From the NCBI GenBank assembly GCA_016211105.1, contig JACQSX010000050.1, forward strand, positions 59,347 through 123,346: a stretch of DNA of 64,000 nucleotides, given 5' to 3'. Origin of the DNA: Acidobacteriota bacterium. Lineage in GTDB: Bacteria > Acidobacteriota > UBA6911 > JACQSX01. Each line of letters begins with the position of its first letter. Positions within the stretch are counted from its first letter, which is position 1. The notes below the pieces were generated by a model, which made no database searches, was not told where the DNA came from, and saw only the letters and a list, made by a program, of their open reading frames with translations. Positions 1 through 64,000 of this stretch are shown piece after piece. The translations under genes were made by a program, and so were the position numbers.

Positions 1-2
1 TG

Positions 3-488
3 GTTTTGGGAGAACCTCCGATCCTTCCCTTGCTTAAAAGCAGTCCGGAAGGCAATGCATTGTTTACAGCTTTTATGACTGACGCCTGGGGACCTTCACG
101 AAGAGCATTCGAAAATGGGAATCTGCAGCAGGGGGTCAGGCTGTTTATCGATGCCGTCATGGGAGTGGGCTCGTTTGACAAGCTCCCGCCACCCGTCCAA
201 AGCAGCATGATGGACAATGTGGAAGCCAAAAGAGCGGAGATCTCGACCCCTGAATCTCGATGTTTCCCGATTCCCACCTGTCGCGATTTAAACACCGTAA
301 AGGCGCCGACGCTGTTGTTAAGCGGTAAGGACAGTCCCAGGATGTTTCACGTTATCACAGAGACATTACGACGATGCTTGCCAAACATGGAGTGGGAGAC
401 GATTTCCGCGGCCTCTCATACCATGCACCTTGCAAACCCCCAGGAATATAATAAGAAAGTGCTGAGTTTTATTAGGCGCCGCGCGTGA
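3..488 (+). CDS. alpha/beta hydrolase fold protein, C-terminal part (5' end lies outside the window)
   Basis: Open frame runs to window edge; C-terminal region with APTLLLSGKDSP...H motif typical of alpha/beta hydrolase C-termini; family assignment by eye only. Confidence 0.55.
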   Translation, partial: VLGEPPILPLLKSSPEGNALFTAFMTDAWGPSRRAFENGNLQQGVRLFIDAVMGVGSFDKLPPPVQSSMMDNVEAKRAEISTPESRCFPIPTCRDLNTVKAPTLLLSGKDSPRMFHVITETLRRCLPNMEWETISAASHTMHLANPQEYNKKVLSFIRRRA

Positions 489-660
489 AATCGTAACATG
501 GCACGAAAGAAAACTGCTGGGATCCCAGTAACTCATCGCGGAAGCGAGCTTGCTAAGACCCTGTTCCATAAGGAGAAGAGAGCGATGCGTGCTAGTCAGA
601 AGATGCCGACTGCGGGAGTAACTGTGCTACGGTCCTGGTGCATAAGTAAGCGTAATTTTG

Positions 661-1704
661 ATGAGCATCCGAGGAACTGAAAAACCGAAGACTGCGGAGG
701 AAAGGCTCACGGAGGCCGAGATCAAGCGACTCTATGAGCTGATGGTGAAAACCCGATTCTTCAACGAGAAGGCAACCAGCCTCCAGCGGCAGGGCCGAAT
801 TCATAACTTTCTCGGTTGCCTCGGCCAGGAAGCTGCCATCCTCGGCAGCGCGTGCGCTTTGGAGGCCAAGGACTGGATTTTCCCGAGTTATCGGGAGCAT
901 TCCATCCCCCTGCTGCGCGGAATCCGCCTCAAAGAGCTATTTAATCATCTAATCGGTAATGGGGCAGATCGGGTAAAGGGTCGGAATATTCCACCTGAGT
1001 ATTCCTTTCGCGATGTCAACTGCGTGAGTATCTCCGCCCCGGTGGGCACCCAATTCCCTCAGGCGGTCGGCGTGGCCCGGGCCGCCAGGATAAAAGGGCA
1101 CGACATTGTTACTATGGTCTACGCGGGCGAGGGAGCCACGTCAGAAGGAGACTTCCATGTAGCGTTGAACTTTGCAGGCGTATGGAATGCTCCCGTCGTC
1201 TTTTTTATCCAGAACAATGGTTGGGCAATCTCGGTTCCAGCCGGCCAGCAGACAGCCTCGGAGAGCTTTGCCATCAAAGCGGAGGCTTACGGCTTCAAGG
1301 GCGAAATCGTCGACGGCAACGACTTGACTGCCGTATATAAGACTTGCCTTCGGGCCGTAAAAAAAGCCCGCAAGGGCGAAGGGCCAACGCTGATTGAGGC
1401 GCGAACGTATCGCCTGGGCCCACACTCGACTTCAGACGACCCCAAACTATATCAAGATGAGATCGAAGTCATCGCTTGGAAGACGAGAGACCCGATCCTG
1501 TTGCTCGAACAATCGATGCGGAAGCTCGGCTACTGGTCGAAGGATTTTGGAGAGCAAATCCGGCAGCGTGCCCGACAGGAAGTGCAGGAAGCTGCGAATC
1601 AGGCGTTGGCCGAACCTTTACCCACCAGGGAGACGCTCTTTCAGGACGTCTACCATGAAATGCCATGGCATCTGCGGGAGCAGATGAAGGAATTCCAAGC
1701 CTAA
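661..1704 (+). CDS. TPP-dependent 2-oxoacid dehydrogenase E1 component, alpha subunit (PdhA/AcoA-like)
   Basis: 348-aa ORF; conserved E1-alpha regions (YREH, GEGATSEGDFHVALNFA, FFIQNNGWAISV); ATG at 661 chosen over track TTG at 658; no strong SD. Confidence 0.8.
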   Translation: MSIRGTEKPKTAEERLTEAEIKRLYELMVKTRFFNEKATSLQRQGRIHNFLGCLGQEAAILGSACALEAKDWIFPSYREHSIPLLRGIRLKELFNHLIGNGADRVKGRNIPPEYSFRDVNCVSISAPVGTQFPQAVGVARAARIKGHDIVTMVYAGEGATSEGDFHVALNFAGVWNAPVVFFIQNNGWAISVPAGQQTASESFAIKAEAYGFKGEIVDGNDLTAVYKTCLRAVKKARKGEGPTLIEARTYRLGPHSTSDDPKLYQDEIEVIAWKTRDPILLLEQSMRKLGYWSKDFGEQIRQRARQEVQEAANQALAEPLPTRETLFQDVYHEMPWHLREQMKEFQA

Positions 1705-1813
1705 TGCGATGCTGGGCCAGCGTCACTAGGCACGAGTCCTCAATTGCGGCAACGATCCTTGCGGCCCCAGAGAGTTCCTAGTGTCGGCCTCCGAATGGGA
1801 TGTGCACGTCCGG

Positions 1814-2248
1814 CTACTTTTGACCGTGTTCCTTGATCGTTCCGCAGTGCGGCATCGAGGATCCGTAATACGGATTCATCACCTGCCCGTCTTTTTGAAT
1901 CCAGGATGCGCCCTTGTTATTGTCGGCCATGGGACAGAATGCTACGGCATAGCCTTTCGGAAGTTCCATCTTGATCAGTTGCTCAGAAAGGGACTTAAAG
2001 GCCGTCCGCATCGCCTCGATATTGTTCGTTTCCGCAGCCGCCTGTGCTAGCCTCTTAACCTCACCTTCGCCTTGGGTCGCCAAACTCGTCAACGCAGATT
2101 TCGCTTTTGCATAGTCATCTCCAACCAGCGCCTGCTGAGCTGAGATATACTTCTCCAACGCCGGCAAGTCTTTTTCCCCTGCTCCAGCCGTGCCCAAGAT
2201 GTTGAGCAGCAAAAACAAGCCTGCGAAAACTACAGAATTGCTCCTCAT
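1814..2248 (-). CDS. secreted protein with Cys/Met/His-rich C-terminus, DUF3347-like (possible metal binding)
   Basis: Internal ATG at 2248 preceded by GGAGG; N-terminal signal-peptide-like MRSNSVVFAGLFLLLNILGTAGA; C-terminal AFCPMADNN...MPHCGTIKEHG; domain name recalled, not searched. Confidence 0.5.
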   Translation of the reverse strand: MRSNSVVFAGLFLLLNILGTAGAGEKDLPALEKYISAQQALVGDDYAKAKSALTSLATQGEGEVKRLAQAAAETNNIEAMRTAFKSLSEQLIKMELPKGYAVAFCPMADNNKGASWIQKDGQVMNPYYGSSMPHCGTIKEHGQK

Positions 2249-2343
2249 TAAAGCCTCCTTTCCATTTTCGACAAAAACGAAAGCCAACTTCAAGAGTTGC
2301 CAGCCACGTATTCTATGAGTATACTCCAGCCCAAGGAGGAGAA

Positions 2344-2577
2344 ATGGCAGACAAGAAGAGACTACTAGAACTAGCATTGAAAGGTTTGGAGTCAGAGCGT
2401 GCGCGAATTAATCAGGAAATTGCTGAGATTGCCCGAGAACTGGCCGGAGATGGGTCTATAAGACCAAAAACCACCAAGAGACGGCGCATGAGCCCCGCCC
2501 AGAAAAAAGCGCACTCTTTACGTATGAAAGCTTATTGGGCAGCTAAGAAGAAAGCTCAAAAACTAACCGCATCGTAA
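2344..2577 (+). CDS. small basic hypothetical protein (77 aa)
   Basis: ORF with AAGGAGG-like RBS immediately upstream of ATG; Lys/Arg-rich C-terminus; no recognisable domain. Confidence 0.45.
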   Translation: MADKKRLLELALKGLESERARINQEIAEIARELAGDGSIRPKTTKRRRMSPAQKKAHSLRMKAYWAAKKKAQKLTAS

Positions 2578-3125
2578 CCATAAGATAGAACCGCAGACGG
2601 AGTGTCGAAGCAGTCTAAACGGTTGTAGTCCAACCTCGCAAGCGAATTGCCACTGAACCAAGTTGGATTTCGTGTCGAGCAAGCAGGTGCAAGAAGAGGA
2701 GACAATACAATCTCTCCAGCAGAAATTTGACGTCAACCTTGGAATCCCAGGCAGTTGCCGGATTTATCACGTCTAAGTAACTGCTGGCGCTGGAGCGCCG
2801 CCACTCGGTATCCAGTAATTTCGCAGTGTAGGATTTGTCATATCTTAGAATTTACGCTCCAAAGTGTTTGGCCATTTCAAGAAACTCTCAAACAAGTCGC
2901 CCTTCATTTTCACGTGATGATCCCAAAATGGCGATTTGGAGCGCCAAGACTATTTCCTATGCACTATCATTCCCCGCTGGCTATAGCCGCCTCCGCTAGG
3001 TCTGATATCATCTCAGCCAGACAGAGGGCGGCTCTTGGTTATTCCCTAAAGCGGAACAACGGACTTGCGGGAGAAACGATCCGCAAGGGTATAACTTATA
3101 AGCGGCGCGACAGCAGTCTTGCGTT

Positions 3126-5198
3126 ATGTATCGAGTAGGGGTTGATATCGGCGGGACGTTTACCGACTTGCTTATGCTGGGACAAGATGGGCGCACTGTT
3201 ATTGGCAAGACTCTAACCACTTCATCCGATCCAAGCCTGGCGGTAGAGACCGCGCTACGGCAAGCACTCGGCGAGGGAGTGACCAAGCCCTGTGAACCTG
3301 GAGAACTCATCCATGGAACGACGCTGGTGACCAATGTCATTATTGAGCGCAAGGGCGCGCTGACGGCATTACTCACGACGGCTGGCTTCCGTGATGTGCT
3401 GGAAATCGGTCGTGAAAAGCGCTATGAACTGTACGACCTGAATTTGGAACCTCCGCAGCCTCTTGTCCCGCGCTACCTTCGCTTCGACGTGCCGGAGCGC
3501 ATACTGGCAGATGGCTCCGTTCTGCAACCTCTGGACGAAGCCTATGTCCAACGTCTAGTAACCGAGCTGCGCGACAAGGGTATTAAGGCAATCGGCGTAT
3601 GTTATCTACACAGCTACCGTAACCCGGAGCACGAGCGGCGGACCGCTGAGATTATTTCCAAGGTAGCACCCGACATTCGAGTGTCTCTGAGCTCGGACGT
3701 GGTCTCTGAGATTCGAGAATTTCCGCGCACCAGCACAACCGTCGCGAATGTTTACGTACAGGAATTGGTGGCAAATTATTTGACCAAGCTTCAGCAACGC
3801 TTGGACAGCCTGGCCTTTGTCGGCTCCTTCTTTGTCATGCTCTCCAGTGGAGGTATCGCCACGGCAGAAACATCGGCGCGGTTCCCCGTTCGCTTGCTGG
3901 AGTCCGGCCCTGCAGCCGGAGCGCTGGCAGCTGCGCACGCGGGAGTTCGCTCCGGACACCCGAATCTGCTCTCGTTTGACATGGGAGGCACCACCGCCAA
4001 ACTGTGTGTCGTAGAAAAGGGTCAACCGTTGAAGACGCACGAATTCGAGGTGGACCGGGTTTATCGCTTCAAGCGAGGAAGTGGGCTGCCGATTAAGATT
4101 CCAGTCATCGATATGATTGAGATCGGTGCAGGCGGCGGTAGTATCGCTCATAGCGACAGCCTTGGCCTGCTGAAGGTTGGACCCAAAAGCGCGGGCGTTG
4201 AGCCCGGGCCAGCATGTTACGGGTACGGCGGCGAAGAGCCGACAGTCACCGACGCTGATCTGGTGCTTGGCTACCTGGATGCAAAGTTCTTTCTGGGGGG
4301 GAAGATGCGCCTGGATGTGGAAGCCGCGCATCGCGCCCTTGATCGCCTGGCTAAGCCCTTGGGTCTCACCACAGAGCAGGTTGCCTGGGGCATCCACCAA
4401 ATCGTCAATGAGAACATGGCAAACGCCGCTCGGGTACACCTTGGAGAACGCGGCAAAGACCCGCGCCACATGCCGCTGTTCGCTTTTGGCGGCGCCGGTC
4501 CGGTGCATGGCTACCGCGTAGCCGAAGTCCTGCATTTGCCGGCGCTCATATCACCCCTTGGCGCCGGCGTGGGTTCCACTTTTGGGCTTCTCGTCGCCCC
4601 ACTGGCTTTCGATTTTGTGCGCAGCGCCTACAGCAGGCTGGACAGTCTGGACTGGGGCTTCGCCAATGCGCTCCTGCAAGAAATGGCGAGGCAAGGTCGC
4701 ATGGTGTTGGAGAACTCCGGGCTTGCCGCATCTGAGATCTCATACCGGCGTAGCGCAGACATGCGCTATGCCGGTCAGGGCCACGAGGTATCGGTGCCAA
4801 TCCCGAACCGAATCCTGGACGAGCGTGACATCCCCCCGTTGACAGCGGCCTTCGAGCAGATTTACCGCGAACTGTACGCGCGGGCGGGCCCGGATGTGCC
4901 CCTGGAGGTGATCAACTGGCGGGTTGTCGCCAGCGGTCCACAACCGGAAATGCACTTCCGCCCGACACCGGCTCGTACTGGTGAAACGGCTAAAAAGGGC
5001 TCAAGATTGGTGTACTTCCCCGAATATGGAAGCTTTGTAGAAACACCCGTTTATGACCGTTATGTCCTCAGATCGGGAATGAGCCTCCGCGGACCCGCCA
5101 TCATCGAAGAGCGTGAATCCAGCCTCATCATTGGAGCCAGAGGCCAAGCCCGGGTAGACGAGTATTTGAACGTGATCGTGAAATTTGCTGATGCCTGA
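3126..5198 (+). CDS. hyuA: hydantoinase A / N-methylhydantoinase A (oxoprolinase family) subunit
   Basis: 690 aa; N-terminal MYRVGVDIGGTFTD sugar-kinase/HSP70-like fold signature typical of HyuA; overlaps next gene. Confidence 0.9.
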   Translation: MYRVGVDIGGTFTDLLMLGQDGRTVIGKTLTTSSDPSLAVETALRQALGEGVTKPCEPGELIHGTTLVTNVIIERKGALTALLTTAGFRDVLEIGREKRYELYDLNLEPPQPLVPRYLRFDVPERILADGSVLQPLDEAYVQRLVTELRDKGIKAIGVCYLHSYRNPEHERRTAEIISKVAPDIRVSLSSDVVSEIREFPRTSTTVANVYVQELVANYLTKLQQRLDSLAFVGSFFVMLSSGGIATAETSARFPVRLLESGPAAGALAAAHAGVRSGHPNLLSFDMGGTTAKLCVVEKGQPLKTHEFEVDRVYRFKRGSGLPIKIPVIDMIEIGAGGGSIAHSDSLGLLKVGPKSAGVEPGPACYGYGGEEPTVTDADLVLGYLDAKFFLGGKMRLDVEAAHRALDRLAKPLGLTTEQVAWGIHQIVNENMANAARVHLGERGKDPRHMPLFAFGGAGPVHGYRVAEVLHLPALISPLGAGVGSTFGLLVAPLAFDFVRSAYSRLDSLDWGFANALLQEMARQGRMVLENSGLAASEISYRRSADMRYAGQGHEVSVPIPNRILDERDIPPLTAAFEQIYRELYARAGPDVPLEVINWRVVASGPQPEMHFRPTPARTGETAKKGSRLVYFPEYGSFVETPVYDRYVLRSGMSLRGPAIIEERESSLIIGARGQARVDEYLNVIVKFADA

Positions 5199-6933
5199 GA
5201 TGCTCATTGATTCCGTAATCTTGGAGGTAATCTGGAACCGGTTGCTTTCCGTGGCTAATGAGCAGCAGGATGCGCTATTGCGAACTGCGTTTAGCACGAT
5301 CGTCCGGGAGAGTGAGGACTTGGCTTGTGGTGTATTTGATCGACAAGGGCGCATGATTGCGCAGTCGTTGAGTGGAACTCCTGGTCATATCAACTCCATG
5401 GCTACATCAATGCGGCACTTCCTCGTTGCTTATCCGCAGGAGAGATTGGCGCCGGGCGATGTGCTGATCACAAATGATCCATGGATGACAGCCGGCCAGA
5501 TCAACGATATTACGGTTACAACCCCAATCTTTAAGAATGGCCGCATGGTAGCCCTGTTTGCCAACACTTGCCACGCCGCGGATATCGGCGGTCGTATTTT
5601 ATCTGCGGAAGCGCGGGAAGTGTACGAAGAAGGCCTGCGGCTGCCGATTATGAAACTATTCGATTGCGGCAAGCCAAATACGGTTCTACTGGAGATTGTA
5701 AAGGCCAATGTGCGCCAGCCAGACGAGGTCCTCGGCGACTTCCATGCACAAACGGCATGTAACGATGCGGGAGGCCGCGCGCTGCTGGAAATGATGGAGG
5801 AGTTCGGCCTAGAAAGCTTGGATGCAGTTGCCGAAGAGATTGTCTCTCGTTCGGAGGCCGCTGTTCGAAACCATATCCGTGAGCTTCCGGACGGCGAGTA
5901 CCACAGTGAGACCTGGAGCGACGGCTTCGAAGAGCCGATCGTTATCCGCTGTTGTTGCCGGATGGCGGGCGACGAAATCTCAATTGATTTTGCCGGATCA
6001 TCCCCCCAGAGCTCTCATGGGATCAATGTCGTGCTCAATTATACGCATGCTTATGCGAGCTTTGCTGTCAAGGCGGCAGTATATCCGGAAGTGCCCCATA
6101 ACGAAGGGAGCTTCCGTCCAGTACATGTTACCGCGCCGCCTGGCAGTATTTTAAACGCCATTGACCCAGCGCCAGTGGCCAGCCGCCACGCCATGGGACA
6201 CTTCATCCCAAGTGCCATCTTCGCTGCGCTGGCGGAGGCCCTTCCCGGCCGCCTTGTGGCACCCGGCGCGGACCCGATCTGGCTTAGCGTATGGCGCGGA
6301 AACAATCCTTCGTTTACCATCTCGATATTTCAGGTCGGCGGTATGGGTGCACGCCCGACCAAAGATGGCATTAACGCGATTGGCTTTCCAAGCGGCGTGG
6401 CTGGAGTGCCGGCGGAGATCATCGAAAGTCTCTCACCGCTGGTGATGCGCCGTCGGCAACTTCGCCCGGATTCGGGTGGCGCCGGCATGTGGCGTGGCGG
6501 CTTAGGTCAACTTACCGAGTTCACCAAACGGGCCGAGGGCCGCTGGAGCGTGAGTTGTATCATAGACCGCACGAAGTTTCCCGCCCCAGGTCTTTTTGGC
6601 GGAAAACCCGGCGCTCGCGGTGAATTCATTCTGGACACCGGGGCTCGTCCCAACCCCAAGGAGCAGGTAGACCTTCAACTCCACCAGGTCGTTCATCTCA
6701 ATACTCCAGGAGGCGGTGGTTATGGAGATTCCTTTGCACGCGACCCCGAGCGTGTTCGCCAAGATGTCATCGCTGGCTACATCACCCCTGAAGCAGCTAG
6801 AGATTGCTATGGCGTTATCGTCCGCTTTACAAGTAGGGAAGGTCAGCTCGTTCGACTTCCAGACCAGTGGGTGATTGACGAGGCTGCCACAGCAGAGTTG
6901 CGACGGGCCACATTGCGGCCCACCGGCGAGTGA
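5191..6933 (+). CDS. hyuB: hydantoinase B / N-methylhydantoinase B (oxoprolinase family) subunit
   Basis: ~580 aa; HyuB-type N-terminus (LEVIWNRL...DLACGVFD); ATG at 5191 overlaps hyuA stop by 8 nt (translational coupling). Confidence 0.9.
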   Translation: MPEMLIDSVILEVIWNRLLSVANEQQDALLRTAFSTIVRESEDLACGVFDRQGRMIAQSLSGTPGHINSMATSMRHFLVAYPQERLAPGDVLITNDPWMTAGQINDITVTTPIFKNGRMVALFANTCHAADIGGRILSAEAREVYEEGLRLPIMKLFDCGKPNTVLLEIVKANVRQPDEVLGDFHAQTACNDAGGRALLEMMEEFGLESLDAVAEEIVSRSEAAVRNHIRELPDGEYHSETWSDGFEEPIVIRCCCRMAGDEISIDFAGSSPQSSHGINVVLNYTHAYASFAVKAAVYPEVPHNEGSFRPVHVTAPPGSILNAIDPAPVASRHAMGHFIPSAIFAALAEALPGRLVAPGADPIWLSVWRGNNPSFTISIFQVGGMGARPTKDGINAIGFPSGVAGVPAEIIESLSPLVMRRRQLRPDSGGAGMWRGGLGQLTEFTKRAEGRWSVSCIIDRTKFPAPGLFGGKPGARGEFILDTGARPNPKEQVDLQLHQVVHLNTPGGGGYGDSFARDPERVRQDVIAGYITPEAARDCYGVIVRFTSREGQLVRLPDQWVIDEAATAELRRATLRPTGE

Positions 6934-7004
6934 TGATCATGATGCAGGAACATCATCATTCGGGGCCTATCCTAAGAAAATTATGCGAGACCAAAGTGTT
7001 AGTG

Positions 7005-7304
7005 CTAGAAAGTGCCGCGGTTTCCCTTGACTGCAGGAGTATAATGCTGCTCCAACTCTGATGCTTTGAGGCAACGCAAAACTGCATTGTTTACATCCAA
7101 GGCATATCCTCCAGTGAGACACCCCCAACTTCCACCACCGAGAATGGAACCTTGACCGACGCTAGTAGATCGCATAAAGCAGTAGTCGTGAAAGACGTCG
7201 ATGGCCACGAGATCAAAATTCGCTGGCACAAGCAAATTAGCCGTTATCAGTGGATTGTCCTTTTCGTCGCGTGGTTTGGATTTATGTTCGATCTTATGTG
7301 GCAT
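7005..7304 (-). CDS. hypothetical protein (99 aa), weak call
   Basis: Only ORF in a 440-bp gap next to a repeat element; no recognisable domain or clear RBS. Confidence 0.2.
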   Translation of the reverse strand: MPHKIEHKSKPRDEKDNPLITANLLVPANFDLVAIDVFHDYCFMRSTSVGQGSILGGGSWGCLTGGYALDVNNAVLRCLKASELEQHYTPAVKGNRGTF

Positions 7305-7374
7305 TTCTGGTTTTCTACCTGGGAGCCTTAACTATCATACCCGTTACTCTAGTATTCGCTCGAGAGACTAAGTC

Positions 7375-7641
7375 CCTCGATTCATAAGTACGGTAACGTT
7401 TGCTGGTGGAGCTTGCGAGACGAGATCCAGGAGCGATGAGGAGGCGATGCAGCGGACATCGGCGACAACGTGCGACGCCGAGATCGCCCGCAACCCCCAC
7501 CAGCCCGGAGGGTTGCGGCGGGATGGCCCCGCTTTCTTTGTCGCTCCTCCTCGCCAATGAGCCCTGCATTGACTTGTCGTCGCTTCGCGAAATCAGGGCC
7601 ATCGCGCTCGCAACAAACGTTATCGTATTTATGAATCGAGG
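7375..7641. repeat. MITE-like repeat element, copy A (~28-bp terminal inverted repeats CCTCGATTCATAA[G/A]TACG[G/A]TAACGTTTGC)
   Basis: Left TIR 7375-7403 and right TIR 7614-7641 are reverse complements; internal sequence matches the reverse complement of a second copy at 63599-63749 but carries ~115 bp of extra internal sequence. Confidence 0.6.
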
Positions 7642-7695
7642 TACGAAAGGACAGGCACTGCAACAATCGTCGCCAAAACGAGATTGGAGGCACTT

Positions 7696-8862
7696 ATGTT
7701 TAAAGGTTACGATTTCATGAACATCGACCCGCTGTTCTCTGATGAAGAAAAGATGGTGCGGCGGACGGTCAGAGATTTTGTAGAGGACCGCGTACTGCCG
7801 ATTATTGAAAAGCACAACCGGGAAGCGACCTTTCCGATCCATCTGGTCAAGGAGATGGCGCAGCTTGGATTCTTAGGGGCTAATCTTCAAGGATACGGTT
7901 GCGCCGGGATGAGCAATGTCTGCTACGGACTCATCATGCAGGAACTGGAGAGGGGAGACAGCAGCTTGAGGAGCTTTGCCTCCGTACAAGGTTCACTGGT
8001 GATGTATCCCATTCACACATTTGGATCGAAGGAGCAGAAACAGAGGTGGCTGCCACGATTGGCGGCGGGAGAGGCGATTGGCTGCTTCGGACTGACCGAG
8101 CCGGATTTTGGCTCCAATCCGGCGGGTATGCTCACTCGCGCACACAAGAGCGGGGACGGGTACGTACTCAACGGCTCGAAGGCGTGGATTACCAACGGCA
8201 ATGTCGCCGACATCGCGGTGGTGTGGGGCCGTTGTGACGACGACAAGATCCGCGGTTTTCTAGTAGAAAAGGAAACTCCTGGATTTGAGGCTCGAGAATA
8301 CAAGAACAAGTGGTCGCTGCGTGCCTCGGTTACTTCTGAACTGATGTTCCATGATTGCAGGGTGTCCGGAGATGCACTGCTATCTGGGACCGATGGCTTA
8401 AGGTCTGCCTTGATGTGTTTAACCCAGGCTCGCTACAGCATTGCCTGGGGAGCCGTAGGCGCAGCCATGGCCTGTTATCATTCGGCGTTGGAATGGGCGT
8501 TACAGCGGAAACAGTTCTCTAATAAGCCCATTGCTTCTCACCAACTGGTTCAGGAGAAACTGGTGTGGATGCTCACTGAGATTACCAAGGCGCAACTGCT
8601 TTGCTATCACCTGGGAAGATTGAAAGATCAGGGCAGGGCGACTTCTGCTCAAGTGTCTCTGGGAAAGCGCAATAATGTCTACGTGGCGCTGGAAGTGGCG
8701 CGTATGGCGCGTGATCTGCTGGGCGCCAATGGAATTGTCGACGATTACCCGGTTTTTCGCCACATGTGCAATTTGGAAACGGTAAAGACCTACGAAGGGA
8801 CCCACGATATACACACGTTGGTCCTGGGCCAGGAGATCACAGGCATTCCGGCGTTTGAGTGA
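7696..8862 (+). CDS. acyl-CoA dehydrogenase, glutaryl-CoA dehydrogenase-like
   Basis: GCFGLTEPDFGSNP and C-terminal YEGTHDIHTLVLG motifs; ATG 7696 with GGAGG 5 nt upstream (track start was TTG at 7684). Confidence 0.85.
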   Translation: MFKGYDFMNIDPLFSDEEKMVRRTVRDFVEDRVLPIIEKHNREATFPIHLVKEMAQLGFLGANLQGYGCAGMSNVCYGLIMQELERGDSSLRSFASVQGSLVMYPIHTFGSKEQKQRWLPRLAAGEAIGCFGLTEPDFGSNPAGMLTRAHKSGDGYVLNGSKAWITNGNVADIAVVWGRCDDDKIRGFLVEKETPGFEAREYKNKWSLRASVTSELMFHDCRVSGDALLSGTDGLRSALMCLTQARYSIAWGAVGAAMACYHSALEWALQRKQFSNKPIASHQLVQEKLVWMLTEITKAQLLCYHLGRLKDQGRATSAQVSLGKRNNVYVALEVARMARDLLGANGIVDDYPVFRHMCNLETVKTYEGTHDIHTLVLGQEITGIPAFE

Positions 8863-8893
8863 TTCCAACGCAAGAGCCTATCACGACTCAACC

Positions 8894-9667
8894 ATGAAGG
8901 TGGCATCGATCCAAATGAGGATAGGGGATGACGATAAAGAGACCAATCTCCGCAAGGCCGAAGAGCTCATCGACGGCGTCCAAAACGCCGATTTAATTCT
9001 GCTGCCTGAACTCTGGGCCATCGGATATTACTCTTTTGATCTTTACGCGAGCGCCGGTGAAAGTTTGGACGGTGAAATCGCGGCGCGTATGAAGGGAAAA
9101 GCCCGTCAGAAAGGTTGCTTCATTTTTGCCGGAAGTTTACTGGAGAGATCTGACGAGCAGATATACAACACGAGTGTCTTGATCGATCCCGAAGGAGAAA
9201 TCGTCGGCAAATATCGCAAAATCCACCTTTACGGACACAATTCCTCCGAGAATAAACTCTTGCAAAGAGGAACTGATATTGTTGTTGTTGAAACCAAGAT
9301 GGCATGCTTTGGCCTTTCTACTTGCTACGATTTGAGATTTCCCGAACTTTACCGCAAATTAGCGCTCCAGGGCGCAAATGTGTTCTTGGTTGCATCGGCC
9401 TGGCCGTATCCGCGCCTCGAGCACTGGTTGATGCTCAATCGTGTGAGAGCTTTGGAAAACCAAGTATTCCTAATCTCTAGCAATTGTGTAGGGACGAATC
9501 GTCAAAAACAGTTTCTTGGACACAGTATGGTGATAAACCCGTGGGGAACGATCGTGACAAGCGGTGGCGATTTAGAATGCATCTTGCAAGCGGAGATTGA
9601 TGTCAAGATGGTAGAAGAGGCACGCGCAATGTTTCCCGCTTTTACAGACAGGGTGCTGGAAGTATAA
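8894..9667 (+). CDS. carbon-nitrogen hydrolase family protein (nitrilase/amidase superfamily)
   Basis: MKVASIQM start typical of family; catalytic-region motifs LPELW and ACFGLSTCYDLRFPE (E-K-C triad context). Confidence 0.8.
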   Translation: MKVASIQMRIGDDDKETNLRKAEELIDGVQNADLILLPELWAIGYYSFDLYASAGESLDGEIAARMKGKARQKGCFIFAGSLLERSDEQIYNTSVLIDPEGEIVGKYRKIHLYGHNSSENKLLQRGTDIVVVETKMACFGLSTCYDLRFPELYRKLALQGANVFLVASAWPYPRLEHWLMLNRVRALENQVFLISSNCVGTNRQKQFLGHSMVINPWGTIVTSGGDLECILQAEIDVKMVEEARAMFPAFTDRVLEV

Positions 9668-9683
9668 CAAGAACGAGACGCAC

Positions 9684-10718
9684 ATGAAATTCGGAATAAC
9701 TCTTCCGTCTTTTACATGGCCTGGCATGGATTGTCCAATGGCCCGGCGCATCACCGTAGACATGGCCAGACGAGCCGAGGAGCTGGGATTTGACTCTCTT
9801 ACCGTATGGGACCATATGCTGAGCGCCCCAGGACTTTACGGTGGTTCCTGGTTGGATCCCCTGGTCGTGCTCGGAGGTGCGGCGGCGGTAACCAAAACGA
9901 TCCCCATCGGCACACATATCCTGGTGGTCCCCATCCGCCATCCCGTCCTGTTGGCCAAAGAACTGGCGACCATAGATTCCATCTCCGGAGGACGTCTCTT
10001 TCTGGGAGTCGGACCAGGATGGAATGAGCCGGAGTTCACCTCGATGGGCATCGCCATGCGGGAGCGCGGCCGCCGCACCGATGAGATCCTCGACGCCCTT
10101 AGGCTGCTCCTGACTCAAGACAACGTCTCCTTCCATGGCGAGTTCTTTCACTTTGATAACGTCACGATCGAGCCTCGACCCAAGAAATATTTCACCATCT
10201 GGGTAGCCGGGGGCTCGCGTGTTCCCGATCCACTTTCCCCTGACAAACCATACATGGTCAAAACCGTGCTGGAGCGCATCCTCAAACACGCAGATGTATT
10301 TACTTGCCGCGCCTCTGGAAAAACCGAATGGGTTGCGCGCGATTTCGATGCAGTGAAGCAATATCTACAATCCGCGGGACGAGATCCCAACACTCTTGGC
10401 CTGGCTCACGTACAGGCTGGATATCTCGTAGACACGGCTGACCGAGAGAAAGCTCTCTCGCTGCAGCGCAGACCGATGCAGACCATGATGGGCTCTCACC
10501 GAAGTTGGGAACATCTGCAGGAGTGCTACATGGTAGGCACCTTCGATGATATTGTAGCGCGCTTGAAATTTCTGGAGAGCAAGGGTCTAGAACACGTGAC
10601 AATCCACCCTGCGGCGCCCGAAATGGAACAGCTTGATTTGTGGATGAAGAAGATCATCCAACCAAATTTCAGAGGAAGGGATCGGCCTCAGGTGGCTAAT
10701 TATCACACGCGACATTAG
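9684..10718 (+). CDS. luciferase-like monooxygenase (LLM) family flavin/F420-dependent oxidoreductase
   Basis: 344 aa, MKFGITLP start and TIM-barrel LLM-like sequence; adjacent to F0-synthase genes. Confidence 0.75.
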   Translation: MKFGITLPSFTWPGMDCPMARRITVDMARRAEELGFDSLTVWDHMLSAPGLYGGSWLDPLVVLGGAAAVTKTIPIGTHILVVPIRHPVLLAKELATIDSISGGRLFLGVGPGWNEPEFTSMGIAMRERGRRTDEILDALRLLLTQDNVSFHGEFFHFDNVTIEPRPKKYFTIWVAGGSRVPDPLSPDKPYMVKTVLERILKHADVFTCRASGKTEWVARDFDAVKQYLQSAGRDPNTLGLAHVQAGYLVDTADREKALSLQRRPMQTMMGSHRSWEHLQECYMVGTFDDIVARLKFLESKGLEHVTIHPAAPEMEQLDLWMKKIIQPNFRGRDRPQVANYHTRH

Positions 10719-12010
10719 GTTAGTAAGCCGGTGCGGTCCCGCTTCTCTCTCCTGTGAAATCGAAATTCGTTCAGACGAGTGAGATGATGATAGGAACCAA
10801 ACCTCGTGGCGTCTTCCTCTGTCAATCGGTCAAGTGGTTCCGGCGCATCACCGTTTGGGTCATCAAATCGACGGAGCGTCTTGTACAGGGTTGAGCGCTC
10901 TACCGGAGTCCGGCCAGCGTCCCGGATGCAGCGCCGAAGATCGCTCGGCCGAACCATCTGTCCATAACTTGCGCCGGCCGCCGTCGAGATACTCTCATTA
11001 ATCAACGTGCCTCCTAGGTCGTTCGCACCGGCAGCTAAGCAAGCCTGCGAAAGCTTCATTCCTTCCTTTACCCAGGAAACCTGGAGATTGGGAATGTCTC
11101 GGTTGAGTACGAGACGACTGACGGCGTGCATCTTGAGCACTTCCATTCCAGAGGCTCCGGCTCGTACGCCCTTGACCAGACCGTCCCGGTACAAGGGCGC
11201 CTCCCAAGGAACAAAGCTCAGCGGCACAAATTCGGTGAATCCTCCCGTCCGCCGCTGCAAGTTACGAAGTAGAAGAAGGTGTCTGGCGCAATGACGCCCG
11301 GTTTCGAGATGACCATACATGATCGTGGCGGTAGTCGGGATGCCCAGCGAATGCGCAGTGGTGATCACTTCGATCCACTGGGCAGTGTTAATGCGACCGG
11401 GAGAGATCCTGTTGCGGAGCTCGTCGTCAAGAATCTCGGCGGAAGTTCCCGGTAGACTGCCGATTCCGGAAGCTTGTAATTCGGTTAGGTATTCCTTGAT
11501 GCTCATGCCGGAGCATTGCACTCCGTAAAGGACCTCCTCTGGCGAGAACGCGTGAATATGGATTTGAGGAAGTGCCTCTTTGATGGCGCGGCAAAGTCGG
11601 AGGTAGAGGTCTCCTTCCATATCCGGGGGAAGACCTGCCTGGATACAGACCTCCGTCGCCCCATAGCGCTCCGCCTCACGCGCCCGACGAATGATTTCTT
11701 CCTCGGGAAGATAGTATCCCTCCTGGCTGCGATGAGTTCTGCTAAACGCGCAAAAACTGCAGCGTTTAATGCAGACATTGGTGAAATTGATGTTGCGGTT
11801 GACCACATAGGTGACGACGTCTCCCACTTTTTCCCGGCGCAGATGGTCAGCCGCAATCAGAAGGGCGAGAAACTCAGCTCCAGTCACGGAAAATAGCCAT
11901 GTGACTTCTTCTTCCGTCAAATCCCGCTCTTCCAAGGAGCGCTGAAGAATCTGGGCCGCTTCAGAGCTGATTTCGCTCAGGAGCTTTTCAATGCCGATCA
12001 AATCTTTCAC
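10715..12010 (-). CDS. cofH: F0 synthase subunit CofH (radical SAM; 5-amino-6-(D-ribitylamino)uracil-tyrosine 4-hydroxyphenyl transferase)
   Basis: Radical SAM CxxxCxxC motif CIKRCSFCAF; CofH-like length (431 aa); GTG start at 12010, 9 nt after cofG stop. Confidence 0.85.
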   Translation of the reverse strand: MKDLIGIEKLLSEISSEAAQILQRSLEERDLTEEEVTWLFSVTGAEFLALLIAADHLRREKVGDVVTYVVNRNINFTNVCIKRCSFCAFSRTHRSQEGYYLPEEEIIRRAREAERYGATEVCIQAGLPPDMEGDLYLRLCRAIKEALPQIHIHAFSPEEVLYGVQCSGMSIKEYLTELQASGIGSLPGTSAEILDDELRNRISPGRINTAQWIEVITTAHSLGIPTTATIMYGHLETGRHCARHLLLLRNLQRRTGGFTEFVPLSFVPWEAPLYRDGLVKGVRAGASGMEVLKMHAVSRLVLNRDIPNLQVSWVKEGMKLSQACLAAGANDLGGTLINESISTAAGASYGQMVRPSDLRRCIRDAGRTPVERSTLYKTLRRFDDPNGDAPEPLDRLTEEDATRFGSYHHLTRLNEFRFHRREKRDRTGLLT

Positions 12011-12019
12011 TCCTCTGAT

Positions 12020-13144
12020 TCATGTAAAAGCCAGATACCCCTGCGGATCAGCCTCGCAGCGAAGTCGCCGGAGCAGGTGTTCGGGCAGATAGTGATCGTT
12101 CTCCACAATGTACTCGGGATAAACAGGAAAGCGGGCTCGCAGCTCAAATCCCGCGGTGTCCATCTCCCTGCGCATTCGGGCAATGTGCGGCCAGGGCGCT
12201 TCTGGATTGACATAGTCGATGGTCACCGGCGAAATCCCTCCCCAATCGTTGATCCCGGCATTCAGGTAGATCAAGTATGAGTCATTGCCATCATCGGACG
12301 CCAGGTTGGGCGGCACCTGGATATTCATCTCACCGCCGAAAATAATTCTCGCCGTTGCCACCACTTGAAGCATCTCTGCCAGCGAGGCCTCGCGGGCGTG
12401 CTCCATCGGCGTGCCTGGCTTGGCACGGAAATTCTGAATAATCACCTCCTGGATATGACCATATTGCTCTTGAAGATCCCGGATGGCAAGCAATGCCTCT
12501 ACGCGTTCCTCGACCGTCTCGCCGATCCCAATCAAAAGACCGGTCGTAAATGGAATCTTCAGCTCTCCTGCTAAACGAAGCGGCCTCAACCGTACTTCTG
12601 GCCTCTTGCTGGGAGCATACTCGTGAGGCCCACCGGCTTGACTTAAGCGTGCACTGCTGCTCTCCAACATCAGCCCCATCGAGGCGTTGACCTGCTTGAG
12701 ATCTTCGAGTTCGGAGCGACTGAGCGTTCCGGGATTACTATGGGGATAAAGAGCGGTTTCTTGGAGCACTAATGCGCACATATCGCGCAAATATTCCAGA
12801 GTGCTGTCATAACCATGTTCTCGCAGCCAAGATCGTGCTTCAGGATAGCGTTGCTCCGGCCGTTCCCCAAGCACGAACAGCGCTTCACGACAGCCCGACC
12901 TCTCACCCGCTCGCGCGACCGCCAGCACCTCCTCCGCACTCATGTACAGGTGTTCCCCTTGCTGTGGGCTTTGCCTGAAAATACAGTAACCACAAAAGTC
13001 ACGGCACAATCGCGTGAGAGGAATAAACACTTTCGGGGAGAAACTCACCACGCGACCTTTTTTTTTGTCGCGGATCGTACGGGCGGCGGCACACAATTCG
13101 TCCACATTCATGCTCGTATCAATCGCCATGTTGCCGGCTTTCAT
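12020..13144 (-). CDS. cofG: F0 synthase subunit CofG (radical SAM; 7,8-didemethyl-8-hydroxy-5-deazariboflavin synthase)
   Basis: Radical SAM motif CRDFCGYC near N-terminus, 374 aa; immediately upstream of cofH on same strand. Confidence 0.85.
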   Translation of the reverse strand: MKAGNMAIDTSMNVDELCAAARTIRDKKKGRVVSFSPKVFIPLTRLCRDFCGYCIFRQSPQQGEHLYMSAEEVLAVARAGERSGCREALFVLGERPEQRYPEARSWLREHGYDSTLEYLRDMCALVLQETALYPHSNPGTLSRSELEDLKQVNASMGLMLESSSARLSQAGGPHEYAPSKRPEVRLRPLRLAGELKIPFTTGLLIGIGETVEERVEALLAIRDLQEQYGHIQEVIIQNFRAKPGTPMEHAREASLAEMLQVVATARIIFGGEMNIQVPPNLASDDGNDSYLIYLNAGINDWGGISPVTIDYVNPEAPWPHIARMRREMDTAGFELRARFPVYPEYIVENDHYLPEHLLRRLRCEADPQGYLAFT

Positions 13145-13202
13145 GCGTTCTCACCGTTCCTGCTCGGCATGCCCGGAGTGACCAACGACCCAGATATTTA
13201 CG

Positions 13203-13877
13203 TTACTCATGCTCAAGGCCTAGCACTCGGTATCGAGCGAACTTGATTTTGTACCGGCGGTTGATCATGACGGCCAATAGAGTCATTGCTTCAAGCGCGC
13301 GACAGGCGCGCAGCGGGCCAGCATCGATCCAGCGCAGTCCCGGAATTTTAGATACCACTTCGAGCGTATGCTCTTTAGCCTCAACAGAATCGGAAGAAAT
13401 AAAATCGTCGCATTCTAACCCTATATCTCGTTTCACGAGCAAATGCGCCGGCAAAGTCTTAAATGCCGCCACCAAGGGCACACGGTCCGGAAGCCGTCCG
13501 CGAATATATTCCGCTCCTGAGCCTTCACCTAAGTCCAGCAGGCGTGGTCCCTTATCGAAAACCACGGGAACGGTGACGTCAACCAAGATTTGATTCGAGG
13601 AAAACTGGTCGCGATACTGCTGCAAAACCGAATCCACGTGGACGAAAGGCACGGTAAGGAACAACAGATCTGAGTTCGCCACCAAGGTACGATTGTCCAC
13701 TCCTGCAACTCTTTCCTGTCCCAACTGCCGGTTAAGCTCGCCAGCTACCTGCTGTGCTCGTTCCAGCGAGCGGGAGCCCAAAGCTATCTGCAGACCCGCC
13801 GCCGCTAAACGCAGCGCGATGCCTTGTCCCTCCGTCCCGGTCCCGCTGATCATTCCGATCTTACATTCCTGCTTCAT
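13203..13877 (-). CDS. fno: NADPH-dependent F420 reductase (F420:NADP oxidoreductase-like, Rossmann fold)
   Basis: N-terminal Rossmann GxGxxG and GSRS region; ATG at 13877 overlaps upstream stop as ATGA. Confidence 0.7.
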   Translation of the reverse strand: MKQECKIGMISGTGTEGQGIALRLAAAGLQIALGSRSLERAQQVAGELNRQLGQERVAGVDNRTLVANSDLLFLTVPFVHVDSVLQQYRDQFSSNQILVDVTVPVVFDKGPRLLDLGEGSGAEYIRGRLPDRVPLVAAFKTLPAHLLVKRDIGLECDDFISSDSVEAKEHTLEVVSKIPGLRWIDAGPLRACRALEAMTLLAVMINRRYKIKFARYRVLGLEHE

Positions 13878-14539
13878 TCTGCTATTTCGATAAAGTCCAG
13901 ACCCCTGCGTCGATGCCAATCGCTGGGATCCGCCAGATACTCCTTCACCTGAGCTAGCGCTTCAGAAGATAGCAAGCTGAGTGCGCGCCCCGTCTCCAGG
14001 CAGCGAGAGATTCCCACCAAAGAATGCAACTTCACGCCGACACGCGCCAGACTCGCTTCGCCCCCCTGTTCGCGGTCGACCAAAACCAGGCAACGAGAAA
14101 TCATGCATCCCGCTTCTCTGATCGCCTCAATGAATGACAGCTTGCTTCCTCCATCGGTAATCAGATCCTCAAAAAGCAGAACTTCACCTTTTGGCACGCC
14201 TTCCAGACGACTCCCGGTACCGTGTTCCTTTTTTTTCTTGCGCACATACACGAAAGGCTTGTCCAATCTTTCCGCCAACCAAGCGCCAAAAGGGATTCCC
14301 GCAGTTTCGCCACCAGCAATACAGTCGGCAGCGATCTGGCGCTCGTGATACAGGCGTTGAGCAAAGCTAACAATGACACTGCGCGTGCCCGGATAGGAGA
14401 TCAAAAGACGACAGTTAATGTAGAGAGGTGTGAAATTCCCGGAGGACAATTGAAAGGGTTCCGTGCTGCTGACCTGGATCGCCCGATGCTCCCACAACAA
14501 TATTGAGATCAGTTCCCCTATTTTCTGATCCAGTCTCAT
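13874..14539 (-). CDS. pyrE: orotate phosphoribosyltransferase-like (type I PRTase)
   Basis: FQLSSGNFTPLYINCR and PRPP-binding loop LLFEDLITDGGS; internal ATG at 14539 chosen over longer track ORF. Confidence 0.65.
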   Translation of the reverse strand: MRLDQKIGELISILLWEHRAIQVSSTEPFQLSSGNFTPLYINCRLLISYPGTRSVIVSFAQRLYHERQIAADCIAGGETAGIPFGAWLAERLDKPFVYVRKKKKEHGTGSRLEGVPKGEVLLFEDLITDGGSKLSFIEAIREAGCMISRCLVLVDREQGGEASLARVGVKLHSLVGISRCLETGRALSLLSSEALAQVKEYLADPSDWHRRRGLDFIEIAE

Positions 14540-14875
14540 GAGGCTCGCTTGTATCAAAAATCTGATCTGATTTAAAGTGAGTGTAAATTTTACCCCACGG
14601 GCTCCGTAACTCTTTCTTGCATTCCGACCCCTCTGTGTACGGCAAGACTTGGTTGAGAGAAGAAATGCGTTTAAAAATTTTTGGGTGTTCTTTGGCATGT
14701 CGATTGCTATCACCCACTTGAATAGTTGTAGACTCGGGCCCTTCCAGGGACTAGAGGTACAGTCCCCGCAAGAGCCCCTATCGACGAGCGAGGCAGCCTA
14801 CCCCTGGGCAATGCCACAGCGGAGCGCAAACACTCCAAACCGGGATGGCCCTCATCGTCGGCCCGCGGAGGCACC

Positions 14876-15379
14876 ATGAAAGTTCGAGAAATTATGAGCG
14901 TCAATCCAAAGTCCTGCAGACCTGAAACCAACCTAGCCGCAGCAGCGATGATCATGTGGGAGAACGACTGCGGCGTGGTTCCCGTGGTGGACGACAAAGG
15001 GAAAGTAACTGGAATGATAACAGATCGCGATATCTGTATCGCCGTGGCTAGCAAGCACCGGCTGGCCTCAGAAATTCCAGTGAGCGAGCTCATATCGGGA
15101 AGAGTTTATAGTTGCGCGCCCGATGACGATCTGAAGGCCGCGCTCAAGACCATGGAAGAGAAGCGAGTGAGGCGTCTGCCTGTGGTCGACAAGGCGGGCG
15201 TGCTCCAAGGGATTCTCTGTATGAATGATATCGTCCTTCAGGCCGAGGAGATCAGAGGCAAACAGGTCCCAGAGCTTTCCCTCGAGGACGCCATCCGAGT
15301 GCTCAAGGCGATCGACCGGCACAGGATTCTGAAGCCGGAGAAAGAACTCCAGCGGCCCAAGACAGTTGCGGTCGCCTAG
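14876..15379 (+). CDS. CBS domain pair protein
   Basis: Two CBS-like repeats (RLPVVDKAGVLQGILCMNDIV etc.); GGAGG 5 nt upstream of ATG. Confidence 0.8.
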   Translation: MKVREIMSVNPKSCRPETNLAAAAMIMWENDCGVVPVVDDKGKVTGMITDRDICIAVASKHRLASEIPVSELISGRVYSCAPDDDLKAALKTMEEKRVRRLPVVDKAGVLQGILCMNDIVLQAEEIRGKQVPELSLEDAIRVLKAIDRHRILKPEKELQRPKTVAVA

Positions 15380-15758
15380 CCTAACTTCGTCACCAAGCCG
15401 GCAGCCTCAGGACTTGCAAGGATTGTTGCTGACCCTTGAGTCACCAACGGCGCATCCAATTGTATGCAAGTATCCAACTTAGTAAATCTTGCTCTTTGCC
15501 CGCTGTAAATTCTTACCGCAGGAGGCGCACCCAATCGCCTGACGTTCGACCAATTCAATCGAATATCAGCAAAAACCGCCATCGTGCGTTGCTTGATCCC
15601 ATCCGGGAGAAATGTGGCTCGGCAAATGCACAAGGGAGGGGAAAAACCTACCAATTTCTCGACAGCCGGGGGCCACCGCGCCCCCGGCGCAATGATTGGC
15701 AGCGGACAGGTGTTCCGACACGCCAAGCGCAAAGTTACGAGCGTGAGGCCGACTATTT

Positions 15759-16802
15759 TTAACTGCAAACAGACGGTTCATCGGCTGCATCAGGCTGGAC
15801 GACCTGTTTGATCGCTCTCAATGCCGCCAAATGGAGATGGCCGTTGGACGCGATAAGACCTTTATTGCGAGTCAGCGACCGACCGGTGGTAAAATCCAAT
15901 GGGCAGCCTTCCAGATCCGTTAAACGGCCCCCGGCTTCTTCCACAATTAGAGAGCCCGCAGTTTGATCCCAAATCCTTTCATGATAGCCGTTCCTGGTGA
16001 GCCGGAAGAGGAGGTCGGCTGCTCCTGCCGCCAGCACCGCGTACTTGGCCTGACTATCCATGAGTACTAACGGAGGGGCCACTTCCAGGACACGAACCAG
16101 TTCATTGATTTGTCTCACATTCGTATGTTCATCTTCATAGGATCGGAGCAATCGCGCCTGGCTAGGATCACTACAACAAGAGACGTGAAGACGCTGAAAT
16201 TCTGTACGGTTCAACGGAGTACTCCACGTTCCATGATCTCGAACCGCAACCAGCAACGATCCCGAATCCGGGCTGGCTTCTCCGCGACCACTCAGCAGAC
16301 TCGCTCGTCCAGACTCGATCAGCAGCCGAGGACAGCCGAGGATACCAATCTGAACCTGTCCGCTTACCACCAAAGCTAGAGCCACCACGTACTGGTCACC
16401 CCGTAGAAATCCCTTCGTGCCATCGATTGGGTCTAGCGTCCAGAACCGTTCACCTGGTGAACCACGACCGTGGTCGATCCAATCTAAAATGTTTTCCGGT
16501 GTAGCGCTGGGACGAAGGCGGCTTACAAACTGATGAACCATCGCCAGGACCGCACCCGCCTGTGGCGCACGCAGGGGGGAAGAGTCCTCCTCGGCCAACA
16601 GTGGATCGTCCGGGAACGCGGTCGCCAGAAGGTACCCCATCACAGCCTGGACCACATAATCGGCAACCGTTACAGGAGAGCGATCTTCTTTGGCCAACGC
16701 GTCACCATTCATCTCACACTGAATCTGCCGCGCCAGACAGGTGGTTTCCTTCACGGCTTGCAAGGCAAACCGAACTTCAGGGATCCGGAGGTCGAAGGTC
16801 AT
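15759..16802 (-). CDS. 3'(2'),5'-bisphosphate nucleotidase, HAL2/SAL1-like (inositol monophosphatase superfamily)
   Basis: WTLDPIDGTKGF and WDQTAG motifs; ~347 aa (longer than typical bacterial CysQ); last gene of a 5-gene operon. Confidence 0.7.
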   Translation of the reverse strand: MTFDLRIPEVRFALQAVKETTCLARQIQCEMNGDALAKEDRSPVTVADYVVQAVMGYLLATAFPDDPLLAEEDSSPLRAPQAGAVLAMVHQFVSRLRPSATPENILDWIDHGRGSPGERFWTLDPIDGTKGFLRGDQYVVALALVVSGQVQIGILGCPRLLIESGRASLLSGRGEASPDSGSLLVAVRDHGTWSTPLNRTEFQRLHVSCCSDPSQARLLRSYEDEHTNVRQINELVRVLEVAPPLVLMDSQAKYAVLAAGAADLLFRLTRNGYHERIWDQTAGSLIVEEAGGRLTDLEGCPLDFTTGRSLTRNKGLIASNGHLHLAALRAIKQVVQPDAADEPSVCS

Positions 16803-16820
16803 CTTCCCAATCCGATCACC

Positions 16821-18032
16821 TCAGCCAATCTGAAAGAGACCGGCGGTCAGTTCCCGACAGAACACAGGCATTCGAGCCAGTTCCGCGGTTACCAGGTCAT
16901 GCATGACGCCAGAGACATCTGAAAGGCGAACTCCGGAATTGAGGTGCCCTTGCACATAAACGACTTCAGGTTGGTCAACAGGTTTGCCAATCTGGCTACA
17001 CAGCCACACGATAACTTCTTCCAAGCCGCGTATCTCGGTTTGGAGCTTATGAGCCAGTGAATACGCAAGTACATTGTAGATTTTTCCGACGTGACTCATG
17101 GGATTCTTCCCTGCTGCAGCCTCCGATCCCGCGGGACGGTTGAACGAGATCAGGCCATTGACGCGGTTGCCCCTACCCACTTCCCCAGAATCAGCATCCT
17201 CAGCAGAAGTGCCCAAGACAGATGAATAGATTCCAACCAGACCGACTCCAGGCCGATCGATAGGATTGAGCCTCAGCTTCAACTCATCCAGCGCGTCCAG
17301 CCGACTCTGTAAGTAGGCCAGAACCGCTTCATAAATCCTTGCCTTACTTCCGAAATATTTCCTTTCGCTCTCCAGATACCTTTCTATCAAAGGCATCGCG
17401 ACTGTAAGATGCAAACTTCTGCCGGTCCGCACACCCATCACCTTGACATCTTCTCCCGTTTCCGCAAATTGCTTTTTGAAGCTCTCCGAGTTCAAATAGC
17501 GTTCGGTCTCTAATACCAGACGCTCAGTCTCACTTAGAGGAGCATAGCCCACTGCGGCAGAGGTGTCGTTGGCGCCGATCACGCCGTCGGCGCGTCGGTA
17601 CAAGTCCGCCAGCGCTTCCGATCCCGGCTTTAGCTCTACTTCATAATGTAAATGGCGATCGGGATCAACGTGGCGTAGGTTCTTTCGCACCCAGCCCTTG
17701 GCCGCTTCAATCGCGATGCTCTCCACATCTATTTTCTGTTCCGCCCAAAATGAGGTGGCCCGATCCCCAAGGATGAGGCGCATCGGCTCTAAAATGCGGC
17801 CTCCGCCCCATCGATGTTCTGCCCGACCCGCGATCAAAAGCGCTTTATCGCAGTTATAGTGAAGCATACCGCCTGCTTGCTCCAAATAAGCCTTCGATAG
17901 AGCCTGCGATACATTCTCCATAATACCGTCACACACTGTATCGGGATGACCCGTTCCTTTTCGCTCCACAATCTCCACTTCAAGCTCGCTGGTCTTCAGT
18001 CCTTGCGCCTGCTCGATATATATCCGGTTCAT
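16821..18032 (-). CDS. archaeal-type S-adenosylmethionine synthetase (methionine adenosyltransferase, MAT family)
   Basis: ERKGTGHPDTVCDG, GANDTSAAVGYAPLSETERLVLETE, GRGNRVNGLIS, GKNPMSHVGKIYN motifs match the archaeal MAT family rather than bacterial MetK; AAGGA RBS before ATG 18032. Confidence 0.8.
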   Translation of the reverse strand: MNRIYIEQAQGLKTSELEVEIVERKGTGHPDTVCDGIMENVSQALSKAYLEQAGGMLHYNCDKALLIAGRAEHRWGGGRILEPMRLILGDRATSFWAEQKIDVESIAIEAAKGWVRKNLRHVDPDRHLHYEVELKPGSEALADLYRRADGVIGANDTSAAVGYAPLSETERLVLETERYLNSESFKKQFAETGEDVKVMGVRTGRSLHLTVAMPLIERYLESERKYFGSKARIYEAVLAYLQSRLDALDELKLRLNPIDRPGVGLVGIYSSVLGTSAEDADSGEVGRGNRVNGLISFNRPAGSEAAAGKNPMSHVGKIYNVLAYSLAHKLQTEIRGLEEVIVWLCSQIGKPVDQPEVVYVQGHLNSGVRLSDVSGVMHDLVTAELARMPVFCRELTAGLFQIG

Positions 18033-18043
18033 GGCTCTATTCC

Positions 18044-18583
18044 TTAGAGATACCCCTGTTCCCGCAGTTTTTCCACTACCCTGCGAGCGGCCCTGGCCGG
18101 ATCCTCCCACTCTCCGGAAACCACCACTTCAGGATTTTCGGGAGGTTCGTAGGCCGCCTGCAAGCCGGGAATCATCGTTGCCTCCCCCACCTCGGCCTTA
18201 CGGTAAATCCCCTTCGGATCTCTGGCCATACATATGTTCAGAGGGCACTCAACAAAAACTTCGATAAACCTTGTGATGCGCTGCCGGGCGCGATCCCGAT
18301 AGACGCGCCGGTTAGCGGTGGCATCGAAGATCACAGAAATCCCGTGTTTGGTAAGAAGCTCTCCAACATAGGCCATCGCCCCATACAAGATTTCTCTCTC
18401 CCCTTCACTGTAAGTTGGATGAGGGGTAAGGATCTGGCGCAACGCGTCAGATTCTAACACCTCCGGCGCCGTTTCTCTGCAAGATAGCTCCCGGACCAAG
18501 GCCTTGGTGAGTGTAGACTTTCCAGAAGCCGGCAAACCGGTGATCCAGATTGCAAACCCCGGTTCCACGCTTAACTCCCACAA
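18044..18583 (-). CDS. cysC: adenylyl-sulfate (APS) kinase family protein
   Basis: P-loop GLPASGKST and C-terminal FIEVFVECPLNICMARDPKGIYRKA resembling APS kinase. Confidence 0.75.
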   Translation of the reverse strand: MWELSVEPGFAIWITGLPASGKSTLTKALVRELSCRETAPEVLESDALRQILTPHPTYSEGEREILYGAMAYVGELLTKHGISVIFDATANRRVYRDRARQRITRFIEVFVECPLNICMARDPKGIYRKAEVGEATMIPGLQAAYEPPENPEVVVSGEWEDPARAARRVVEKLREQGYL

Positions 18584-19659
18584 TAGCGATTGACCTGCTC
18601 TGGATCAAAAGCTTGGGACTCAAGCACCGCCCGAGCAAAGGCAAATAGCTTTTGGCGCACGGTTTCTCTCAAGGTCGGATACCACACGGGGCTGGCCATG
18701 ACGAGCGCTCGAAAGGCAAAAAATGGCGCGGCCACCTCTAGAATCTGCTGTTCACCACTCCCTTGCAAATAACGTTCCCAGAATCGACGAAACAGAATCT
18801 CCAGGTTTCCTTCCAGACGCTCGCCGCGCTGAAGCGAAAAGAACAGGTAGTTCATTGTCAAACTTGCGACATCGTCGGCCGGCTCACCCCACTCCCCGCG
18901 CGCGCGATCCAGAACGGTGAAGTCGGTTCCCTCACGAAACAATATATTCCAAGGGTGAAAATCTCCATGAACTTGGCGAAGTCGATGGGTATAAGACTTA
19001 AGCTTCCAACGCCAACGCACGCAGAAATGCTCGATCTCTTCCAGCAGTCTCGATGTTATAAAGCCAAATCGCGCCGGATAACCATCCAGAATGCCCATGA
19101 TACATTCTCCGTGGCCAACCAATTCACGGACGCGACGAATATAGAGTTCCGGGTCGCGACCGCGCTCGCGGTGGATTTCAACCAAATAGTTGCACAGGGC
19201 ATCCGCTCTAGCAGTATCCAGATCGGCGAGGCAGCCGCCATCTCGCAGGCGTTCGAGGTCATGGAAATACTCTTGACCGCTCACATATTCGTTTAAGATG
19301 AAGAACTCTCGCACGTCTCGTAAGGAGAGGAGTTCCCCTTCTTTACCAAAACCTCCTACATCCAGACTGTGGGCATGCTGAGGCAATTGGTTGTAAGTAT
19401 GGTGACTCCAGAGTAATATCCGCGCTCGATCTGCCATATGCTGATGATCAAAAGGACCTGGACTGATCGTTTCCAGCACCACCGACTGACGCCGGCCAGA
19501 AACTTCGCATTCCAAACGAACCGGGACACCATAGCCATAACCTTTGAGCGCCTCCGACGAGCGCGGTTCCCCCAGCAAAGACACACCCAGAAGTCGGACA
19601 CGCTCCCTGAAGACGGACGATAGATAGACCTGCAATTTACTTTCATCCAACTCGAACAT
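18571..19659 (-). CDS. APH-fold small-molecule kinase (aminoglycoside phosphotransferase / choline kinase superfamily)
   Basis: Catalytic HGDFHPWNILF motif; internal ATG 19659 preceded by GAGGTGA; 13-nt gap after radical SAM gene. Confidence 0.7.
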   Translation of the reverse strand: MFELDESKLQVYLSSVFRERVRLLGVSLLGEPRSSEALKGYGYGVPVRLECEVSGRRQSVVLETISPGPFDHQHMADRARILLWSHHTYNQLPQHAHSLDVGGFGKEGELLSLRDVREFFILNEYVSGQEYFHDLERLRDGGCLADLDTARADALCNYLVEIHRERGRDPELYIRRVRELVGHGECIMGILDGYPARFGFITSRLLEEIEHFCVRWRWKLKSYTHRLRQVHGDFHPWNILFREGTDFTVLDRARGEWGEPADDVASLTMNYLFFSLQRGERLEGNLEILFRRFWERYLQGSGEQQILEVAAPFFAFRALVMASPVWYPTLRETVRQKLFAFARAVLESQAFDPEQVNRYCGS

Positions 19660-19672
19660 TTTCACCTCAGCC

Positions 19673-20791
19673 TCACGTCCACTCGGGAAGCGCCTGCTTA
19701 CGTTCTGCAGGGTCCCGGCCGGCCAGCCCAACCCCGTCGATGCGAGCGCCACAATCCGGGCACTGAGAATCTTCCATGTAACTTTCCAACACCGAAAGTC
19801 CGTATCTTGAGATCAAGACTCGTTCGCACTGGTAGCAATAACTGCTTTCGCCTACCTCCCCTGGAACGTTGCCTAGGTAAACATACCGGAGCCCCACGTC
19901 CAAACCGATCTTCCGGGCCTTACGGAGAGTGCTCACAGGAGTCCTTGGCGTATCGACCATTTTGTAGGCGGGATAGAACTGACTAATATGCCAAGGGATA
20001 TCGTCGCCCACGCTCTTGAGGAACTGAGCAATCTGCCTCAACTCGCGGTCGGAGTCATTGCAACCAGGGATGACCAAGGTAGTGACCTCAATCCAGATTC
20101 CCAGTTCCTTGTACCTTCGGATCGAGTCCAGCACAGGTTGCAACCTGGCGCCACAGATCTTCTTATAGAACTCGTCTGTGAACCCTTTGAGATCGATGTT
20201 GGCCGCGTGAAGATACGGCCGGATGGTAAGCAGCGCTTCAGCGCCGATATACCCATTAGTGACAAACACATTCTTCAGCCCTTCTTTGGTCGCACATCGC
20301 GCCGTATCATATGCCAGTTCAAAAAAGACGGTCGGCTCAGTATAAGTGTAAGCAATCACCTCACAGCCAGAGGCTTTCGCCGCCTGCACGATTTGTTCGG
20401 GAGTGACCTTTTCCCCAGGAATTCCTCCCTCAAACCGAGAGCGGATTGGCTGGAGATCCCCCCAAAGAACTTCCGCCTTGTGGCGGTGAGCCCTTTTTGG
20501 ATATTGCGCAATTTCATAGTTCTGGCAGAAAAAGCAACGGAAATTACATCCCACCGTCGCAACAGAATATGCTCTCGCGCCGGGATAAAAATGAAAAAGT
20601 GGCTTCTTCTCGATCGGATCAATTTCTCGCGATACCACCCGATCGTGGACGAGGGTATAGAGTTGTCCGCCATGGTTGACCCGGACTCCGCAAACACCCG
20701 GCCTCCCCTCCCCTATACTGCAGAAATGGCTACAGAGGGTACACCGGACTCGGTCGCCGGCCAGTTTCTCGTAGAAAAGTGCCTCCCTCAT
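19673..20791 (-). CDS. AmmeMemoRadiSam-type radical SAM enzyme (PFL-activase-like)
   Basis: N-terminal FYEKLAGDRVRCTLCSHFC plus radical SAM CNFRCFFCQN; family-typical layout. Confidence 0.8.
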   Translation of the reverse strand: MREALFYEKLAGDRVRCTLCSHFCSIGEGRPGVCGVRVNHGGQLYTLVHDRVVSREIDPIEKKPLFHFYPGARAYSVATVGCNFRCFFCQNYEIAQYPKRAHRHKAEVLWGDLQPIRSRFEGGIPGEKVTPEQIVQAAKASGCEVIAYTYTEPTVFFELAYDTARCATKEGLKNVFVTNGYIGAEALLTIRPYLHAANIDLKGFTDEFYKKICGARLQPVLDSIRRYKELGIWIEVTTLVIPGCNDSDRELRQIAQFLKSVGDDIPWHISQFYPAYKMVDTPRTPVSTLRKARKIGLDVGLRYVYLGNVPGEVGESSYCYQCERVLISRYGLSVLESYMEDSQCPDCGARIDGVGLAGRDPAERKQALPEWT

Positions 20792-21196
20792 AATTGGATA
20801 CGCGCCTTATTGTACCCGCCTTTTTGCCTCCTCAAACAATGTGAGAAACCTTCCTTTGTGTTAGAGGACGTCACTAGGATTTCGGGCTTCACCACAGAGA
20901 GTTCGGGTCGGCCTCATTTCCGCGATCGTTCATTCACAGTCTGCAGCGCAAACATCGTGCCAGAACGCGATCGAAGATCGCGTATTCGCTGTCTCTCGCG
21001 AAAGTCCCTTACGCGCAAACCAATCGCTCGATTCAGCAAGGTTGAGACAGTAAAAATTACCGGAAGGACATGGAGCTCAGTTAACGATTTTGGGATGGGG
21101 CAGCCACCTTAACCTTCAATCAATAGAGGATATTCTTCTTTGGATAGACTCTTGCGTGCAGCCGTTCTTTCTAGGCAAACGGCCTACGGAGGAGCT

Positions 21197-21394
21197 ATGT
21201 TGAAAAACTTCACTTTTCTATCCATCTCAGCAGCATTTCTGAGCGTGTTGATTGGCTTTATCGCGCGAGTCCAGGATTCGCGCATTTTCATATCTACGCG
21301 TAGCTGGCTCCTCGCGGGCGCTTTTTTCTTGCTGGTTGCGATTTGCTTTGAGCTACTATCGATTGACCAGCACCTGGAAAAACCTCGTACCTAG
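21197..21394 (+). CDS. small membrane protein (2 predicted TM helices)
   Basis: ATG with GGAGG 5 nt upstream; two hydrophobic stretches. Confidence 0.4.
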   Translation: MLKNFTFLSISAAFLSVLIGFIARVQDSRIFISTRSWLLAGAFFLLVAICFELLSIDQHLEKPRT

Positions 21395-21509
21395 CAGGAA
21401 AATCCCTTACTCGTTCCCATGAGTCAAGCCGTCAGCAGGTTTCAGCCCTTGCTCCGTTCGCCCCAGGAACAGGCAGGCGGGCACCGACAGTCAGGTCGGC
21501 AGGAGGTTT

Positions 21510-22034
21510 TTAGTCCCTGTGCCACGACACGCGGGCGAGCTCATTTTCATGAGAGAAATCATAGCGTACTTTGCCACTGAAGGCCTTTTCCAACGCATGA
21601 CCAAGTCGTTGCGCAAGGTGTTGCGTGGTCGTTGAAACAACGAGCCGACCGCTCTCATCCGTTTCCCATTTCATGATCCGGGCCAACGGATTATCCTCAG
21701 CCGCTCGATCAGCTTCGTTTCTAAGAAGTCGGCGTACTTCGTTACGGTGCGTTTCCAGGAAAGCACCCTCCAGATAGAGAAAGCCACGCGGAATCCCCAC
21801 CTTTTGCTGTTGGCAAGCTGGACAGACGACAGCTTGCGCCGGATGCCAGTGCTTGTGTTTGCGATTCCCTTTCCGAACCTCGGCGGCAGCCACCCAACGT
21901 CGGTCGGAGTAAACTGCACCGCACACATTGCACACTTCTGGTTCCACAGGGGCACGCGGCGTATGGTGGCGTCCCGCCTCGTGATCCACACGCTTGGTGA
22001 AGGTGGCGTTTGTATATCGCTTACGGCTTCGCAT
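21510..22034 (-). CDS. zinc-ribbon protein, function unknown
   Basis: Two CxxC pairs (CNVCG...CPAC); AAGGAGG 5 nt upstream of ATG. Confidence 0.55.
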   Translation of the reverse strand: MRSRKRYTNATFTKRVDHEAGRHHTPRAPVEPEVCNVCGAVYSDRRWVAAAEVRKGNRKHKHWHPAQAVVCPACQQQKVGIPRGFLYLEGAFLETHRNEVRRLLRNEADRAAEDNPLARIMKWETDESGRLVVSTTTQHLAQRLGHALEKAFSGKVRYDFSHENELARVSWHRD

Positions 22035-22195
22035 GCAACCTCCTTCTGAAACTTAACCGCCCTTCGAATAAGCAATAAATGGGCCGACCCTCCTGCCTTC
22101 GAATCGGCAAGATTCGCCGACCGGAGTGGACTTTGAATTGCTTAATTCCCTTCGCATTGCGCGCCAAGACACGCAAGGAAATCCGATACCGAACG

Positions 22196-22627
22196 ATGTC
22201 CAAAAAATCGATCCGTTCACAAGACCTGGGAATCAATTTAAAATCCAAACACGAGGAAGACCTCTTTAGATGGTTCTTAGCTTGCCTCCTGTTTGGCAAG
22301 CCGATCCAACAAAAAGTCGCACAGCACACTTACTTTGAGTTCGTCAGGGAAGGACTCGTGACTCCTGACGCCATCCTCAAAGCTGGCTGGGACAAACTGG
22401 TCGAAGTGCTCGACCGCGGCCATTATGTACGCTACGATTTCTCCACCGCAGCAAAACTTTTGCACATCTGCAGGGAATTAGAGGACCGATACGGCAGCGT
22501 CACCGGCCTTCTCGAACAGTCAGAAAACAGAAAATCCTTGATCCGGCGTCTGCAGCAGTTCGATGGAATAGGACCGGTGACCACTCGTATTTTCCTTCGC
22601 GATGTCGGGCCGATATGGTTTCAATAA
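22196..22627 (+). CDS. small helix-hairpin-helix protein (possible DNA-glycosylase-like fold)
   Basis: HhH-like FDGIGPVTTRIFLRDV near C-terminus; internal ATG chosen. Confidence 0.45.
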   Translation: MSKKSIRSQDLGINLKSKHEEDLFRWFLACLLFGKPIQQKVAQHTYFEFVREGLVTPDAILKAGWDKLVEVLDRGHYVRYDFSTAAKLLHICRELEDRYGSVTGLLEQSENRKSLIRRLQQFDGIGPVTTRIFLRDVGPIWFQ

Positions 22628-22678
22628 ATTTTCCAAGAATGTTGGAACTATACTGCCCGACGCTGCAGAGACGGTTGT

Positions 22679-24322
22679 TTAACTGGCCTCCGTCGGCGTC
22701 AACAGCGACTTCAACCCCCGTATCTGGCCGGCGCGGCGGAGCTTGCGCAGTGCCTGCTTTTCAATTTGACGAATTCTCTCTCGAGTCACCGAGAATCTCT
22801 CTCCCACTTCCTCCAGCGTGCGTTCACTGTCATCCCCAATTCCAAAACGCATGCGGATAACCTGCTCTTCTCGCGGAGTCAGCGTTTGCAGCACCACTGC
22901 GGTTTTCCCCTTCAGGTCACTGGTAAGAACTGACTCAACAGGAGAAACGGCACGACGATCCTTGATAAAGTCACCCAAGTGATCGTCTTCCTCTCCGATA
23001 GGCGTTTCTAAAGAGACCGGCTCTTGGGCAATCTTCAACGTCTCTTGAACCTTCCAAACAGGAAGCTCCAACTTCTTGGCAATCTCCTCCGACGTTGGTT
23101 CCCGCCCATATTCCTGCACCAAGCTGCGTGAGACTCGGACCACTTTGTTGATCGTCTCCACCATATGAACAGGAACACGGATCGTACGGGCCTGATCCGC
23201 AATCGCCCGCGTGATCGCCTGACGGATCCACCACGTCGCATAGGTGCTAAATTTATACCCCCGTCGATACTCAAACTTATCGACCGCCCTCATCAACCCA
23301 ATGTTGCCTTCCTGAATCAAATCCAGAAACTGCAGCCCACGGTTCATGTACTTCTTGGCGATGGAAACGACCAGCCGCAGATTGGCCTCTACCATTTCCT
23401 TCTTGGCAATGTCGGCCTCCAACTCCCCAGTCTTGATTGCCGCGAGTGCCCGCTTCAACTCTGGCACGCTTTGCAGCGCCGATGCCTCAATCTCCTTCAT
23501 TTCCCGTCGAATCTGTCGCAAACGCATCTTGATCTTCTTGTGCTCCTCCCGCGCTAGTGGACCTTTTTGCAGCCTCCGTAAGGTTAGCGACTCGCGTTGC
23601 AGAGCCAGTAGCCGGTTGACCCGCAACTTGATCAAGTCAGTCAAATGAGCGCGCGTACCTGCCGCCATCTCCAAATTGCAAATCCGATGGGCCATAGCAA
23701 CACGCAAACGCGCCAACCGATAGAGGAATCTCTTGTAGGGGGAGGATCCTTTGCGCACTCTCTCCAGCTTCTTGCAAAGCCGAGCCGCTTCCGTTTGCAG
23801 CTCCACAATTCCTCCCACAACATGCAACACTCGCCGGCAGTGTTTCTCAGTAGCCTTGTCGCTGATCTCTTCTTCACGAAGCTGGATAAAATCTTTAAGT
23901 TCATGCTCACCCCGGCGCAGCGCCTCCCCTGTCTTGATGACGTCGTTGACCACTAGAGGACAGCGCGACAATGCCTTGAGCACGGTATTTTGGCCCCGCT
24001 CGATGCGCTTGGCAATCTCCACTTCCCCTTCCCGGCTCAATAAGGGAACCGCTCCCATCTCGCGCAGGTACAATCTAACAGGGTCGGTGTCTTGCCCCAG
24101 CTCTTCAAATTCAAGCTCCGATTCTTTCTCCTCCCACCCTTCCTCAGGGTGATCGGCTTTCCTTTGAGCGCCTGGAAGTCTGGTCTCCAAGCTCGCGATT
24201 TCATCGACCGCTCCCAATAAGCCAAACGCGCCCTCTGGAGCCACCAAAAACTGCCCAGGGTAACGCCGGATGTCGTCGCTCTCATCGAAGTGTTGCTTCT
24301 TTTCTTTGCTGAGGTCGATCAA
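22679..24322 (-). CDS. rpoD: RNA polymerase sigma-70 factor RpoD
   Basis: Regions 2-4 conserved ([53 protein letters not shown]); TTG start. Confidence 0.9.
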
Positions 24323-24528
24323 ATTTATTTTGCTCCTTCGTATCTACATTCTTAAGACGATCCAAAATTCTCTTCGGATCTGTGGTGTCCCGAGGCAAGC
24401 ATTCAATGCATCCAGAGATTCGGGAAAGAAAACCACAAAATTTTAGATGCCAACGAAAGACAATAGTTTCCAAATATTTGGCAGACGGCGGTCCTGCGGC
24501 GTGCGATGGCCGGAAAAGCGTATCTCGG

Positions 24529-26742
24529 TTAAAAATCAAAAGAATGGGTAAATTTGACGATCAGAGATCGATCTAACTGGGTGACAGAGCCAGTCTTTAT
24601 GCGAAAATCGTTGTAGACGACGAAAAGATTGTCGCCAGGTCGATAGATGTAGTTGAGCCGAAAGTTCACTCCAAACAAGTCGCCGGCGCTGTTGTACTGG
24701 ACCAGGGTACTAGTCAACCATTTCCGGCTGAGCGCCAGGTTGAAACGATTATTCATCAGGTGGAAAACGACCGCTGCCTGCCCTGGCAACCTGATCCGGT
24801 TGATCGAATAGTCAATCTCAGTAGAAAAGCGCCGTCCCAGCTTTACCACCGGCTGTAGCATGATCAACTGGCGTCTTCCACCTTTGCCATAGTAGTCCTT
24901 TTCATGCCGGTACTGAAAACTGCCGCTCAACTTGCGGGCGGGATTGAAGACATAAGTAACTGGCAAATACCACCAACTGTAGCGCCCAGGTGGAACAATT
25001 AATCCGCCGGGAAGATACAATGGTTTCACCAAGTTCTCGATTTGGCGATGGGGTGGAGCCCGAAATTGGCTTCCATCTTGAAAGTTAATGAAGTTGTTCA
25101 AATGGATATGCTGCGTATTCAGTTGATCATCTTCCAGTCTGACAATGTGCTCCATGCGAAAGGAGAACTCGAACTGGCGGATCTTCTTGCTTTGGCGGGG
25201 GCGTGGGAAAATTCCGAACCTGGGCTCATACCTTCGCACTCCCACGTGCGACAGAAAACCCAGGTCGGATTCAAAATTTCCCTCGACCACAGCATAATCC
25301 ATCCCAGCGTTAAAAAAATCATCCTCCCAGGACGCTCCCAGGATCCCCATCCATTGTTTATCCTGAATTCTATCGGTGAAAGACTTGGCGAGGGTTCCCG
25401 TAACCTTCATGTGCTTCAGGAAAACCAGGTTTTGGTCGACCCCAATCAAACGATTGTAATCTCCACCCTTCGCCTGCCGATTGGTAAGCAACAATCCCAG
25501 CGAAGAGCGGGAAAAAATGTTTCGCTTCAAGCGTAAGACCGCAAAGTTATCGCCCGGCTTTGCCTGATAGTCACTCGTTTGAGCTTCCAACAATCCCACA
25601 GTGAATTTTTCTCCCAGTTTTCCCGTCATCTTGGCACCGGCCAAGATGGGAATGGCTTTCCCATCTTTCGAAAGGCCGATCGTGCGGCTGTGGTAAAGTT
25701 TGATTTGGGGTATTCCCTCAGTGCGTCCAATGGACTCTGCGCGCAGAACGCCGAACTCGAAGACACCTGCTCCCTCAAGGAAGAACTCACGCTTTTCGGG
25801 GAAGAAGACCGGAAAACGGTCAAAGTTGATGATTTGATTGTCAACTTCTGTTTGGGCAAAATCCGTATTTACGGTCAAGTCTAGCGTCAGGCCGGGTGTA
25901 ACCGGATACTTGAGGTCCTCCAGGCCCACGTCGCCCAGAAAACTCGTGTTTCGGTTTGTACCCCCTTGCGTGATCATGCGGGTATTGATGTAGGGCTTGA
26001 CTCGAACCCTTAAGCCCGTCTCCGGCGCCACCATGCCCATCAGATGCCCTGCCTGTGAGACCTGGTTAAAGTTAAAGTTGCGGCTGTAATTATTCCAATA
26101 GGCGAACTCGTTTCTGCGTCGAATGACACGTTCAAAGTCGATGCCGAAAATCGGCTTCTCCTCCGAAGCTGAAAAGCGGATGGACTTCAACGGAATCTTA
26201 ATCTCAGCCGACCAGCCAGATTCGTCAATGTTGGTTTCGGCCTCCCATCTTTCGTCCCAACTGACATTGACGTCCTTGCTCTCTTCAACGACCAACGCGT
26301 CGTATTGCGTGCCTCTAGGGTTGATCCGGAACAAGAATGAGTTTCGGTGATCATGGAAGGTGTCGATGATGACGGCAAAGCTGTCGTCATTGCCAAAGCT
26401 GTTGTCGCGCCGCAATTCCGTAGCCAAAATGCCGGGCATATCACTGTCAAAGCATTTCACACCGAAATAAAGACTCTTCTCATCGTACAGAGCACGCACT
26501 TCGGTCCTCTCAGTTGCGGGCAGTCCCTCTTTCGGATCTCTCTGTATGAAATCCTTGGCGGCTTCTACATCCGCCCATACTTTCTCGTCCAATAAGCCAT
26601 CCAGCTTTGGGGCCTGAGCCACCTTGAGGATCTGCACGGACCTCCTGCCATGTGTCCCCCCAGGCACAGGCGCCTGAGCTGCCAAGAATGGCTCCAAGAA
26701 AATCACTACCATCACAAAGCGATACAAACCTTTTATTGTCAA
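24529..26742 (-). CDS. large secreted/outer-membrane protein, DUF5916/CBM9-like N-terminal domain
   Basis: Signal peptide MTIKGLYRFVMVVIFLEPFLAAQA; 737 aa; TTG start uncertain. Confidence 0.65.
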   Translation of the reverse strand: MTIKGLYRFVMVVIFLEPFLAAQAPVPGGTHGRRSVQILKVAQAPKLDGLLDEKVWADVEAAKDFIQRDPKEGLPATERTEVRALYDEKSLYFGVKCFDSDMPGILATELRRDNSFGNDDSFAVIIDTFHDHRNSFLFRINPRGTQYDALVVEESKDVNVSWDERWEAETNIDESGWSAEIKIPLKSIRFSASEEKPIFGIDFERVIRRRNEFAYWNNYSRNFNFNQVSQAGHLMGMVAPETGLRVRVKPYINTRMITQGGTNRNTSFLGDVGLEDLKYPVTPGLTLDLTVNTDFAQTEVDNQIINFDRFPVFFPEKREFFLEGAGVFEFGVLRAESIGRTEGIPQIKLYHSRTIGLSKDGKAIPILAGAKMTGKLGEKFTVGLLEAQTSDYQAKPGDNFAVLRLKRNIFSRSSLGLLLTNRQAKGGDYNRLIGVDQNLVFLKHMKVTGTLAKSFTDRIQDKQWMGILGASWEDDFFNAGMDYAVVEGNFESDLGFLSHVGVRRYEPRFGIFPRPRQSKKIRQFEFSFRMEHIVRLEDDQLNTQHIHLNNFINFQDGSQFRAPPHRQIENLVKPLYLPGGLIVPPGRYSWWYLPVTYVFNPARKLSGSFQYRHEKDYYGKGGRRQLIMLQPVVKLGRRFSTEIDYSINRIRLPGQAAVVFHLMNNRFNLALSRKWLTSTLVQYNSAGDLFGVNFRLNYIYRPGDNLFVVYNDFRIKTGSVTQLDRSLIVKFTHSFDF

Positions 26743-26919
26743 ATTCGGAGGTTACCGCCCTCTCTTGCAGTTTTTAAAATCGGCGTAGCCTATCAGTTTT
26801 CGCGCGCTAATTCAAAGAGCAATTTCAATCCCGAAGCTACCTCTCCGAAAGACTGCGGACAAATGGGGCCGTTTGGCCTATCATTGGGAAGTCCAATATG
26901 AGTCAAAGCAGGAGGACAG

Positions 26920-27042
26920 ATGAAACCCTGCAGAGAATGTCGGCATGAGATTTCAGAACAGGCAGTCTCTTGTCCCCAATGCGGGGCACCGTTTCCCGCC
27001 AGAGACAAATGGGATGGTTGGGGCTATGAGTACAAATCCTGA
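26920..27042 (+). CDS. zinc-ribbon peptide (40 aa), likely N-terminal part of one gene interrupted by in-frame TGA
   Basis: ATG at 26920 with GGAGGA 4 nt upstream; MKPCRECRHEISEQAVSCPQCGAPF (CxxC-x13-CxxC); stop TGA 27040-27042 in same frame as next ORF. Confidence 0.45.
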   Translation: MKPCRECRHEISEQAVSCPQCGAPFPARDKWDGWGYEYKS

Positions 27043-27057
27043 CTTACCATTTTCGGA

Positions 27058-27330
27058 TTGCCCCTTGTCCATGTCTCTTTCAAATATCGGCCAAACCGAG
27101 TACCCGTCGTAGCAAAAGGCATCATCGCCATTGGGCAGTTTGGGTGTCGTGTCATTACCATCGCTCAGTTTGGCATCGGGCTCTTCAGCGTCAGCCAGTT
27201 CACTGTTGCGGCCTTTGCCCTTGCGCAGTTCGCGTTGGCTTATTCTCTGATTGCCCAAATCGGTCTGTATATCCACCAACGATACGGACAGTTCGTGAAA
27301 GGCGTGATGGAAGTCATCAAGACTCTCTAA
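27058..27330 (+). CDS. decapeptide-repeat protein (five AQFG-type repeats of 10 aa)
   Basis: Repeats AIGQFG/TIAQFG/SVSQFT/ALAQFA/LIAQIG with 30-nt period, conserved at protein more than DNA level; no ATG start, same frame as zinc-ribbon ORF. Confidence 0.45.
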   Translation: MPLVHVSFKYRPNRVPVVAKGIIAIGQFGCRVITIAQFGIGLFSVSQFTVAAFALAQFALAYSLIAQIGLYIHQRYGQFVKGVMEVIKTL

Positions 27331-27347
27331 AAACTGCATACAGCCTA

Positions 27348-29600
27348 ATGAAAAGGAATCTGCTAACGATTGTCACCTGGGTAGTAACGCTGTTTCTCAC
27401 GTTGAGTCAGCCTGCCACTCCTGCTCGGGGACCCACAGAGTCGTCTCTACCCGCAGAGACGCGCCCTGGGGCGACTTTCGAACAGTGGGAAGGAGTCTTG
27501 CCTGCCTCTTACCGCACGCCAGCGGTCGGAGAGGTTACTGTCCGTGCCTCGGGAAGAGGGTACCCCTGGATCAACCTGGCCGACGGTCGCGACCTTCCCA
27601 TCTTTTATCCGGAAAAGGACGCGGTAGGGGTGCTGAAAAACCACGCAATGCGACCTTTGTCGCTGGCTGCGGCCGACTTCGATGAGGATGGTGTGCCGGA
27701 CCTGGTGAGTGGTTACGAGGCAGCCGGAGCCGGTTTCCTGCTGGTGCAGCGAGGCAACATTGATTTCCTGCACCCGTACACAGCAGGCGCGCAGCAACGC
27801 AAGGCCTCGGGCGAGGTTAATTCTTTTCCTTTTGCACCGCAGGCGATTGTGGTTGAGTTGCCCGCTGCGCCAGATTTTCTGGGAAGCGGCGACTTTGACG
27901 CCGACGGCCACTGGGATCTTGTAGCGGCTGCGCGGGGAAGCAACCTAGTTCACTGGGCATCGGGCGACGGCCGAGGCGCATTTACAGCAGCAAGGGAAAT
28001 CGCCTTGCCTGGAACCGTCACAGCGCTGGCCACCGGTGATGTCAACAGGGCGGATGGCCTGGAAGACATTCTGGTGGGCGTCTCAGGCAAGAATGGACCA
28101 GAGCTCTTGGTGTTTGAGGGACCGGCGGGAGCCCTGGCGGAGGGTACTGCGGCCGGAGGAAGAGATAAGGGCGCTGAAGGCCTGCTGCATAGGCCGGAAA
28201 GTTTTCCGCTGGATGCCGAGGCAGTTTCCATTGTCACGGGACAGCTCAACCTAGATTATCCGACCGACGTTGCCGTTGCGGCCGGAACCGAGTTACTGAT
28301 CATTTATGGCCGCGACCACAGGCTGTCTTGGAATCAGGAGTCCAGACAGCAAGTAGGTCCGGCGACAACCGAGCGCCTCCAATTTTCAGTCGCGATCCGC
28401 TCTATCGCGGCGGGAGACTTTCGTGGAAATGGTAGCGCTGCTCTGGCCCTGCTATTCAATGATGGTCGCCTGGAGCTCTGGGACGCCGATATCGAGAGGG
28501 AGCGGCAGCAGTTGCAAAGTAATGGCGCCACAACAGCGGCTGAGAGCAGTGCCCTTTCTCACGCCCAGTCCGGCGATGTTCACCGTGCATGGAAGCGCTC
28601 CTGGAATCCGGGAGCGGTGCTCCAAGCTCCTCCCAGTTCCCAAGCTCTATCGGCTCTGCTGGTCAGGACGCGTGCCGCCAGCATTGCGAAAGATGCTCTG
28701 CTGGTGATCGATTCTGTCAGCCGGCAATTGCATCTTTGGGTTGAGAACGAAGTTTCCGACGGGCGATCCGACAACTTCACCAAGCTGGAAAGCGGCTCCT
28801 TGTTGATTTCTGAGACTCTTCAAATGCAGGAATCTCCGGTTTCCGTCTTACCCATGCGCCTGAACGGCGATGCCCTGACTGATCTGGCCATTTTGAAGAG
28901 CGGAGGCCATCCCATTGTGTGGGCCGAGACGGCTCCGGGAGCGATTATCACGGTCAACAGTAGCGGCGACACGTCCGCCCGAGACGCCGTGTTGACGCTG
29001 CGAGAGGCGATGTCGATTGCCAATGGAAGTTTGGCAGTGTCGAGCCTGACTTCTGCAGAAAGGGCTCAGGTTTCCGGAACACCGGCAAATCCAGGGCTGG
29101 ATGAAATCCGTTTTGCAGGAGTGACATCCATTACTGTTGGGGTAGGAGGATTTCCCAGCCCGGGTACATCCAATCCGATTACGATCGACGCAAGATCGGC
29201 GGGAAGAGTGGAGGTCAAACAGGCCGGCAACGCTGGTGTCCAGGTCAGCGTTTCAACCGGCAACAGCACAATTCGGAACCTCGCTATTGGCGGCATCCGA
29301 ATGGGAACGAGGGGGTCCAATGTAGTGGCTGGCAACTACCTCGGTTTTGATCTCAATCAGAACACTTTTGCATCGCCGGGAAGTTCTTATGGCATTTCGG
29401 CTGACAATGGGTCGACTGACAACAGGATCGGTGGAACCACGGCAGCAGATCGCAATGTAATTGCCATGTCGGGCTTCGCGCGTGATGACCTGTCGATTTC
29501 CGGCGGCTCGCACCGCAATCAAGTCCTGGGCAACTACGCCGGCACCGATGTCGCACAGGCACGCAGGCCAAGGGCAATCGACGCGGAATCACGATTGTAG
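27348..29600 (+). CDS. giant secreted FG-GAP/VCBS-repeat, CSLREA and right-handed beta-helix protein, fragment 1 of 3 (frameshifted gene)
   Basis: Signal peptide MKRNLLTIVTWVVTLFLTLSQPA; FG-GAP-like DxDGxxD repeats; CSLREA-like TLREAMSIANGS; beta-helix repeats; reading frame breaks near 29557. Confidence 0.75.
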   Translation: MKRNLLTIVTWVVTLFLTLSQPATPARGPTESSLPAETRPGATFEQWEGVLPASYRTPAVGEVTVRASGRGYPWINLADGRDLPIFYPEKDAVGVLKNHAMRPLSLAAADFDEDGVPDLVSGYEAAGAGFLLVQRGNIDFLHPYTAGAQQRKASGEVNSFPFAPQAIVVELPAAPDFLGSGDFDADGHWDLVAAARGSNLVHWASGDGRGAFTAAREIALPGTVTALATGDVNRADGLEDILVGVSGKNGPELLVFEGPAGALAEGTAAGGRDKGAEGLLHRPESFPLDAEAVSIVTGQLNLDYPTDVAVAAGTELLIIYGRDHRLSWNQESRQQVGPATTERLQFSVAIRSIAAGDFRGNGSAALALLFNDGRLELWDADIERERQQLQSNGATTAAESSALSHAQSGDVHRAWKRSWNPGAVLQAPPSSQALSALLVRTRAASIAKDALLVIDSVSRQLHLWVENEVSDGRSDNFTKLESGSLLISETLQMQESPVSVLPMRLNGDALTDLAILKSGGHPIVWAETAPGAIITVNSSGDTSARDAVLTLREAMSIANGSLAVSSLTSAERAQVSGTPANPGLDEIRFAGVTSITVGVGGFPSPGTSNPITIDARSAGRVEVKQAGNAGVQVSVSTGNSTIRNLAIGGIRMGTRGSNVVAGNYLGFDLNQNTFASPGSSYGISADNGSTDNRIGGTTAADRNVIAMSGFARDDLSISGGSHRNQVLGNYAGTDVAQARRPRAIDAESRL

Positions 29601-29614
29601 ACTCACAGAACAAC

Positions 29615-30736
29615 GTGATTGGGGGCACAGAGGCCGGAGCGGGCAACCTGATTTCCGGGGTAGTAATCGACCGCAGCGTGGGGCCGGATCCGGACGGTAA
29701 CAGAATCCAGGGAAATATCATCGGCCTGAACGCCCGCGGGGACGCGAGGGTGAGTAATCAGTCTTACGGCATCGCTCTTCACTCCGGGAAAGAGACGACA
29801 ATCGGCGGGACATCGCCTGCCGCCCGAAACGTAGTTTCAGGAAACGTGGCAGACGGCATTTTTCTCAATAGCAGTGTCACAGGGATCCAGATTCAGGGCA
29901 ACTATATTGGAACCGATGCCGCCGGTTCTCAGGCCATCGGCAATGGAGACGTTAATACTCCTTTTTCGGAGGAGGCTATTCACATCCAGGGCCCAAAAAA
30001 CATCGTGGGCGGTTCGGTGCCGGGAGCCCGCAATGTCATCTCTGGAAACAGGGGAAGCGGGATTGTCGTCGCTTCCCAGGGGGAAAACCAAATCCTTGGA
30101 AACTACATCGGAGTATCTGCGAGCGGTGCCTCCGCCTTAGGCAATGGCTGGGACGGGATTATCGTGAGCAATTCCGCCAGGAATGTCATCGGCGGCGCGA
30201 CGGCAGGGGCGGGCAACGTCATCTCGGGCAACCGGCGGAACGGCGTCGACATGGGAGGCAATGAATCTACCGGAAACCGGTTGCAGGGAAACCTGATCGG
30301 CACCGATGCCACTGGGACCCAATCCCTCGGAAACAGCGAGGTCGGGGTGAATTTGGGTGGAAACAATAACACCCTCGGAGGATTGACTCCGGCGGAGCGC
30401 AATGTCATCTCCGGAAACACGCTGGATGGAGTGATCATCAGTGGAGTTTTTGGAAACCAGCGGAACAGGATCATCGGGAACTACATTGGCACGGATATCC
30501 GCGGGATTGGGGCGCTCGGCAACGGTGGTAGCGGAGTGCTGTTGATCACCGAAGAGCAGTTTGTCTCGGGGGCACGGAAACCGGCGCAGGCAACACCATC
30601 GCGTTCAACCGCGGTGACGGCGTCTGGGTCAACGCCGGATCGCGTAACTCCATTGTATCCAATTCTATCTTCTCCAACGCGAAACTGGGAATTGAACTGG
30701 GAACCGACTCCAGGACTGATTTGGGCAACGGTGTGA
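29615..30736 (+). CDS. beta-helix repeat protein, fragment 2 of 3 (same gene, shifted frame)
   Basis: Continuous NxIxGNxIGTDAxGxxxLGN beta-helix repeats; frame open from 29489; track start GTG is artefactual. Confidence 0.7.
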   Translation: MIGGTEAGAGNLISGVVIDRSVGPDPDGNRIQGNIIGLNARGDARVSNQSYGIALHSGKETTIGGTSPAARNVVSGNVADGIFLNSSVTGIQIQGNYIGTDAAGSQAIGNGDVNTPFSEEAIHIQGPKNIVGGSVPGARNVISGNRGSGIVVASQGENQILGNYIGVSASGASALGNGWDGIIVSNSARNVIGGATAGAGNVISGNRRNGVDMGGNESTGNRLQGNLIGTDATGTQSLGNSEVGVNLGGNNNTLGGLTPAERNVISGNTLDGVIISGVFGNQRNRIIGNYIGTDIRGIGALGNGGSGVLLITEEQFVSGARKPAQATPSRSTAVTASGSTPDRVTPLYPILSSPTRNWELNWEPTPGLIWATV

Positions 30737-33081
30737 CACCTAATGATCCCGGTGATGCCGACGCGGGTGCCAATCAGCTACAGAACTTTCCGGTCCTGAC
30801 GCCGGCGCCGGGCGGCGCGGGCCTGACCGTAGCGCTCAACAGCAGAAGCACCGATAGCCCCTTTCGCATCGAGCTTTTCTCCAACGCGGCCTGCGATCCC
30901 TCTGGGCACGGGGAAGGCGAACGACTATTGCAGGTGATAGAAAATGTGAGCCTGGATTCGAGCGGCAACTTTGCGCGCACCATTGCATTGCCTTCCGGGC
31001 GGTTTTTCACGGCAACCGCTACCGATCGTAATGGCAATACCTCGGAGTTTTCCGCCTGCGCGGGGGCTGCGCCCCCTTTTGAAGCATTCATCGTCAATTC
31101 AACCTCCGATCGGCCAGACAGGACGACAGGAGATGGCCGCTGCGATACAGGGGAAACCATCGGGGGGCGGGCCGAGTGCACGCTGCGGGCGGCGATCCAG
31201 GAGGCCAACAGCAAGAGCGGGACAGACGTCATTCGTTTCAACATCGCCGGGATGGTTCCTCACCGCATTCAGCCAGGATCTCCGTTGCCTATAGTGACAG
31301 ACCCGGTGACGATTGATGGGTCCTCGCAGCCTGGGTTTGATACTGCGCCTGTGGTGGAGCTAAACGGTCTGGAAGCAGGAAGCCAGGCAAGCGGCCTGGA
31401 AGTGGCTGCCGGGAACTCAACCATCAAGGGGTTGATCATCAGCCAGTTCAAAGTCCATGGGATCTTAATCAGGGGCAGCGGTGCAAACCGCATTGTCAAT
31501 AATCTGATCGGCACTGACAGCAGTGTCTCGCGCGTAATCGGAAACGTGCACTCGGGAATCGCGGTATCGGAATCTGCCAACAACATTATCGGGGGCGAAC
31601 CGGTTGACGGTAACGTTATTGCCGGAAATGGAAATGATGCGATCACCGAAGGCTTCGCCGCCGGTATTTTCATTGCTGGAACAAACGCCAAGAAGAACGT
31701 GATTGCGGGAAACGCGATATTGGCTAATGTCAGAGGGATCTTTATCATCGACGCATCGGGCACGACCATCGGCGGAGAAACGATTCAGCGGGCCAATGCG
31801 ATACGGTTTAATGTCCGTGAAGGCATCGTTATCTCCGGGGCGGCCGTTTCCAATTCCATTCTGGTCAACTCCATCTCCGATAATGGCGCCCTCGGAATTG
31901 ATCTTGCAGGGGACGGCCCTGAGGGGATCGATCTGCGAGACGCAGATACCGGGCCGAACGGTTTGCAGAACGCGGCGGAGATCTATTCAGCGACGGCTAC
32001 GGCCAGCGGCGATACCAGCCGGGTCCGGATGCGGCTTAGAAGCGCTAAGAACGAAACCTTTACCGTTCGATTCTTCACCGGCACTACGCCAGATCCTTCG
32101 GGTTACGGGGAAGGCGATACTTTTGTTCTTACTAGAAACGTCACCACGAGCGACTCAGGCTATGGCCCCACATCATTCGTATCTCCGGTGAAGCTGGGAA
32201 AATTCCTCAGTTGCACAGTCACAGACGCACAGGGCAATACGTCCGAGTTCTCGGCGGCGGCGCCGATCAAGCTCGATAGCGACGGCGATAGCGTGAGCGA
32301 CGAGGAGGAGAATCTTAATGGCGGGGACGCGAACGGGGACTTTACACCCGACAGGCTGCAGCCAAATGTGCAACCCCTCACAACTTCGTCCGGGCGACGT
32401 GTCGCCATCGAAGTTTCGCAAGAGAGTGTGTTAACCAATGCAAGCACGTATCTCGCCGCGTTGGCAGGCGCAACTTTATTTGAAGGCCAGTTTGGAAGGC
32501 CGCTTGGCTTTTACGAGCTGTTTGCCCGATTTACCGTGGGCGCAAAGTCTCCTTTCCAGGTTATGGGTGGTTCAACGACTGTAACGCTCTTTGTCCCACC
32601 CGAACTTAAGTTCACGTCCTACCTTAATTACGGACCGACACCGGACAATCCAACGCCTCACTTTTACCAATTCATGTTTGACGGAAAGACGGGCGCGGAG
32701 TTCAAAACGGGCCGGATTCTGCTTCACCTGGTCGATGGGCAGCGCGGCGATCATGACCTCGCCGCCAATGGAGAGATCACCACGCTGGGCGGGCCGGTCA
32801 TCGGTATGCCGAACAGATTTTTCATTCCTCTTTACCGGTCTGACCCCTCAACCTTTACCGGCTACGCAGTTTCAAATTTTTCTGCGCGTGACGCCAACAT
32901 TCAGTTCACCGCATTGGATTTCGACGGGATTGCGTTGAGCACGCTGAATAACCCAAGCTCATTTCTCCTCAAGCCTGGGAACCAATTGGCGCTGCTGGGG
33001 AGGCAAGTATTTTCCGACGATTATTTAGATCCGCAGAGAGAGACGACTCTGTCCGTCCCGGAGCAGGAAGTAGCAGGCTGA
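30721..33081 (+). CDS. beta-helix repeat protein C-terminal part, fragment 3 of 3 (same gene, shifted frame)
   Basis: Frame open upstream and continues beta-helix repeats across a GGGGG run at 30568-30572; C-terminal domain with DGQRGDHDLAANGEITTLGGP. Confidence 0.7.
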   Translation: MGNGVTPNDPGDADAGANQLQNFPVLTPAPGGAGLTVALNSRSTDSPFRIELFSNAACDPSGHGEGERLLQVIENVSLDSSGNFARTIALPSGRFFTATATDRNGNTSEFSACAGAAPPFEAFIVNSTSDRPDRTTGDGRCDTGETIGGRAECTLRAAIQEANSKSGTDVIRFNIAGMVPHRIQPGSPLPIVTDPVTIDGSSQPGFDTAPVVELNGLEAGSQASGLEVAAGNSTIKGLIISQFKVHGILIRGSGANRIVNNLIGTDSSVSRVIGNVHSGIAVSESANNIIGGEPVDGNVIAGNGNDAITEGFAAGIFIAGTNAKKNVIAGNAILANVRGIFIIDASGTTIGGETIQRANAIRFNVREGIVISGAAVSNSILVNSISDNGALGIDLAGDGPEGIDLRDADTGPNGLQNAAEIYSATATASGDTSRVRMRLRSAKNETFTVRFFTGTTPDPSGYGEGDTFVLTRNVTTSDSGYGPTSFVSPVKLGKFLSCTVTDAQGNTSEFSAAAPIKLDSDGDSVSDEEENLNGGDANGDFTPDRLQPNVQPLTTSSGRRVAIEVSQESVLTNASTYLAALAGATLFEGQFGRPLGFYELFARFTVGAKSPFQVMGGSTTVTLFVPPELKFTSYLNYGPTPDNPTPHFYQFMFDGKTGAEFKTGRILLHLVDGQRGDHDLAANGEITTLGGPVIGMPNRFFIPLYRSDPSTFTGYAVSNFSARDANIQFTALDFDGIALSTLNNPSSFLLKPGNQLALLGRQVFSDDYLDPQRETTLSVPEQEVAG

Positions 33082-33752
33082 CTTAACATGAGAAGCAGCG
33101 CTGCCGCCCAGGCGACAATCGTTAGCGGATTCCTTCTCATTAGGACCCTTATTCTAGCTTTAAGACTCTCACCACTCCAAGATCCGGCATTAAAGGAAAG
33201 CACGCAAGGGAAAAACAGGGTAGAGTCTTCTATTCTTACCGATAGGGGAACAACCGGTGGAGGGCTGGAGATTTACCTCATTCGGGTTTTCAACCTGCTT
33301 TTGTACAACACGTCGACTGCTTACCGAACCGAGCCCCTATTCTAACTTTGCAGCCTGATTCGGTCCAGTGCGCGAAGTGCCGAATCAAAAATCTACTCGA
33401 AGGATTCGTTGACTGATTTAGGTTGCTTGAAATTGACCGACTGCCTACTTCTGAGGCAAACAAGAATCAACTGCAAGGGGGGGGACCAAAGCCGCCGCCG
33501 CTCAAAAGTCAAAGGAGCGCGTCCACTTCAGACTAGCGAACGGCCACGCAGACCGGAATCGTAACCGACGGAACCGCGACGATCAGAGAGCGCCTGGAAG
33601 AACGGACTCGCTTCGGGGAAGCCGCCGCCAGAAGAGCTGCTGGCTCTTAAATGAACAACATTGGTATCGAGGAAGGGACCTGCAGGTGAAGTCAATAACT
33701 TACGTCCTTCGCGGTCAAAGAAGTTTCTGAAAGCGGCCGGAACGTTCCGCCA

Positions 33753-34004
33753 TTACTGACTTTCGCCGCTCCGCCGGTTGTTCAGACCGCGCTGCTCGGG
33801 CGAAAACCCATGCAATTCAGCGATCGTTCCATCTTCTCTGAAAACTCGAATCCGGATAGGAACCCCAGGGGGGAGTTCCAGTTGGCTCAAGGCCGCGTCG
33901 ACGGTGCCAGAAGTTGCAATCACCAGCGGGCTATCCTGCTTGACAATTTTCCATCCTTTCTCGAAACGCAAAATTTCATAGACGATCTCCCTGAACTGCG
34001 GCAT
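33753..34004 (-). CDS. small hypothetical protein (83 aa)
   Basis: GAGGAGGG 4 nt upstream of ATG; downstream of BON gene on same strand. Confidence 0.5.
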   Translation of the reverse strand: MPQFREIVYEILRFEKGWKIVKQDSPLVIATSGTVDAALSQLELPPGVPIRIRVFREDGTIAELHGFSPEQRGLNNRRSGESQ

Positions 34005-34173
34005 CGCGCCCTCCTCTCTGACCTGAATCCCAAACAGGGCGAATGTTTTTCTCGACTTACCTCTTTGGCGAGCGATGAATCTACTATTAGCTCCTTACGC
34101 CTTCCTGCCGATACAACTTCTTGCTGGTACCCGTGCTCCAACCGGTAAATTACAGTCTTAGCACCTCCACAAG

Positions 34174-34836
34174 TTAAACGTAGGGATCGATGCGGAGCTG
34201 GAGATTGACACAACGCACACCTGGCGCGTGGCGGATTGCACCGATCACCGCTTCCTTTTCTGCCCAGCAGCGTACCCACCCAGACAAGGTCACAGCGCCG
34301 TCGACAACGACAATTTCAATATGCTCCCTCCCAGCCTGGACACTCCGCTTCAGCGCTTGCTCAAGCTGGCCGCGCAAAACATCCGGATGCACTTGCGGCG
34401 CTCTGACAACGATCTTATTGATTACACCACGCACGCTCATAAGGCATCGCATTGCCCGCTCGGCATCCTCCCGCTCCCGCAAGAGCTGAACCGTGCCCTG
34501 CAGAGTTACCCAACCATTCGTCACATAGGACTGGATCCGCCCGTCAGGAACGAGAACATTCCACTCGAGCGCTTGTCGGACGGCGCGGGCGATCTCCGCG
34601 TCAGTACGAATGAGACTGCGCGGAATTTTCACATCAATATCATTCATTACGTCCAACACCCCGACTACGCGATAAGCTGCTTCTTGAGCCGCCAGCTTTT
34701 TCGCGAAACTGCTCACCGAGCCCACTAAAGTAACGGCCCCTTTCTCGACTTCCACTCCAATGTTGGATTCTCCGACCCCCGTGTCCCACTGAAGCTCTTG
34801 AAGCACCTCTTTTCGGATTCCCACGTCGCTCATCAT
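34174..34836 (-). CDS. BON domain protein (OsmY-like, two BON domains)
   Basis: Two BON-like repeats (VEVEKGAVTLVGSV... / IEIVVVDGAVTLSGWV...). Confidence 0.75.
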   Translation of the reverse strand: MMSDVGIRKEVLQELQWDTGVGESNIGVEVEKGAVTLVGSVSSFAKKLAAQEAAYRVVGVLDVMNDIDVKIPRSLIRTDAEIARAVRQALEWNVLVPDGRIQSYVTNGWVTLQGTVQLLREREDAERAMRCLMSVRGVINKIVVRAPQVHPDVLRGQLEQALKRSVQAGREHIEIVVVDGAVTLSGWVRCWAEKEAVIGAIRHAPGVRCVNLQLRIDPYV

Positions 34837-34871
34837 GACTTCGTTCGTTTTTCCCAAAATACAAACGTCTT

Positions 34872-36035
34872 TCAACGAACTGCGACTCTCTCCGTCTTCT
34901 TTTGAAAAAGGTTTTCCAGAGCGTTTCCATGCAGCAACGCTCCGTTCCTGTCAGAAGAGCGAAGTTCTCTTATCTTGTTGTAAATGGTTTTCTCGCTGAT
35001 TCCCAGCCGTCGAGCAGCCTGAGATTTGTTTCCCCCGCATAAATCGAGGGTTCGCAGAATTGCCATCTGCGTAATCTCCGCAAGAGACAGCCCATCCAAT
35101 GAGTTGGCTTCGGCAATATCAGGCGCCGCGTGATTTAAAATCTCTGATGGAACGTCGTTGTAACGAATTGTGAAATCGGAGCAGAAGGCGGTCGAGCGCT
35201 CAAGGATATTTTCCAACTCTCGAACATTCCCTGGCCAGTCATACCGTAGAAGAGCCTCGAAGGCATCCTCGGCCACCAGAAAAGATTTACATCGACGGTA
35301 CTGAGAAATCCTTGTCAGAATGTAATCTACCAGGCTTGGAATGTCTTCTTTCCGGCTGCGTAGCGCTGGAATATGAAGCAGCAGAACATTCAATCGGAAA
35401 TAGAGATCTTCGCGGAAGCGTTTTTCTCTGCATAAGCCCTTCAGATCCTGGTTGGTGGCTGCAATGACGCGCACGTCGACTGAAATTGTTTTATTGCTCC
35501 CAAGGCGAGTGAAGGTTCGCTCTTGCAAGAAATTCAGTAGCTTCGGCTGAAGATCCAGCGGGAGGTCGCCTACCTCATCCAGAAAAAGAGTCCCCTGGTC
35601 GGCAATTTCAACCCTCCCCACGCGCTTTTCGTAAGCTCCCGTAAAGGCGCCCTTTTCATGCCCAAACAGCTCCGATTCAACCAGTTCGCTCGGCAGCCCG
35701 GTACAACTAACCGTGACGAAAGGTTGCTCTGCACGCGGTCCGCCAGAATGGATCATGCGCGCTACCAGTCCTTTGCCCACACCGCTCTCTCCAGTGATCA
35801 ATACCGTGGAATGCAGGGCCGACAATTTCTGGGCTAATCCCAGTATCTCCCTTGCAACTGGAGACTCACCAACGAAACCCGACTGCGAGGGAGAGAATTT
35901 GATTGCCTGGGACAAATACCCGTTTTCCCCTCCGAATTGGAAATGCCGATTGGAGGTTACTTCCGGTTCGTCTCCTCCCGCCGGCCTCCTGTAGCCCTCT
36001 ACCTGCCTGTGCACAACACCTGATGTGGCGGCCAT
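34872..36035 (-). CDS. sigma-54-dependent transcriptional activator (AAA+ domain, C-terminal Fis-type HTH; no receiver domain)
   Basis: Walker A GESGVGKG, GAFTGA, ESELFGHEKGAFTGA; HTH AARRLGISEKTIYNKIR; strong AGGAAGGAG RBS before ATG 36035. Confidence 0.85.
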   Translation of the reverse strand: MAATSGVVHRQVEGYRRPAGGDEPEVTSNRHFQFGGENGYLSQAIKFSPSQSGFVGESPVAREILGLAQKLSALHSTVLITGESGVGKGLVARMIHSGGPRAEQPFVTVSCTGLPSELVESELFGHEKGAFTGAYEKRVGRVEIADQGTLFLDEVGDLPLDLQPKLLNFLQERTFTRLGSNKTISVDVRVIAATNQDLKGLCREKRFREDLYFRLNVLLLHIPALRSRKEDIPSLVDYILTRISQYRRCKSFLVAEDAFEALLRYDWPGNVRELENILERSTAFCSDFTIRYNDVPSEILNHAAPDIAEANSLDGLSLAEITQMAILRTLDLCGGNKSQAARRLGISEKTIYNKIRELRSSDRNGALLHGNALENLFQKKTERVAVR

Positions 36036-36365
36036 CGCTTTCTCCTTCCTAATCAATTTCCAGAAAAGGAATAATCTGAGCTTAATCGCTTCGATTTCGC
36101 GCAATTATGGATCTTGGAAAGGGGCGAAAAAATCAGTGAAAATCGCTTTTTTTTGTGGGTGTTCGTCCTACAACTCGGCGCGGGATTTACCGGAGGTTCG
36201 TCACGGCGGCGACGCAAGAGCACATGCGGGTTGAGGCAACAGACCTTAGGCGCTTGCTGAGAAACCGAGGCTGTTGACTAGACAAGACACAATTTTCGGG
36301 CGCTCACTACCGCTCGCGCCTCGGATTTTCAAAGCAAATATCATCACATTTCTCAATCTGGATAC

Positions 36366-36998
36366 TTAACTTACCAGCCCTCGTTTCATCGCGTAGTGGG
36401 TCAATTCGGCATTGTTCTTCATTCTCATCTTTTCCAAAATCCGGGTCCGATAGGAACTGATGGTCTTTACACTCAGTGCCAGTTCTACGGCAATTTGGGA
36501 CACGGTCTTGCCTGATGCGATCATGCAGAAAACCTGATACTCACGATCGGATAGGATTTCATGTGGCAGTTTCTCAACATCAGGCTCCAGATAAAGGGCT
36601 AACTCCTCGGCAACCGACGGGCTGATATATTTCCCGCCCTTTACCACTTTTCTAATCGCTTCCACCAATTGCTGGGGAGCGCTTTCCTTGGTGAGATATC
36701 CCGCCGCGCCTGCCTTGAGCACCCTTACGGCGTATTGATCCTCTGGATGCATAGTCAATACCAGAATGGGGAGTTTTGGTCTCTCACTCCTTAACTCCCT
36801 TAACACATCCAGCCCACCCCGGCCCGGCATCGCGATATCCAACAGAACGACATCCCAGTGACTGCTGCGGACTCTATCCAGGACCTCCTGGCCATTACTT
36901 GCCTCTCCTGCCACGACCAAGTCTTTAGTTTCTGAGACAATTTGTTTCAAGCCTTCGCGAACCACCGCATGGTCGTCCGCCACGAGAATCTTGATCAT
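36366..36998 (-). CDS. response regulator, NarL/FixJ (LuxR-type HTH) family
   Basis: Receiver domain ([13 protein letters not shown]...[11 protein letters not shown]) and LuxR HTH; 4-nt overlap with upstream kinase gene. Confidence 0.9.
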
Positions 36999-39157
36999 GC
37001 GCGCCCTCCGACTTTCTCAGAACCGTTAACAGGGATCCGCACCGTGACTCGGGTTCCTTTGTCCGGAATGCCCCGAATCGTTAACTCGCCTCCCCAAACC
37101 AGCGCCCGCTCTCGCATGCTCAAAAGTCCAAACGACCTCGAACCGAAATCTCGATCTAGTACAATACCCTTGCCGTTATCTGTGACTTCCAGCACCAAGT
37201 CGCCTTCCTGTAATTTTAAGCCGATCTCCACAGTCGTTGCATTTGCATGGCGGACTACATTGGTCATCGCTTCCTGAAATATGCGGAAGATATCCGTGGA
37301 ACGATCCCGATCTAAAATAATCTCCTCAGGATCGAGAGTCAGCTTACATTCAAGACCAGTCGTCCCTTCCAATTCCTTCGCCTTCCACTCTATGGCGGCT
37401 GACAGGCCCAGGTCATCCAGCACCGCTGGTCTTAAATCGGCTGTAATCCTTCGCACGGATCCGATCGTATGGTCCACCAGTTTGCACATCGACGTGGTCT
37501 TCTCCAACAGCGCTTTCTGACTCGACAACCTCGCTTGCAACCAAGACAGATCCATCTTGAGGATTGTCAACGCCTGGCCCAACTCATCATGGATCATCCT
37601 GGCTGCTTCGGCCCTCTCCTCTTCTCGCACCGACTGCAGATGTTTGGCAAGGCGCCGCAGTTGCGTGCGCGAATCCTTCAGTTGCCGTTCCCGGCGCTTC
37701 AGACGCGTGATGTCTTGTCCAAAAGCAATGACTCCAATGGGTTGATCTGCGGAGTCCAGCAATCGACTCGAATTCCACAACAGCACCTGGAGTTTTCCCT
37801 GCCGTGTTCGGATCGGGTTCTCCAAACCCGTGGTCGGCTCTCCCGCCAGTACCTTCGCTATGTCAGCGGCTACGCCATCCCGGTGCTCTTCGGGCACAAA
37901 TAGTTTGAGATAGCTTTTCCCAAAAACTTCTTCCCGCTTCCAACCATAAAGGTCCTCAGCCGCTCTATTCCACTCAACAATGCGATGATCCGGCGAGAGC
38001 CAGACAAACACGCTCGCTGCGGTATGAATGATCGTCTGCAGCCGTTGTTCTCTTTCTCGCAGAGCGTCCGCAAAACGCTTCTGCTCCGTGATGTCCGTTC
38101 CGGAGCTGAGAGTGCCGATAATGTTTCCCTTTTCATTGGTCAAAATCGTGTTGTGCCATGCAATGAGTCGCTCTTCCCCAGATCCTGTCACAATGGTATT
38201 TTCCAGGTACTCCACCGGGTCTACGTCGCCGGCGATGAGCGACTTAAACGTAGCCCTCACTTCTTCCCTATTTTTTGTGGGATGGCAGAGCTCAAACCAG
38301 TTCTTGCCGATAACGTCTTCTGCTTCATACTCGAGAATACGGCATCCTGCCCGATTGATTAGGGTCACTTTTCCCTCTGTGTCGACCACCACGAGCACGA
38401 CCTCAGCGATGTCGAGATATTTCTTCGCTCTGTCTCGCTCCTCCTCCACCTCCTGAATCAGTCGCTTACGCTCGCTAACGTCGCGGATTGCGGTGATAAT
38501 GAATACTCCTTCCTCGGTATGCAGAGGGCTGAGACTGATTTCGACCGGAAACTCGCTGCCATCCTTACACAAACCATAGAGGTCCAATCCCGGGCCCATC
38601 GGCCGCAGATGGGGGTCACCGAGGTAGCTTTTTAGATACTGCGCATGTTTGCGGCGAAGGCGTTCCGGTACCAAAATTTCAATCGCCGATCCCAACAATT
38701 CCTGGCGGGGGTACCCAAACAACTTTTCTGTCTGAAAGTTCACCAGCGAGATCTTGCCTTCCTTGTTGATCATGATCTTCGCATCAGGTGCGGATTCCAC
38801 CAGTTGTCGAAATTTTGCTTCCCTCTTCAATACCGCCTCTTCCAATCGCTTGCGGTGCAGCGCCAGGATCGCTGTGACCCAAACCGCCAGCAGCGCGAAA
38901 AAATGATCGACGAATCCTTCCCACAAACCACCTCCTGCGTGAGAGTACGGGATCGCAAGAATGATCAGGCTGCTGCAGCCGGCACCCAACATTAGTGTGT
39001 AGCGCCTCCCCGGCAACCACAAAGACATGAGAACCACAACTACATACAGCACGCCGACAGCCAGCGATGGAAAAGCGAGATCGATTTCGAAGATCGTAAT
39101 TGCCGACAAACCGGCGATGATAAGCGCCCATCCAATGGCGTCTGTGGTTTCCTTCAT
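36995..39157 (-). CDS. membrane-anchored multi-PAS sensor histidine kinase (HisKA_3/HATPase_c)
   Basis: N-terminal TM helices, several PAS-like segments, [16 protein letters not shown]-box, C-terminal ATPase. Confidence 0.9.
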
Positions 39158-39239
39158 GGAGTTATCTGATCCGATTTGAAATCAGCGAAGCTTATATTCT
39201 GAATGGCTGATCTCCTCTCGTAAGACACATCCCGTTCCT

Positions 39240-39665
39240 TCACTTCCCCGCGGGAAAGCGAATGCGTTTCCAAATGCTGACCACGAACATGGATATCCCA
39301 AGCATTTGCAGCAATGAAGAGATGATCAGGAGATTACCCGCCGGCTGCCAATCCGCAAACGGTTCAAAAACGAAGCGCAAAATCAATCCCAGGTTCAACA
39401 GGAAATAGTTCGCCCACGCCATAGGTTCGCGCCCGACCTCGCGCAGCGGCACTCCAGACGGACGCGGAAACATCCAGTACGCCACGCCCATAATCATCAT
39501 CATGACAAATCCGACACTGATCATATGATTATGAATTGTGACAAAGTGGTGCGGCATATTGATCCTGAACCATCCTTTGTTTGCCAGCATAAATCCACCT
39601 AAGGCGGTTCCTAAAATCAAATAGACGATGGCCGTCTTCACGAACAGTCGGTGCAACGTCAACAT
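39240..39665 (-). CDS. integral membrane protein, 4 predicted TM helices, function unknown
   Basis: Hydrophobic 141-aa ORF with His cluster HHFVTIHNHM. Confidence 0.55.
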   Translation of the reverse strand: MLTLHRLFVKTAIVYLILGTALGGFMLANKGWFRINMPHHFVTIHNHMISVGFVMMMIMGVAYWMFPRPSGVPLREVGREPMAWANYFLLNLGLILRFVFEPFADWQPAGNLLIISSLLQMLGISMFVVSIWKRIRFPAGK

Positions 39666-40001
39666 CCTCTCTCTCCTAACGTTTCGAAGCGGTCAACAAA
39701 TCAGCGATGGTACTACCGAGTTGGACTCGCAGAGAAACAAAACATAGCAATGGGATCGTCAAAAAGTTACATCTCATTCTCATTCTTCCATCGGTTTCAA
39801 AGCAGCCTCACTGGCCACCGACTCGGCACGGTAGGCGATCATCCCTGAGTCCGCAGCAAGAACGGTGCCAAAGAACTCCAAATTTCAGGTAGATTCAGAT
39901 AGAAGCGGATACACTACCTCCGGTACGGCCTGAGCCGTGGCGTTCCCATAATGAATTGCGAGCGGCCCAAGCGCGATCTATTCTCTTTGCAGGAGGCTGC
40001 T

Positions 40002-42422
40002 ATGAAACTCAATGCCACCCGAAGCAGGCTCGCCAAGAACAGGACGACAAAACAGGCATCGGCGCAAGGACCTCTTTCGGCGGAAGAACTGCGCAAGATG
40101 AACGCCTACTGGCGTGCGGCAAACTATCTCTCGGTCGGGCAGATTTACCTGCACGACAATCCTCTGCTGCACGAACCGCTGAAGCTCGAGCATACCAAGC
40201 CGAGACTGCTCGGCCACTGGGGCACCACGCCGGGGCTCAACTTCATTTACGTGCATCTCAACCGTGTGATTAAGACGCACGATCTGAATGTCATTTACAT
40301 CACCGGACCCGGGCATGGCGGCCCCGGCCTAGTAGCCAACACATATCTCGAGGGAACCTACACCGACTTCTATCCCAACATCTCGCGAGATACCGAGGGC
40401 TTGAAGAAGTTATTCACGCAGTTCTCGTTCCCAGGCGGCATCCCAAGTCACGCTGCCCCGGAGACTCCCGGGTCGATCCACGAAGGTGGCGAACTCGGGT
40501 ACGCGCTGGTGCACGCTTACGGCGCAGTCTTTGACAATCCAGATCTACTGGCAGCTTGCGTCGTGGGCGACGGCGAGGCAGAAACCGGTCCCTTAGCCGC
40601 GAGCTGGCACTCCAACAAGTTCCTCAATCCGGCCCGTGATGGCGTTGTCCTTCCCATTTTACATCTGAATGGCTACAAGATCGCCAACCCGACAGTCTTG
40701 GCGCGCATGAGCGAGAAAGAACTGGCGAGCCTCTTTGTCGGTTATGGTTACAATCCATACTTTGTCGCGGGCGATGAACCGGAAACGACGCATCAACTCA
40801 TGGCGCGGACACTCGATACCGTGCTTGCCGAGATCCAGGCAATCCAGAGAGAGACCCGAACCAAAGGTTTCTCCGGGCGTCCGCAGTGGCCGATGATCGT
40901 GTTGCGCACACCCAAAGGATGGACTGGACCAAAGATAGTGGATGGTTTACCGGCCGAGAATTCGTTTCGCTCGCATCAGGTTCCATTAGCAGAGCTGGCT
41001 AGCAAGCCTGAACATCTAAAGATGCTCGAAGAGTGGATGCGTAGCTACAAGCCAGAAGAACTCTTCGATGAAAATGGACGGTTCCTGCCGGAGCTCGCCG
41101 AACTCGCCCCTCAGGACGAACGTCGCATGGGAGCCAACCCCCACGCCAACGGTGGATTGCTGCTTAAAGATTTGAAGCTGCCGGATTTTCGCGATTACGC
41201 CGTTGACGTCGCCAAACCGGGAACCGTTGAGGCAGAAGCAACACGCGTGATGGGTCGCTTTCTGCGTGACGTGATGAAGCGCAATGCCGACAGCCGTAAT
41301 TTCCGCGTGATGGGACCGGATGAAACTGCTTCCAACCGCCTTGATGCTCTCTTTGAGGTAACCGACCGGGTCTTCACGGGCACTACGTTACCCGGCGATG
41401 ACCATGTCTCTCCGGACGGGCGGGTGATGGAAGTCCTGAGCGAGCACATGTGCCAAGGCTGGCTTGAGGGTTATCTGCTGACCGGACGCCACGGCTTTTT
41501 CTCTTGCTACGAGGCGTTCATCCACATCGTTGATTCAATGTTCAACCAGCACGCCAAGTGGCTGAAAGTCACGCGCCACATCCCCTGGCGTCGTCCGATT
41601 GCATCGCTTAACTATTTGCTCACCTCACACGTCTGGCGACAGGATCACAACGGCTTCAGCCATCAGGACCCCGGCTTCATCGATCATGTTGTCAACAAGA
41701 AGGCGGAGGTGGTTCGGGTCTATTTCCCGCCCGACGCCAACACCTTGCTCTGCGTGACCGACCACTGCCTGCGCAGCCGCCACTACGTCAACGTTATTGT
41801 AGCGGGCAAGCAACCCACGCTGCAGTACCTCGATATAGATACGGCGATCAGGCACTGTGCCGCAGGAATCGGCATCTGGGAATGGGCGAGTAACGACCAT
41901 GGCACAGAGCCGGACACGGTCATGTGCTGTGCTGGAGACGTTCCGACGCTGGAGACACTCGCTGCCGTGGATATTCTCCGCCGGCGTTTGCCGTACTTAA
42001 GAATCCGCGTGGTCAACGTCGTTGATTTGATGACGCTTCAACCTGCGAGCGAACATCCGCACGGATTGTCGGACAGAGACTTCGATTCTCTCTTTACGAC
42101 TGACAAGCCGATCGTCTTCGCATTTCACGGTTACCCGTGGTTGATCCACCGGCTGACCTATCGGCGGACGAATCACAGGAACCTTCATGTGCGCGGATAC
42201 AAAGAGGAGGGAACGACCACCACCCCGTTCGACATGACCGTGCTGAACGATCTTGACCGCTTCCACTTGGTCGAGGATGTCATCGATCGCTTGCCGAATT
42301 TGGGATCGAAGGCTGCACACGTCAAACAGGAGATGCGCACTCACATCCTCGAACATAAGCAGTACATTCGCAAGTACGGTGATGACATGCCTGAGATTCG
42401 GGACTGGAGGTGGCAGTACTGA
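40002..42422 (+). CDS. xfp: phosphoketolase (xylulose-5-phosphate/fructose-6-phosphate)
   Basis: [44 protein letters not shown] motifs; AGGAGG 5 nt upstream of ATG 40002. Confidence 0.9.
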
Positions 42423-42621
42423 TCCGACGTTGAATATCGGAACGAGTTATCGCATCAAGACACGTGCCCCCAATCACTTCTGCGAATAATAGTGGCTTTG
42501 GCGGGAGAAGACCCAATCCTTGTCAAAGGGCGGCCGCTATTTAATGCAAGTTCAAAACTCTTCTTGGCCCCTCCGCCAATCAGCCTGAAATCCGAACCAA
42601 CATTCAAGAGGTTGCGACTCG

Positions 42622-43833
42622 TCAGATCGACGCCGTAAATGATGGCGGCGACGAATCACAGTGACTTATCTCTACTGGCGGTGATGACCGGTCGTTGCCG
42701 AAACCGGCCCGTCCTTGAAAAAATTCCGCCAAGCTGGAGAGTTTGTTTTTTCTCAGAATTCGCACCAATCCCTGATTGATGCGCCTGACAATCGATGGTC
42801 CACGATAGATCAGGCCGGTATGCAATTGCACCAGCGTAGCGCCCAGATTCAAGTACTCCCAAACTTCCTCTGCCGGATCCTTGCCGGGAGTACATCCAAT
42901 CCCCCCACAGGCAATGATGGGAATCCTCCGGGCGGTCCTCGCTGATACCTTTTCCACCATTTCTTCAACGTACGTTTTCAACGGTCGCCCGCTGAGGCCA
43001 CCGAAACCAAATCTCTCCAGCACATATTTTGGAGTCTTGAGGTTCTCGCGGCGCACCGTCGTATTAGCAATGACAAAGCCATCGATGTTGTGTTGCGCGG
43101 CGAGCGCTACGATCCGATCCAAGACATGGTCCTCAAGATCGGGCGAGAGCTTAATGAGAACTGGCTTCCTGCGGCTGCCGTCAGCCAGGAGTTCGGCGGT
43201 GCGCTTTCCCATCCGCTCGAGAAGCGGAGCCAGCAATTCGGGGTCTTCGAAAGTCCGCCCCTCAATTGTATTGGGACAACTCAGATTTAAGGTGATGAAA
43301 TCGGCCAGAGGGTAAAACTTCGAAAAGCCCTGCAGATAGTCTTCAATAGCATGTTCACCGGAGATCGTGGGATCGGCAGTCTTTACAAGATTGATCCCGG
43401 TCGGGATCTCAAATCTTACATTGCAAAGGCGGCCGTAAACGACTTCGCTTCCTTCACTGTTAAGACCTAGGCGGTTGATTAAGCCTCCGTCCAGGGGAAG
43501 TCGCAAAAGCGTCGGAGAGGGATTGCCTAGCCAGGGCTGGTAGCTGACCGATCCGATTTCCATGTGCCCAAACCCGAGGCCCGCCATAATCGGATATACG
43601 TAGCCATGTTTGTCAAATCCGGCAGCCAGACCCACAGGATTCTGAAATCTTAAACCGAAAGCCTCCACGCGCAATTCTTCGTACTGGACACTGAATGCCT
43701 TATGTAACCAACGACAAGCTACCGCAGATTTGGAGAGCTGAGATCCGGCACGGATCGTCTGCCGGTGCACAAACTCTGGATCTAGCGCAAAAAGCAACGG
43801 CCGAATAATTCTGGAATATAGTACGGCATTCAT
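42622..43833 (-). CDS. pyrD: dihydroorotate dehydrogenase (quinone), class 2, with C-terminal extension
   Basis: N-terminus YSRIIRPLLFALDPEFVHR resembles class-2 PyrD; GLAAGFDKHG, LSCPNT, IIACGGIG motifs. Confidence 0.85.
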   Translation of the reverse strand: MNAVLYSRIIRPLLFALDPEFVHRQTIRAGSQLSKSAVACRWLHKAFSVQYEELRVEAFGLRFQNPVGLAAGFDKHGYVYPIMAGLGFGHMEIGSVSYQPWLGNPSPTLLRLPLDGGLINRLGLNSEGSEVVYGRLCNVRFEIPTGINLVKTADPTISGEHAIEDYLQGFSKFYPLADFITLNLSCPNTIEGRTFEDPELLAPLLERMGKRTAELLADGSRRKPVLIKLSPDLEDHVLDRIVALAAQHNIDGFVIANTTVRRENLKTPKYVLERFGFGGLSGRPLKTYVEEMVEKVSARTARRIPIIACGGIGCTPGKDPAEEVWEYLNLGATLVQLHTGLIYRGPSIVRRINQGLVRILRKNKLSSLAEFFQGRAGFGNDRSSPPVEISHCDSSPPSFTASI

Positions 43834-44004
43834 CGTCTTTAATTGTAGCACCTTAGATTCTGAAGAATTTGTAAGGAAAACTTAAGATCAAAGGGATGTC
43901 GACCCATAGTAAAGAATTGACGTGAGGCGCGGCAAGACGAGGGAATACTTTGGGTACTACCAAAATGGAAAACAGGACAAGAAAGACGAAGAGGAGTTTT
44001 GACG

Positions 44005-44934
44005 ATGAAGAGCCAAATTATTGTCAAGAGAACCACCATTGTCGGCCTGCAAGTGATGATCTGTCTTTGCGGCGCGACCGGCATGTTTAGCCAGACAATC
44101 CGACTGAATACAGACAAGATCGAGCGACTCACCGGCGCAAAGGGCGTGTGGAACGAGAAAGAGGGAGTATTTAAGGTCAGCGTGCCACGCCCAGACCTCA
44201 GCGTCACCGCGGCGGGAGTGAAGCTGACACCAGCGTTGGGCCTTACATCTTGGGCGGCCTTTGAAAAGGTCGGCAACCAAACGATGGTTATGGGAGACAC
44301 AGTGTTGCTTGAAGACCAAGTCAATCCGGTCATGAGTGTGGCGCTGGACAACGGACTGGAGATCACCGCCTTGCATAACCACTTCTTTTGGGATTCTCCG
44401 AAAGTGATGTTCATGCACATCGCCGGGTTGGGGGATGAAGAAAAACTGGGGTACGCGGTGGGCAAAGTGTTGGCAAAGATCAAAGAGACGAGCGGAAACA
44501 GGGGTATCGTGCCCCGAGCTGACATAGATCCTGCAAGAACTTCCCTTGCTTCAAAAAGAATCGAAGACATCCTTGGCTTCAAGGGAGACATGGTCCAAGG
44601 AGTCTACAAGATCACCATCGGCCGGACGGCACGCATGCACGGCCATGAGGTTGGCAACACCATGGGCGTCAATACCTGGGCGGCGTTTGCCGGCAGCGAT
44701 GATCAGGCGGTCGTCGATGGGGACTTCGTTACGTATGAAGATGAATTACAGCCGGTACTAAAGGCATTGCGTGCCGCAAACATCAACATCGTGGCCATCC
44801 ATAATCACATGCAAGGCGAAACCCCTCGCACTGTTTTTCTTCATTACTGGGGCCTCGGTTCTACGACAGAACTGGCCCGAGGACTGAAGGGCGCTCTGGA
44901 CCACCAAAGGGCCAAAAAGGAAATGGCACGCTGA
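44005..44934 (+). CDS. DUF1259 (LppY/LpqO-like) secreted protein
   Basis: Duplicated ALHNHFF / AIHNHMQGE motifs; signal peptide; GAGGAG 8 nt upstream. Confidence 0.7.
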   Translation: MKSQIIVKRTTIVGLQVMICLCGATGMFSQTIRLNTDKIERLTGAKGVWNEKEGVFKVSVPRPDLSVTAAGVKLTPALGLTSWAAFEKVGNQTMVMGDTVLLEDQVNPVMSVALDNGLEITALHNHFFWDSPKVMFMHIAGLGDEEKLGYAVGKVLAKIKETSGNRGIVPRADIDPARTSLASKRIEDILGFKGDMVQGVYKITIGRTARMHGHEVGNTMGVNTWAAFAGSDDQAVVDGDFVTYEDELQPVLKALRAANINIVAIHNHMQGETPRTVFLHYWGLGSTTELARGLKGALDHQRAKKEMAR

Positions 44935-45002
44935 AATCATCCCATTCTCCAACGTGGATGGCAACGGGCTCGGATCAATGCAGATAGGGTCCCCTATTTC
45001 CT

Positions 45003-45632
45003 CTATTTCCAATGGGAGATATCTCTGTCCATCTCCAGTACCCATGCTTGATCCTGCCGTTTCAGTCTGCTCAAACAGCAGCAGGGAGTCTGGGCGAAAA
45101 AAGTGTCCCGATCTTCAAGAGATTTTCGCAGCAACTGGAGCATGGTACCCAAAAGCGATACACCATGCCCCACCAGTAGAATACTTCCAGCAAAGCCGCT
45201 GGTCAGACGTTCTGCCGCCTCACCCGTGCGCCGCAGCGCTGCACCATCATTCTCAGGATATTCCGGCGCGAGATAGGATTTGTAACCGGAATCCACCCGG
45301 GGGAAGCGTTTGGCGAGCGTCTCGAGAGACAGCGTCTGCGGCTCGTACGGAAACCACTCTGGATTCAGCCACTCGCTCAGACCTGACTCAATTTTGATGG
45401 GTAATTGAAGGAGCTGCGCGATCTGGTCAGCCGTTTGGACACAGCGAAGAAAAGGGGAAGAAAAGATGTGATCGATCTTCTCTGCGAGGAGCCGGTCGCC
45501 GAGCAGCCGCGCCTGCAGCATTCCATCTGCGGACAGCGGCGGATCATAGGGCCACTCGGCCGTGTTGAACCATTCTGGATCGACAAAATCCAGGCGATTT
45601 CCGTGTCTCGCAATCCAGACGATCTCAGTCAT
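45003..45632 (-). CDS. histidine phosphatase family protein (phosphoglycerate-mutase-like)
   Basis: RHG catalytic motif VWIARHGNR and downstream LVGHG. Confidence 0.75.
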   Translation of the reverse strand: MTEIVWIARHGNRLDFVDPEWFNTAEWPYDPPLSADGMLQARLLGDRLLAEKIDHIFSSPFLRCVQTADQIAQLLQLPIKIESGLSEWLNPEWFPYEPQTLSLETLAKRFPRVDSGYKSYLAPEYPENDGAALRRTGEAAERLTSGFAGSILLVGHGVSLLGTMLQLLRKSLEDRDTFFAQTPCCCLSRLKRQDQAWVLEMDRDISHWK

Positions 45633-45689
45633 GCCACCGGATTGCAATCACAATGCACTGGCCGGAATGTGAAATTGGACGGGATTTGC

Positions 45690-46325
45690 TCATTTGCCAA
45701 TGATGGAGGAAACTTTATCAGTGTGCTTGCGGGCCACCTTCCAAATCGTACTTAGCACGGCTCCGCGGGCCATAATCCGACCAGTGGCGTCCCCTGAAGT
45801 CGGAATCGAATATTTCTTCTGCAAGCTGCTGCCGGGTTCGTAGTCTGCAGACATGAAGTCATACCGGATCATTTCCTCCCAGGCAGTAATGGCATCCGCA
45901 TATGCTTCCACTGCAAGACCGATCTCTTTCCTCAATTCTCTCGGACTCACGCGACGCAGGCATTCACTCACCTCGGCCTTGACATCGTTGACCTTGGAAT
46001 TGTATTCGCGCAAGGTCATTTTCTCATTGGCGGCCTTTTCCAATTTCTTTAAGGCCGCAAGAGCCCGCTCCACGGCAGCGATTTCTTCACTCTTTGTTTC
46101 CGAGATGGACTTTGCCTCTTCCGCTTTGGCCGGATCGATGGATGACGTGTTGGAGTCGCTCTGCATCTTCGCGCCAGTCGCAAAGCGGGCCCTATCCGCC
46201 CCACGTGGCTCTCGCGTAGCTGCCGGCGCACGCCCAACGGCGAGCCTTAACGCAGATAGCAACGACGGGCAGACCATCATGGCGCTGAATAGAACAACCA
46301 ACCGGACCAACCGCAGTCTTTTCAT
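45690..46325 (-). CDS. secreted hypothetical protein with signal peptide
   Basis: GGGAGGA RBS before ATG 46325; N-terminal MKRLRLVRLVVLFSAMMVCPSLLSA; the longer track ORF rejected. Confidence 0.55.
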   Translation of the reverse strand: MKRLRLVRLVVLFSAMMVCPSLLSALRLAVGRAPAATREPRGADRARFATGAKMQSDSNTSSIDPAKAEEAKSISETKSEEIAAVERALAALKKLEKAANEKMTLREYNSKVNDVKAEVSECLRRVSPRELRKEIGLAVEAYADAITAWEEMIRYDFMSADYEPGSSLQKKYSIPTSGDATGRIMARGAVLSTIWKVARKHTDKVSSIIGK

Positions 46326-46439
46326 CAATCCTCCCATGGTTGCGATGAGAAGGAAACCAGTATAAGTAAAGTTTTTGTTAAGAATGTAAAATTTTAGGGG
46401 CCGGCGATTTGAACGCAAGCGGGATGCTACAATCGCCGC

Positions 46440-48275
46440 ATGAGTTTCTGGAGACAACCAGCCTTGCGGATGTCGATCCTCATTGCCGTGCTGCTGGCTC
46501 TGCTTGCGTTGCTGGCCACGCTGCAGTATCGATGGATGGGAGAAGTAAGCGAGGCGGAGCTGCAGCGCATGCGGTCGAGCTTGCGTGCCGACGTCTTTCG
46601 CCTCACTCAAGAGTTCGACGGCGAACTGACCCGAATTTATCGCAGTTTCAACCTTCAGGTTGATTTCAATGACGCAGGGGATTCGTTTGGCCACTATGGG
46701 TGGCTGGAAGACCAATACGCGCACCGCTACCGCCAGTGGTTGGCAGTTGCGCCCTATCCCCGGCTCGTGCACGACTTGTTCTGGGTGGACATGGACAGAA
46801 GCGATGAACTGCGGATATCACGCTTTAATCGAGAGACTAACCACCTGGAATTAAGTAGCTGGCCTGCCGAGCTTGCTGACTGGCGCGGTCGATTTACCGA
46901 GCGCCTGCGAAATCGCGGTATGGCGTTTCGGCCATCGTTTGGAACGGCATTGGACCCGACGGTCGAAGATCTCCCGGAATTGGTAATTCCACTGCGACAC
47001 CGTCCTCGTTTTTCAGACGGTCCTAGATTGAATCCACCAGCCATCGTCGGTTTCTCCGTCGTCCGGCTGGACCGTATTTACCTGGAACAGGAGTTTGTCC
47101 CGGCGCTCGCCAGGCGGTACTTTCCCGGCACTGAGGGGATGAGCGACTATGCACTGGTAATAGTAAGCCGGAGGAATCCGGAGAGAATCATCTATCAATC
47201 TGATCCGAAGCTATCGGCCTCGGTGCGCAGTTCCCCGGACGCGGCAGCGACCTTTTTTACCTTGCGCTTTGAGGCGCTCCAGAACCGTCCTGCAGACGGC
47301 TTTTCGGGCAGGATCGACAGACCCGGATCGTTCCGCCGCGGAGCAAACTTCGCCGCTCCGGGATTACCTCCAATTCCGGCGCCGCGACCGGAAGGTCGTT
47401 GGCAGTTGACCATCAAGCATCGCGGCGGCTCTTTGAAGGATGTAGTTGGCAGCGCGCGGCGGCGAAACCTCATGATCAGCTTTACCGTCCTTATGCTTTT
47501 GGGGACCAGCATGACGCTGATCATCATCGTTACCCAGCGCGCGCAAAAGCTTGCCAGACAGCAGATGGATTTTGTGGCTGGCGTTTCTCACGAGTTACGT
47601 ACGCCATTAGCCGTGGTCTGCTCGGCAGGCGAGAACCTCGCCGACGGAATCATCCGTGACCAACAGCAGGTAAAGCAATATGGCGGGTTGGTTCTAAATG
47701 AAGGGCGACGCCTTACTAGAATGGTAGAACAGATCCTCGAATTTGCAGGCATCCAGTCGGGCCGGAGAATCTATGAGATGCGTCCCATCAGACCGGGGCA
47801 ACTCATCGATAGCGCGCTTGCGGCCTGTGAACCTCACTTGAAAGAGGCCGACATTCAGTTGCAGACGGAAATCGAAAACGATTTGCCTTTAATAAAAGGG
47901 GATTCTGCCGCCTTGATCGGTTCCATTCAGAACCTGCTGATCAACGCGATTAAGTACGGAGGTGTAAACCGCTGGATCAAACTGCAAGCTCAGGCGATGA
48001 CCGGCAAGCGAGGTCAGGAAGTACGAATTACCATTGAGGACAAAGGATTGGGCATTGCGCGGACGGATCTGCCGCATATATTCGATCCATTTTACCGCGG
48101 GCGGGTAGTGCTCGCTGCGCAGATTCACGGCAACGGTTTGGGCTTGAGCCTCGTAAAAAGTGCCATCGAGGCCCATGGGGGGAGAGTTACCGTAAAGAGC
48201 AGCCCCGGCCAGGGCAGCGTCTTCACGCTGCACTTTCCCGCTTTACCTCGGACCGCGAGGGAATCTTTCAAGTAG
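46440..48275 (+). CDS. sensor histidine kinase (HisKA/HATPase_c) with N-terminal membrane/periplasmic region
   Basis: H-box HELRTPLAV, G-boxes; N-terminal TM helix. Confidence 0.85.
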   Translation: MSFWRQPALRMSILIAVLLALLALLATLQYRWMGEVSEAELQRMRSSLRADVFRLTQEFDGELTRIYRSFNLQVDFNDAGDSFGHYGWLEDQYAHRYRQWLAVAPYPRLVHDLFWVDMDRSDELRISRFNRETNHLELSSWPAELADWRGRFTERLRNRGMAFRPSFGTALDPTVEDLPELVIPLRHRPRFSDGPRLNPPAIVGFSVVRLDRIYLEQEFVPALARRYFPGTEGMSDYALVIVSRRNPERIIYQSDPKLSASVRSSPDAAATFFTLRFEALQNRPADGFSGRIDRPGSFRRGANFAAPGLPPIPAPRPEGRWQLTIKHRGGSLKDVVGSARRRNLMISFTVLMLLGTSMTLIIIVTQRAQKLARQQMDFVAGVSHELRTPLAVVCSAGENLADGIIRDQQQVKQYGGLVLNEGRRLTRMVEQILEFAGIQSGRRIYEMRPIRPGQLIDSALAACEPHLKEADIQLQTEIENDLPLIKGDSAALIGSIQNLLINAIKYGGVNRWIKLQAQAMTGKRGQEVRITIEDKGLGIARTDLPHIFDPFYRGRVVLAAQIHGNGLGLSLVKSAIEAHGGRVTVKSSPGQGSVFTLHFPALPRTARESFK

Positions 48276-48348
48276 GAGTCTCGCAAGGCGACGGCACCTC
48301 TATTTGAACCGCTGAGGACCAATCTTACTGACATATGACTCACCAACC

Positions 48349-49038
48349 ATGAAGTCTCGCATCTTGCTGATCGAAGACGAGCCGGGTCTGGTATTGACTT
48401 TGAAGGATCGGCTGGCTCAGGAAAGCTATACAGTGGAGGCCGTCTCGGACGGCGAAGCCGGTCTGGCGCGCGCCACGAAGGAACTCTATGACCTGATCAT
48501 TTTGGACGTGATGCTGCCGTCCAAAAATGGCTTCGACGTATGCCGGGACCTTCGGCAGCGCGGCATCGCTACGCCTATCCTTATGCTGACGGCGCGCGGT
48601 CAGGTTGTTGACAAGGTCCTGGGATTGAAACTTGGAGCGGATGATTATCTCAGCAAACCATTCGAAATGATTGAGCTGCAAGCGCGGATGGAAGCGCTTC
48701 TCAGACGCGCGCCTGCCCTGGCTAAGTCGTCCCAAGAGATCTACCAGTTTGGCGACATCCGTGTTGATTTTCTCAGTGCCGAAGTGACCCGAAACGGAAG
48801 GAAGCTGGAACTTGCTGCAAGAGAATTTCAACTGCTGCGCTATTTCATCGAGCATCGGGGCATTGCGCTGTCACGAGATAAACTTCTGGACGAAGTCTGG
48901 GGCTACAACGCGACGCCCTCCACTCGCACCGTCGATGTCCACGTGGCTTGGCTGAGACAAAAGATTGAACCGAATCCTAGCCATCCCCAATTCCTACTGA
49001 CCGTACACCGTCTCGGTTATAAGTTCATCGGCTCATGA
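48349..49038 (+). CDS. response regulator, OmpR/PhoB family (winged-helix)
   Basis: Receiver domain ILLIEDEP...LDVMLP plus winged-helix C-terminus. Confidence 0.9.
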   Translation: MKSRILLIEDEPGLVLTLKDRLAQESYTVEAVSDGEAGLARATKELYDLIILDVMLPSKNGFDVCRDLRQRGIATPILMLTARGQVVDKVLGLKLGADDYLSKPFEMIELQARMEALLRRAPALAKSSQEIYQFGDIRVDFLSAEVTRNGRKLELAAREFQLLRYFIEHRGIALSRDKLLDEVWGYNATPSTRTVDVHVAWLRQKIEPNPSHPQFLLTVHRLGYKFIGS

Positions 49039-49090
49039 TTGATTCACTCGATCCCCAGGCAAGGAGGTGATCTTTCTGTCCAGGTTACGG

Positions 49091-50071
49091 ATGGCGATCC
49101 TGCTCCTCTCCTCAATTGTCGCTGCAGGCGTCCTGGGATATCGATTCCTGGAGGGCTACACGTGGCTTGAAGCCGTGTACATGACGACCCTTACGCTTTC
49201 AACGGTGGGCTTTCGGGAAGTCAGGCCTCTCGGCCCCACCGGCCAACTCTTCACAATCATGCTGCTGGTGGGAGGATTAGGCGTCGTTTTTTACACCGCC
49301 GTGGCGGTTACAGGCAAGATTGTCGAGGGTGAGTTCCAGCAATTCTTCGGGAGAAAACGCATGGAAAAAAGAATCGCATCTTTGGCAGGTCACTATATCG
49401 TCTGTGGTTTTGGACGCATTGGCGAGGTGGTCTGCCGCGAGCTTTCTTCAAAACCCGTACCTTTCGTAATCATCGAGCAGGAGCAAGAGCGCGTACGTGC
49501 AGCCGACCGGACGCAGTACCTCGTCGTACAGGGAGATGCAACCGATGAAAAAAGCCTGGTGGCAGCCGGCGTGAGTCGAGCGAAGGGCCTTTTCGCAGCG
49601 TTGATGAGCGATGCGGCCAATGTCTTTGTGGTGCTGACCGCGAAGGAATTGAATCGTGATCTTTTTGTGGTCGCGCGGGCGGAAACCGAACGCAGTGAAA
49701 AGACCCTCCTGCAAGCTGGGGCCAACAAAGTGATTTCCCCTTATGCGATGGGTGGTCATCGTATGGCCCAAGCTGTTCTCCGCCCGGCGGTCGTTGATGT
49801 CATCGATTTGGCCACGCATCATCAAAGCCTCGAGCTGCAGTTGGAGGAAATCACCGTGCCGCCGAACTCTCCATGTCTGGGAGTGACCCTGCGAGACTCC
49901 AGTTTGTGCGGACGGGCGGAGATGATTGTGGTTGCAATCAAGCGCGCTTCAGGCAAGATGGTCTTTAATCCTGCGCCCGAGGAAAAAGTGGAAGCAGGAG
50001 ACAGTCTGGTGGCTCTAGCCGAAGGTCAACAGCTTAAGAAAATTGAAGAGCGCATCAAGGGGGGACGCTAA
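49091..50071 (+). CDS. 2TM ion channel with RCK (TrkA-N/TrkA-C) domains, MthK-like; atypical pore sequence
   Basis: Pore-like TLTLSTVGFRE followed by Rossmann IVCGFGRIGE and TrkA-C region; start ambiguous (ATG 49091 used; in-frame CTG 49076/GTG 49067 possible). Confidence 0.7.
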   Translation: MAILLLSSIVAAGVLGYRFLEGYTWLEAVYMTTLTLSTVGFREVRPLGPTGQLFTIMLLVGGLGVVFYTAVAVTGKIVEGEFQQFFGRKRMEKRIASLAGHYIVCGFGRIGEVVCRELSSKPVPFVIIEQEQERVRAADRTQYLVVQGDATDEKSLVAAGVSRAKGLFAALMSDAANVFVVLTAKELNRDLFVVARAETERSEKTLLQAGANKVISPYAMGGHRMAQAVLRPAVVDVIDLATHHQSLELQLEEITVPPNSPCLGVTLRDSSLCGRAEMIVVAIKRASGKMVFNPAPEEKVEAGDSLVALAEGQQLKKIEERIKGGR

Positions 50072-50320
50072 CCATTTTGGGCGCAAGATTTCAGGAAGCC
50101 GTCCAATAACCTCTCTAACTTTCTGTGCCCTCCTCGACCGCCGCTGCAAAGTTTAGAGAATTCCAGCGCTGATCGAGGTGAAAAACAGGTCACCGGCTTC
50201 AATTTTGCTCTGTCGGGCAAACAACGAGCCTCGCGTATGGATAACCGCACCAAAAATCACCGCACCAAATCACTTGACAGCGGCTCCGGCTGATGTAGCA
50301 CTCTATAGGAGGAGGTATTT

Positions 50321-50677
50321 ATGGCGTTCGTCATCACAGACCCGTGTATTGAAACTAAGGATACCGCGTGCGTCGACGCTTGCCCGGTCGATTGCATCCA
50401 CCCAGGCAAGTCTGAGGCCGAGTTTGAAGGGGCTACCATGCTCTACATCCACCCAGAAGAATGTATCGATTGTGGAGCCTGTGAGCCGGTCTGCCCCGTC
50501 CAGGCCATTTATCCAAGCGAGGACGAAGTTCCGGAGAGCCAAAAGGACCTGATTGAGGCCAACACGGTCTGGTACGCGGACCGGAACAGAGCAGAGGAGA
50601 TTGTGCGGTCCCATATGGAAACACACAAGGATCTGATGGGCATTCCTCCACAGGAACGCAGGGCAGCCCATCGCTAG
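50321..50677 (+). CDS. ferredoxin (two Fe-S cluster Cys motifs)
   Basis: [14 protein letters not shown] and [12 protein letters not shown] motifs; AGGAGGAGG RBS. Confidence 0.85.
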
Positions 50678-50725
50678 AATCTTCGCAACTCGACCTTACA
50701 ACGGCTAAGAGATAGGGCTCATCTC

Positions 50726-50785
50726 AACGGCACCGCGATTCAGCTAGGATCGAAGCCAGGAGAGTTTACTGCGTTACCGGTGCCA
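50726..50785 (+). other. orphan remnant homologous to the 3' end of the downstream surface-protein gene
   Basis: ~60 nt about 80% identical to 53512-53572; encodes ...[16 protein letters not shown] without own start. Confidence 0.4.
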
Positions 50786-50971
50786 GCAATGCTGCGTCTC
50801 CGTGGTCACCGTGCCGGTTTCCTCCAATGCTGTGATGCCGGCGCTGGCAAAAGCTCCTCAAGTTTGACGGTGGTGGTATGATTGCCCCCATAGAGAGAGG
50901 TCCCATATAGGATTCAGGGCCGAAGAAAAGCCTTCCCTTTCGAACAAAAGCATATCTTACTGGAGGCCAAG

Positions 50972-53572
50972 ATGCATACGGCAAAGTTGCTAGGGTTGGT
51001 CATCATCTCTGTTTTCTTTTTGGCGCCGCTGACGGCGCAAGGCAACTATGCCTCCTTGGGGTCCACCGCTGGTACATCCGCCGCAGCAATGTCACCAGAG
51101 CGGCAGTTTGCCCCTGCTGCGCCCCACGCCGCGCCCTCGACCGGCACCTTGTTCGGTCAAACGCTCCCGCCAACTGTGATTACGTCTTCGTGCACTGATA
51201 CTGCCAAGGACTCACAACTTTCTGTCGAGAACGCTACCGAGCAACAGGGCAGGATCCACAAGTCGATCTATAAGCCGATGTGTTTCCCAAATTATTACTT
51301 CAAGAGCGAGCACTATGAGGGTATGTACTTGGAAAACGGCAGACCGCTACCTTGGATGGGACGAACCTGTGGTCACTTTGACCTCCTGGTTGTTTTCATT
51401 GATACGCCGTCCAACCGCCAGCGCCTTTTAGATAACAACAGTCCTCTGATCCCCCGCTCAGTGAAAGACCAGATTGCTGCCGGCCAAGTTAAGGCCGGCC
51501 TGGAAATGTTATTCAACACCATGGAGCTGGATCGCATCGCAACGGGAGTGGGATTGAATATGGGAATCGAGCAATTTGCGTTGAACCAGCGCCTGGCCCG
51601 AGCTCTTTCCTTTACCTTCACGGCCGCCGTCACCCAACGTCCAAGAAGTGACTTTGAACAAGGAGCAACTGCCGCCGGTAACGAGCTTGGATTCCCGAGA
51701 TATGACGCGGTCGTGATTCTCGATAATCTTGGAGGTCCGTCCGGTCTCGGCATCCAGCGCTGGCCGGGCGGCCGGGCGGGAAATATCGATTCGAATCCTC
51801 GCCCGCTGTTCTATGGCAAGAACGGCACGTTTTACCTGTTCGTTGATCCCTTGCGCCTCACGCCTGGACTGTTCGGAAACGAACTGCTGAGACGTAATGT
51901 CCCTCAGATGCCGTCCGAATACCTCATCGGGGAAGAGAAGCTTGTCCCGGTCGACGGGTTTTTCAACGACGAGACCCCAGTCATAAACCCCCGCACCGGG
52001 GAAAACTTGGAGCCATTGACGCGAGCGCGTGAGGGGAAGTTGCACCCAGGCCAGTACCTTTCCGGATTTTTGGACGTCGACGGAGACCGCGTCATCGACT
52101 GCATCGATCCTGAGATCACGCCAACGCCGGACAATGTGGATGCGGATTTCCTCCCGGATCGATTCGACCCCGATTTGAATTTTGATCATCGACCATTTTT
52201 CTGGGTTTATTCTGCCGCGCCGCTGAACCAGAAAACGGAGTTTGCCCAGTTTGCCAATGGCGCCAACTTTGCTTCCTCGATCGTTCTCACCAATCCTTCA
52301 CGGACGGAGACGGCAACTGGGTTGCTCAGCTTCCATGACGACTCGGGACTGCTGCTGCCGACATCGATCAACGGAAAGGCCCCGGCAAGCACCCTTCAGT
52401 TTTTAATCCCGCCTCTTGGGAGCGCGACGTTTACAACCGATGGCACTGGCAACTTGGTTTCAGGTTCGACCCGCGTCGCCAGCAACGTTCCAGTGGCGGG
52501 CGTGGTGAGGTTTTCCTCTCCCGGCTTGGGTATCGCGGGCGTGGGTGAAAGCATTCCCCTGGCCGCCTTCATGACGCCGGCAGTGCGCGACCTCGGCAGG
52601 AAATTAAACACAGGGGTGGCGATCTCCAATACGCTTGAAGCCATTGTGGAGCTGTTGCTGTCGCTTCGAATGCTAGACGGCAACGAAGTGACCGGCGGTA
52701 CGGCCACGGTGACTCTGGCCGGTAACGGGCACTTGGCCAAATTTATCGACGAATTGTTTCCAGGCGCCGATACGAGCAACTTCCAGGGCACGCTGGTGGT
52801 CACTGTTAAGACAACAGGAGGCAAGGTGGCTGCAACAGCGATTCAACTCGGCGCCTCCGCAGGAGAATTCACGACCTTGCCTGTAGTTCCAGTTGATCCA
52901 GCGCCAACAACAAGGGATTTGTTCTTTGCCCATTTTGGCGACGGCTTAAATATCACTTCGTCCTTCTTTTTCACGAACCCTCTGGGCGCAACAACCAGCG
53001 GTGAACTGGGCTTCTTTGACAATGATGGCAACCGTCTGTCAGTTTCTGCTGGGGGGCAGCCTGCGCTGGACCGTGTGCCTTTCAACATCCAGTCCAGCGG
53101 CGGATTCATTTTCAATACCAATGGCCAGGGGAGTTTGGTTTCCGGATCGGCAAGGACCAGCGCAAGCGGCGCCATTGGAGGAGTCTTGCGGTTTGCTTTG
53201 CCCGGTCTTGGGATTGCAGGAGTGGGCGCGGGCACTCCAACCCAGGCATTCATGATTCCGGTGACGAGAAGCGCTGCGAAGAAGTTAAGCACCGGTGTGG
53301 CGATCGCCTCTGTTGGCGCAGAGGTAAGCGTGACATTGACGCTCAGACGGTCCAATGCGCTGGTGGTTGCTGGAGGCCAGGCCGGATTGCAATTGAAGAC
53401 AAACGGCCACACTGCCAAGTTCATCGAGGAACTCTTTCCCGGTGCTGACACTGCAGAATTTGAAGGAACTCTTACGGCGACAGCGGAGGGAGGCAACGTC
53501 GTTGGTGTTGCAATTCAACTTGGATCGAAGCCGGGAGAGTTTACAACCTTGCCGGTAACGGCCCTCAGGTGA
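50972..53572 (+). CDS. secreted protein with unknown N-terminal domain and two tandem copies of a shared ~190-aa C-terminal domain
   Basis: Signal peptide [24 protein letters not shown]; two repeats each ending ...[13 protein letters not shown]; GGAGG RBS. Confidence 0.75.
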
Positions 53573-53618
53573 ACTGCCGTTTGATCTTTTCATTCATCCA
53601 GCGGTAAGGAGGTGCACG

Positions 53619-55277
53619 ATGACGGTTGGAAAAACCGCAGCTCTCTCTTTTTTGTGTCTGTTCGCGACCTCGCCAACGCCGATTTGCGGTCAGGAGGTAA
53701 CGCAGTATCTGCCGCAGATAGCCGACGGGGGAGGAGCGATCACAACGTTTTTTACAGTGAACCAGGCGGAGACAGCAGTCACTGTGACCATTGACGCGTT
53801 TTCTCCCGACGCGTCGCCTATGTCGGTGTTGAGTACAGGCAGTTCGGTGACATTTACACTGCCAATCGGAGGTTCCGCCTTTGTTAGAACATTAGGGTCG
53901 TTGGGCGGCTTTTCTCGCGCCGGTTTTGCCCGAGTTCGCTCCAGCGGGATGACGGGTGTGGCCGCAATCTTCCAGTTTTTTGATGCTGGTGGAAATCTCC
54001 TGTCAGAAGCGGGCGTGTTGCCGTCGCCACTAGTAAAAGGGTTTTCCATAACGGCGGCCTTCAGTCCTGCCCAAGGAGTGAACACCGGCTTGGCGGTAGC
54101 GAGTCCTGTGAGCGACTCGAATTTGACGCTCTCGTTGATGAACCCGGACGGCAGCGTGCGCAGGACGGCCAGTTTGAGTGTGCCGGCCGGAGGACAGAGG
54201 GCGCGGTTTCTAAGCGAGACGACTCCGCCGCTGTTTACCGGATTGGATGTGATCTATGGCGCAGTCAAAATCACCAGCGATGTCCCGGTTGCTCCGGTGA
54301 CACTGCGGACGGATGGAACGCAGTTGACCACCGTGCCGGTGATTACTCCCACGCTTGAGGCACAGGGACCGTCCGGGCCTGCGGGTCCGCAAGGTCCAAC
54401 AGGCCCCACTGGACCTCAGGGGCCTGCAGGTCCGCCGGGTGCCCCCGGGCCCGCAGGTCCAGCAGGCGTCAGCGGCCCACAGGGGCCAGCAGGCCCAACC
54501 GGCGCCACCGGGTCCGCAGGTCCAACCGGCGCGACCGGGCCTGCAGGAACCTTTTCACCCGGTGCCAGTATCGAGGGTTCGACCGCCTCGGCGCTGATTA
54601 CCTTCACCAACAGTGGAACCGGCTCAAGTGTTTATGGTTTGCACAGCAGCTCCAGCGGAACTGAGCCTGGCCTGCGAGGGGAAACTTACTCAACCCAGGC
54701 AAGTGCGGCTGGGATGATTGGAAGGGTAAGAGCTGCCTCGCCGGGTGGCTTCTCTGCTGGAGTCCGAGGAATTAATGAGGGGACCGGCAGCCAGGGTATT
54801 GGAGTCTGGGGATCGCAAAACGGTAGCGGCTGGGGACTCTACGGTACCTCAGTTTCTGGTAGGGGAGTCTTTGGGACGTCTGATGCCGGAGTCGGCGTGT
54901 ATGGTACGTCTGAGTCCTCCTTCGGAGTTGTTGGGAAAACGTCCACCGGGTCCGGTGTGCTGGCAGAAAGTAGCAGCCCAGACGGGAGCGCCCTTGAAAT
55001 CAGAAACGGCGCCATCAAAGTGTCAGGCAATCCCAAACCGGCCTTTGTTCACACCAGCAAAGGGAAGAGTTTGAGAACGTACATTGACCATCCGCTGACC
55101 AATGGAAAACCGAATGCCATTCTGATCGTCACGCCTGTTGGCGGCAACTACACAGCACGAGCTGTTGGGGTGGAATACGATAGTGACTCTAATTACCAGC
55201 AATGGACAATCTATAACCTCGATTTTACAGACCAGGCGGTTGGCCAGCGATTCAACGTCCTTGTTATTCAACAGTGA
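53619..55277 (+). CDS. secreted collagen-like (G-X-Y) repeat protein with N-terminal copy of the shared surface domain
   Basis: ~20 Gly-X-Y triplets ([25 protein letters not shown]...); signal peptide; AAGGAGG RBS. Confidence 0.8.
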
Positions 55278-55278
55278 C

Positions 55279-58200
55279 TTATTGCAGCCGCGTTACCGGC
55301 AGTGTTGTGAACTGGCCGGCTTGGCTGCCCAATTGAATCGCGGTCGCCGCGATGCCGCCCCCTTCGGCGGTCACCGTCAGCGTCCCTTCAAAATTGTTGG
55401 TGTCCGCACTGGGGAAAAGCTCGTCAATAAAACGGGCCACGTGACCACCTGCTTTCAGCGCTATCGTCGTTGTGCCTCCCGCGACCGGTTGTCCGCTGGC
55501 ATTACGCAATACCAGGTGCAACGTTACTGCTCTGCCCGTCGCGTTGACCGCAACGCCCGTGTTGATCCCGGTTTCCCGGCTGCGACGAACTGGCGAGATG
55601 AATCCGTTGAAGCTACCGCCTCCGCCGACGCCGGCAATCCCGATGCCCGGCAACGTGAAGCGTAGCACTCCCCCCACGACTCCTTCCGTGACATTTGCTC
55701 GAGCCGAGCCAGTGGTGACTGCCCCCAGACCGTCGGTCGTGAAAACGGCCCCGCCCTGAGGAGCGATGTCAAACGGAATATCGCTGGCTGAGGCCCCGCC
55801 GTTGACAGAGATCGGTAGACGGTTACCGTCATCGTTGAGAAAAGCCAGCTCCCCTCGGGCCCGCTCCGTGGCCGAGGGATTAGTCAAAAACAGAGAGGAC
55901 GAGAGATTGCCGCCATTGCCGAGGTGAGCAAAATAGACCGTCCCGCCGGCGGGCTCTGGAGAAATCGGGGTGACTGGGAGCGTAGTAAATTCACCAGGCC
56001 TTCCACCCACTTGAATCGCCGTTGCCGCGATTGGGCTGCCCGTGACCGAGAGCGTTCCTTGGAAATCTCCCAGGCCCGGAAATAGTTCCTGAATAAAGCG
56101 GGCCACATGGCCATCGACTGCGATGGGTAGTTGTCCTTGGCGAAAAGCGGCGCCATTGAGACCCTTGAGTGTCAGCCTCAGATTGGTTGCGGGCCCAAAA
56201 TTGAAAACCGCGATTCCCGTGCTGACTCCCTGGGCACTGTTTCTAGTAATTGGCGTGATAAAGGAATCTACAAGCTGACTCTCTCCTACTCCGGCAATTC
56301 CCAATCCGGGAGCTGAAAAACGAACCACTCCGCCCAGCGGCACATTGGAGAGCACCTGGGCTGAGCCTGTCACGAGAGTCCCTATTCCATCGCTGTTGAA
56401 CGTGACGCTGCCCAGCGGCGGGATAGTAAAGTCGACGCCGTTGTCGACAGGCCCCCCATTCAACGCCAGCGGCAACGGTTTACCATCATCATCGGAGAAA
56501 TCGATGCCGCCTTCGGCCGTTGTGGTTGCAGAGGAATTCGTCAGATCTACAGAAGAGACAAACTGCGACCCGTTGCCCAACTGGGCAAACAGGAACAAGT
56601 GTAGGATCTTCTCCACATTAATGATGCTGTAGGCGCCCCCCGTGACCGGATCGGTAACCAACGCGGAAGCATTTCGTTGCTCTCCAATCTCACCAGCCAC
56701 ATCTGTTCCCGTGTTGCCCTTTTCTCCCGAACCTTTTGAAAGAACACTGGCGCTAAAACCGCCGTTTAACACAACCCTGTCTGTCCCACCTCCGCCATCG
56801 ATGTTCTCCCTCTCCCCGGGCGGCACGTCTCCAGCCCGGAGGATAATTGTGTCATCACCGTTGCCGCCGAGCATGTTGTCTCTGCCGGTTCCACCAAGCA
56901 AGGTGTCGTGGCCCCCGCGGCCGTCTAAAGTGTCATTTGCAGGCCGACCATCCAGAAAGTCATTCCCTTCGCCTCCGACCAGATTGTCAATCCCGGGGCC
57001 GCCAACCAAAACCTGGTTCGGGACACCCGGGAGCGTGGTACTGGTGGTCGTCTGCGTGCGGGTTGTCGTGGTTACGGTGACGAATGTGCTGGTAGCCGTC
57101 CGGGTTGTGGACGTAGCGGTGCCAGTGGGAGAAGTGCCGGTTGTTGAGGTGGCAGTGCCCGTCACGGACGTTGCAGTTCCTGTTGTTGAAGGACTCGTCG
57201 TGGAAGTAGCGCTGCCGGTCGTGGTAGTGGCAGTAGATGACGTTCCGCTTCCTGTGGTTGAAGTACCCGTCGAAGAGGTGGGTGGGATCGTTGTAGTTGT
57301 GGTTATCGTTGTCGTGCCCGTGGTCGACGTCCCCGTAGCGGTAGTCGAGGAGCTTGTCAGGGTAGCAGTCGCCGTCGTGGTGGTCACCGTCCCCGTCGTC
57401 GTGCCAGTTGTCGTCGTCGTCGTGGACACGCTGAGTTGTTGATTTCCGAAATCCACACCCAAAGCAATCGCATCGCTCGCGGTTGCGACGTCCGGGTTTG
57501 GCGTGGTCTGTTTCCAGCCGGGTTGGAGAACCTCTCGGACCTTGAATGTCCCCGCACTTAAATTGACGAAGTTGTAATTTCCGCCTGAGTCTGTAAGCTG
57601 CGAGGCCTCTCCACTGTCCAAGATTCCGTTGCCGTTATCATCCAGGAAGATTCTCCAGCCTCCGATTCCCGGCTCGCCTGCATCCCTGACACCATCGCCG
57701 TCGAGATCTTCGAATTTCGTCCCCCTGATCGAAGCAAGCTTAAAGTTGCCGAAGTTAACGCCTGATCGATCGATACCACTGCTAGATGCGAAGTCGCTCG
57801 GGTCTGAAGTCGTCTGTTTCCAGCCGGCTTGCAGCACCTCTCGCACCCTAAGTGTTCCTGGGCCCAGATTACCGAAAGTGTAGTTTCCGCTTGCGTCCGT
57901 AAGCTGCGAAGCCTCTCCGCTGTCCAAGGTTCCATTGAGATTATCGTCCAGAAAGATCCTCCAGCCCGAAAGCCCCGGCTCGCCTGTGTCTTTGACCCCA
58001 TCGCCGTCCAGATCTTCGAATTTTGTTCCACTGATTGTGATTAGCTTGAAGTTGCCGAAATCCGCTCCGGAAACATTTTGGCCGCTCACCGTCGTGATAT
58101 TGCGATCCCCGGCGGTCTGTTTCCAGCCAGGCGTCGGAACCAGCCACTCTCGGAGCCTGCAAGTTCCGGGACCCACAGGGGTGGGTGCACCTCCAAGACT

Positions 58201-58836
58201 GTAACTCCCATTCGGAAGGGTTGCAACCACTGGCTCTCCCACATCGCGTGTTCCATTATTGTCGTCGTCGCAAAAAATCGTGAAACCCTGCAGGCCCGGC
58301 TCGCCGGAATCCTTCACGCCGTCGCCTTCGGTGTCATCAAACTTCGTTCCGCTGATTGTCACATACTTAAAGTTGCCAAAATCCACACCTGACCGGGAGC
58401 CTCCGGTCGTATTGACCGTTCGTTCGGGGGTAGTCTGCGTCCAGCCGGACTGAACGACTTCGCGGACGTTGTAAATGGCCTCAGTCACCGAAAGCGAATA
58501 ATTTCCGCTGGCATCGCTGGTTGTCGAAGTCTCTCCCGAGTCGAGCCTCCCGTCGTTGTCGAGATCGACGTAGACTGTCCAGCCTTGCAGTCCCGACTCC
58601 CCAGGCTCTTTGACGCCGTCGCCATCTTTGTCCTCAAATACCTGTCCGCTGATTGTCCTGGGGGCGGCCCCGAATTTATCGTCAGAGGTCCGTTTCTCAA
58701 ATCCCTGCGCGGCGACCCCCTCTACAGTTCCCGCGACTGCAGAACCCAGTATGACCATGAGTGCCGCCAATACAAACGAACGCGGGCAGAAACATTCAAG
58801 CTGTGTGCGTGAGGTCGGTACTTGCTCTTTTTTCAT
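55279..58836 (-). CDS. large surface adhesin-like protein: SdrD-B/Cna-B-like repeats, Thr-rich linker, RTX-type Ca-binding repeats, two copies of shared C-terminal domain
   Basis: Repeated ISGTKFEDLDGDGV...GW units; ~130-aa Thr/Ser-rich tract; GGxGxDxLxGG nonapeptides; C-terminus ...AIQLGSQAGQFTTLPVTRLQ; start set at MKKEQ (58836). Confidence 0.8.
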   Translation of the reverse strand: MKKEQVPTSRTQLECFCPRSFVLAALMVILGSAVAGTVEGVAAQGFEKRTSDDKFGAAPRTISGQVFEDKDGDGVKEPGESGLQGWTVYVDLDNDGRLDSGETSTTSDASGNYSLSVTEAIYNVREVVQSGWTQTTPERTVNTTGGSRSGVDFGNFKYVTISGTKFDDTEGDGVKDSGEPGLQGFTIFCDDDNNGTRDVGEPVVATLPNGSYSLGGAPTPVGPGTCRLREWLVPTPGWKQTAGDRNITTVSGQNVSGADFGNFKLITISGTKFEDLDGDGVKDTGEPGLSGWRIFLDDNLNGTLDSGEASQLTDASGNYTFGNLGPGTLRVREVLQAGWKQTTSDPSDFASSSGIDRSGVNFGNFKLASIRGTKFEDLDGDGVRDAGEPGIGGWRIFLDDNGNGILDSGEASQLTDSGGNYNFVNLSAGTFKVREVLQPGWKQTTPNPDVATASDAIALGVDFGNQQLSVSTTTTTTGTTTGTVTTTTATATLTSSSTTATGTSTTGTTTITTTTTIPPTSSTGTSTTGSGTSSTATTTTGSATSTTSPSTTGTATSVTGTATSTTGTSPTGTATSTTRTATSTFVTVTTTTRTQTTTSTTLPGVPNQVLVGGPGIDNLVGGEGNDFLDGRPANDTLDGRGGHDTLLGGTGRDNMLGGNGDDTIILRAGDVPPGERENIDGGGGTDRVVLNGGFSASVLSKGSGEKGNTGTDVAGEIGEQRNASALVTDPVTGGAYSIINVEKILHLFLFAQLGNGSQFVSSVDLTNSSATTTAEGGIDFSDDDGKPLPLALNGGPVDNGVDFTIPPLGSVTFNSDGIGTLVTGSAQVLSNVPLGGVVRFSAPGLGIAGVGESQLVDSFITPITRNSAQGVSTGIAVFNFGPATNLRLTLKGLNGAAFRQGQLPIAVDGHVARFIQELFPGLGDFQGTLSVTGSPIAATAIQVGGRPGEFTTLPVTPISPEPAGGTVYFAHLGNGGNLSSSLFLTNPSATERARGELAFLNDDGNRLPISVNGGASASDIPFDIAPQGGAVFTTDGLGAVTTGSARANVTEGVVGGVLRFTLPGIGIAGVGGGGSFNGFISPVRRSRETGINTGVAVNATGRAVTLHLVLRNASGQPVAGGTTTIALKAGGHVARFIDELFPSADTNNFEGTLTVTAEGGGIAATAIQLGSQAGQFTTLPVTRLQ

Positions 58837-58919
58837 CTTTAATTTTCCCGATCCCGGAGGCGGCACTCTCCGGCAAATCGAGGTGTCATTTGGCGCGACG
58901 CCATCGCCTGCTCTATCCG

Positions 58920-58994
58920 TGAGGGTGAGACGGATCTCATTTAGTGAGGGTGAGACGGATCTCATTTAGTGAGGGTGAGACGGATTTCATTTAC
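58920..58994. repeat. three tandem direct copies of a 25-bp repeat (TGAGGGTGAGACGGATCTCATTTAG) upstream of the adhesin gene
   Basis: Copies at 58920-58944, 58945-58969 (identical) and 58970-58994 (2 mismatches), 84-158 bp upstream of start codon 58836 on the minus strand. Confidence 0.7.
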
Positions 58995-59424
58995 TTGAGA
59001 CCTGAGAAAATGGATCGAGTACTAGCCAGAAAAAAAATCTCATGCAGGCGATACGGGGAGGCAATAACAAATATACTAGCCATCGGGGGTGCTCCTCTCA
59101 CTCCTTCCGACTTTTATAGACTCGATGGACCAATTGACGCCCGAGTAGTTGAACCGGGTCATTAGTCTGGACGGATGGGACATATGCTACCCGAATGGGT
59201 CAATGGAAAGCTAATAGTAATTTTAATTTCTGATGAATCGGACGAGAAAGTCAGATATTTGAGAGCCTAGCCTGGTTTTTTTGGGCCGGTCCTTTCGCGA
59301 GAGCAATCGTTGACTTCGTGCCAGGATCTCTTCTCCTTGACCTTTTTGGGTGAGAATAGGTCTACTCTTGCTTCAGGTTCAAACGGAAGCCTTGAATCCC
59401 AACTTTTGAAAAGGAGGAGTGGAG

Positions 59425-60051
59425 ATGAAACAACAATATCACGGACATTGGGGAATCGCTCTGGTCCTGTTGTCTCTATACATTTGCGCCGCCAACGTTT
59501 ATGCCCAGGAAAACGGTGAGCTCTACCGATGGGATATCGCAAGCTTGCAACCACCTATCCTGAGACCGGGTGGATCGGCGTCAGCGGCGGCAGCTAACGG
59601 TTGGAAGATAATCTTCACTGGTAGCGGGACCTTTCGCATTGATCAGCCACCTCGGATAGAGGGTCCCAGGATTGGAAGCGGCGTCACCGGCGGGGGAACG
59701 TGGGCAGTGCAAGATCCGCAAGGTAATGTGACACCTTGCGGCACATACGACGTCGTCGAGGTAATTAGTTTTCGTTTGGCTCCCGGGACAGCTCTAGGAA
59801 CCGTTACTCAGGATCTGATTGGCGCCAGGGAGGATCAACGCGCCGGTGTCGCTGTCCTGCGCGTTCTTTTTTCAGACGGCGGCAGAGGAATTCTCATTCT
59901 TTCCTCACGCTTAGGGGGAACGCCGGACTTCGTGGTCGAGGGAATCAGCGCAACGGACGATTTTATAAATTACTTCAATGTCTCGCCGGTCGTGGGCAGT
60001 GTAGACGCTAACCATATCAGCTTCCACATCCTTCGTAACAAAAACCAATAG
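59425..60051 (+). CDS. secreted hypothetical protein
   Basis: AAGGAGGAG RBS 5 nt before ATG; signal peptide HGHWGIALVLLSLYICAANVYAQ. Confidence 0.6.
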   Translation: MKQQYHGHWGIALVLLSLYICAANVYAQENGELYRWDIASLQPPILRPGGSASAAAANGWKIIFTGSGTFRIDQPPRIEGPRIGSGVTGGGTWAVQDPQGNVTPCGTYDVVEVISFRLAPGTALGTVTQDLIGAREDQRAGVAVLRVLFSDGGRGILILSSRLGGTPDFVVEGISATDDFINYFNVSPVVGSVDANHISFHILRNKNQ

Positions 60052-60181
60052 GACGCGGATTATTCATTAGCAAAACATTTCAGCGCTCCACTCGGTGCTA
60101 CGGGTTATCTGGAGACTGGCAAGGACAAAAAATATCTTGACCAAATCGCATTCGAGAATATACTTACTGGTCGGTATAATA

Positions 60182-60811
60182 ATGAGGCCGTCGCAACCTC
60201 GTCAGACTCGCTCGCCCCGGGAAGTTCACCGTTCCAGCCGGGAGGCGATTCATATCGCAGCCACCGCTCTTTTCGCGGAGCGGGGTTATGCAGCCACATC
60301 GATAAGAGAAATCTGCCACCGGGCAGGTATCACCAAGCCCGCGCTTTACTACCATTTCGGCAACAAGGAGCACCTCTATCAAGGACTGATCCTGGATGCT
60401 TTCAACGAGTACCGTAAGGAACTGTTGTTGGCTTCCCGGCAAAGCAGGACGACTGCCGTGAAACTCGTGGATGTGTTGGAAGCGATGTTTGCTTTTGTGC
60501 GAAAGAATCCCGAGCTTTCCCGCCTTGCGTTTCGAATGATCCTTGCGCCCGAAAAAGGTTCGCCGGTAATCGAGTACGATGAATTATGCAAGTTCGACGC
60601 TCGCTTTATTGAAGGAATCGTGGCGGAGGGCATCCGAAAAGGGGAGATGAGAGGGAGTCCTCGGGAAATCGCCGACGCCCTGACCGGGATTGTCACAGTG
60701 CACATTATCGATTTTCTGGTCGCCGGCAAGCCGGTTTTGCGCCGCTCGCTTGCCGAGGGGGCCGTGGACCTACTGCTGCACGGTTGTATGCCCGCCTCTA
60801 CCGATCGGTAG
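60182..60811 (+). CDS. TetR/AcrR family transcriptional regulator
   Basis: N-terminal HTH ATSIREICHRAGITKPALYYHFGNKEHLY; directly upstream of efflux genes; TATAAT 1 nt before ATG. Confidence 0.85.
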   Translation: MRPSQPRQTRSPREVHRSSREAIHIAATALFAERGYAATSIREICHRAGITKPALYYHFGNKEHLYQGLILDAFNEYRKELLLASRQSRTTAVKLVDVLEAMFAFVRKNPELSRLAFRMILAPEKGSPVIEYDELCKFDARFIEGIVAEGIRKGEMRGSPREIADALTGIVTVHIIDFLVAGKPVLRRSLAEGAVDLLLHGCMPASTDR

Positions 60812-60816
60812 CGCCT

Positions 60817-62199
60817 ATGGGAACGAGGAGGGGAAAATTCGCCGTAAGTGTACTGAGCGTCCTATGGTTGCATAACCTTTTTCTGGCGGCCAGCCCGCAA
60901 GACAAGCCAGCGCTGACAGTCAACGAAGCAGTGGCGCTGGCCGTGACGCGCAACCAGCAGGCGCTGATCGCGCGCGCGCAGGTGGATCTGATGAGGGGCA
61001 AAGTACGCGAGGTGCGAGCGGAGGCTTTGCCTTTCATCAGCTTCACCAGCAGTTCGCTCCGACTGCGCGATCCCTCTTTTTTGAATGCGTCCAGCTTTGA
61101 CACGATTCCCATCGAGTTTCGGGAAGGCTTGAGGCCGCGTGGGGCCAATCTTTTCGATTACAGCTTCAAGGTGTCACAGCCGCTTTACAGTTCGGGAAAG
61201 GTGGCCAGCGGCTTAAAGTTAGCAAGCCTGGAAATGGAGGGCACCGGCATCGATCAGGCACGCGTCGAACAGGAAATTCGGCTGCGCGCCGTCCGCGCCT
61301 TCTACGATTTGGTGCTGGCCGAAAAGCTGCTCGAAGTGAGCCGGGAGATGGTCCAGCAGCGCCAGCGCCACCTGGAACTGGCGCGCGTTCGATACGAAGC
61401 GGGCGTGGCTACCGAGGTCGATGTGCTGCGCTCGCAGGTGAGCCTTGCCAACGCGCAGCCAGAGTTGCTTCGTGCGGAAAACGCGGTCCACCACGCGCGC
61501 TCCGTGCTTAACAACCTGCTGGTCCGTCCGGTGGACTTTCCCACCGAGACACTGGGGCAACTGGACTTTGTACCGTGGACGAGGACCAAGCGTGAAGAAA
61601 TCGTTCGGGACGCCCTAGCGCAGCGGCCTGAATTGCGACGACTTCACATCAATGAACTTGAATCGGATATGCAGACAAAATTGGCGCAGGCAGAGAGCAG
61701 ACTGCGTGTCGATTTCGTCGGAGAATACGGCCTCTCGGCGCGAGACCCCTCCAATCTGGTGGATGCCCATTTCACACGCTGGGCTTTCTCGCTCAAACTG
61801 TCGCTGCCGATCTTTGACGGGGGCAAACGCGACGGTCTTCTGCAGCAGGCGCTGGCGCAGCGCAAGGTCGCAGAACTTACTCTCAGCGCGCAGGAGGAAG
61901 CCATTCGCCTAGAGGCGCAGAGCGCACTGGACGAGCTGGCACGCGCGGAGAAAACAATTGAGGCGGCACGGCTCAACGTGACACAGGCGGAACGCGTGCT
62001 CGAGATGATGCAGAATAACTACAAGTATGGAGCCGCTACGACGCTTGATGTCCTAGACTCCCAAACTGCGGTTACCACGGCACGTTGGACGCTGTACCAA
62101 GGGCTTCACGATCACACCGTGGCGCGAGCGCAGGTTCGATACATCATGGGGCAGGATCCGCTGGAACAGAACGGCGCAAATGCAAACTCCTCAAAGTAA
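60817..62199 (+). CDS. outer membrane efflux protein (TolC family)
   Basis: Two TolC-like repeats with coiled-coil segments, signal peptide; ATG 60817 chosen over track start. Confidence 0.85.
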   Translation: MGTRRGKFAVSVLSVLWLHNLFLAASPQDKPALTVNEAVALAVTRNQQALIARAQVDLMRGKVREVRAEALPFISFTSSSLRLRDPSFLNASSFDTIPIEFREGLRPRGANLFDYSFKVSQPLYSSGKVASGLKLASLEMEGTGIDQARVEQEIRLRAVRAFYDLVLAEKLLEVSREMVQQRQRHLELARVRYEAGVATEVDVLRSQVSLANAQPELLRAENAVHHARSVLNNLLVRPVDFPTETLGQLDFVPWTRTKREEIVRDALAQRPELRRLHINELESDMQTKLAQAESRLRVDFVGEYGLSARDPSNLVDAHFTRWAFSLKLSLPIFDGGKRDGLLQQALAQRKVAELTLSAQEEAIRLEAQSALDELARAEKTIEAARLNVTQAERVLEMMQNNYKYGAATTLDVLDSQTAVTTARWTLYQGLHDHTVARAQVRYIMGQDPLEQNGANANSSK

Positions 62200-63418
62200 A
62201 CTTTTCGATTCAACTGAAGCAAAGATTCAATCGCCCGCTGGCGGCTGGGTGGCGTTGGCCAACCTGAGGGAGCTCTTATTTCTTTTGTCACTGGCTCTGA
62301 TGTCAGGTTGTTCCACAGACAATGTCCGGACAGGCCCGGCCGCTCCCCCGTTGACCGTGAAGGCGATCCAGCTTGCGCCTCACCCGCTGCAGGAAACGAT
62401 CAACGTCACCGGATCGCTTATTTCTTCCGTGGCTGTGGATGTGAATACGGAATTCGCCGGCCACGTGGTGAAGATGAACAAGCAAGAGGGGGATTCCGTC
62501 AGACAGGGAGAGCTTTTGGCCGAACTGGATGACGCCAATGCCCAACTCTCGATGGCACAGGCAAACGCGAGCCTGGAGGTATCGCAGGCAGCGCTGAATC
62601 GAGCCAAGGTAACCGAGGAACACGCCCAGGCAGAACAGGAGCGGGCACAAAACTTGCTGCGCTCCGGCGGCATTACGGAAAAGGATTTTCTGGCGGCAGA
62701 GGTGGCGACTCGAGACGCGCAGGCCCAAGTGAAGCTCGCGGAAGCTCAAATCGAACAGTCACGACAAACTTTGGCGATCGCCCAGAAGCGCTCGAATGAC
62801 TGTCGCATCCTTTCGCCGATTCGCGGGACCGTGGAGCGCAAGGGTCTCAACCCGGGCAGCTACGTGGATGCTAATACGGTGCTGTACCGGCTGGTAGACA
62901 ACCACCGTTTGGAGCTGGAAACTTTCGTGGCGGCCCCCGATATTTCACGACTCGCCAAAGGACAGACCATCCGATTCAGCGTCGCATCGTTTGCGGAGGG
63001 AGCGTTCACCGCCCGCATCGTGACCATCAGCTCTGGAGTTCAGCTTCAAAATCGCTCTCTCGTCGTTCGAGCAGCCTTTTCCAATCCCACAGGCAGACTC
63101 AAGGCCGGAATGTTCTTCAAAGGTCAGATTGTGGTTGGAACGAAAGCGAATGCCTTGCTCGTTCCTGCCAGCGCTGTGTGGCGTCGCGCGGGGCAGCCAG
63201 CGTTTGTGTACGTGGTCGAGCAAGGCCAGGCGCGTCGGCGCCAGGTAAAGATCGGCATTGAACAGCCAGAGAACATTGAGGTTGTCGGCGGACTTAAAGC
63301 CAGCGAGTGGGTGATTGCCGAGCAATATCTTGAACTCGCCGACGGAATCCCGGTTGCGATGACAAAAGCAGGCAATTTCAAAGAAAGCGTGGCGGGTGAC
63401 ATGGAATCGGGCGGCTAG
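62180..63418 (+). CDS. efflux RND transporter periplasmic adaptor subunit (MFP/HlyD family)
   Basis: Lipobox-like LALMSGCS, coiled-coil and beta-barrel regions; overlaps TolC gene end; exact start uncertain. Confidence 0.85.
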   Translation: MQTPQSKLFDSTEAKIQSPAGGWVALANLRELLFLLSLALMSGCSTDNVRTGPAAPPLTVKAIQLAPHPLQETINVTGSLISSVAVDVNTEFAGHVVKMNKQEGDSVRQGELLAELDDANAQLSMAQANASLEVSQAALNRAKVTEEHAQAEQERAQNLLRSGGITEKDFLAAEVATRDAQAQVKLAEAQIEQSRQTLAIAQKRSNDCRILSPIRGTVERKGLNPGSYVDANTVLYRLVDNHRLELETFVAAPDISRLAKGQTIRFSVASFAEGAFTARIVTISSGVQLQNRSLVVRAAFSNPTGRLKAGMFFKGQIVVGTKANALLVPASAVWRRAGQPAFVYVVEQGQARRRQVKIGIEQPENIEVVGGLKASEWVIAEQYLELADGIPVAMTKAGNFKESVAGDMESGG

Positions 63419-63496
63419 AAATCATGACTACGCAGTTTGCTGGCCGCCACTCAAATGGCTCCTTTGCGGCGCTATGCGCGTCAGGAAGCGGACCCT

Positions 63497-63578
63497 CAAA
63501 TGCGGAATTCGGAATGCGGATGGCGAATTTCGGTGGACTTTTTACATTCCGCATTCCGAAATCCGAAATCCGCATTGC
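63497..63578. other. imperfect inverted repeat / predicted hairpin between MFP and RND genes
   Basis: GGAATGCGGA (63511-63520) pairs with TCCGCATTCC (63549-63558), extended by imperfect AAATGCGGAATTCGG / CCGAAATCCGCATTG arms; no T-tract. Confidence 0.4.
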
Positions 63579-63598
63579 AGTTGTCCGCTTGCTTCGTA

Positions 63599-63749
63599 CC
63601 TCGATTCATAAATACGATAACGTTTGCTGCGAGCGCGATAGCGCCGATTTCGCGAAGCGACGACGATGTCCCCGCATCGACTCCTCCTCGCTCCTTGATC
63701 TCGCCTCGCAAGCCCCATTAGCAAACGTTACCGTATTTATGAATCGAGG
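63599..63749. repeat. MITE-like repeat element, copy B (same family as 7375-7641, opposite orientation, shorter)
   Basis: Terminal inverted repeats CCTCGATTCATAAATACGATAACGTTTGC ... GCAAACGTTACCGTATTTATGAATCGAGG; lies between MFP and RND pump genes. Confidence 0.6.
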
Positions 63750-63855
63750 TACTTACGCGCGCGGCTCAGAATTTTTCACACCTTCTGACGGTGGCAGCTT
63801 CGCCGCGCGAGGTCTCTGCGACGAGCGTTCCTTGAAAAGCCGCCAGTAAAAATTT

Positions 63856-64000
63856 ATGTTTCTCTCCAATCTTTCGATTCGCCAGCCCGTCTTTGCCACG
63901 ATGATGGTCGTTGCCCTGGTGGTAATCGGCGTCTTTTCCTATAACGAGCTAAAGATCGACCTTTTTCCCAATGTCGACCTGCCGGTGGTCAGTATTACCA
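63856..64000 (+). CDS. RND efflux pump inner-membrane subunit (AcrB/CzcA family), N-terminal 48 aa; continues past window
   Basis: MFLSNLSIRQPVFATMMVVALVVIGVFSYNELKIDLFPNVDLPVVSITT is the N-terminus typical of RND pumps; not in ORF track because truncated. Confidence 0.8.
   Translation, partial: MFLSNLSIRQPVFATMMVVALVVIGVFSYNELKIDLFPNVDLPVVSIT

Follow-up and report, generated by a model that had tools for sequence, protein, structure and literature searches.

Two copies of a putative hairpin-forming MITE in an Acidobacteriota contig and a sister family in Desulfobacterota

Correia elements (Neisseria), RUP (Streptococcus pneumoniae) and ERIC/IRU (enterobacteria) are intergenic elements of 100–300 nt with terminal inverted repeats and long hairpins, often co-transcribed with their neighbors, in which full-length and internally deleted size classes coexist. 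They leave a TA duplication or none that is defined, and none of them is known to range beyond a single genus or family. REP/BIME/REPIN sequences, which are associated with RAYT transposases, consist of palindromic units and inverted doublets at intergenic sites and may stabilize mRNA between cistrons; in the E. coli malEFG operon, REP hairpins stabilize the upstream mRNA. Within the IS5 family, the groups IS1031, ISL2 and IS427 duplicate 2–4 bp, often TNA, and the target of maize PIF was reportedly given as CWCTTAGWG by Zhang et al. in 2001. A 3-bp TTA/TAA duplication with inverted repeats of 14–25 bp is the signature of PIF/Harbinger elements and of Tourist MITEs, and their transposase resembles that of bacterial IS5 (PMC2213677). 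Both IS5 and PIF/Harbinger produce 3-bp duplications (PMC4122938).

The window examined here is the whole stretch of 64,000 nt that was analyzed from contig JACQSX010000050.1 of an Acidobacteriota bacterium. Two regions within it, copy A and copy B, are probably copies of a non-coding, hairpin-forming DNA transposon (MITE) mobilized in trans by an IS5/PIF-Harbinger-like DDE transposase. Elements of this kind are discrete and non-coding, occur in multiple copies strictly between genes, and are scattered over unrelated loci of several uncultured lineages, with hundreds of relatives among uncultured bacteria of sediment and soil. They are like Tourist MITEs and PIF-Harbinger/IS5 elements in being short and non-coding, in their terminal inverted repeats, in the 3-bp TTA/TAA duplication and in the preference for an extended palindromic target (here C-TWA-G). 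They differ in their bacterial host, in longer repeats (about 30–34 bp) that have no known match, in that no partner transposase was found, and in an interior that, instead of being arbitrary sequence, folds back extensively into one or two hairpins. The likeness to Correia, RUP and ERIC extends to length, terminal repeats, intergenic site, hairpins and size classes; however, the duplication here is TNA, and the ends are common to Acidobacteria- and Desulfobacterota-labelled MAGs, with one database copy labelled NC10. REP/BIME/REPIN sequences are similar in their palindromic units, inverted doublets, intergenic position and possible intercistronic role, but REPs have GTAG/CGTC heads and no target duplications, whereas other heads and clear TWA duplications are seen here. 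A Porphyromonas gingivalis MITE also has length classes that derive from a repeated internal module (PMC4596501); there the module is a tandem minisatellite, whereas the Desulfobacterota modules described below are nested palindromes of 24–30 nt (inserts of 28, 58 and 88 nt). As far as Rfam and the searchable literature show, the family was previously undescribed: it did not appear in literature searches on the sequence, on MITEs in Desulfobacterales or on MITEs in Acidobacteria. The kind of element is ordinary, and the moderately unusual features are ends common to several phyla, a maintained foldback interior, modular length variation and the lack of a partner among the sequences searched.

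An earlier, sequence-only reading of the window had described two oppositely oriented copies of 267 and 151 nt with terminal inverted repeats of about 28 nt. Both copies and their orientation were recovered, at slightly greater width, and the repeats were found to be 34 nt long (consensus GTACCTCGATTCATAAATACGRTAACGTTTGCTG). Copy A, the full-length or long form, spans 7372–7644 on the plus strand (273 nt; nhmmer score 298.8, E 1e-89 against the long-form profile). By repeat search, its left repeat lies at 7372–7405 (plus; GTCCCTCGATTCATAAGTACGGTAACGTTTGCTG) and its right repeat at 7611–7644 (minus), and these arms are 88% complementary. Copy B, an internally deleted short form, spans 63596–63752 on the minus strand (157 nt) and is inverted relative to copy A; its repeats, located in the same way, lie at 63596–63629 (plus; the right end in copy A orientation) and 63719–63752 (minus; the left end), with 32 of 34 positions matching. 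The window has four occurrences of a 29-nt repeat core (≤ 3 mismatches), whereas 100 dinucleotide-preserving shuffles have none.

Comparison of the two showed that reverse-complementing copy B gives copy A except for 115 nt at 7462–7576 (plus strand), which copy B lacks. This central segment, conserved also in long-form copies from other genomes, contains one arm of each internal hairpin (the right arm of hairpin 1, the left arm of hairpin 2). Copy B is a deletion derivative: with the central 115 nt lost, the left arm of hairpin 1 now adjoins the right arm of hairpin 2. The difference of about 115 nt noted previously was thus borne out, but not its description as extra sequence in copy A: the long form of about 270 nt is the standard one, since copies from other genomes match copy A over its whole length, including the central 115 nt. 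Outside the repeats, only 3 nt are alike in the flanks of A and B, and beyond these the likeness falls to the level of shuffled sequence, so the element has defined ends. A likeness of 20 nt between the right flanks of A and B was considered as real homology and rejected (p about 0.15). The copies coincide with short-read contig breaks, in that Logan contigs of the same genome end within the terminal repeats. These breaks were rejected as evidence of copy number, because the right arm of copy A and the left arm of copy B have a 31-mer in common that explains them.

Both copies lie between genes, copy A close upstream of an acyl-CoA dehydrogenase gene and copy B inside an efflux operon, as had been described. 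Hydantoinase A and B genes (Pfam) are found upstream of copy A, whose right end is 51 nt before the ATG (7696) of the acyl-CoA dehydrogenase; a CN-hydrolase gene is next (Pfam). Between hydantoinase B and copy A, a 59-codon ORF (7152–7331) has a hydrophobic C-terminal half and no Pfam match, and may be what is left of a truncated membrane-protein gene beside the insertion. Copy B occupies a 437-nt spacer in a TetR-OEP-MFP-RND operon, between the MFP stop (63418) and the ATG of the RND pump (63856). Because the interior is GC-rich and palindromic, all frames on both strands are open in the element. None of the four ORFs that cross the copies matched a Pfam family, in agreement with the earlier statement that no transposase is encoded, and a Pfam scan of the 51 long ORFs of the window revealed no transposase, recombinase or Y1 domain.

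These open frames were used to trace more copies, by searching translations of the element against protein databases. Concatenated translations first returned two proteins with termini that run into element copies (L153 and L154). An exhaustive HMMER search with a 91-residue translation of copy A yielded 43 representative clusters, and a profile built from eleven such peptides yielded 181 protein clusters, all of them spurious ORFs over copies. The similar peptide strings remarked on in the window are therefore artefacts of the repeat, as had been supposed. Organism labels on two of the 181 clusters were an Acidobacteria bacterium and a candidate division NC10 bacterium. Two real genes, for a fatty-acid hydroxylase and a GatB-like protein (P0001 and P0002), are mis-extended into an element copy. 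An element model would clean up annotation in Acidobacteriota and Desulfobacterota MAGs, where there are at least 181 spurious clusters as well as wrongly extended genes.

DNA was recovered for eight further full copies (a short form among them) and for two fragments (L003 and L017). The recovered copies are those at L153, L154, L160, L161, L165, L166 (two copies, L166a and L166b), L167 and L170; all are intergenic, at unrelated loci with unrelated neighbor genes. The long forms measure 267–270 nt, are about 80% identical to copy A over the full length and score 250–298 bits with nhmmer, while L166b is a different short form that consists of the ends and hairpin 1 only. The ends form a graded series, from GTACCTCGATTCATAAATACG… in the window through GTGCCTCGTTTCATAAATACG… in L166a and GTGTCTCGTTCCATAAATACG… in L165 and L167 (with T for the seventh base C in L167) to GTGCTCACTTTCATAAATACG… in L154, and L153, L160, L161 and L170 have ends of the form GTGTCCCGTCCCAGGAATACC… (the CCCAGG subfamily). 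The window ends are the nearest of this series to the Desulfobacterota family described below. The exact window-type end pattern (…TAACGTTTG) had no matches in metagenome contigs, viral contigs also returned none, and a blastn search of plasmid records with the 116-nt consensus of the sister family and with copy A gave no real match. On the JGI contig L154, positions 1–208 are an inverted near-duplicate of positions 2040–2350 (element copy and flank, 2 kb away), probably a fold-back assembly artefact caused by the palindrome.

Flanks of the seven closest copies, both window copies included, are given here in the orientation of copy A together with the −4 and +4 bases. Perfect 3-bp duplications were found in four of the seven, namely L154 (C-TCA…TCA-T), L165 (C-TAA…TAA-A), L166a (G-TAA…TAA-G) and L167 (G-TTA…TTA-G), and the middle base varies in concert on both sides; the window-type family therefore also makes 3-bp TNA duplications. 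The other three are L166b (C-TAA…TAG-A), copy A (C-TAA…GAA-A) and copy B (G-TAA…GAA-G). Target-site duplications, which had been proposed as a check, are thus present at the family level and imperfect at the window copies, both of which carry the pair TAA/GAA (2 of 3 positions). At copy A, a presumed duplication copy TAA with C at −4 lies on the left (7369–7371, plus strand) and the imperfect GAA, with 2 of 3 positions matching TAA, on the right (7645–7647, plus strand). At copy B, the plus strand reads TTA at 63753–63755 (TAA in copy A orientation) and TTC at 63593–63595 (GAA in copy A orientation). That the two copies owe their shared TAA/GAA flanks to recombination or inversion was rejected on logic, since inversion swaps flanks and does not equalize them. 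A clean 3-bp duplication is missing from all four CCCAGG-subfamily copies, two of which are compatible with TA.

A sister family with the common terminal sequence GTCCNTCGATTCATAAATACGRTAACG was identified by searching one genome per species, together with metagenome contigs, for the 22-nt terminal pattern TCGATTCATAANTACGNTAACG. This pattern was found at 31 genome loci and at least 120 metagenome loci (more than 150 in total). Nearly all of the 31 genome loci are labelled Desulfobacterota (Desulfobacterales, Desulfatiglandales, "Deltaproteobacteria"), the exceptions being two from one Pseudomonadota-labelled MAG and two from one Acidobacteria MAG. The Desulfobacterota form is a compact 116-nt unit (64 distinct copies among the matches listed), with longer classes of 140–211 nt also present. 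The pattern begins exactly 5 nt inside the element end, as in the window, and the 5 nt ahead of it, which were outside the query, are GTCCN, equal to the left end of copy A.

Among the matches listed, the same triplet flanks both ends in 88 of 116 distinct copies (TAA/TAA or TTA/TTA), and only 2 copies pair TAA with TTA; C occupies −4 in 109 of 116 and G occupies +4 in 109 of 116. Where these positions depart from C or G, the first G and last C of the element stay unchanged; the end bases are thus independent of −4 and +4, and the duplication is 3 bp (TWA) inside a palindromic CTWAG target. By the evidence of these flanks, the sister-family copies are insertions. None of the 88 copies with enough flanking DNA, again among the matches listed, lies inside a long ORF, and orientation to the neighbor genes has no strong bias (28 same, 17 opposite, 13 between convergent and 11 between divergent genes among the matches listed).

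Length variation in the sister family is modular. The classes of 140, 144, 174 and 204 nt contain GC-rich palindromic modules of 24–30 nt, inserted right after GTGCT of the 116-nt element. Each module is nested in the GAGCTC center of the previous one, which gives inserts of 28, 58 and 88 nt, with inner and outer modules reverse-complementary to each other. Such nesting was seen in L010, L011, L026, L027, L076 and other Desulfobacterota loci, and it looks like either self-nesting mini-insertions or hairpin-templated growth. One Desulfobacterota copy (L071, minus strand, about 415 nt) is split by an unrelated insertion of about 300 nt, and at L057 (2952–4066) two inverted copies bracket a 134-residue gene in a composite-like arrangement without a transposase.

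Folded singly, each window copy gave one long hairpin as its best structure, with −139.3 kcal/mol (z −7.9) for copy A and −74.4 kcal/mol (z −10.0) for copy B. When three copies of about 80% identity were folded together using RNAalifold, a terminal-repeat stem carrying two hairpins of about 100 nt was preferred; this consensus pairs 94% of cells and has compensatory change in 20 of its 96 pairs, compared with 86–90% paired and 9–14 compensatory pairs for single-hairpin folds in the same comparison. About half of the compensatory pairs fall within the terminal repeats, where concerted change of both ends is expected for a transposon. Those outside the terminal repeats show, on the predicted structure, that foldback potential has been maintained, and a model in which junk separates two binding sites does not predict compensatory changes in the internal hairpins. 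In a G-U pair asymmetry test, neither strand of the long forms folded much better than the other. An origin of the long form as a tandem duplication of one hairpin was rejected, given that hairpins 1 and 2 are identical at 48 of 106 positions as direct repeats, which is the shuffled level. The 116-nt sister family gave a weak RNAalifold consensus only (−8.5 kcal/mol). The terminal 27 nt or so are conserved in sequence with or without the local ATAAATACG-GTAA-CGTATTTAT hairpin of Desulfobacterota, which is absent in the window type. Since the end sequence is kept even where the local hairpin is absent, this conservation points to a putative protein-binding site rather than to structure.

In the proposed mechanism, an element of about 270 nt with 34-bp terminal inverted repeats around a GC-rich interior, able to form one long hairpin or two of about 100 nt, would be bound at its terminal 27 nt or so by a DDE transposase supplied in trans. 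Its cuts in the two target strands would lie 3 bp apart, as is the case for IS5 (bacterial) and PIF/Harbinger (eukaryotic, with Tourist as its MITEs), and the flanks of the family as a whole show the footprint of staggered 3-bp cleavage at TNA, as read from aligned sequences. The assignment to an IS5-like enzyme is made with moderate confidence; it is drawn from the length and sequence of the duplication and from the target, no autonomous partner having been found. An autonomous element with matching ends was sought in the window, in about 170 fetched loci and in plasmid records, without success. Inverted end pairs 450–6000 bp apart were limited to two neighboring MITEs in L057, clustering of the ORFs adjoining copies gave no recurrent transposase, and a generic inverted-repeat search across all loci gave no autonomous partner. 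An IS3/IS407-like element near the L160 copy was rejected as a partner because its ends are unrelated. Derivation from IS630/Tc1 elements, as for Correia and RUP with their TA duplication, was rejected because the duplications here are 3 bp (TAA, TTA, TCA), only the CCCAGG subfamily being compatible with TA in two of its four copies.

If co-transcribed, copy A would form a hairpin in the 5′ leader of the acyl-CoA dehydrogenase mRNA and copy B one between the MFP and RND cistrons, and these hairpins could affect termination, processing or mRNA stability. The element in the window is a candidate modifier of expression for both the acyl-CoA dehydrogenase gene and the RND efflux operon. Consensus scans of copy A detected no sigma-70-like promoter, and terminator-like sites occurred only at the rate seen in shuffled sequence.

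The palindromic form of the elements invites a different account, in which they are REP/REPIN-type sequences moved as single-stranded hairpins by a RAYT (IS200/IS605-like Y1) transposase, like the BIME/REPIN doublets of proteobacteria. The Desulfobacterota elements do resemble two inverted hairpin units parted by TWA, each unit with a conserved internal loop of TCGATTC opposite TCACTC; single-unit versions of 47–64 nt exist, and the window-type elements are nearly perfect palindromes. Y1 transposition, however, makes no target duplication, and perfect TNA duplications are seen in four window-type copies, while the flanking TWA of the sister family is concerted on its two sides (88 copies versus 2 discordant among the matches listed). 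The element heads are GTAC, GTCC, GTGC or GTGT, not the GTAG or CGTC reported for REPs (PMC3733652), and the Y1 domain is absent from the 51 long ORFs of the window, which together leave this account very improbable. Less remote, and still improbable, is the view that the repeats are structured RNAs or cis-regulatory modules, for instance hairpins in leaders or between cistrons that act on termination, processing or mRNA stability, and that selection rather than transposition accounts for them, an alternative that the sequence-only reading had offered. The very stable folding (z −7.9 and −10), the compensatory change in 20 of 96 predicted pairs among three copies of about 80% identity, and the position of copy B between two cistrons, in a spacer whose orthologs in two relatives hold a large but different palindrome, would all suit such a module. 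It does not fit with the target-site duplications that mark the copies as insertions, nor with the opposite orientations of A and B to their surrounding genes and the positions of copies elsewhere, where the adjoining genes have unrelated functions and are arranged convergently, divergently or in tandem. Folding is much the same on either strand, roughly half of the compensatory changes fall within the end repeats, as expected of a transposon, and Rfam gave no match for the window and eight loci at gathering thresholds, with only chance-level matches at E values up to 10.

ORFs through both copies give similar peptides, which might suggest that the two copies are what is left, after divergence, of a duplicated gene segment or an ancient segmental duplication. 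The chance of this is negligible: the peptides belong to no Pfam family, homology ends at the repeat ends with flanks at the shuffled level, and the same element lies at unrelated loci of other genomes. Further copies at unrelated intergenic loci, discrete ends and 3-bp duplications in relatives instead bear out the non-autonomous, MITE-like element that had first been suggested. Beyond this MITE reading, a broader proposal would be a cross-phylum superfamily of foldback MITEs (Acidobacteria, Desulfobacterota and candidate division NC10 labels) with ends of about 27 nt that are read by a yet-unlinked transposase, with hairpins that are selected and grow by self-nesting modules, and with some copies retained by the host as intercistronic or leader hairpins for mRNA stability. 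It is suggested by the compensatory changes, the nested 28-, 58- and 88-nt modules and the large palindrome in the MFP-RND spacer of relatives, and we regard it as doubtful. Ends shared across phyla can help to identify the transposase and to follow horizontal transfer between bacteria of sediment and soil.

The spacer that holds copy B contains a second, unrelated palindrome of about 118 nt (63475–63592), 3 nt upstream of copy B. Its arms consist of GGAATGCGGA-like short repeats, it occurs once in the window, and contigs from another sample of the same genome break there (L156). Two relatives (Acidobacteriia) have the same TetR-OEP-MFP-RND operon with an MFP-RND spacer of 231–232 nt (L157, 5207–5438; L159, 5132–5362). 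Both spacers contain a different palindrome of about 165 nt, with arms GGAGGTGATAGGGAATAGGTGGTAGG…, that is 80% identical between the two but inverted. These operons are without the element, but they are only about 65% identical to that of the window and their spacers cannot be aligned with the window spacer; the closest relatives of the efflux operon or of its membrane-fusion protein reach only 63–65% identity and did not yield an alignable empty site. The MFP-RND spacer is either an insertion hotspot for palindromes or a site where a large intercistronic hairpin is useful. A useful hairpin there, akin by analogy to the mal REP hairpins of E. coli, is possible but unsupported.

Other repeats in the window are of different kinds. 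An inverted repeat of 115 nt has arms 5.6 kb apart (27344–27457 and 33030–33144). One arm coincides with the beginning of a large secreted-protein gene (ATG near 27349, signal-peptide region), and the other repeats that 5′ end in inverted form, with a stop after 39 codons; the repeat is a gene start in duplicate rather than a mobile element. Large repeat-protein genes (SdrD_B and unannotated) contain tandem repeats of 306 nt (57493–58395) and about 183 nt (29996–30419). At 58919–58993, three tandem 25-nt units (GTGAGGGTGAGACGGATCTCATTTA), two of them identical and one with a single different base, overlap the start of a 1228-residue ORF on the minus strand (55279–58965) with SdrD_B and RTX-repeat Pfam matches.

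Follow-up and report, generated by a model that had tools for sequence, protein, structure and literature searches.

Two types of methionine adenosyltransferase (MAT, SAM synthetase) have been described. The canonical enzyme of bacteria and eukaryotes, MetK, and the archaeal type catalyse the same reaction and share the overall fold and the catalytic histidine of the GHPD motif (PMC1282579, PMC3853416). The distribution of the two types between the domains was characterized as an "almost perfect anti-correlation" (PMC2481427), and the archaeal family has been treated as an archaeal cluster (bioRxiv 10.1101/2020.08.17.254151). In the structure of the Thermococcus kodakarensis enzyme (TkMAT), the catalytic residue is His33 within GHPD, and the methionine carboxylate is bound by His62, Asn64 and Asn161, which are specific to the archaeal type. 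The ribose and the methionine amino group are bound by Asp201 and Asp283, the adenine stacks on Tyr271, and a hydrophobic position is occupied by Leu145 (PMC3853416). In the literature searched, we found neither a paper describing an archaeal-type MAT in bacteria nor activity data for any bacterial member of the family PF01941.

Here we describe an archaeal-type MAT gene of an Acidobacteria-affiliated bacterium and its relatives. The stretch of DNA analysed, 64 kb in length, is referred to as the window; other loci are designated by L numbers. The gene belongs to a tight string on the minus strand, given here in the order of reading:

19673..20791, minus strand, AmmeMemoRadiSam-family radical SAM enzyme (TIGR04337, 340.7 bits against a cut-off of 220; PF04055)
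18571..19659, minus strand, APH-like phosphotransferase with a eukaryotic-like kinase fold, 362 aa (weak match to PF01636, 29 bits, in the catalytic loop alone)
18044..18568, minus strand, APS-kinase-like P-loop kinase, 174 aa, with an open reading frame extensible to 18583 (PF01583, E 1e-36)
18041..18045, minus strand, Shine-Dalgarno box AAGGA, 8 nt before the ATG of the MAT gene and overlapping the TAA stop codon of the upstream kinase gene
16821..18032, minus strand, archaeal-type MAT (SAM synthetase), 403 aa (PF01941, NF003363, archaeal PDB matches, conserved active-site residues)
15759..16802, minus strand, HAL2-type 3'(2'),5'-bisphosphate nucleotidase, that is, a PAP phosphatase (TIGR01330, 280.1 bits against a cut-off of 267; PF00459)

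Identification of the MAT gene

The open reading frame spans positions 16821..18110 of the minus strand, and its translation holds all four motifs quoted in the preliminary description of this DNA: ERKGTGHPDTVCDG, GANDTSAAVGYAPLSETERLVLETE, GRGNRVNGLIS and GKNPMSHVGKIYN. The true start of the gene is the ATG at 18032. The resulting length of 403 aa is that of nearly all MAT homologs and of an independent gene call in another assembly of the same organism.

The preliminary description had taken the protein for an archaeal-type MAT and not a bacterial MetK, and had proposed alignments to the Pfam families of both types and a phylogeny of the enzyme. The assignment was borne out. The sole Pfam match is PF01941 (AdoMet_Synthase), at E 9.8e-148 and 492.6 bits against a cut-off of 27. 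It is an end-to-end match, with residues 3-398 aligned to positions 2-394 of the 395 positions of the model. The curated NCBIfam equivalog NF003363 (PRK04439.1-2, methionine adenosyltransferase) yields 575.8 bits against a cut-off of 557, and thus the protein passes near the lower edge of the model. Among all PDB sequences, the only matches are S-adenosylmethionine synthase chains (4l4q, 6s81, 7p83 and 4hpv, E 1e-94 to 1e-82), which correspond to the Thermococcus, Pyrococcus, Methanocaldococcus and Sulfolobus enzymes, respectively. The homology to these archaeal MATs (T. kodakarensis 4L4Q, P. furiosus 6S81/6S83, M. jannaschii 7P83, S. solfataricus 4HPV) extends over the full length of the window protein.

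Canonical MetK (TIGR01034; PF00438, PF02772 and PF02773) is clearly different. The Pfam and NCBIfam scans revealed no match of the window protein to the three MetK domains or to the MetK NCBIfam model, and the signatures GAGDQGxxxGY and G[GA]G[ASC]FSxK[DE] are absent. A BLASTP comparison with an approximate E. coli MetK sequence aligned the GHPD region alone (E 0.009). The strings GAGDQG and GGGAFSGKD do not occur in any of the six reading frames of the window, which contains no metK.

Active site

The residues shared by the archaeal MATs and the window protein are the GHPD histidine, the His/Asn/Asn ligands of the methionine carboxylate, the two ribose-binding aspartates and the stacking tyrosine. 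In the alignment to 4l4q, TkMAT positions His33, His62, Asn64, Leu145, Asn161, Asp201, Tyr271 and Asp283 correspond to H29, H58, N60, L141, N155, D195, Y269 and D281 of the window protein, so that all of them are present. H29 is located in GTGHPDT and is invariant in 81 relatives. The other mapped positions are likewise invariant in the 37 bacterial and 44 archaeal relatives, except for that of Tyr271, which is Phe in four archaea. One difference from TkMAT lies in the flexible loop, where Asp144 is replaced by Ala in the window protein and by Glu in most bacterial relatives; this position is variable in archaea too. Given the conserved residues, the window MAT is predicted to be catalytically competent, and would convert ATP and L-methionine to SAM, PPi and Pi.

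Distribution and phylogeny

An identical protein is already present in NCBI nr as [quoted passage not shown]. The next-best relatives in nr (60-65% identity) come from Methylomirabilales, Deltaproteobacteria, Binatia and similar MAGs and are all bacterial, whereas identity to the nearest archaeal sequences is about 50-53%. A scan of GTDB with one genome per species yielded 574 relatives, the best of them 60% identical to the window MAT. The best 80 of the 574 were analysed as loci. As judged by the record titles, 36 of these 80 loci are bacterial and 44 archaeal. Among the bacterial loci are those of Nitrospirota (Nitrospiria), Thermodesulfovibrionia, Desulfobacterota (with Geobacter), Binatia, Methylomirabilota, Armatimonadota, Nitrospinota, an actinobacterium and Phycisphaera; the archaeal loci come mainly from Bathyarchaeia, Hadarchaeia and Aenigmatarchaeota.

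The trees, all constructed by neighbour joining and with a weakly supported deep topology (bootstrap 55-59%), place the window MAT among bacterial sequences. Its clade, with a bootstrap of 59/100, unites it with sequences from Deltaproteobacteria, Methylomirabilales, Binatia and their relatives. When the Thermococcus, Methanocaldococcus and Sulfolobus enzymes are used as the outgroup, the ingroup consists of all bacterial and Bathyarchaeia-type sequences, and the bacteria form two groups. Unlike the archaeal MATs of solved structure, the window MAT thus has a bacterial host and falls into a separate ingroup with bacterial and Bathyarchaeia/Hadarchaeia sequences. As the deep branching order is weakly supported, we do not claim any direction of transfer.

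In the Nitrospiraceae MAG UBA6905, two contigs each carry an archaeal-type MAT gene (L051, 6123-7316, and L064, 10001-11194). The two genes have diverged, and their products form a sister pair in the tree; they may be paralogs or may reflect a mixed bin.

The archaeal-type MAT of the Nitrospirota locus L078 scores 656 bits with NF003363, and thus the NCBI annotation pipeline already covers the bacterial clade. Since a large clade of such enzymes spans many bacterial phyla and is already annotated, the window MAT is an ordinary gene, a member of old bacterial PF01941 clades spread over many phyla, and no one-off acquisition. With so many bacteria among the best 80 loci, the identical protein annotated and the clade covered by a curated model, the suggestion that such an enzyme is unusual in a bacterium is not supported.

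Gene neighbourhood

Adjacent genes of the string are separated by gaps or overlaps of 11-18 nt. The MAT gene is 11 nt away from the upstream kinase gene and 18 nt away from the downstream nucleotidase gene. To judge from the tight spacing, in particular the 11 nt on its upstream side, the MAT gene is probably co-transcribed with its string. The scan for SAM and other riboswitches revealed no Rfam family at the gathering score anywhere in the window and hence no regulatory RNA; there are no tRNAs in the window, and scans for promoters and terminators gave no signal above that of shuffled sequence.

The product of the HAL2-type gene has a score of just 89.7 against 228.8 with the CysQ model. HAL2/MET22 is a yeast-type enzyme. 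Farther downstream of this gene there are genes encoding a CBS protein, a PyrE-like phosphoribosyltransferase, NpdG, CofG and CofH. The F420-related cluster, at 9684-13919, comprises a luciferase-like monooxygenase, CofH and CofG (both radical SAM) and the NADPH-dependent F420 reductase NpdG. Just upstream of the operon, a zinc-ribbon protein of the BCAM0308 family (NF040826, 130 bits) is encoded at 21510-22034 of the minus strand; its homologs are found directly after the MAT gene in L001 (11257-11736) and just before the kinase pair in L160 (5000-5395) and L163 (5569-5961).

The surroundings had been described as bacterial, and they are. The window contains a sigma-70 ORF (547 aa, 22679-24322), a sigma-54 activator, NarL- and OmpR-type response regulators, histidine kinases, a TolC-like OEP, an HlyD-type MFP and a TetR regulator. 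The region 50972-58965 encodes large probable surface proteins: an 866-aa ORF lacking a Pfam match, a 552-aa protein with collagen triple-helix repeats and DUF7452, and a 1228-aa protein with SdrD B-like and RTX repeats.

The order APH-like kinase, APS-kinase-like kinase, MAT recurs in Methylomirabilales (L083, GCA_046758505.1), in GCA_030157145.1 (L084), in a Nitrospiria MAG (L019) and in three metagenome contigs (L086, L088, L093). The kinase family comprises 814 clusters at 50% identity. In nearly all of the 80 metagenome loci with sufficient room, the APS-kinase-like gene follows the APH-like gene. Some proteins combine both kinases in a single chain, in one order or the other, and in some cases also contain HD or CBS domains. 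However, MAT lies 3' of the pair in 3 of the 80 loci and a HAL2-type gene in one; conversely, the pair is present in one of the 36 bacterial MAT loci from GTDB. The constancy of the pair, the fusions and the rarity of MAT indicate that the kinases are an independent coupled module, in which MAT is an occasional passenger. A functional link between MAT and the kinase pair was considered as a general rule and rejected on the count of 3 in 80 loci; it holds only within the subclade of the window, where the MAT lies in a tight string with the two kinases. A HAL2-type homolog was observed directly 3' of the pair in L087.

Members of the APH-like family are 60-70% identical across phyla, and the window protein has no match in NCBIfam. 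Its AlphaFold model is poor (pLDDT 60), with weak Foldseek matches to choline/ethanolamine kinases (E 0.02-0.06), and a profile search of PDB produced APH(2'') at E 0.03. The structure searches are consistent with a putative kinase fold and silent on the substrate. The APS-kinase-like protein has 136.7 bits with TIGR00455, just under the cut-off of 138.7, and its best PDB matches are 7yq0 and 8a8h; by its name, entry 8a8h is an APS kinase from Methanothermococcus. Standard CysC has LDGDxxR and SxxSPYR where this kinase has LESDxxR and FDATANRR, respectively, and the latter motifs are invariant in 66 members. The commonest neighbours of the pair resemble tandem Usp, macro-domain, CCA/poly(A)-polymerase-like and CBS proteins, by labels read from sequence.

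The neighbourhoods of the bacterial MAT genes themselves (about 40 loci) are lineage-specific and have no neighbour in common. For instance, two recurrent genes upstream of MAT in the Armatimonadota-like clade resemble dxr and ispG, the labels again being read from sequence. Such varied contexts with no shared partner fit a stand-alone core gene.

Main or additional SAM synthetase

It is likely that the window gene encodes an archaeal-type MAT which is the general, housekeeping-level SAM synthetase of this Acidobacteria-affiliated bacterium, belongs to old bacterial clades and is not a recent import. The enzyme would then make SAM from ATP and L-methionine for general use. We infer the housekeeping role from the absence of a common neighbour in the bacterial MAT loci and, indirectly, from locus L078, where a MetK-fold gene is degenerate and the archaeal-type MAT gene is intact. 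Two observations do not sit easily with it. Firstly, the kinase-kinase-MAT order in several phyla (the window, L019, L083, L084, L086/L088, L093) could mean a specific functional tie. Secondly, the enzyme occurs in MAGs labelled as Geobacter, Phycisphaera and Actinobacteria. Cultured members of these groups normally have MetK, which hints that the archaeal-type gene can be a second copy.

A tblastn of an approximate E. coli MetK sequence against 1.8 Mb of the loci analysed gave a single match, located in L078 at 5 kb from the archaeal-type MAT gene. The encoded protein passes TIGR01034 with 372 bits and belongs to a subfamily conserved in Nitrospirota (72-95% identity). Compared to E. coli MetK, GAGDQG in this subfamily is replaced by (A/V)(R/K)NQVT and GGGAFSGKD by SGAALSGKD, and the equivalent of Asp238 is His. 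The gene always directly follows a gene of a P-type cation ATPase of roughly 1050 aa, itself preceded by DUF5132 and HMA_2 genes. The corresponding regions are L078, 473-4846, and L166, L167 and L168, about 5000-11200, in Nitrospirota and Thermodesulfovibrionales. Although annotated as a methionine adenosyltransferase, the paralog is probably not an ordinary SAM synthetase, to judge from the substituted motifs and the constant ATPase neighbour.

We considered L078 as a case of co-existence of MetK and the archaeal-type MAT and rejected it: as the MetK-fold gene is a degenerate paralog tied to the P-type ATPase, the locus does not cleanly demonstrate a pair of functional SAM synthetases. If anything, it points to the archaeal-type MAT as the working enzyme there, an indirect indication from a clade other than that of the window.

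The best surviving alternative is that the genome also contains a canonical MetK, and that the archaeal-type enzyme is a second, specialised MAT, supplying SAM under particular conditions, such as stress or a sulfur/adenosine-nucleotide programme, and co-regulated with the kinase pair and the PAP phosphatase. This seems unlikely, even though the kinase-kinase-MAT order is shared by Acidobacteria, Methylomirabilales, Nitrospiria and some unassigned MAGs, and the usual neighbours of the kinase pair (tandem Usp, macro domain, CBS, as labelled above) look related to stress or adenosine. The MAG UBA6905 with its two copies, and the occurrence in taxa that normally have MetK, are also in line with a second enzyme. 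However, the association of MAT with the kinases is as rare as 3 of 80 loci from one side and 1 of 36 from the other, the window lacks a regulatory RNA, and the one MetK of canonical fold that was found near an archaeal-type MAT has degenerate catalytic motifs.

Radical SAM enzymes

Far less probable is the proposal of the preliminary description that the MAT is a dedicated source of SAM for the radical SAM enzymes in its vicinity. There are indeed three radical SAM genes within about 6 kb of it, namely the AmmeMemoRadiSam gene (19673-20791) and the CofG/CofH genes 4-6 kb downstream (12020-13144 and 10715-12010), and in L084 the block is likewise preceded by an AmmeMemoRadiSam gene. But the genes in question are not adjacent, as the AmmeMemoRadiSam gene is two genes upstream of MAT, with the two kinase genes in between. 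Of the seven loci with the kinase-kinase-MAT block, it is present in the window and L084 and missing from L019, L083, L086, L088 and L093. All-against-all clustering of neighbours revealed no conserved radical SAM gene across about 40 bacterial MAT loci, and homologs of CofG and CofH were found in none of the first 80 MAT loci. SAM is a diffusible general cofactor, and we know of no precedent for a private SAM synthetase.

The AmmeMemoRadiSam protein of the window matches TIGR04337 in two stretches, so that an internal insertion is possible. No AMMECR1 or Memo family match, and hence no co-location of the kind that characterizes the AmmeMemoRadiSam system, was found among the Pfam-scanned ORFs of the window. 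In many loci of Bathyarchaeia (L025, L029, L031, L040, L042, L043, L055, L070), an AmmeMemoRadiSam-like gene lies about 6-10 kb downstream of MAT on the opposite strand, with products 37-44% identical to that of the window. This proximity probably reflects synteny within the lineage and not a functional tie.

Recent acquisition

A recent horizontal transfer from an archaeon, with replacement of MetK in this particular organism, is hardly credible: the family is typical of archaea and the MAT types are reportedly anti-correlated between the domains (PMC2481427), but the archaeal relatives are more distant than the bacterial ones, the flanking genes are bacterial and syntenic with those of other bacteria, and the composition of the gene is native, with GC 0.531 (z -0.8) and GC3 0.557 (z -1.3) lying within the spread of 38 window genes. 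The earlier suggestion of a horizontally acquired MetK replacement could hold only for an old, lineage-wide event.

Discussion

Taken by itself, the window gene is a correctly annotated, already known SAM synthetase and matters very little. The pattern to which it belongs is of modest use, as the "archaeal" MAT family is common in public bacterial MAGs, while the papers searched still call it archaea-restricted (PMC2481427; bioRxiv 10.1101/2020.08.17.254151).

A more far-reaching reading, which we put forward tentatively and consider possible but rather doubtful, is that a broad range of bacteria (Nitrospirota, Desulfobacterota, Methylomirabilota, Acidobacteriota, Armatimonadota and further phyla) rely on the archaeal-type MAT as their principal SAM synthetase. 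MetK would have been displaced there long ago, the MetK left in some of them being a repurposed, catalytically degenerate paralog such as that next to the P-type ATPase in Nitrospirota, and in the subclade of the window the MAT would in addition be wired to the two-kinase module. If so, the textbook split into archaeal MAT versus bacterial and eukaryotic MetK would be overturned.

The mesophilic bacterial members of the family might be of interest to those who use the promiscuous archaeal MATs as biocatalysts. For the family as a whole, the pattern bears on the question of whether non-orthologous displacement between domains has also affected SAM synthesis.

Follow-up and report, generated by a model that had tools for sequence, protein, structure and literature searches.

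Does a stop codon that separates two short open reading frames mark the boundary between two genes, a site of recoding or the disruption of a single gene? This question is raised by a locus in a metagenome-assembled genome (MAG) of an Acidobacteriota bacterium, which we have analysed within a stretch of 64,000 nucleotides termed the window. In this locus, a 40-residue open reading frame at 26920–27042 and the sequence at 27043–27330 lie in one frame, with TGA 27040–27042 alone between them, and a giant gene starts at ATG 27348, 17 nucleotides 3' of the TAA at 27328–27330. The locus contains one gene with a one-off stop and without recoding signals, and we consider it highly probable that the premature TGA is not programmed and reflects neither a recoding event nor a unit of two genes.

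Reading frame and homology of the interrupted gene

The first reading frame is preceded by the Shine-Dalgarno sequence AGGAGGA (26910–26916, plus strand), which contains GGAGG at 26911–26915 and is followed after a spacer of 3 nucleotides by ATG 26920. The same GCAGGAGGA block is found 5' of the start of the closest intact homologue, the protein P0001 encoded at locus L077, as in the window copy. Codons 1–40 (26920–27039, plus strand) encode the peptide MKPCRECRHEISEQAVSCPQCGAPFPARDKWDGWGYEYKS, which comprises a zinc ribbon of the composition C4-x2-C7-x10-C18-x2-C21 and a WDGWGYEYKS segment. An earlier note on this DNA had described this frame as a 40-residue zinc-ribbon peptide with a strong ribosome-binding site that ends at TGA 27040–27042, as is seen in the sequence, and its two CxxC pairs are present, although they are separated by 10 residues instead of the 13 that had been assigned. 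The TGA (27040–27042, plus strand) occupies codon 41 in a variable column of the linker and is followed by a C. Codons 42–136 (27043–27327, plus strand) encode the rest of the gene, which starts with LTIFGLPLVHVSFKYRPNR and continues through a repeat domain to a C-terminal tail, and they carry no start signal of their own. The first start-type codon past the stop, TTG 27058, is located five codons further on and opens the same-frame stretch of 90 residues without ATG that had likewise been noted, and since GGAGG does not occur on the plus strand between 26916 and 28139, this second reading frame is devoid of a Shine-Dalgarno sequence. The native TAA stop (27328–27330, plus strand) terminates a C-terminus that aligns with the ends of homologues.

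When the TGA is read through, the fused sequence of 136 residues matches 3,658 proteins, which align from end to end as uninterrupted chains of about 136–137 residues and come from many phyla, the best of them with an E-value of 8.5e-72 at 80% identity and 100% coverage, and the pair of reading frames is thus more than a product of chance. The best 120 of the 3,658 matches comprise 133–153 residues (almost all of them 133–142) and show 93–100% coverage and 70–83% identity, and alignments of 25 and of 120 sequences are collinear across the junction without a break, where they show the pattern WDGWG[FY]EYKS-x-x-T-x-FGLPLVH[IV]SFKYRPNR. In a scan covering one genome per species, most of the 76 loci found match residues 1–133 or 1–136 in a single segment, with identities to the read-through of 60–78% for most of them, and at none of these loci is the protein encoded by a pair of genes that each have a start, which is the arrangement that the earlier note had named as evidence against an interrupted gene. 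Four cysteines (C4, C7, C18 and C21) and five glutamines (Q73, Q83, Q93, Q103 and Q113) never vary among 120 homologues, and the window copy contains all of them. The family, whose members comprise about 136 residues, also shares a conserved linker of the pattern WDGWG[FY]EYKS-x4-GLPLVH[IV]SFKYRPNR. The zinc ribbon of the window copy scores 24.6 bits against the Pfam family Zn_Ribbon_1 (PF13240, cutoff 25) and 20.2 bits against Zn_ribbon_3 (PF13248, cutoff 27), and several close homologues carry precomputed matches to either of the two. Since full-length homologues are collinear and fused, the two same-frame reading frames are, as judged from sequence comparison, parts of one conserved gene of 136 codons. 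The search for fused homologues that had been proposed has thus yielded a clear answer, and the suggestion that a nonsense mutation or a sequencing error splits what is a single gene is strongly supported by thousands of fused and uninterrupted relatives.

The relationship to proteins that NCBI labels 'zinc ribbon domain-containing protein' is equally evident on the level of individual members. The window copy is collinear over 136 residues at 70–80% identity with the proteins of Desulforegula conservatrix (P0052) and of a Nitrospirota MAG (P0040), and likewise with the loci of Pontiella sulfatireligans (L018) and Desulfobacter vibrioformis (L013), sharing with the family the same four cysteines, the linker, the five glutamines at a spacing of 10, the length and the C-terminus, whereas it differs in the TGA at codon 41 and in arginines at the positions of G77 and G121. 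The uninterrupted frame that marks a functional member is absent from the window copy owing to this TGA, and the gene is a disrupted copy of the family by descent and not a demonstrably functional member of it.

Age and origin of the premature stop

With the closest intact homologue as reference, codons 1–40 show 15 synonymous differences and a single non-synonymous one, which concerns the start, where the window copy uses ATG and L077 GTG, at a dN/dS of 0.008 and with all 40 residues identical to those of P0001, and codons 42–136 show a dN/dS of 0.09–0.14 with saturated dS. The branch leading to the window copy does not carry an excess of amino-acid changes (11 unique changes compared to 10), and its distance to the family consensus of 25 is close to the family mean of 23 ± 7. 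Faster protein evolution on the window lineage was thus not detected and only two replacements, G77R and G121R, stand out. Codon 77 (CGT, 27148–27150, plus strand) encodes an arginine where a glycine is found in 120 of 120 homologues, and codon 121 (CGA, 27280–27282, plus strand) an arginine where 119 of 120 contain a glycine. Two or more such deviations at columns that are at least 98% conserved occur in only 4 of the 120 homologues, and the two replacements are some sign of damage or relaxed constraint beyond the stop. Since the codons downstream of the TGA are as conserved as in intact members, the stop is either very recent or an artefact, and the lesion would accordingly have arisen by nonsense mutation a very short time ago or stem from a wrong base call or consensus in the MAG. 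A downstream frame without further decay would also fit a gene that is still functional. The earlier note had taken the conservation of the repeats as evidence for selection on the protein, which holds for the family (with a dN/dS of about 0.1) but not as proof that the broken copy is still expressed.

The codon that preceded the stop is suggested by the homologues, since in 73 loci CGA (at two) and GGA (at three) are found as codons one step from TGA, and a single substitution of CGA or GGA, and thus an ancestral arginine or glycine, would most simply account for its origin. Degraded copies are also found elsewhere in the family. The copy at L066:1255-1663 is frameshifted, those at L070:8001-8195 and L073:8001-8156 are truncated, and L074:2666-3043, a second copy in a gammaproteobacterial MAG that also contains an intact one (L036), carries several stops and frameshifts, which illustrates that losing this gene is nothing out of the ordinary. 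The window copy resembles ordinary nonsense pseudogenes in its single premature stop within a recognisable gene and in the disruption of a neighbouring gene, but it differs from them in the lack of further decay beyond the stop and the two glycine-to-arginine replacements, and if real, the mutation would thus be very young.

The disrupted neighbour is the adjoining giant gene (27348–33081, plus strand), which encodes FG-GAP repeats and a NosD-like right-handed beta-helix. It had been noted as a giant adhesin gene, but it is not intact, since two frameshifts divide its sequence between three frames and its 3' end is rearranged. On the plus strand, open stretches are found up to 29600 in frame 0, at 29489–30736 in frame 2 and at 30532–33081 in frame 1. 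Both frameshifts (at about 29545–29560 and 30555–30575) are located within the repeat unit GNYIGTDxxGTQxLGN...NxIGG...GAGNxISGN, and neither site is a homopolymer run. At the junction near 29,550, '...GNYAGTDV' in frame 0 is continued by 'TGTQAKGNRRGITIVDSQNNVIGGTEAGAGNLISG' in frame 2, and at the junction near 30,570, '...GNGGSGVLLIT' in frame 2 is continued by '...LGGTETGAGNTIAFN' in frame 1. The two ends of the gene are related by an inverted repeat of about 115 nucleotides (27344–27457 and 33030–33144), whose arms are 82–86% complementary. Its distal arm at 33030–33144 is a diverged inverted copy of the start of the giant gene with its signal peptide, which overlaps with the last codons of the gene and is contained in a minus-strand reading frame starting with 'MRRNPLTIVAWAAALLLMLSQPAT' (33021–33203). 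This inverted copy could have been left behind by a paralogue or by an inversion in the past; alternatively, the two copies could be the arms of an invertible segment of 5.6 kb. Together with the premature stop, the two frameshifts amount to three lesions that disable genes within a distance of about 3.6 kb in an otherwise clean window. This points to a local cause, and it argues for either a real decay or rearrangement of the locus or a consensus that is unreliable near a repetitive gene for a surface protein that varies between strains.

The second of these possibilities underlies the most serious alternative to a real mutation, in which the gene of the organism would be intact and the T at 27040 mis-called or part of a chimeric consensus, in a region of the MAG that differs between strains, with the neighbouring frameshifts perhaps originating from the same faulty consensus. 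We assign to it a sizeable but minor probability. It is in line with the origin of the sequence from a metagenome, with the perfect preservation of the downstream frame at a normal substitution rate and with the clustering of the three lesions next to 20 other genes that are clean, as would be expected around a giant surface-protein gene with internal repeats. However, the lesion is a substitution and not an indel, the frameshifts in the giant gene are found outside of homopolymer runs, the inverted copy of its 5' end is sufficiently divergent to be genuine sequence and not a fold-back, and the replacements at codons 77 and 121 would require two additional errors. An independent copy for comparison was not found, as a scan for exact DNA in a metagenome collection returned no near-identical match and the scan of one genome per species no locus of more than 78% identity. 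In light of the two replacements, the two frameshifts and the rearranged end of the adjoining gene and the clean remainder of the window, we lean towards a real mutation, and the best reading is that this copy was inactivated recently and that its locus in the MAG is affected by local decay or local mis-calling.

Recoding, coupled translation and the antisense strand

From the arrangement of the described signals we infer the following fate of translation. A weak sigma-70-like promoter match upstream of the gene (CGGACA-17-TATCAT, 26856–26884, plus strand) may serve to initiate transcription. It agrees with 9 of 12 consensus positions, although about 0.5 such sites are expected by chance in the region and the match is one to the consensus only. 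Ribosomes would then initiate at ATG 26920 and terminate at the UGA at 27040, releasing a zinc-ribbon peptide of 40 residues that lacks the hydrophobic domain, and the 95 downstream codons would remain untranslated except for rare re-initiation or read-through. The latter relates to the cytosine following the stop, since UGA followed by C, a context reportedly described by Poole, Brown and Tate in 1995, is said to be the weakest termination context in E. coli, and some full-length protein could thus still be made. It would be a stronger claim that the TGA is genuine, tolerated and leaky, with the strain producing a free zinc-ribbon peptide next to a reduced amount of full-length protein. We regard this as improbable, and if true it would constitute a newly arisen attenuation by a leaky stop in a gene of an uncharacterised family that extends across phyla.

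Even less probable is programmed recoding, in which the UGA would be decoded as selenocysteine or serve in functional read-through, and where the full-length protein, possibly together with a 40-residue isoform, would be made on purpose. Such a mechanism would account for the intact and conserved downstream frame, and the leakiness of the UGA-C context has also been reported for mammalian systems (PMC8310186). Like a bacterial selenoprotein gene, the window copy contains an in-frame UGA in a conserved reading frame whose downstream part is still conserved, but it lacks homologues with cysteine or selenocysteine at the site, a hairpin and a recurrence of the stop. In 120 homologues the aligned column is variable, with Gln in 28, Lys in 27, Glu in 25, Arg in 16, Pro in 6, Ala in 5, Asn in 4, Gly and Thr in 3 each, Ser in 2 and Asp in 1, and it never contains Cys or Trp. 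A SECIS-like structure 3' of the TGA, which the earlier note had proposed to look for, was not found, as the RNA at 27034–27110 folds with a minimum free energy of -10.3 kcal/mol and thus no better than its shuffled versions (mean -9.75 kcal/mol, z -0.21).

The stop itself is a singleton. None of 73 homologous genome loci carries a stop at the site of codon 41, and a search of the metagenome collection and of the fetched loci with the pattern WG[FY]EYKS-TRR-x4-GLP (where TRR stands for TAA, TAG, TGA or TGG) did not return a match. In control searches, the pattern caught 28 of 77 family loci when the flanks were kept and the codon between them was left free, and the window sequence itself matches the stop pattern. 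A stop that occurs once cannot reflect selection across the family, and selenocysteine incorporation, programmed read-through and reassignment of the code are for this reason unsupported. With respect to the latter, TGA is the commonest ordinary stop in the window, where it ends 17 of 38 long reading frames, and 20 other genes of the window show full-length Pfam matches under translation table 11. TGA is thus an ordinary stop in this organism, and its reassignment according to tables 4 and 25 was rejected, as was selenocysteine in view of the column without cysteine, the missing hairpin and the lack of recurrence. Genes for tRNAs were not found within the 64-kb window. A recoded stop, as considered in the earlier note, is therefore not what the sequence and its homologues indicate.

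The same note had considered a coupled unit of two reading frames. In such a functional split, for which we see only a very small chance, translation coupled across the TGA would yield two separate products that act together, the peptide with the zinc ribbon and a protein that begins at TTG 27058 and carries the repeat domain. The TTG is located five codons past the stop, and some short database entries of 88–113 residues, which match the second part from residue 1 or 2, contain the C-terminal domain only. Against this, these entries may be fragments from contig edges, the TTG is not preceded by a Shine-Dalgarno sequence, a start at this position would remove the conserved LTIFG segment, and the full-length homologues are all fused, with not a single one of them organised as two genes.

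We consider it extremely unlikely that the real gene is the long, ATG-initiated antisense reading frame of 128 residues (26953–27339, minus strand), since the plus frame has thousands of protein homologues and differs from the closest of them overwhelmingly by synonymous changes, and since antisense frames, although reaching at least 120 codons in 27 of 65 homologous loci, are interrupted in many others (median 108 codons, range 49–136), which together effectively rule out this candidate. The frame had been described as featureless and is indeed a compositional by-product across these 65 loci, where the repeats, rich in Ala, Gly, Gln and Phe, keep the antisense strand open, and annotation of the family will thus regularly yield spurious antisense calls.

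The zinc-ribbon and glutamine-repeat family in its wider context

The five hydrophobic decapeptide units of the gene (residues 68–117; 27121–27270, plus strand) had been described as repeats centred on AQFG that are conserved on the level of the protein and divergent on the level of DNA. The units and the divergence of their DNA are confirmed, with about 47% mutual nucleotide identity and no tandem repeat detected by TRF, but in amino-acid sequence the units are only about 30% identical to each other, and the conservation comes down to a glutamine at every tenth residue. The true signal of the repeat is this glutamine, usually as part of a Gln-Phe pair, at an exact spacing of 10 residues. Kyte-Doolittle means over 19 residues reach values of 1.1–1.8 between residues 70 and 110, and the region is thus as hydrophobic as membrane segments. 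A model obtained with AlphaFold2 from 120 homologues shows a moderate overall pLDDT of 71, with values of 75–92 over residues 40–90, and predicts the repeats to be rich in beta-structure. Residues 42–136 did not match any family in Pfam or NCBIfam at E-values up to 1 except for one chance match at 0.2, and the repeat region is without a profile match to pentapeptide, RTX or other repeat families of Pfam. A comparison to PADLOC did not reveal a matching model, and in PHROGs only the zinc ribbon was matched. Among known systems, the RTX nonapeptide beta-roll, the heads of YadA-like adhesins and the pentapeptide repeats, which form beta-solenoids or beta-rolls from short repeats, come closest. 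The Gln-every-10 domain may represent a new membrane-associated or solenoid-like fold, and we infer that members of the family are small self-contained proteins, predicted to consist of a cytoplasmic zinc ribbon and a membrane-embedded or solenoid-like hydrophobic domain with a ladder of glutamines.

When the 95 residues of the second part were searched exhaustively with phmmer, 290 clusters at 50% identity were returned, and in most relatives the repeat domain starts at about residue 43, following a zinc ribbon of about 40 residues. The 76 genome loci are distributed over Nitrospirota, Acidobacteriota, Desulfobacterota, Geobacter, Verrucomicrobiota, Kiritimatiellia, Planctomycetota, Gammaproteobacteria, Binatia, Armatimonadota and others, and the protein is 60–78% identical across at least ten phyla. 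Identity is kept at 65–80% across Acidobacteriota, Nitrospirota, Desulfobacterota, Verrucomicrobiota, Planctomycetota, Gammaproteobacteria and others. It is unusual to see a small protein without assigned function conserved to this degree, and the conservation implies a strongly constrained and self-contained role that has apparently been studied by nobody. The family itself is unnamed, and we did not find a paper containing its sequence motifs. Its gene neighbourhood is not conserved across the 76 loci, where the largest cluster of neighbours, found at 16 of them, consists of generic receiver and kinase proteins of two-component systems, and there is no association with phages or defence systems and no family copy on viral contigs. 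In the window, the internal stop would lead annotation pipelines to call the zinc-ribbon gene a pseudogene. Neither this gene nor the giant FG-GAP/beta-helix gene is to be taken as intact, which makes the locus a flag for sequence quality. The family is known but uncharacterised, and its member in the window is a gene broken in an ordinary manner or one affected by an error in base calling.

Upstream of the zinc-ribbon gene, a DUF5916/CBM9 gene and a gene for an RpoD-type sigma factor are oriented divergently, and the nearest orthologues of the DUF5916 protein are 64–70% identical and not syntenic. Beyond the giant gene, the region at 33145–34170, which extends over about 1 kb to a BON-domain gene, contains only short reading frames without Pfam match (such as the one at 33699–34148) and may be non-coding or the decayed remainder of a rearranged locus. 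Further away on the minus strand, at 10715–14713 and 16821–18110, a gene cluster with an archaeal-type AdoMet synthetase (PF01941) nearby comprises two radical-SAM genes, one of them with a CofH/MqnC C-terminal domain, a gene resembling F420-dependent NADP oxidoreductases and a phosphoribosyltransferase gene, and it may be a neighbourhood for cofactor biosynthesis of the F420 or menaquinone-futalosine type.

Follow-up and report, generated by a model that had tools for sequence, protein, structure and literature searches.

A gene for a giant surface protein that is broken into three open reading frames (ORFs) raises the question of whether it is truly dead in its host, is broken only in the assembly, or remains in use, either in pieces or as a switch. 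The DNA comes from a metagenome-assembled genome (MAG) in GenBank, that of an uncultured Acidobacterium from soil or groundwater, and by the window we mean the whole 64,000-nucleotide stretch of DNA that was analysed. Three plus-strand ORFs follow one another in frames 0, 2 and 1 (27144, with its ATG at 27348, to 29600; 29615–30736; 30721–33081). Each change of frame is in the −1 direction, that is, one base is missing or two bases are extra. The fragments and the junctions between them are as follows.

27348..29600, plus strand: fragment 1, frame 0; exactly the GenBank product of CDS MBI4457243.1, 750 aa
29554..29559, plus strand: junction 1, gCACAGG, from frame 0 to frame 2
29555..30572, plus strand: fragment 2, frame 2; main part of beta-helix module 1
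30568..30572, plus strand: junction 2, GGGGG, from frame 2 to frame 1
30571..33036, plus strand: fragment 3, frame 1; in GenBank 30733–33081, MBI4457245.1, 782 aa

Fragment 1 opens with a signal-peptide-like N-terminus (MKRNLLTIVTWVVTLFLTLSQPA; the signal peptide was called by eye alone) and continues through an FG-GAP/VCBS region and an 'LTLREA' cap, spotted by eye only, into the first turns of beta-helix module 1. Its residues 1–736 are native, and the final 14 (QARRPRAIDAESRL), ahead of the TAG at 29598–29600, are out of frame. Fragment 2 carries repeats of the form GNxIGTDxxGxxxxGN...IGGxxxGAGNxISGN; its deposited CDS (29615–30736, MBI4457244.1, 373 aa, 'hypothetical protein HY644_15300') begins at a GTG, the codon for V in an internal NNVIGG motif, and nothing resembling a Shine-Dalgarno sequence precedes it. 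Fragment 3 runs from the end of module 1 through an Ig-like spacer (..NGNTSEFS), a CSLREA cap with beta-helix module 2, a second spacer and a choice-of-anchor-U-like domain to a partial C-terminal domain, the first ~75 residues of a ~110-residue beta-sandwich. GenBank names the three products 'VCBS repeat-containing', 'hypothetical' and 'beta-helix repeat-containing'. The possibility that NCBI treats the gene as an untranslated pseudogene was ruled out, as all three pieces are deposited CDSs.

The domain assignments come from Pfam and NCBIfam profiles. FG-GAP_3 (PF13517) scored 45.8 bits against a cut-off of 26.9 (E 9e-12, residues 182–243), and FG-GAP (PF01839) scored 16.2 bits, under its cut-off of 22.1. 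Module 2 (residues 1349–1524) matched both Beta_helix (PF13229; 31.4 bits, gathering threshold 25.9) and NosD (PF05048; 34.8 bits, gathering threshold 23.6), while module 1 was recognised through its repeat motif and its homologues. The CSLREA_Nterm model (TIGR04214) reached 32.4 bits against a cut-off of 25 at residues 1248–1288 (CTLRAAIQEAN), and choice_anch_U (NF041766) 31.4 bits against a curated cut-off of 32 at residues 1740–1818. A phmmer search with the C-terminal region returned 2,271 relatives.

Comparison with an intact homologue shows how the pieces relate. The 2,296-aa protein P0001, which comes from Logan assembly SRR32818443, gave three colinear tblastn HSPs against the window (E = 0 each), with none of its residues skipped at either ORF boundary.

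27450–29564, plus strand, frame 3: P0001 residues 72–741, 50.6% identity (fragment 1)
29558–30538, plus strand, frame 2: P0001 residues 739–1078, 53.1% identity (fragment 2)
30556–33012, plus strand, frame 1: P0001 residues 1085–1905, 45.0% identity (fragment 3)

P0001 is 48% identical to the repaired protein over 97% of the length of the latter. Hundreds of homologues were found at E < 1e-160; P0001 and seven further relatives are single unbroken ORFs where aligned, and many family members are just 1,100–1,300 aa long, comprising FG-GAP plus beta-helix. Judged by these alignments, the three ORFs are colinear pieces of one FG-GAP/CSLREA/beta-helix protein gene, whose product would be ~1,910 aa once repaired. 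We found no experimentally known function for homologues of this type; in the literature the sole papers on CSLREA concern Acinetobacter and are unrelated, and the run and assembly accessions led to nothing relevant. Scans of genomes and metagenome contigs for close strains gave nothing above ~50% identity, no contig turned up in exact look-ups of P0121 and a neighbour gene, and the window shares no gene order with the contigs of P0001, P0122 and P0123, where the neighbourhoods differ. A search with a junction-spanning peptide returned no protein with at least 90% identity across a junction and no intact allele.

The two junctions differ in kind. At junction 2, the run of five Gs is one short of the six needed for ...FVSGGTETGAGNTIAFN; adding a G restores the canonical '..GGxxxGAGN' motif and makes the repaired alignment to P0001 gapless. 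Motifs of this type in 120 homologues are preceded by GG in 159 of 249 cases and by a single G in 12. At junction 1, positions 29558–29559 are just a GG within gtcgcaCAGGcacg, with no homopolymer run. Adding a G here yields 'GTDVAQGTQAKGN', a repeat unit one residue over length that needs a one-residue gap against P0001; of 469 family repeats, 386 have a spacing of 7 between GNxxGxx and GN and just 3 have 8. Removing one CA of gCACAg (29554–29557) instead gives 'GTDVAGTQAKGN', which keeps the canonical spacing, saves one gap and scores slightly higher. A sequence-only reading of this DNA had proposed a single FG-GAP/CSLREA/beta-helix gene divided into three ORFs by two frameshifts, each the loss of one G from a G run, and alignment to intact orthologues as a check. 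The Pfam and NCBIfam matches and the colinearity of P0001 across both boundaries bear out the single gene and its two frameshifts, and the missing G stands at junction 2. At junction 1, the repeat register and the P0001 alignment favour a 2-bp CA duplication (CA to CACA) as the most likely event, a 1-base loss being the less likely alternative.

Beyond the frameshifts, the 3' end of the gene is also altered. The features there, together with their counterpart at the 5' end, are listed below.

27344..27457, plus strand: left arm of an inverted repeat, from 4 nt upstream of the ATG through the signal-peptide codons into the first mature residues
33034..33040, strand not applicable: truncation/rearrangement junction, where homologue similarity stops at ...SDDYLDPQ (Q = 33034–33036)
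33030..33144, minus strand: right arm of the same repeat, a diverged copy of the gene's 5' end in inverted orientation
33145..34170, strand not applicable: gene-poor stretch of ~1 kb with no convincing gene, right of the inverted copy

Past the junction the window reads RETTLSVPEQEVAG and then a stop, which is the antisense of the signal-peptide copy. In eight homologues (P0001 and the seven others in alignment A1), '...DxxSxQ' is followed by GWVxLxTDN..GSFFQFG and three more repeats, ~400 residues, and homologue matches to the C-terminal query end at residues 221–229 of 243. The window departs from the homologues exactly at the start of the inverted 5' copy. By this comparison the gene is cut mid-domain at ~33037, where it adjoins an inverted copy of its own 5' end. 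The arms match over 76 nt at 86% (I1) and 39 nt at 82% (I2) and differ by an indel (blastn E 2.5e-27; a core 28-mer is found twice against 0 expected). On the minus strand, the right arm reads MRRNPLTIVAWAAALLLMLSQPAT, a 1-nt indel and PAPGRTESSLS, and the final ~15 codons of fragment 3 lie within it together with their stop. This arm probably remains from the 5' end of a paralogue; the neighbouring stretch 33145–34170, which holds a G8 run (33479–33486) and a possible 83-aa minus-strand ORF (33753–34004), would be the former upstream region of that lost paralogue. Among 158 fetched homologue loci, we found few long inverted repeats (L006, L039), which are intergenic and not analogous. Promoter and terminator scans gave results at chance level. 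The truncation at ~33037, a third lesion, had been missed in the sequence-only reading.

The ~1,900 aa proposed in that reading matches the size of the restored product, but not the whole ancestral protein, the 3' end of which is gone. Three explanations had also been offered, namely sequencing or assembly error, phase variation and a true pseudogene; the last fits best, and the 3' truncation, seen in three runs, adds support to it. In favour of consensus errors in a gene that is intact in the organism stand the MAG source, the one lesion in a G5 homopolymer and the absence of stops from the repaired ORF. However, Logan assemblies, made with a different assembler from separate sequencing runs, carry the same sequence: L159 (SRR12113401; 27317–30766) and L160 (SRR12113390; 29001–32211) are 100% identical to the window and each spans both frameshifts unchanged, with CACA at junction 1 and G5 at junction 2, while L161, L162 and L163 (three runs) all span the 3' junction and are identical to the window. 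The runs probably come from one study site, so this identity makes the lesions real in that population and says nothing on species-wide fixation; consensus assemblies hide minor alleles, and a subpopulation with the intact gene may exist. A CA duplication outside a homopolymer is also no typical sequencing error. DNA repeats at the junctions, considered as a cause of assembly slip, were rejected: the internal repeats are 65–89% identical and lie away from the junctions. Moreover, none of ~45 other window ORFs compared with Pfam has a domain split over adjacent ORFs, and they look intact; in most of those that match a family, two other repetitive surface proteins among them, the domain is covered almost from end to end. 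Two random errors in ~55 kb of coding sequence would both fall in this 5.7-kb gene ~1% of the time. We therefore regard an artefact as very unlikely. Nor does the locus look like a phase-variable contingency gene, an adhesin switched reversibly by slippage in the G run, and maybe in CACA too, that was OFF in the sampled population. It is a surface-protein gene with reading frames still open and, in one of its lesions, a G tract shortened by one base; yet G5 is short and common (the window has 25 G5, 6 G6, 1 G7 and 1 G8 runs), junction 1 has no homopolymer, and two OFF lesions plus the 3' truncation would all need reverting. The same allele was present in two separate runs, with no tract-length variation at the junctions between their consensus assemblies, and the protein collection held no in-frame variant; we give this explanation a slight chance.

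Recoding at both sites to give a full-length protein, whether by programmed −1 ribosomal frameshifting or by transcriptional slippage, is barely credible, even though both shifts are in the −1 direction and, at junction 2, the P-site tRNA-Gly could re-pair on G GGG G to yield the exact homologous sequence. A zero-frame X XXY YYZ heptamer is absent from 29489–29600 and 30532–30736, where only G GGG GCA occurs, at junction 2; at junction 1 no codon re-pairs in the −1 frame where homology needs the switch, P0001 has the region in one frame, and the window has no Rfam match and no known RNA element. The ~115-nt inverted repeats might instead flip the 5.6-kb gene body between two expression sites, and their arms do lie exactly at the gene's 5' and 3' ends, each with its own ATG and signal-peptide-like coding sequence. 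Such an invertible cassette is extremely improbable: frequent recombination would homogenise the arms, which are diverged and an indel apart, the ~45 ORFs tested in the 64-kb window include none with a recombinase, integrase or transposase domain, and the right junction has one orientation in three independent assemblies and cuts a protein domain mid-way. The long inverted repeats of homologue loci are likewise not at gene 5' ends. That the locus is switchable in some rarer way, by low-rate reversion of the G tract and the CA repeat or by an occasional 5.6-kb inversion via the diverged 5' copies, would be a long shot; if true, it would make the locus a silent reserve copy of a giant adhesin, with a contingency or inversion mechanism undescribed in Acidobacteriota. 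A further alternative is gene fission with surviving function, in which the 750-aa FG-GAP fragment, and maybe other pieces, would be expressed and the three CDSs listed in GenBank would reflect biology. Fragment 1 retains a start codon, a signal peptide and the entire FG-GAP region, and shorter family members with FG-GAP plus beta-helix exist. However, it stops inside a beta-helix repeat after its 14 out-of-frame residues, fragments 2 and 3 start inside repeats without signal peptides or ribosome-binding-like sequences, and both boundaries fall within conserved repeat units rather than between domains, which makes fission unlikely.

We interpret the locus as probably a real, recently inactivated pseudogene of a giant secreted adhesin-like surface protein of this uncultured Acidobacterium. 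The ancestral protein would have comprised a signal peptide, an FG-GAP/VCBS propeller region and two right-handed beta-helix modules, both with a CSLREA cap in front and an Ig-like spacer behind, then a choice-of-anchor-U-like domain and about four C-terminal beta-sandwich repeats. The gene now bears three lesions: a frameshift at 29554–29559, most likely through the CA duplication; a G6 run at 30568–30572 that has become one G short; and a rearrangement at ~33037 through which the final ~400 codons were lost and the gene came to abut the inverted 5' end of a probable paralogue, either by a deletion between two convergent paralogues or by a larger inversion. Translation from the ATG at 27348 should end at the TAG at 29598 and yield a secreted 750-aa FG-GAP fragment; since the downstream two thirds have neither a signal peptide nor a credible start, they are probably untranslated. 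The gathering of three lesions in one gene, with no break among the ~45 other ORFs, is what would be expected once the gene was dead. The decay appears recent, because identity to P0001 does not drop past the frameshifts and the repaired frame has no in-frame stops, although reading frames that remain open for another 373 and 786 codons past the shifts would also be expected of a still-used gene.

As a pseudogene of a known kind of protein, this is an ordinary finding, and its value is mostly practical. If the three GenBank entries are fragments of one decayed gene, they are three spurious entries in protein databases and family counts. The case also illustrates how a frameshift in a MAG can be tested against public assemblies made independently from sibling runs, with no recourse to the reads themselves, and it would be one more instance of turnover among the surface proteins of Acidobacteria from soil and groundwater, whose repertoires are large and evolve fast.

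Several known systems invite comparison. The contingency loci of Neisseria, Haemophilus and Campylobacter likewise combine a surface-protein gene with a G-tract frameshift, and their phase-variable adhesin tracts are typically 8 or more; here, in contrast, the tract has 5–6 Gs, the second frameshift lies off the tract, the additional truncation is irreversible and no change in tract length was seen between runs. In Campylobacter fetus sap, shufflons and invertons, inverted copies of a conserved 5' coding region also flank the gene, whereas the arms here are diverged (86%), with no second cassette between them, no recombinase nearby and a single orientation. The closest likeness in protein is to the FG-GAP/VCBS plus CSLREA-capped beta-helix surface proteins of Acidobacteriota (Blastocatellia, Pyrinomonadaceae) and Verrucomicrobiota, P0001 among them, which have the domain order and repeat motifs of the window gene; the window copy differs in being broken twice and in missing the greater part of the C-terminal beta-sandwich array together with its conserved '...LLSAVPPTV' end. 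In GenBank such homologues are named 'FG-GAP-like repeat-containing protein' or 'CSLREA domain-containing protein'. Finally, the locus resembles ordinary bacterial pseudogenes, formed by small indels plus deletion or rearrangement, in having several disabling lesions, intact neighbours and frames that are still recognisable; what is slightly uncommon here is a truncation joined to the inverted copy of a paralogous 5' end.

The FG-GAP/CSLREA/beta-helix surface-protein gene at 27348-33081 (+) occupies three open reading frames, which GenBank annotates as three independent, differently named CDSs and not as one frameshifted gene:

27144-29600 (+): fragment 1, frame 0; a credible ATG at 27348 gives 750 aa; MBI4457243.1, 'VCBS repeat-containing protein', 750 aa
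29615-30736 (+): fragment 2, frame 2, 373 aa; MBI4457244.1, 'hypothetical protein HY644_15300', 373 aa
30721-33081 (+): fragment 3, frame 1, 786 aa; MBI4457245.1, 'right-handed parallel beta-helix repeat-containing protein', 782 aa

The frame change at both boundaries is -1; hence each has either one base missing or two extra. Adding one G at each junction yields a single ORF of 1,911 aa without internal stops. The repaired protein matches the Pfam profiles FG-GAP_3 (45.8 bits), Beta_helix and NosD as well as NCBIfam CSLREA_Nterm (32.4 bits), and falls just below the cut-off for the choice-of-anchor U profile (31.4 against 32 bits). It has hundreds of large relatives from Acidobacteriota and Verrucomicrobiota, the top one being P0001 (2,296 aa; 48% identity, 97% query coverage), an intact homologue from the Logan project, in which each public sequencing run is assembled separately. 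When P0001 was searched by tblastn against the entire window, exactly three colinear HSPs were returned:

27450-29564 (+): P0001 residues 72-741, frame 3
29558-30538 (+): P0001 residues 739-1078, frame 2
30556-33012 (+): P0001 residues 1085-1905, frame 1

Since P0001 spans all three fragments in colinear order, the core claim of the sequence-only reading, a single gene in three pieces, is correct. In the rest of the window neither strand shows a further fragment of the gene.

The two frameshifts had both been read as the loss of one G from a G run. This is borne out at the second junction, where a sixth G in GGGGG (30568-30572) is required for the reading ...QFVSGGTETGAGNTIAFN. Its addition gives a gapless alignment to P0001 and brings back the family motif 'GGxxxGAGN', which among 120 homologues is preceded by GG in 159 of 249 cases and by a single G in 12. 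The first junction (29554-29559) has no G run; the sequence there is gtcgCACAGGcacg. Adding a G produces 'GNYAGTDVAQGTQAKGN', which exceeds the canonical repeat by one residue, with a one-residue gap against P0001 precisely at this point. Of 469 repeats from the 120 homologues, 386 have a spacing of 7 between GNxxGxx and the following GN, and only 3 have a spacing of 8. Deleting one CA from CACA (29554-29557) gives 'GNYAGTDVAGTQAKGN'. Because this repair has the canonical spacing, one fewer gap opening against P0001 and a slightly higher score, the lesion would more likely be a 2-bp tandem duplication (CA).

A third lesion, additional to the two frameshifts, is a 3' truncation. The C-terminal 243 residues have 2,271 relatives in an exhaustive phmmer search, and the matches extending to the query end all finish at residues 221-229 of 243. 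In P0001 and seven aligned homologues, '...QLAxLGxxIFxxDxxSxQ' is followed by 'GWVxLxTDNxxxGSFFQFG', then by three more beta-sandwich repeats and a conserved end, '...LLSAVPPTV'; the window instead reads '...QVFSDDYLDPQ' and then 'RETTLSVPEQEVAG*', antisense to a copy of the signal peptide. The gene breaks at ~33037, mid-domain, and ~400 codons are absent relative to P0001. In a repeat search the gene's own 5' end (27344-27457) came up again, inverted, at 33030-33144. This arm takes in the 4 nt ahead of the ATG, the signal peptide (assigned by eye) and the first mature residues, and its inverted copy shares sequence with the final ~15 codons of fragment 3 and their stop. Identity between the arms is 86% across 76 nt and 82% across 39 nt, and they differ by one 1-nt indel (blastn E 2.5e-27; a 28-mer core occurs twice, against 0 expected); the inverted copy reads MRRNPLTIVAWAAALLLMLSQPAT on the minus strand, the gene start MKRNLLTIVTWVVTLFLTLSQPAT. 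In the simplest history, two convergent paralogues sharing similar 5' ends would have been joined by a single deletion that began within the C-terminal domain of the first gene and reached codon ~35 of the second. An inversion on a larger scale, whose other breakpoint falls beyond the window, may instead have produced the identical picture.

To the right of the inverted copy lies ~1 kb without a convincing gene (33145-34170; no Pfam or Rfam match). In it are the sole G8 run in the window (33479-33486) and, on the minus strand, a possible 83-aa ORF (33753-34004), likewise called by gene predictors on Logan contigs.

The window derives from an Acidobacteria metagenome-assembled genome (MAG) in GenBank, from a 127,069-bp contig; MBI4457242.1 is a protein encoded close by. 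Sequencing or assembly error, one of three interpretations offered earlier, is very unlikely for the frameshifts, because Logan contigs of two runs keep CACAGG and GGGGG unaltered, with 100% identity to the window over 27317-30766 (L159, SRR12113401) and 29001-32211 (L160, SRR12113390). The exact 373-aa product of fragment 2 is called on these contigs, and the 3' junction is spanned at 100% identity by contigs L161 (SRR12113390), L162 (SRR12113401) and L163 (SRR12113418), the three runs probably coming from one site. As a control for broken genes, a Pfam scan of ~45 other window ORFs found no domain split over adjacent ORFs, and most family-matching ORFs had near full-length domain coverage. 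Among these ORFs are two other repetitive surface proteins, used to check for assembly errors caused by repeats, and both are intact: a collagen-repeat/DUF7452 protein (53619-55277, +) and a 1,228-aa SdrD_B/RTX protein (55279-58965, -) with internal DNA repeats ~77% identical (57484-58059). Logan contigs of different runs start or stop at 30737-30766 and 32163-32211, with overlaps of 30 nt, which suggests branches in the assembly graph, caused either by 31-mers common to paralogues or by strain variation within the gene.

Phase variation, also offered earlier, is highly improbable: G5 is short and common (25 runs in the window), the first junction has no tract, two runs carry the identical allele, no in-frame allele was found in the protein collection, and the 3' truncation cannot revert. 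Programmed -1 frameshifting is likewise highly improbable, as both overlap windows (29489-29600, 30532-30736) lack an X XXY YYZ heptamer, no tRNA re-pairing is possible at the first junction where homology requires the switch, and Rfam gave no match. An invertible cassette between the arms is also highly improbable, given their divergence to 86%, the lack of recombinase or transposase domains in the ~45 window ORFs scanned, the same orientation in all three assemblies and a right junction that cuts a domain. The main rival, though still unlikely, is that the pieces function independently, above all fragment 1 as a truncated but still useful N-terminal product. Fragment 1 retains the start, the signal peptide and the FG-GAP region in full, and may therefore give a shortened secreted protein. 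It terminates, however, within a beta-helix repeat after 14 out-of-frame residues, and fragments 2 and 3 begin within repeats, without a signal peptide or ribosome-binding-like sequence. A true pseudogene, the remaining interpretation of the three, is favoured by the evidence and probable.

Several other features were seen in the window. A small palindromic element resembling a miniature inverted-repeat transposable element is present in two copies (7369-7647, 63593-63755), with terminal inverted repeats of ~32 nt (GTACCTCGATTCATAAATACGATAACGTTTGC) and arms 87-94% identical; the copy at 63.6 kb folds into one long hairpin (DNA fold z = -7.9). No transposase turned up in the window. A full-length archaeal-type S-adenosylmethionine synthetase in this bacterial MAG (16821-18110, -; PF01941, E 1e-147) adjoins APS kinase (18044-18583), an APH-family kinase and a radical SAM protein. 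An apparent coenzyme F420-related cluster occupies 9684-13919:

9684-10718: luciferase-like monooxygenase
10715-12010 and 12020-13144: two radical SAM proteins, CofH/CofG type
13203-13919: F420-dependent NADP oxidoreductase domain protein

The successive pieces are 50.6, 53.1 and 45.0% identical to P0001, so decay past the frameshifts is not visible; together with the absence of internal stops after repair, this points to a recent inactivation. The practical outcome is a correction of annotation: MBI4457243.1, MBI4457244.1 and MBI4457245.1 are pieces of one decayed gene. FG-GAP/VCBS and CSLREA-capped beta-helix surface proteins are a kind already known, abundant and functionally uncharacterised, and in its present state this gene corresponds to an ordinary multi-hit pseudogene.

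Follow-up and report, generated by a model that had tools for sequence, protein, structure and literature searches.

The window analysed here, the whole stretch of 64,000 nucleotides, comes from an uncultured, free-living groundwater Acidobacterium, and its sequence was taken from a metagenome-assembled genome (MAG). At positions 58920-58994 it carries three head-to-tail copies of a 25-bp unit, TGAGGGTGAGACGGATCTCATTTAG, located upstream of a gene for a large secreted repeat protein. The array is non-coding, its unit occurs nowhere else in the window, and no link was found to a nearby response regulator, an iteron system or a known element. We take it to be neither a conserved multi-site operator nor an iteron set and, as far as the 64-kb window goes, it is no dispersed element either. 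With somewhat better than even confidence, we regard it as a young, lineage-specific minisatellite that would have, at most, a modulatory effect in cis.

The Repeat Array and Its Assembly

Units 1 (58920-58944) and 2 (58945-58969) are identical, including the linker, while unit 3 (58970-58994) differs from them by two substitutions, 58986 C>T and 58994 G>C, a pattern that is the signature of a recent duplication. The coordinates and the copy description given in an earlier note on this DNA were correct. Tandem Repeats Finder reported the array at 58919-58993, with a period of 25, 3.0 copies, 98% matches and a score of 143, and any 25-mer match was absent from all of the 100 dinucleotide shuffles examined, which places the array far beyond chance.

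An artefact would take one of two forms: an error or collapse during the short-read assembly of the MAG, or coding sequence that belongs to an N-terminally longer protein. Several circumstances invite the suspicion: the source is a metagenome-assembled genome, a mechanically called open reading frame (ORF) starting at 58965 passes through the repeats, and a Logan assembly contig from run SRR12113401 breaks within the array. That contig, however, is identical base for base to positions 58956-60202 of the window, and reproduces copy 3, both of its variant bases, its junction with copy 2, and the right flank. This independent agreement indicates that the repeat is real. The contig starts within copy 2, and neither confirms nor contradicts the count of three copies, but a break at this point is the expected product of a k=31 de Bruijn graph, which loops where a stretch of 67 nt is exactly 25-bp periodic. 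Such a stretch should also be shorter than ordinary reads and the large k-mers used by assemblers. The coding variant fares no better: no ribosome-binding site precedes the extension, the signal peptide would be displaced by it, and the NCBI record does not include it. Taken together, an artefactual origin in either form is very improbable.

The Downstream Gene and Its Start

The gene below the array (55279-58836, minus strand) specifies a secreted repeat protein of 1185 aa with SdrD B-like domains, RTX nonapeptide repeats and a Sec-type signal peptide, and is referred to here as the adhesin gene. Its translation from ATG 58836 was 100% identical, end to end, to NCBI entry HY644_15395 (1185 aa), which belongs to an 'Acidobacteria bacterium' MAG and lies on a contig of 127 kb. 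No close homologue of the 1185-aa protein was found, and the next-best relatives of this SdrD-B/RTX protein shared 43-55% identity over about 35% of its length.

The array begins 84 bp (58920-58836 = 84) and ends 158 bp (58994-58836 = 158) upstream of this ATG, just as had been claimed, and its description as non-coding DNA upstream of the largest ORF of the window was also borne out. A model reading of the start had been dismissed in the same note, namely the N-terminal extension from ATG 58965, and rightly so in view of the NCBI start at 58836, the position of the signal peptide and the composition of the extension. The hydrophobic core of the signal peptide lies about 22-36 residues past the methionine of ATG 58836, and a start at 58965 would shift the signal peptide some 43 residues inward. 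No purine-rich ribosome-binding site precedes ATG 58965, and the extension displays no GC3 bias. Each repeat unit has one ATG, because the triplet forms part of the repeat sequence, and one of the three, ATG 58965 on the minus strand within unit 2, is in frame with the downstream gene. As the evidence stands, the array is useful mainly as a marker locus and as a warning for gene-start calling, since the repeat supplies a spurious in-frame ATG.

Some further features of this gene and its surroundings were recorded. Any change in copy number would switch which of the repeat ATGs is in frame. The out-of-frame ATG of unit 1 opens an upstream ORF of 34 codons (window 58940-58841, minus strand) that ends 4 nt before ATG 58836; it has no ribosome-binding site and is probably meaningless. 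Within the 1185-aa gene itself, a tandem repeat of 306 bp spans 57506-58059 and a (GTC)n tract spans 57368-57423. The gene is a member of a cluster of three large secreted or repeat proteins (50972-58836), within which it is convergent; of the other two members, one (866 aa) gave no Pfam match, and the other (552 aa) combines collagen triple-helix repeats with DUF7452. On the other side of the array, an ORF of 51 aa (59010-59165) was considered as a hidden gene and rejected, its GC3 being 0.35 compared with 0.54-0.69 in real genes; it gave no Pfam match, and no homologue was found among 1.84 billion representative proteins.

The Intergenic Region and Its Neighbors

The array sits in a divergent intergenic region of 588 bp. 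The GC content of positions 58950-59099 is 0.43-0.47, compared with about 0.55-0.60 in the flanking genes, and the flank of the array at 58995-59100, which includes an A8 tract (59031-59038), is moderately AT-rich. The divergent gene (59425-60051, plus strand) has a strong Shine-Dalgarno sequence and specifies a secreted protein of 208 aa without a Pfam match; the array is 431-505 bp upstream of it. This protein corresponds to HY644_15400, the locus tag directly after HY644_15395, and the consecutive numbering suggests that NCBI annotated nothing between the two genes. The exact 208-aa protein is also encoded on the Logan contig from SRR12113401. Its homologues show at most 46% identity, and they adjoin genes resembling those for vanadium chloroperoxidases, not adhesins. 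Further along the plus strand lie a TetR gene and then an OEP-MFP-RND efflux operon.

An observation of a different kind was made in this efflux operon. The gap between the MFP (HlyD-type) and RND genes (63419-63855) is 437 bp, compared with 163-228 bp in related operons (L146, L143), and holds two large inverted repeats of hairpin type. The first (63499-63525 / 63550-63576) consists of 7-bp AATGCGG units and their complement, and the second (63596-63666 / 63682-63752) has arms of 71 nt with 73% complementarity. This gap may represent a MITE- or REP-like insertion inside the operon.

Uniqueness of the Repeat Unit

Searches for further copies of the unit, near and far, returned only the array itself. 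With up to 3 mismatches allowed on both strands, the 25-mer had no match in the rest of the 64-kb window. Nor did its 16-mer core or the dyad that it contains, again with mismatches allowed, give a relevant match there. A blastn-short comparison of the intergenic region with the window produced self-matches only. Exact 21- and 19-mers of the unit were absent from 185,579 GTDB species representatives, from the JGI metagenome contigs and from IMG/VR, and the whole 588-bp intergenic region had no blastn match in plasmid or phage collections. No orthologous locus was found, the adhesin and the 208-aa gene being without close homologues and the homologues of the latter lying in different gene contexts.

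These results bear on the classes of element to which such a repeat could belong. Dispersed repeats of the REP/BIME and MITE kinds are recognized by numerous genomic copies or by terminal inverted repeats accompanied by a target-site duplication, and no further copy of the unit was present within the 64-kb window of this one MAG. A MITE was also considered on account of a 9-bp inverted repeat (58903/59044) and a 9-bp direct repeat (59020/59074), and rejected, as both were at chance level in a region of 800 bp, for which we estimate about one of each by chance. The units abut without spacers, so the array is not a CRISPR. An epigenetic switch based on Dam methylation of GATC sites was likewise discarded: GATC is over-represented throughout the window (6.3 per kb), and at least 4 sites per 200 bp is not unusual.

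Response Regulators and Iterons

The earlier note took the array for direct-repeat sites bound either by a response regulator of the OmpR or NarL type or, as iterons, by a replication initiator. In favor of this are the three direct repeats beside an AT-richer stretch and the presence of two-component regulators in the window. Boxes of the OmpR/PhoB and NarL types consist of direct half-sites about one helical turn (10-11 bp) apart, and usually have their cognate regulator nearby; iterons show a phasing of about 22 bp and occur in many copies. All of these systems, like the array, present several direct repeats near an AT-richer stretch. The period of the array is 25 bp, not the half-site spacing of about 10-11 bp typical of the OmpR and NarL families, and its internal TGAG sub-repeats are 6 bp apart. 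Nor are the regulators adjacent, as had been stated. Their distance from the array is 10 kb for the OmpR-type regulator (48349-49038) and 22 kb for the NarL-type regulator (36366-36998), and each lies beside its own kinase gene, a histidine kinase in the first case and a PAS kinase in the second.

The iteron proposal met similar difficulties. Pfam scans of the window ORFs of at least 150 aa detected no Rep, Par or other replication gene, so that the array has neither an initiator gene nor an origin context, its 25-bp period is off the phasing of iterons, the unit is unique, and the intergenic region is without similarity to plasmid or phage records. A role as direct-repeat sites for either kind of protein is therefore scarcely credible.

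The Promoter and the 5' Leader

The label of promoter region, which the earlier note had attached to the array, found no clear support. A sigma-70-like promoter is missing from the stretch that separates the repeats from the ATG, the best candidate being located on the other side, upstream of the array. A site of at least 9/12 was not present anywhere in the intergenic region, and the sole match returned by the promoter tool was within coding sequence. By inspection, the 84 bp between the array and the ATG contain no TAnnnT (-10-like) hexamer. The best sigma-70-like pair, GTGAGA-17-TAGTAT (59101-59073, minus strand, which is that of the adhesin gene), is weak, at 8/12. With the best candidate in this position, the repeats would fall in the 5' leader, and the array may be either upstream promoter DNA or a portion of a leader some 230 nt long. 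A sigma-54 promoter or enhancer was also sought and dismissed, TGGCAC-N5-TTGC being without a match in the intergenic region.

If transcribed, the repeats could act as RNA within a long leader of the adhesin mRNA, where three small hairpins or sheer length would influence stability, processing or translation, in the manner of hmw in Haemophilus influenzae, where a repeat tract in the leader acts via an RNA element (PMC12721329). The promoter evidence is compatible with this, both in the lack of a TAnnnT hexamer below the array and in the position of the best pair above it, and the lineage is seen to use canonical TTGACA-N16-TATACT promoters. Nevertheless, the candidate promoter is weak, the hairpin of the unit amounts to only 5 bp (-3.6 kcal/mol), and the folding z-scores were -1.7 for the leader and -2.2 for the array, with no Rfam match to any structured RNA. 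The z-scores of the array ranged from -1.1 to -2.2, which is marginal at best. An RNA-level function of this kind is accordingly quite improbable.

Two other potential structures were noticed in the leader. A 10-nt perfect complementarity (58759-58768 / 58859-58868) connects the leader of the adhesin mRNA with codons of about 23-26 and, if paired, would enclose the ribosome-binding site and the start codon within a loop of 90 nt. There is also a 6-bp GC hairpin, CCGGAG..CTCCGG (58854-58873), 18-37 nt upstream of the ATG. Both may be due to chance. Elsewhere in the window, a perfect sigma-54 consensus, TGGCACCGTTCTTGCT, occurs at 39855-39870 on the minus strand, upstream of a region with a small unannotated ORF and a pair consisting of a PAS histidine kinase and a NarL-type regulator (36366-39157), and a gene for a sigma-54 enhancer-binding protein is located at 34872-36104.

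Dyads and Candidate Operators

Every unit carries a dyad, TGAGA-cgga-TCTCA, at 58926-58939 in unit 1, at 58951-58964 in unit 2 and, in a degraded form (TTTCA), at 58976-58989 in unit 3, where it is broken by the substitution 58986 C>T. The dyads are 25 bp apart from center to center. The array could thus be an operator, in which each dyad would bind one dimer of a candidate helix-turn-helix regulator and so repress or activate one or both of the divergent genes. The putative dimers would sit upstream of the adhesin gene at distances of 96, 121 and 146 bp from its ATG, and a fourth, weak site would lie close to the divergent gene. Dimeric helix-turn-helix regulators elsewhere do use such dyads at the same center-to-center spacing. 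However, a perfect 5-bp dyad was present in 11-16% of random 25-mers from the window, which makes that of the array statistically unremarkable. Moreover, the center of the array dyad is asymmetric, the linkers are identical, and one of the only two substitutions destroys the third dyad. Selection on binding cores would leave conserved cores and diverged linkers, unlike the array.

A solitary, loosely related site, GGGTGAGAatagGTCTAC, lies at 59348-59365 on the plus strand, 60-77 bp upstream of the divergent 208-aa gene, and a solitary site of the form GGGTGAGA..TCTAC within the intergenic region of the array would be in keeping with a shared motif and an operator. On the two strands of the window taken together, GGGTGAGA was found just two times outside the array (post hoc p ~0.02), which is weak evidence, since it was noticed after the fact.

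Paired dyads with the same half-sites proved to be common in other organisms. A scan of the GTDB genomes for two dyads 6-16 bp apart gave at least 120 matches, compared with about 12 expected by chance according to our rough estimate, and a scan of metagenomes with the spacer fixed at 11 bp gave 21 loci. Most of the matches listed were two perfect palindromes of 14 bp (TGAGAGCGCTCTCA, TGAGACCGGTCTCA, TGAGAACGTTCTCA and others), among which the modal spacer was 11 bp, equivalent to 25 bp from center to center and therefore in the same phase as the array. For one of these palindromes, TGAGAGCGCTCTCA, the literature gives a description as a CelR-like site found in pairs (PMC3377646). In all six of the actinobacterial loci examined, a LacI-family gene was found beside the pair.

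The paired operators of LacI-family (CelR-like) regulators, such as the double TGAGAGCGCTCTCA (PMC3377646), therefore have TGAGA/TCTCA half-sites and a site of 14 bp in common with the array, and often the same 25-bp center-to-center spacing. They differ from it in being full palindromes with a symmetric center (mostly a central CG) and unrelated linkers, and in having the LacI gene adjacent. In the core of the array, TGAGAC-GG-ATCTCA, complementarity is missing at positions 6/9 and 7/8; the linkers match one another exactly, and there is no LacI gene in the window. With the symmetric center, the non-conserved linkers and the adjacent regulator gene all missing and the half-sites alone alike, assignment to the LacI-family pairs was rejected; such likeness as there is arises from the way in which the search pattern was built. 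As far as sequence comparison goes, these loci illustrate that an architecture of this kind can be an operator array, yet they count against the membership of the present one.

The nearby TetR regulator (60179-60811) is no better a candidate, as it has a different conserved operator, ATACTTACYGGTMRGTAT, which is unrelated to the repeat unit, and an assignment of the array to TetR was rejected. Within the window this operator was found only at 60160-60177, at the promoter of the TetR gene itself, where it overlaps the -10 element. TetR orthologues of 62-74% identity have the same TetR-OEP-MFP-RND operon but different upstream neighbors, and common to their upstream regions is TTGACa-N16-TATACTTACCGGTcGGTATG, with the operator overlapping a canonical promoter. 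All of this leaves an operator function for the array rather unlikely.

The searches also brought to light features of other loci. The 14-bp TGAGA/TCTCA palindrome pairs (loci L002-L142) are widespread beside LacI-family genes in Microbacteriaceae, Streptomyces and related Actinomycetota, and a distinct class, a double TGAGAATATTCTCA, was found upstream of DUF134 genes in Bacteroidota (e.g., L017, L079). In the window itself, positions 60137-60178 comprise a conserved TTGACC-N16-TATACT promoter overlapping a near-palindrome, ATACTTACTGGTCGGTAT. This promoter/operator stops a single base short of ATG 60179, the likely start of TetR, and the transcript may thus lack a leader; the GTG at 60095, from which the mechanically called TetR ORF starts, is probably wrong.

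Discussion

The reading we favor is that of a young minisatellite, in which a 25-bp non-coding stretch was tripled at its original site, replication slippage or unequal exchange being the most likely cause. The most probable effect of this event would be passive and cis-acting: the start codon is set 50 bp further from the AT-rich segment upstream, and a weak TGAGA-N4-TCTCA dyad is tripled. If functional, the array would tune the expression of the downstream gene by length or by site dosage, either as DNA or in a long 5' leader. Copy number could plausibly shift by slippage, but much more slowly than at the classical simple-sequence contingency loci, whose tracts should slip far more often than a 25-bp unit in three copies.

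A stronger form of the same idea is that the array serves as an expression rheostat of the minisatellite type, where gain or loss of units, each with one operator-like dyad, is predicted to alter the loading of regulator dimers or the length of the leader upstream of the gene for a giant Ca2+-binding surface protein. We give this only a slim chance. If true, it would represent heritable, reversible variation in surface adhesion outside the world of pathogens, where such switches are known, and should copy number both vary and tune expression, repeat-mediated control of surface proteins would be extended to environmental Acidobacteria, with an unusually long unit. On the present evidence, it is one orphan repeat of low copy number in intergenic DNA.

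The expression of surface-protein genes can be modulated by tandem repeats that lie upstream of them (PMC8262952, PMC12721329, PMC3899988). In the hmw1A and hmw2A genes of H. influenzae, a tract of 7-bp repeats, (ATCTTTC)n, lies between promoters P2 and P1, and its copy number sets the level of expression (PMC8262952, PMC12721329). The hmw tract and the array are alike in being head-to-tail, non-coding repeats about 100-200 bp upstream of a gene for a large surface protein, and in both cases the tract may lie in the transcribed leader. They differ in scale and setting: the 7-bp unit of hmw is present 13-24 times or more, the tract has been shown to be hypervariable, and it belongs to a host-adapted pathogen, whereas the array has three copies of a 25-bp unit and belongs to a free-living groundwater Acidobacterium. 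With contingency repeats of the simple-sequence (SSR) type in general, it shares the position of non-coding tandem repeats upstream of a gene for a secreted protein, here of the SdrD-B/RTX kind, but not the short unit (1-9 bp) in many copies, the array being 25 bp x 3.0.

A second comparison is offered by the Spy1336/R28-Spy1337 region of Streptococcus pyogenes M28 (PMC7098570), which is likewise a divergent intergenic region beside a repeat-rich surface adhesin gene. There, the element is a homopolymer of 9-10 T residues that varies in length, and the divergent partner is an AraC-type regulator (PMC7098570); in the case of the array, the divergent partner is a secreted protein without a Pfam match.

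Intergenic minisatellites or VNTRs (PMC3899988) have a unit of tens of bp, a low copy number, near-identical copies and a local origin, as does the array, which consists of head-to-tail, near-identical units within the range of about 10-100 bp and was found at a single locus, its unit being absent from the rest of the window and, as exact 19-21-mers, from three public collections. This is the class that fits best, with the qualification that a VNTR is itself defined by polymorphism and the array is known from one MAG and, in part, from one Logan contig. The closest known kinds are thus the intergenic VNTRs, together with repeats in the promoters or leaders of adhesin genes, for which hmw in H. 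influenzae is an example.
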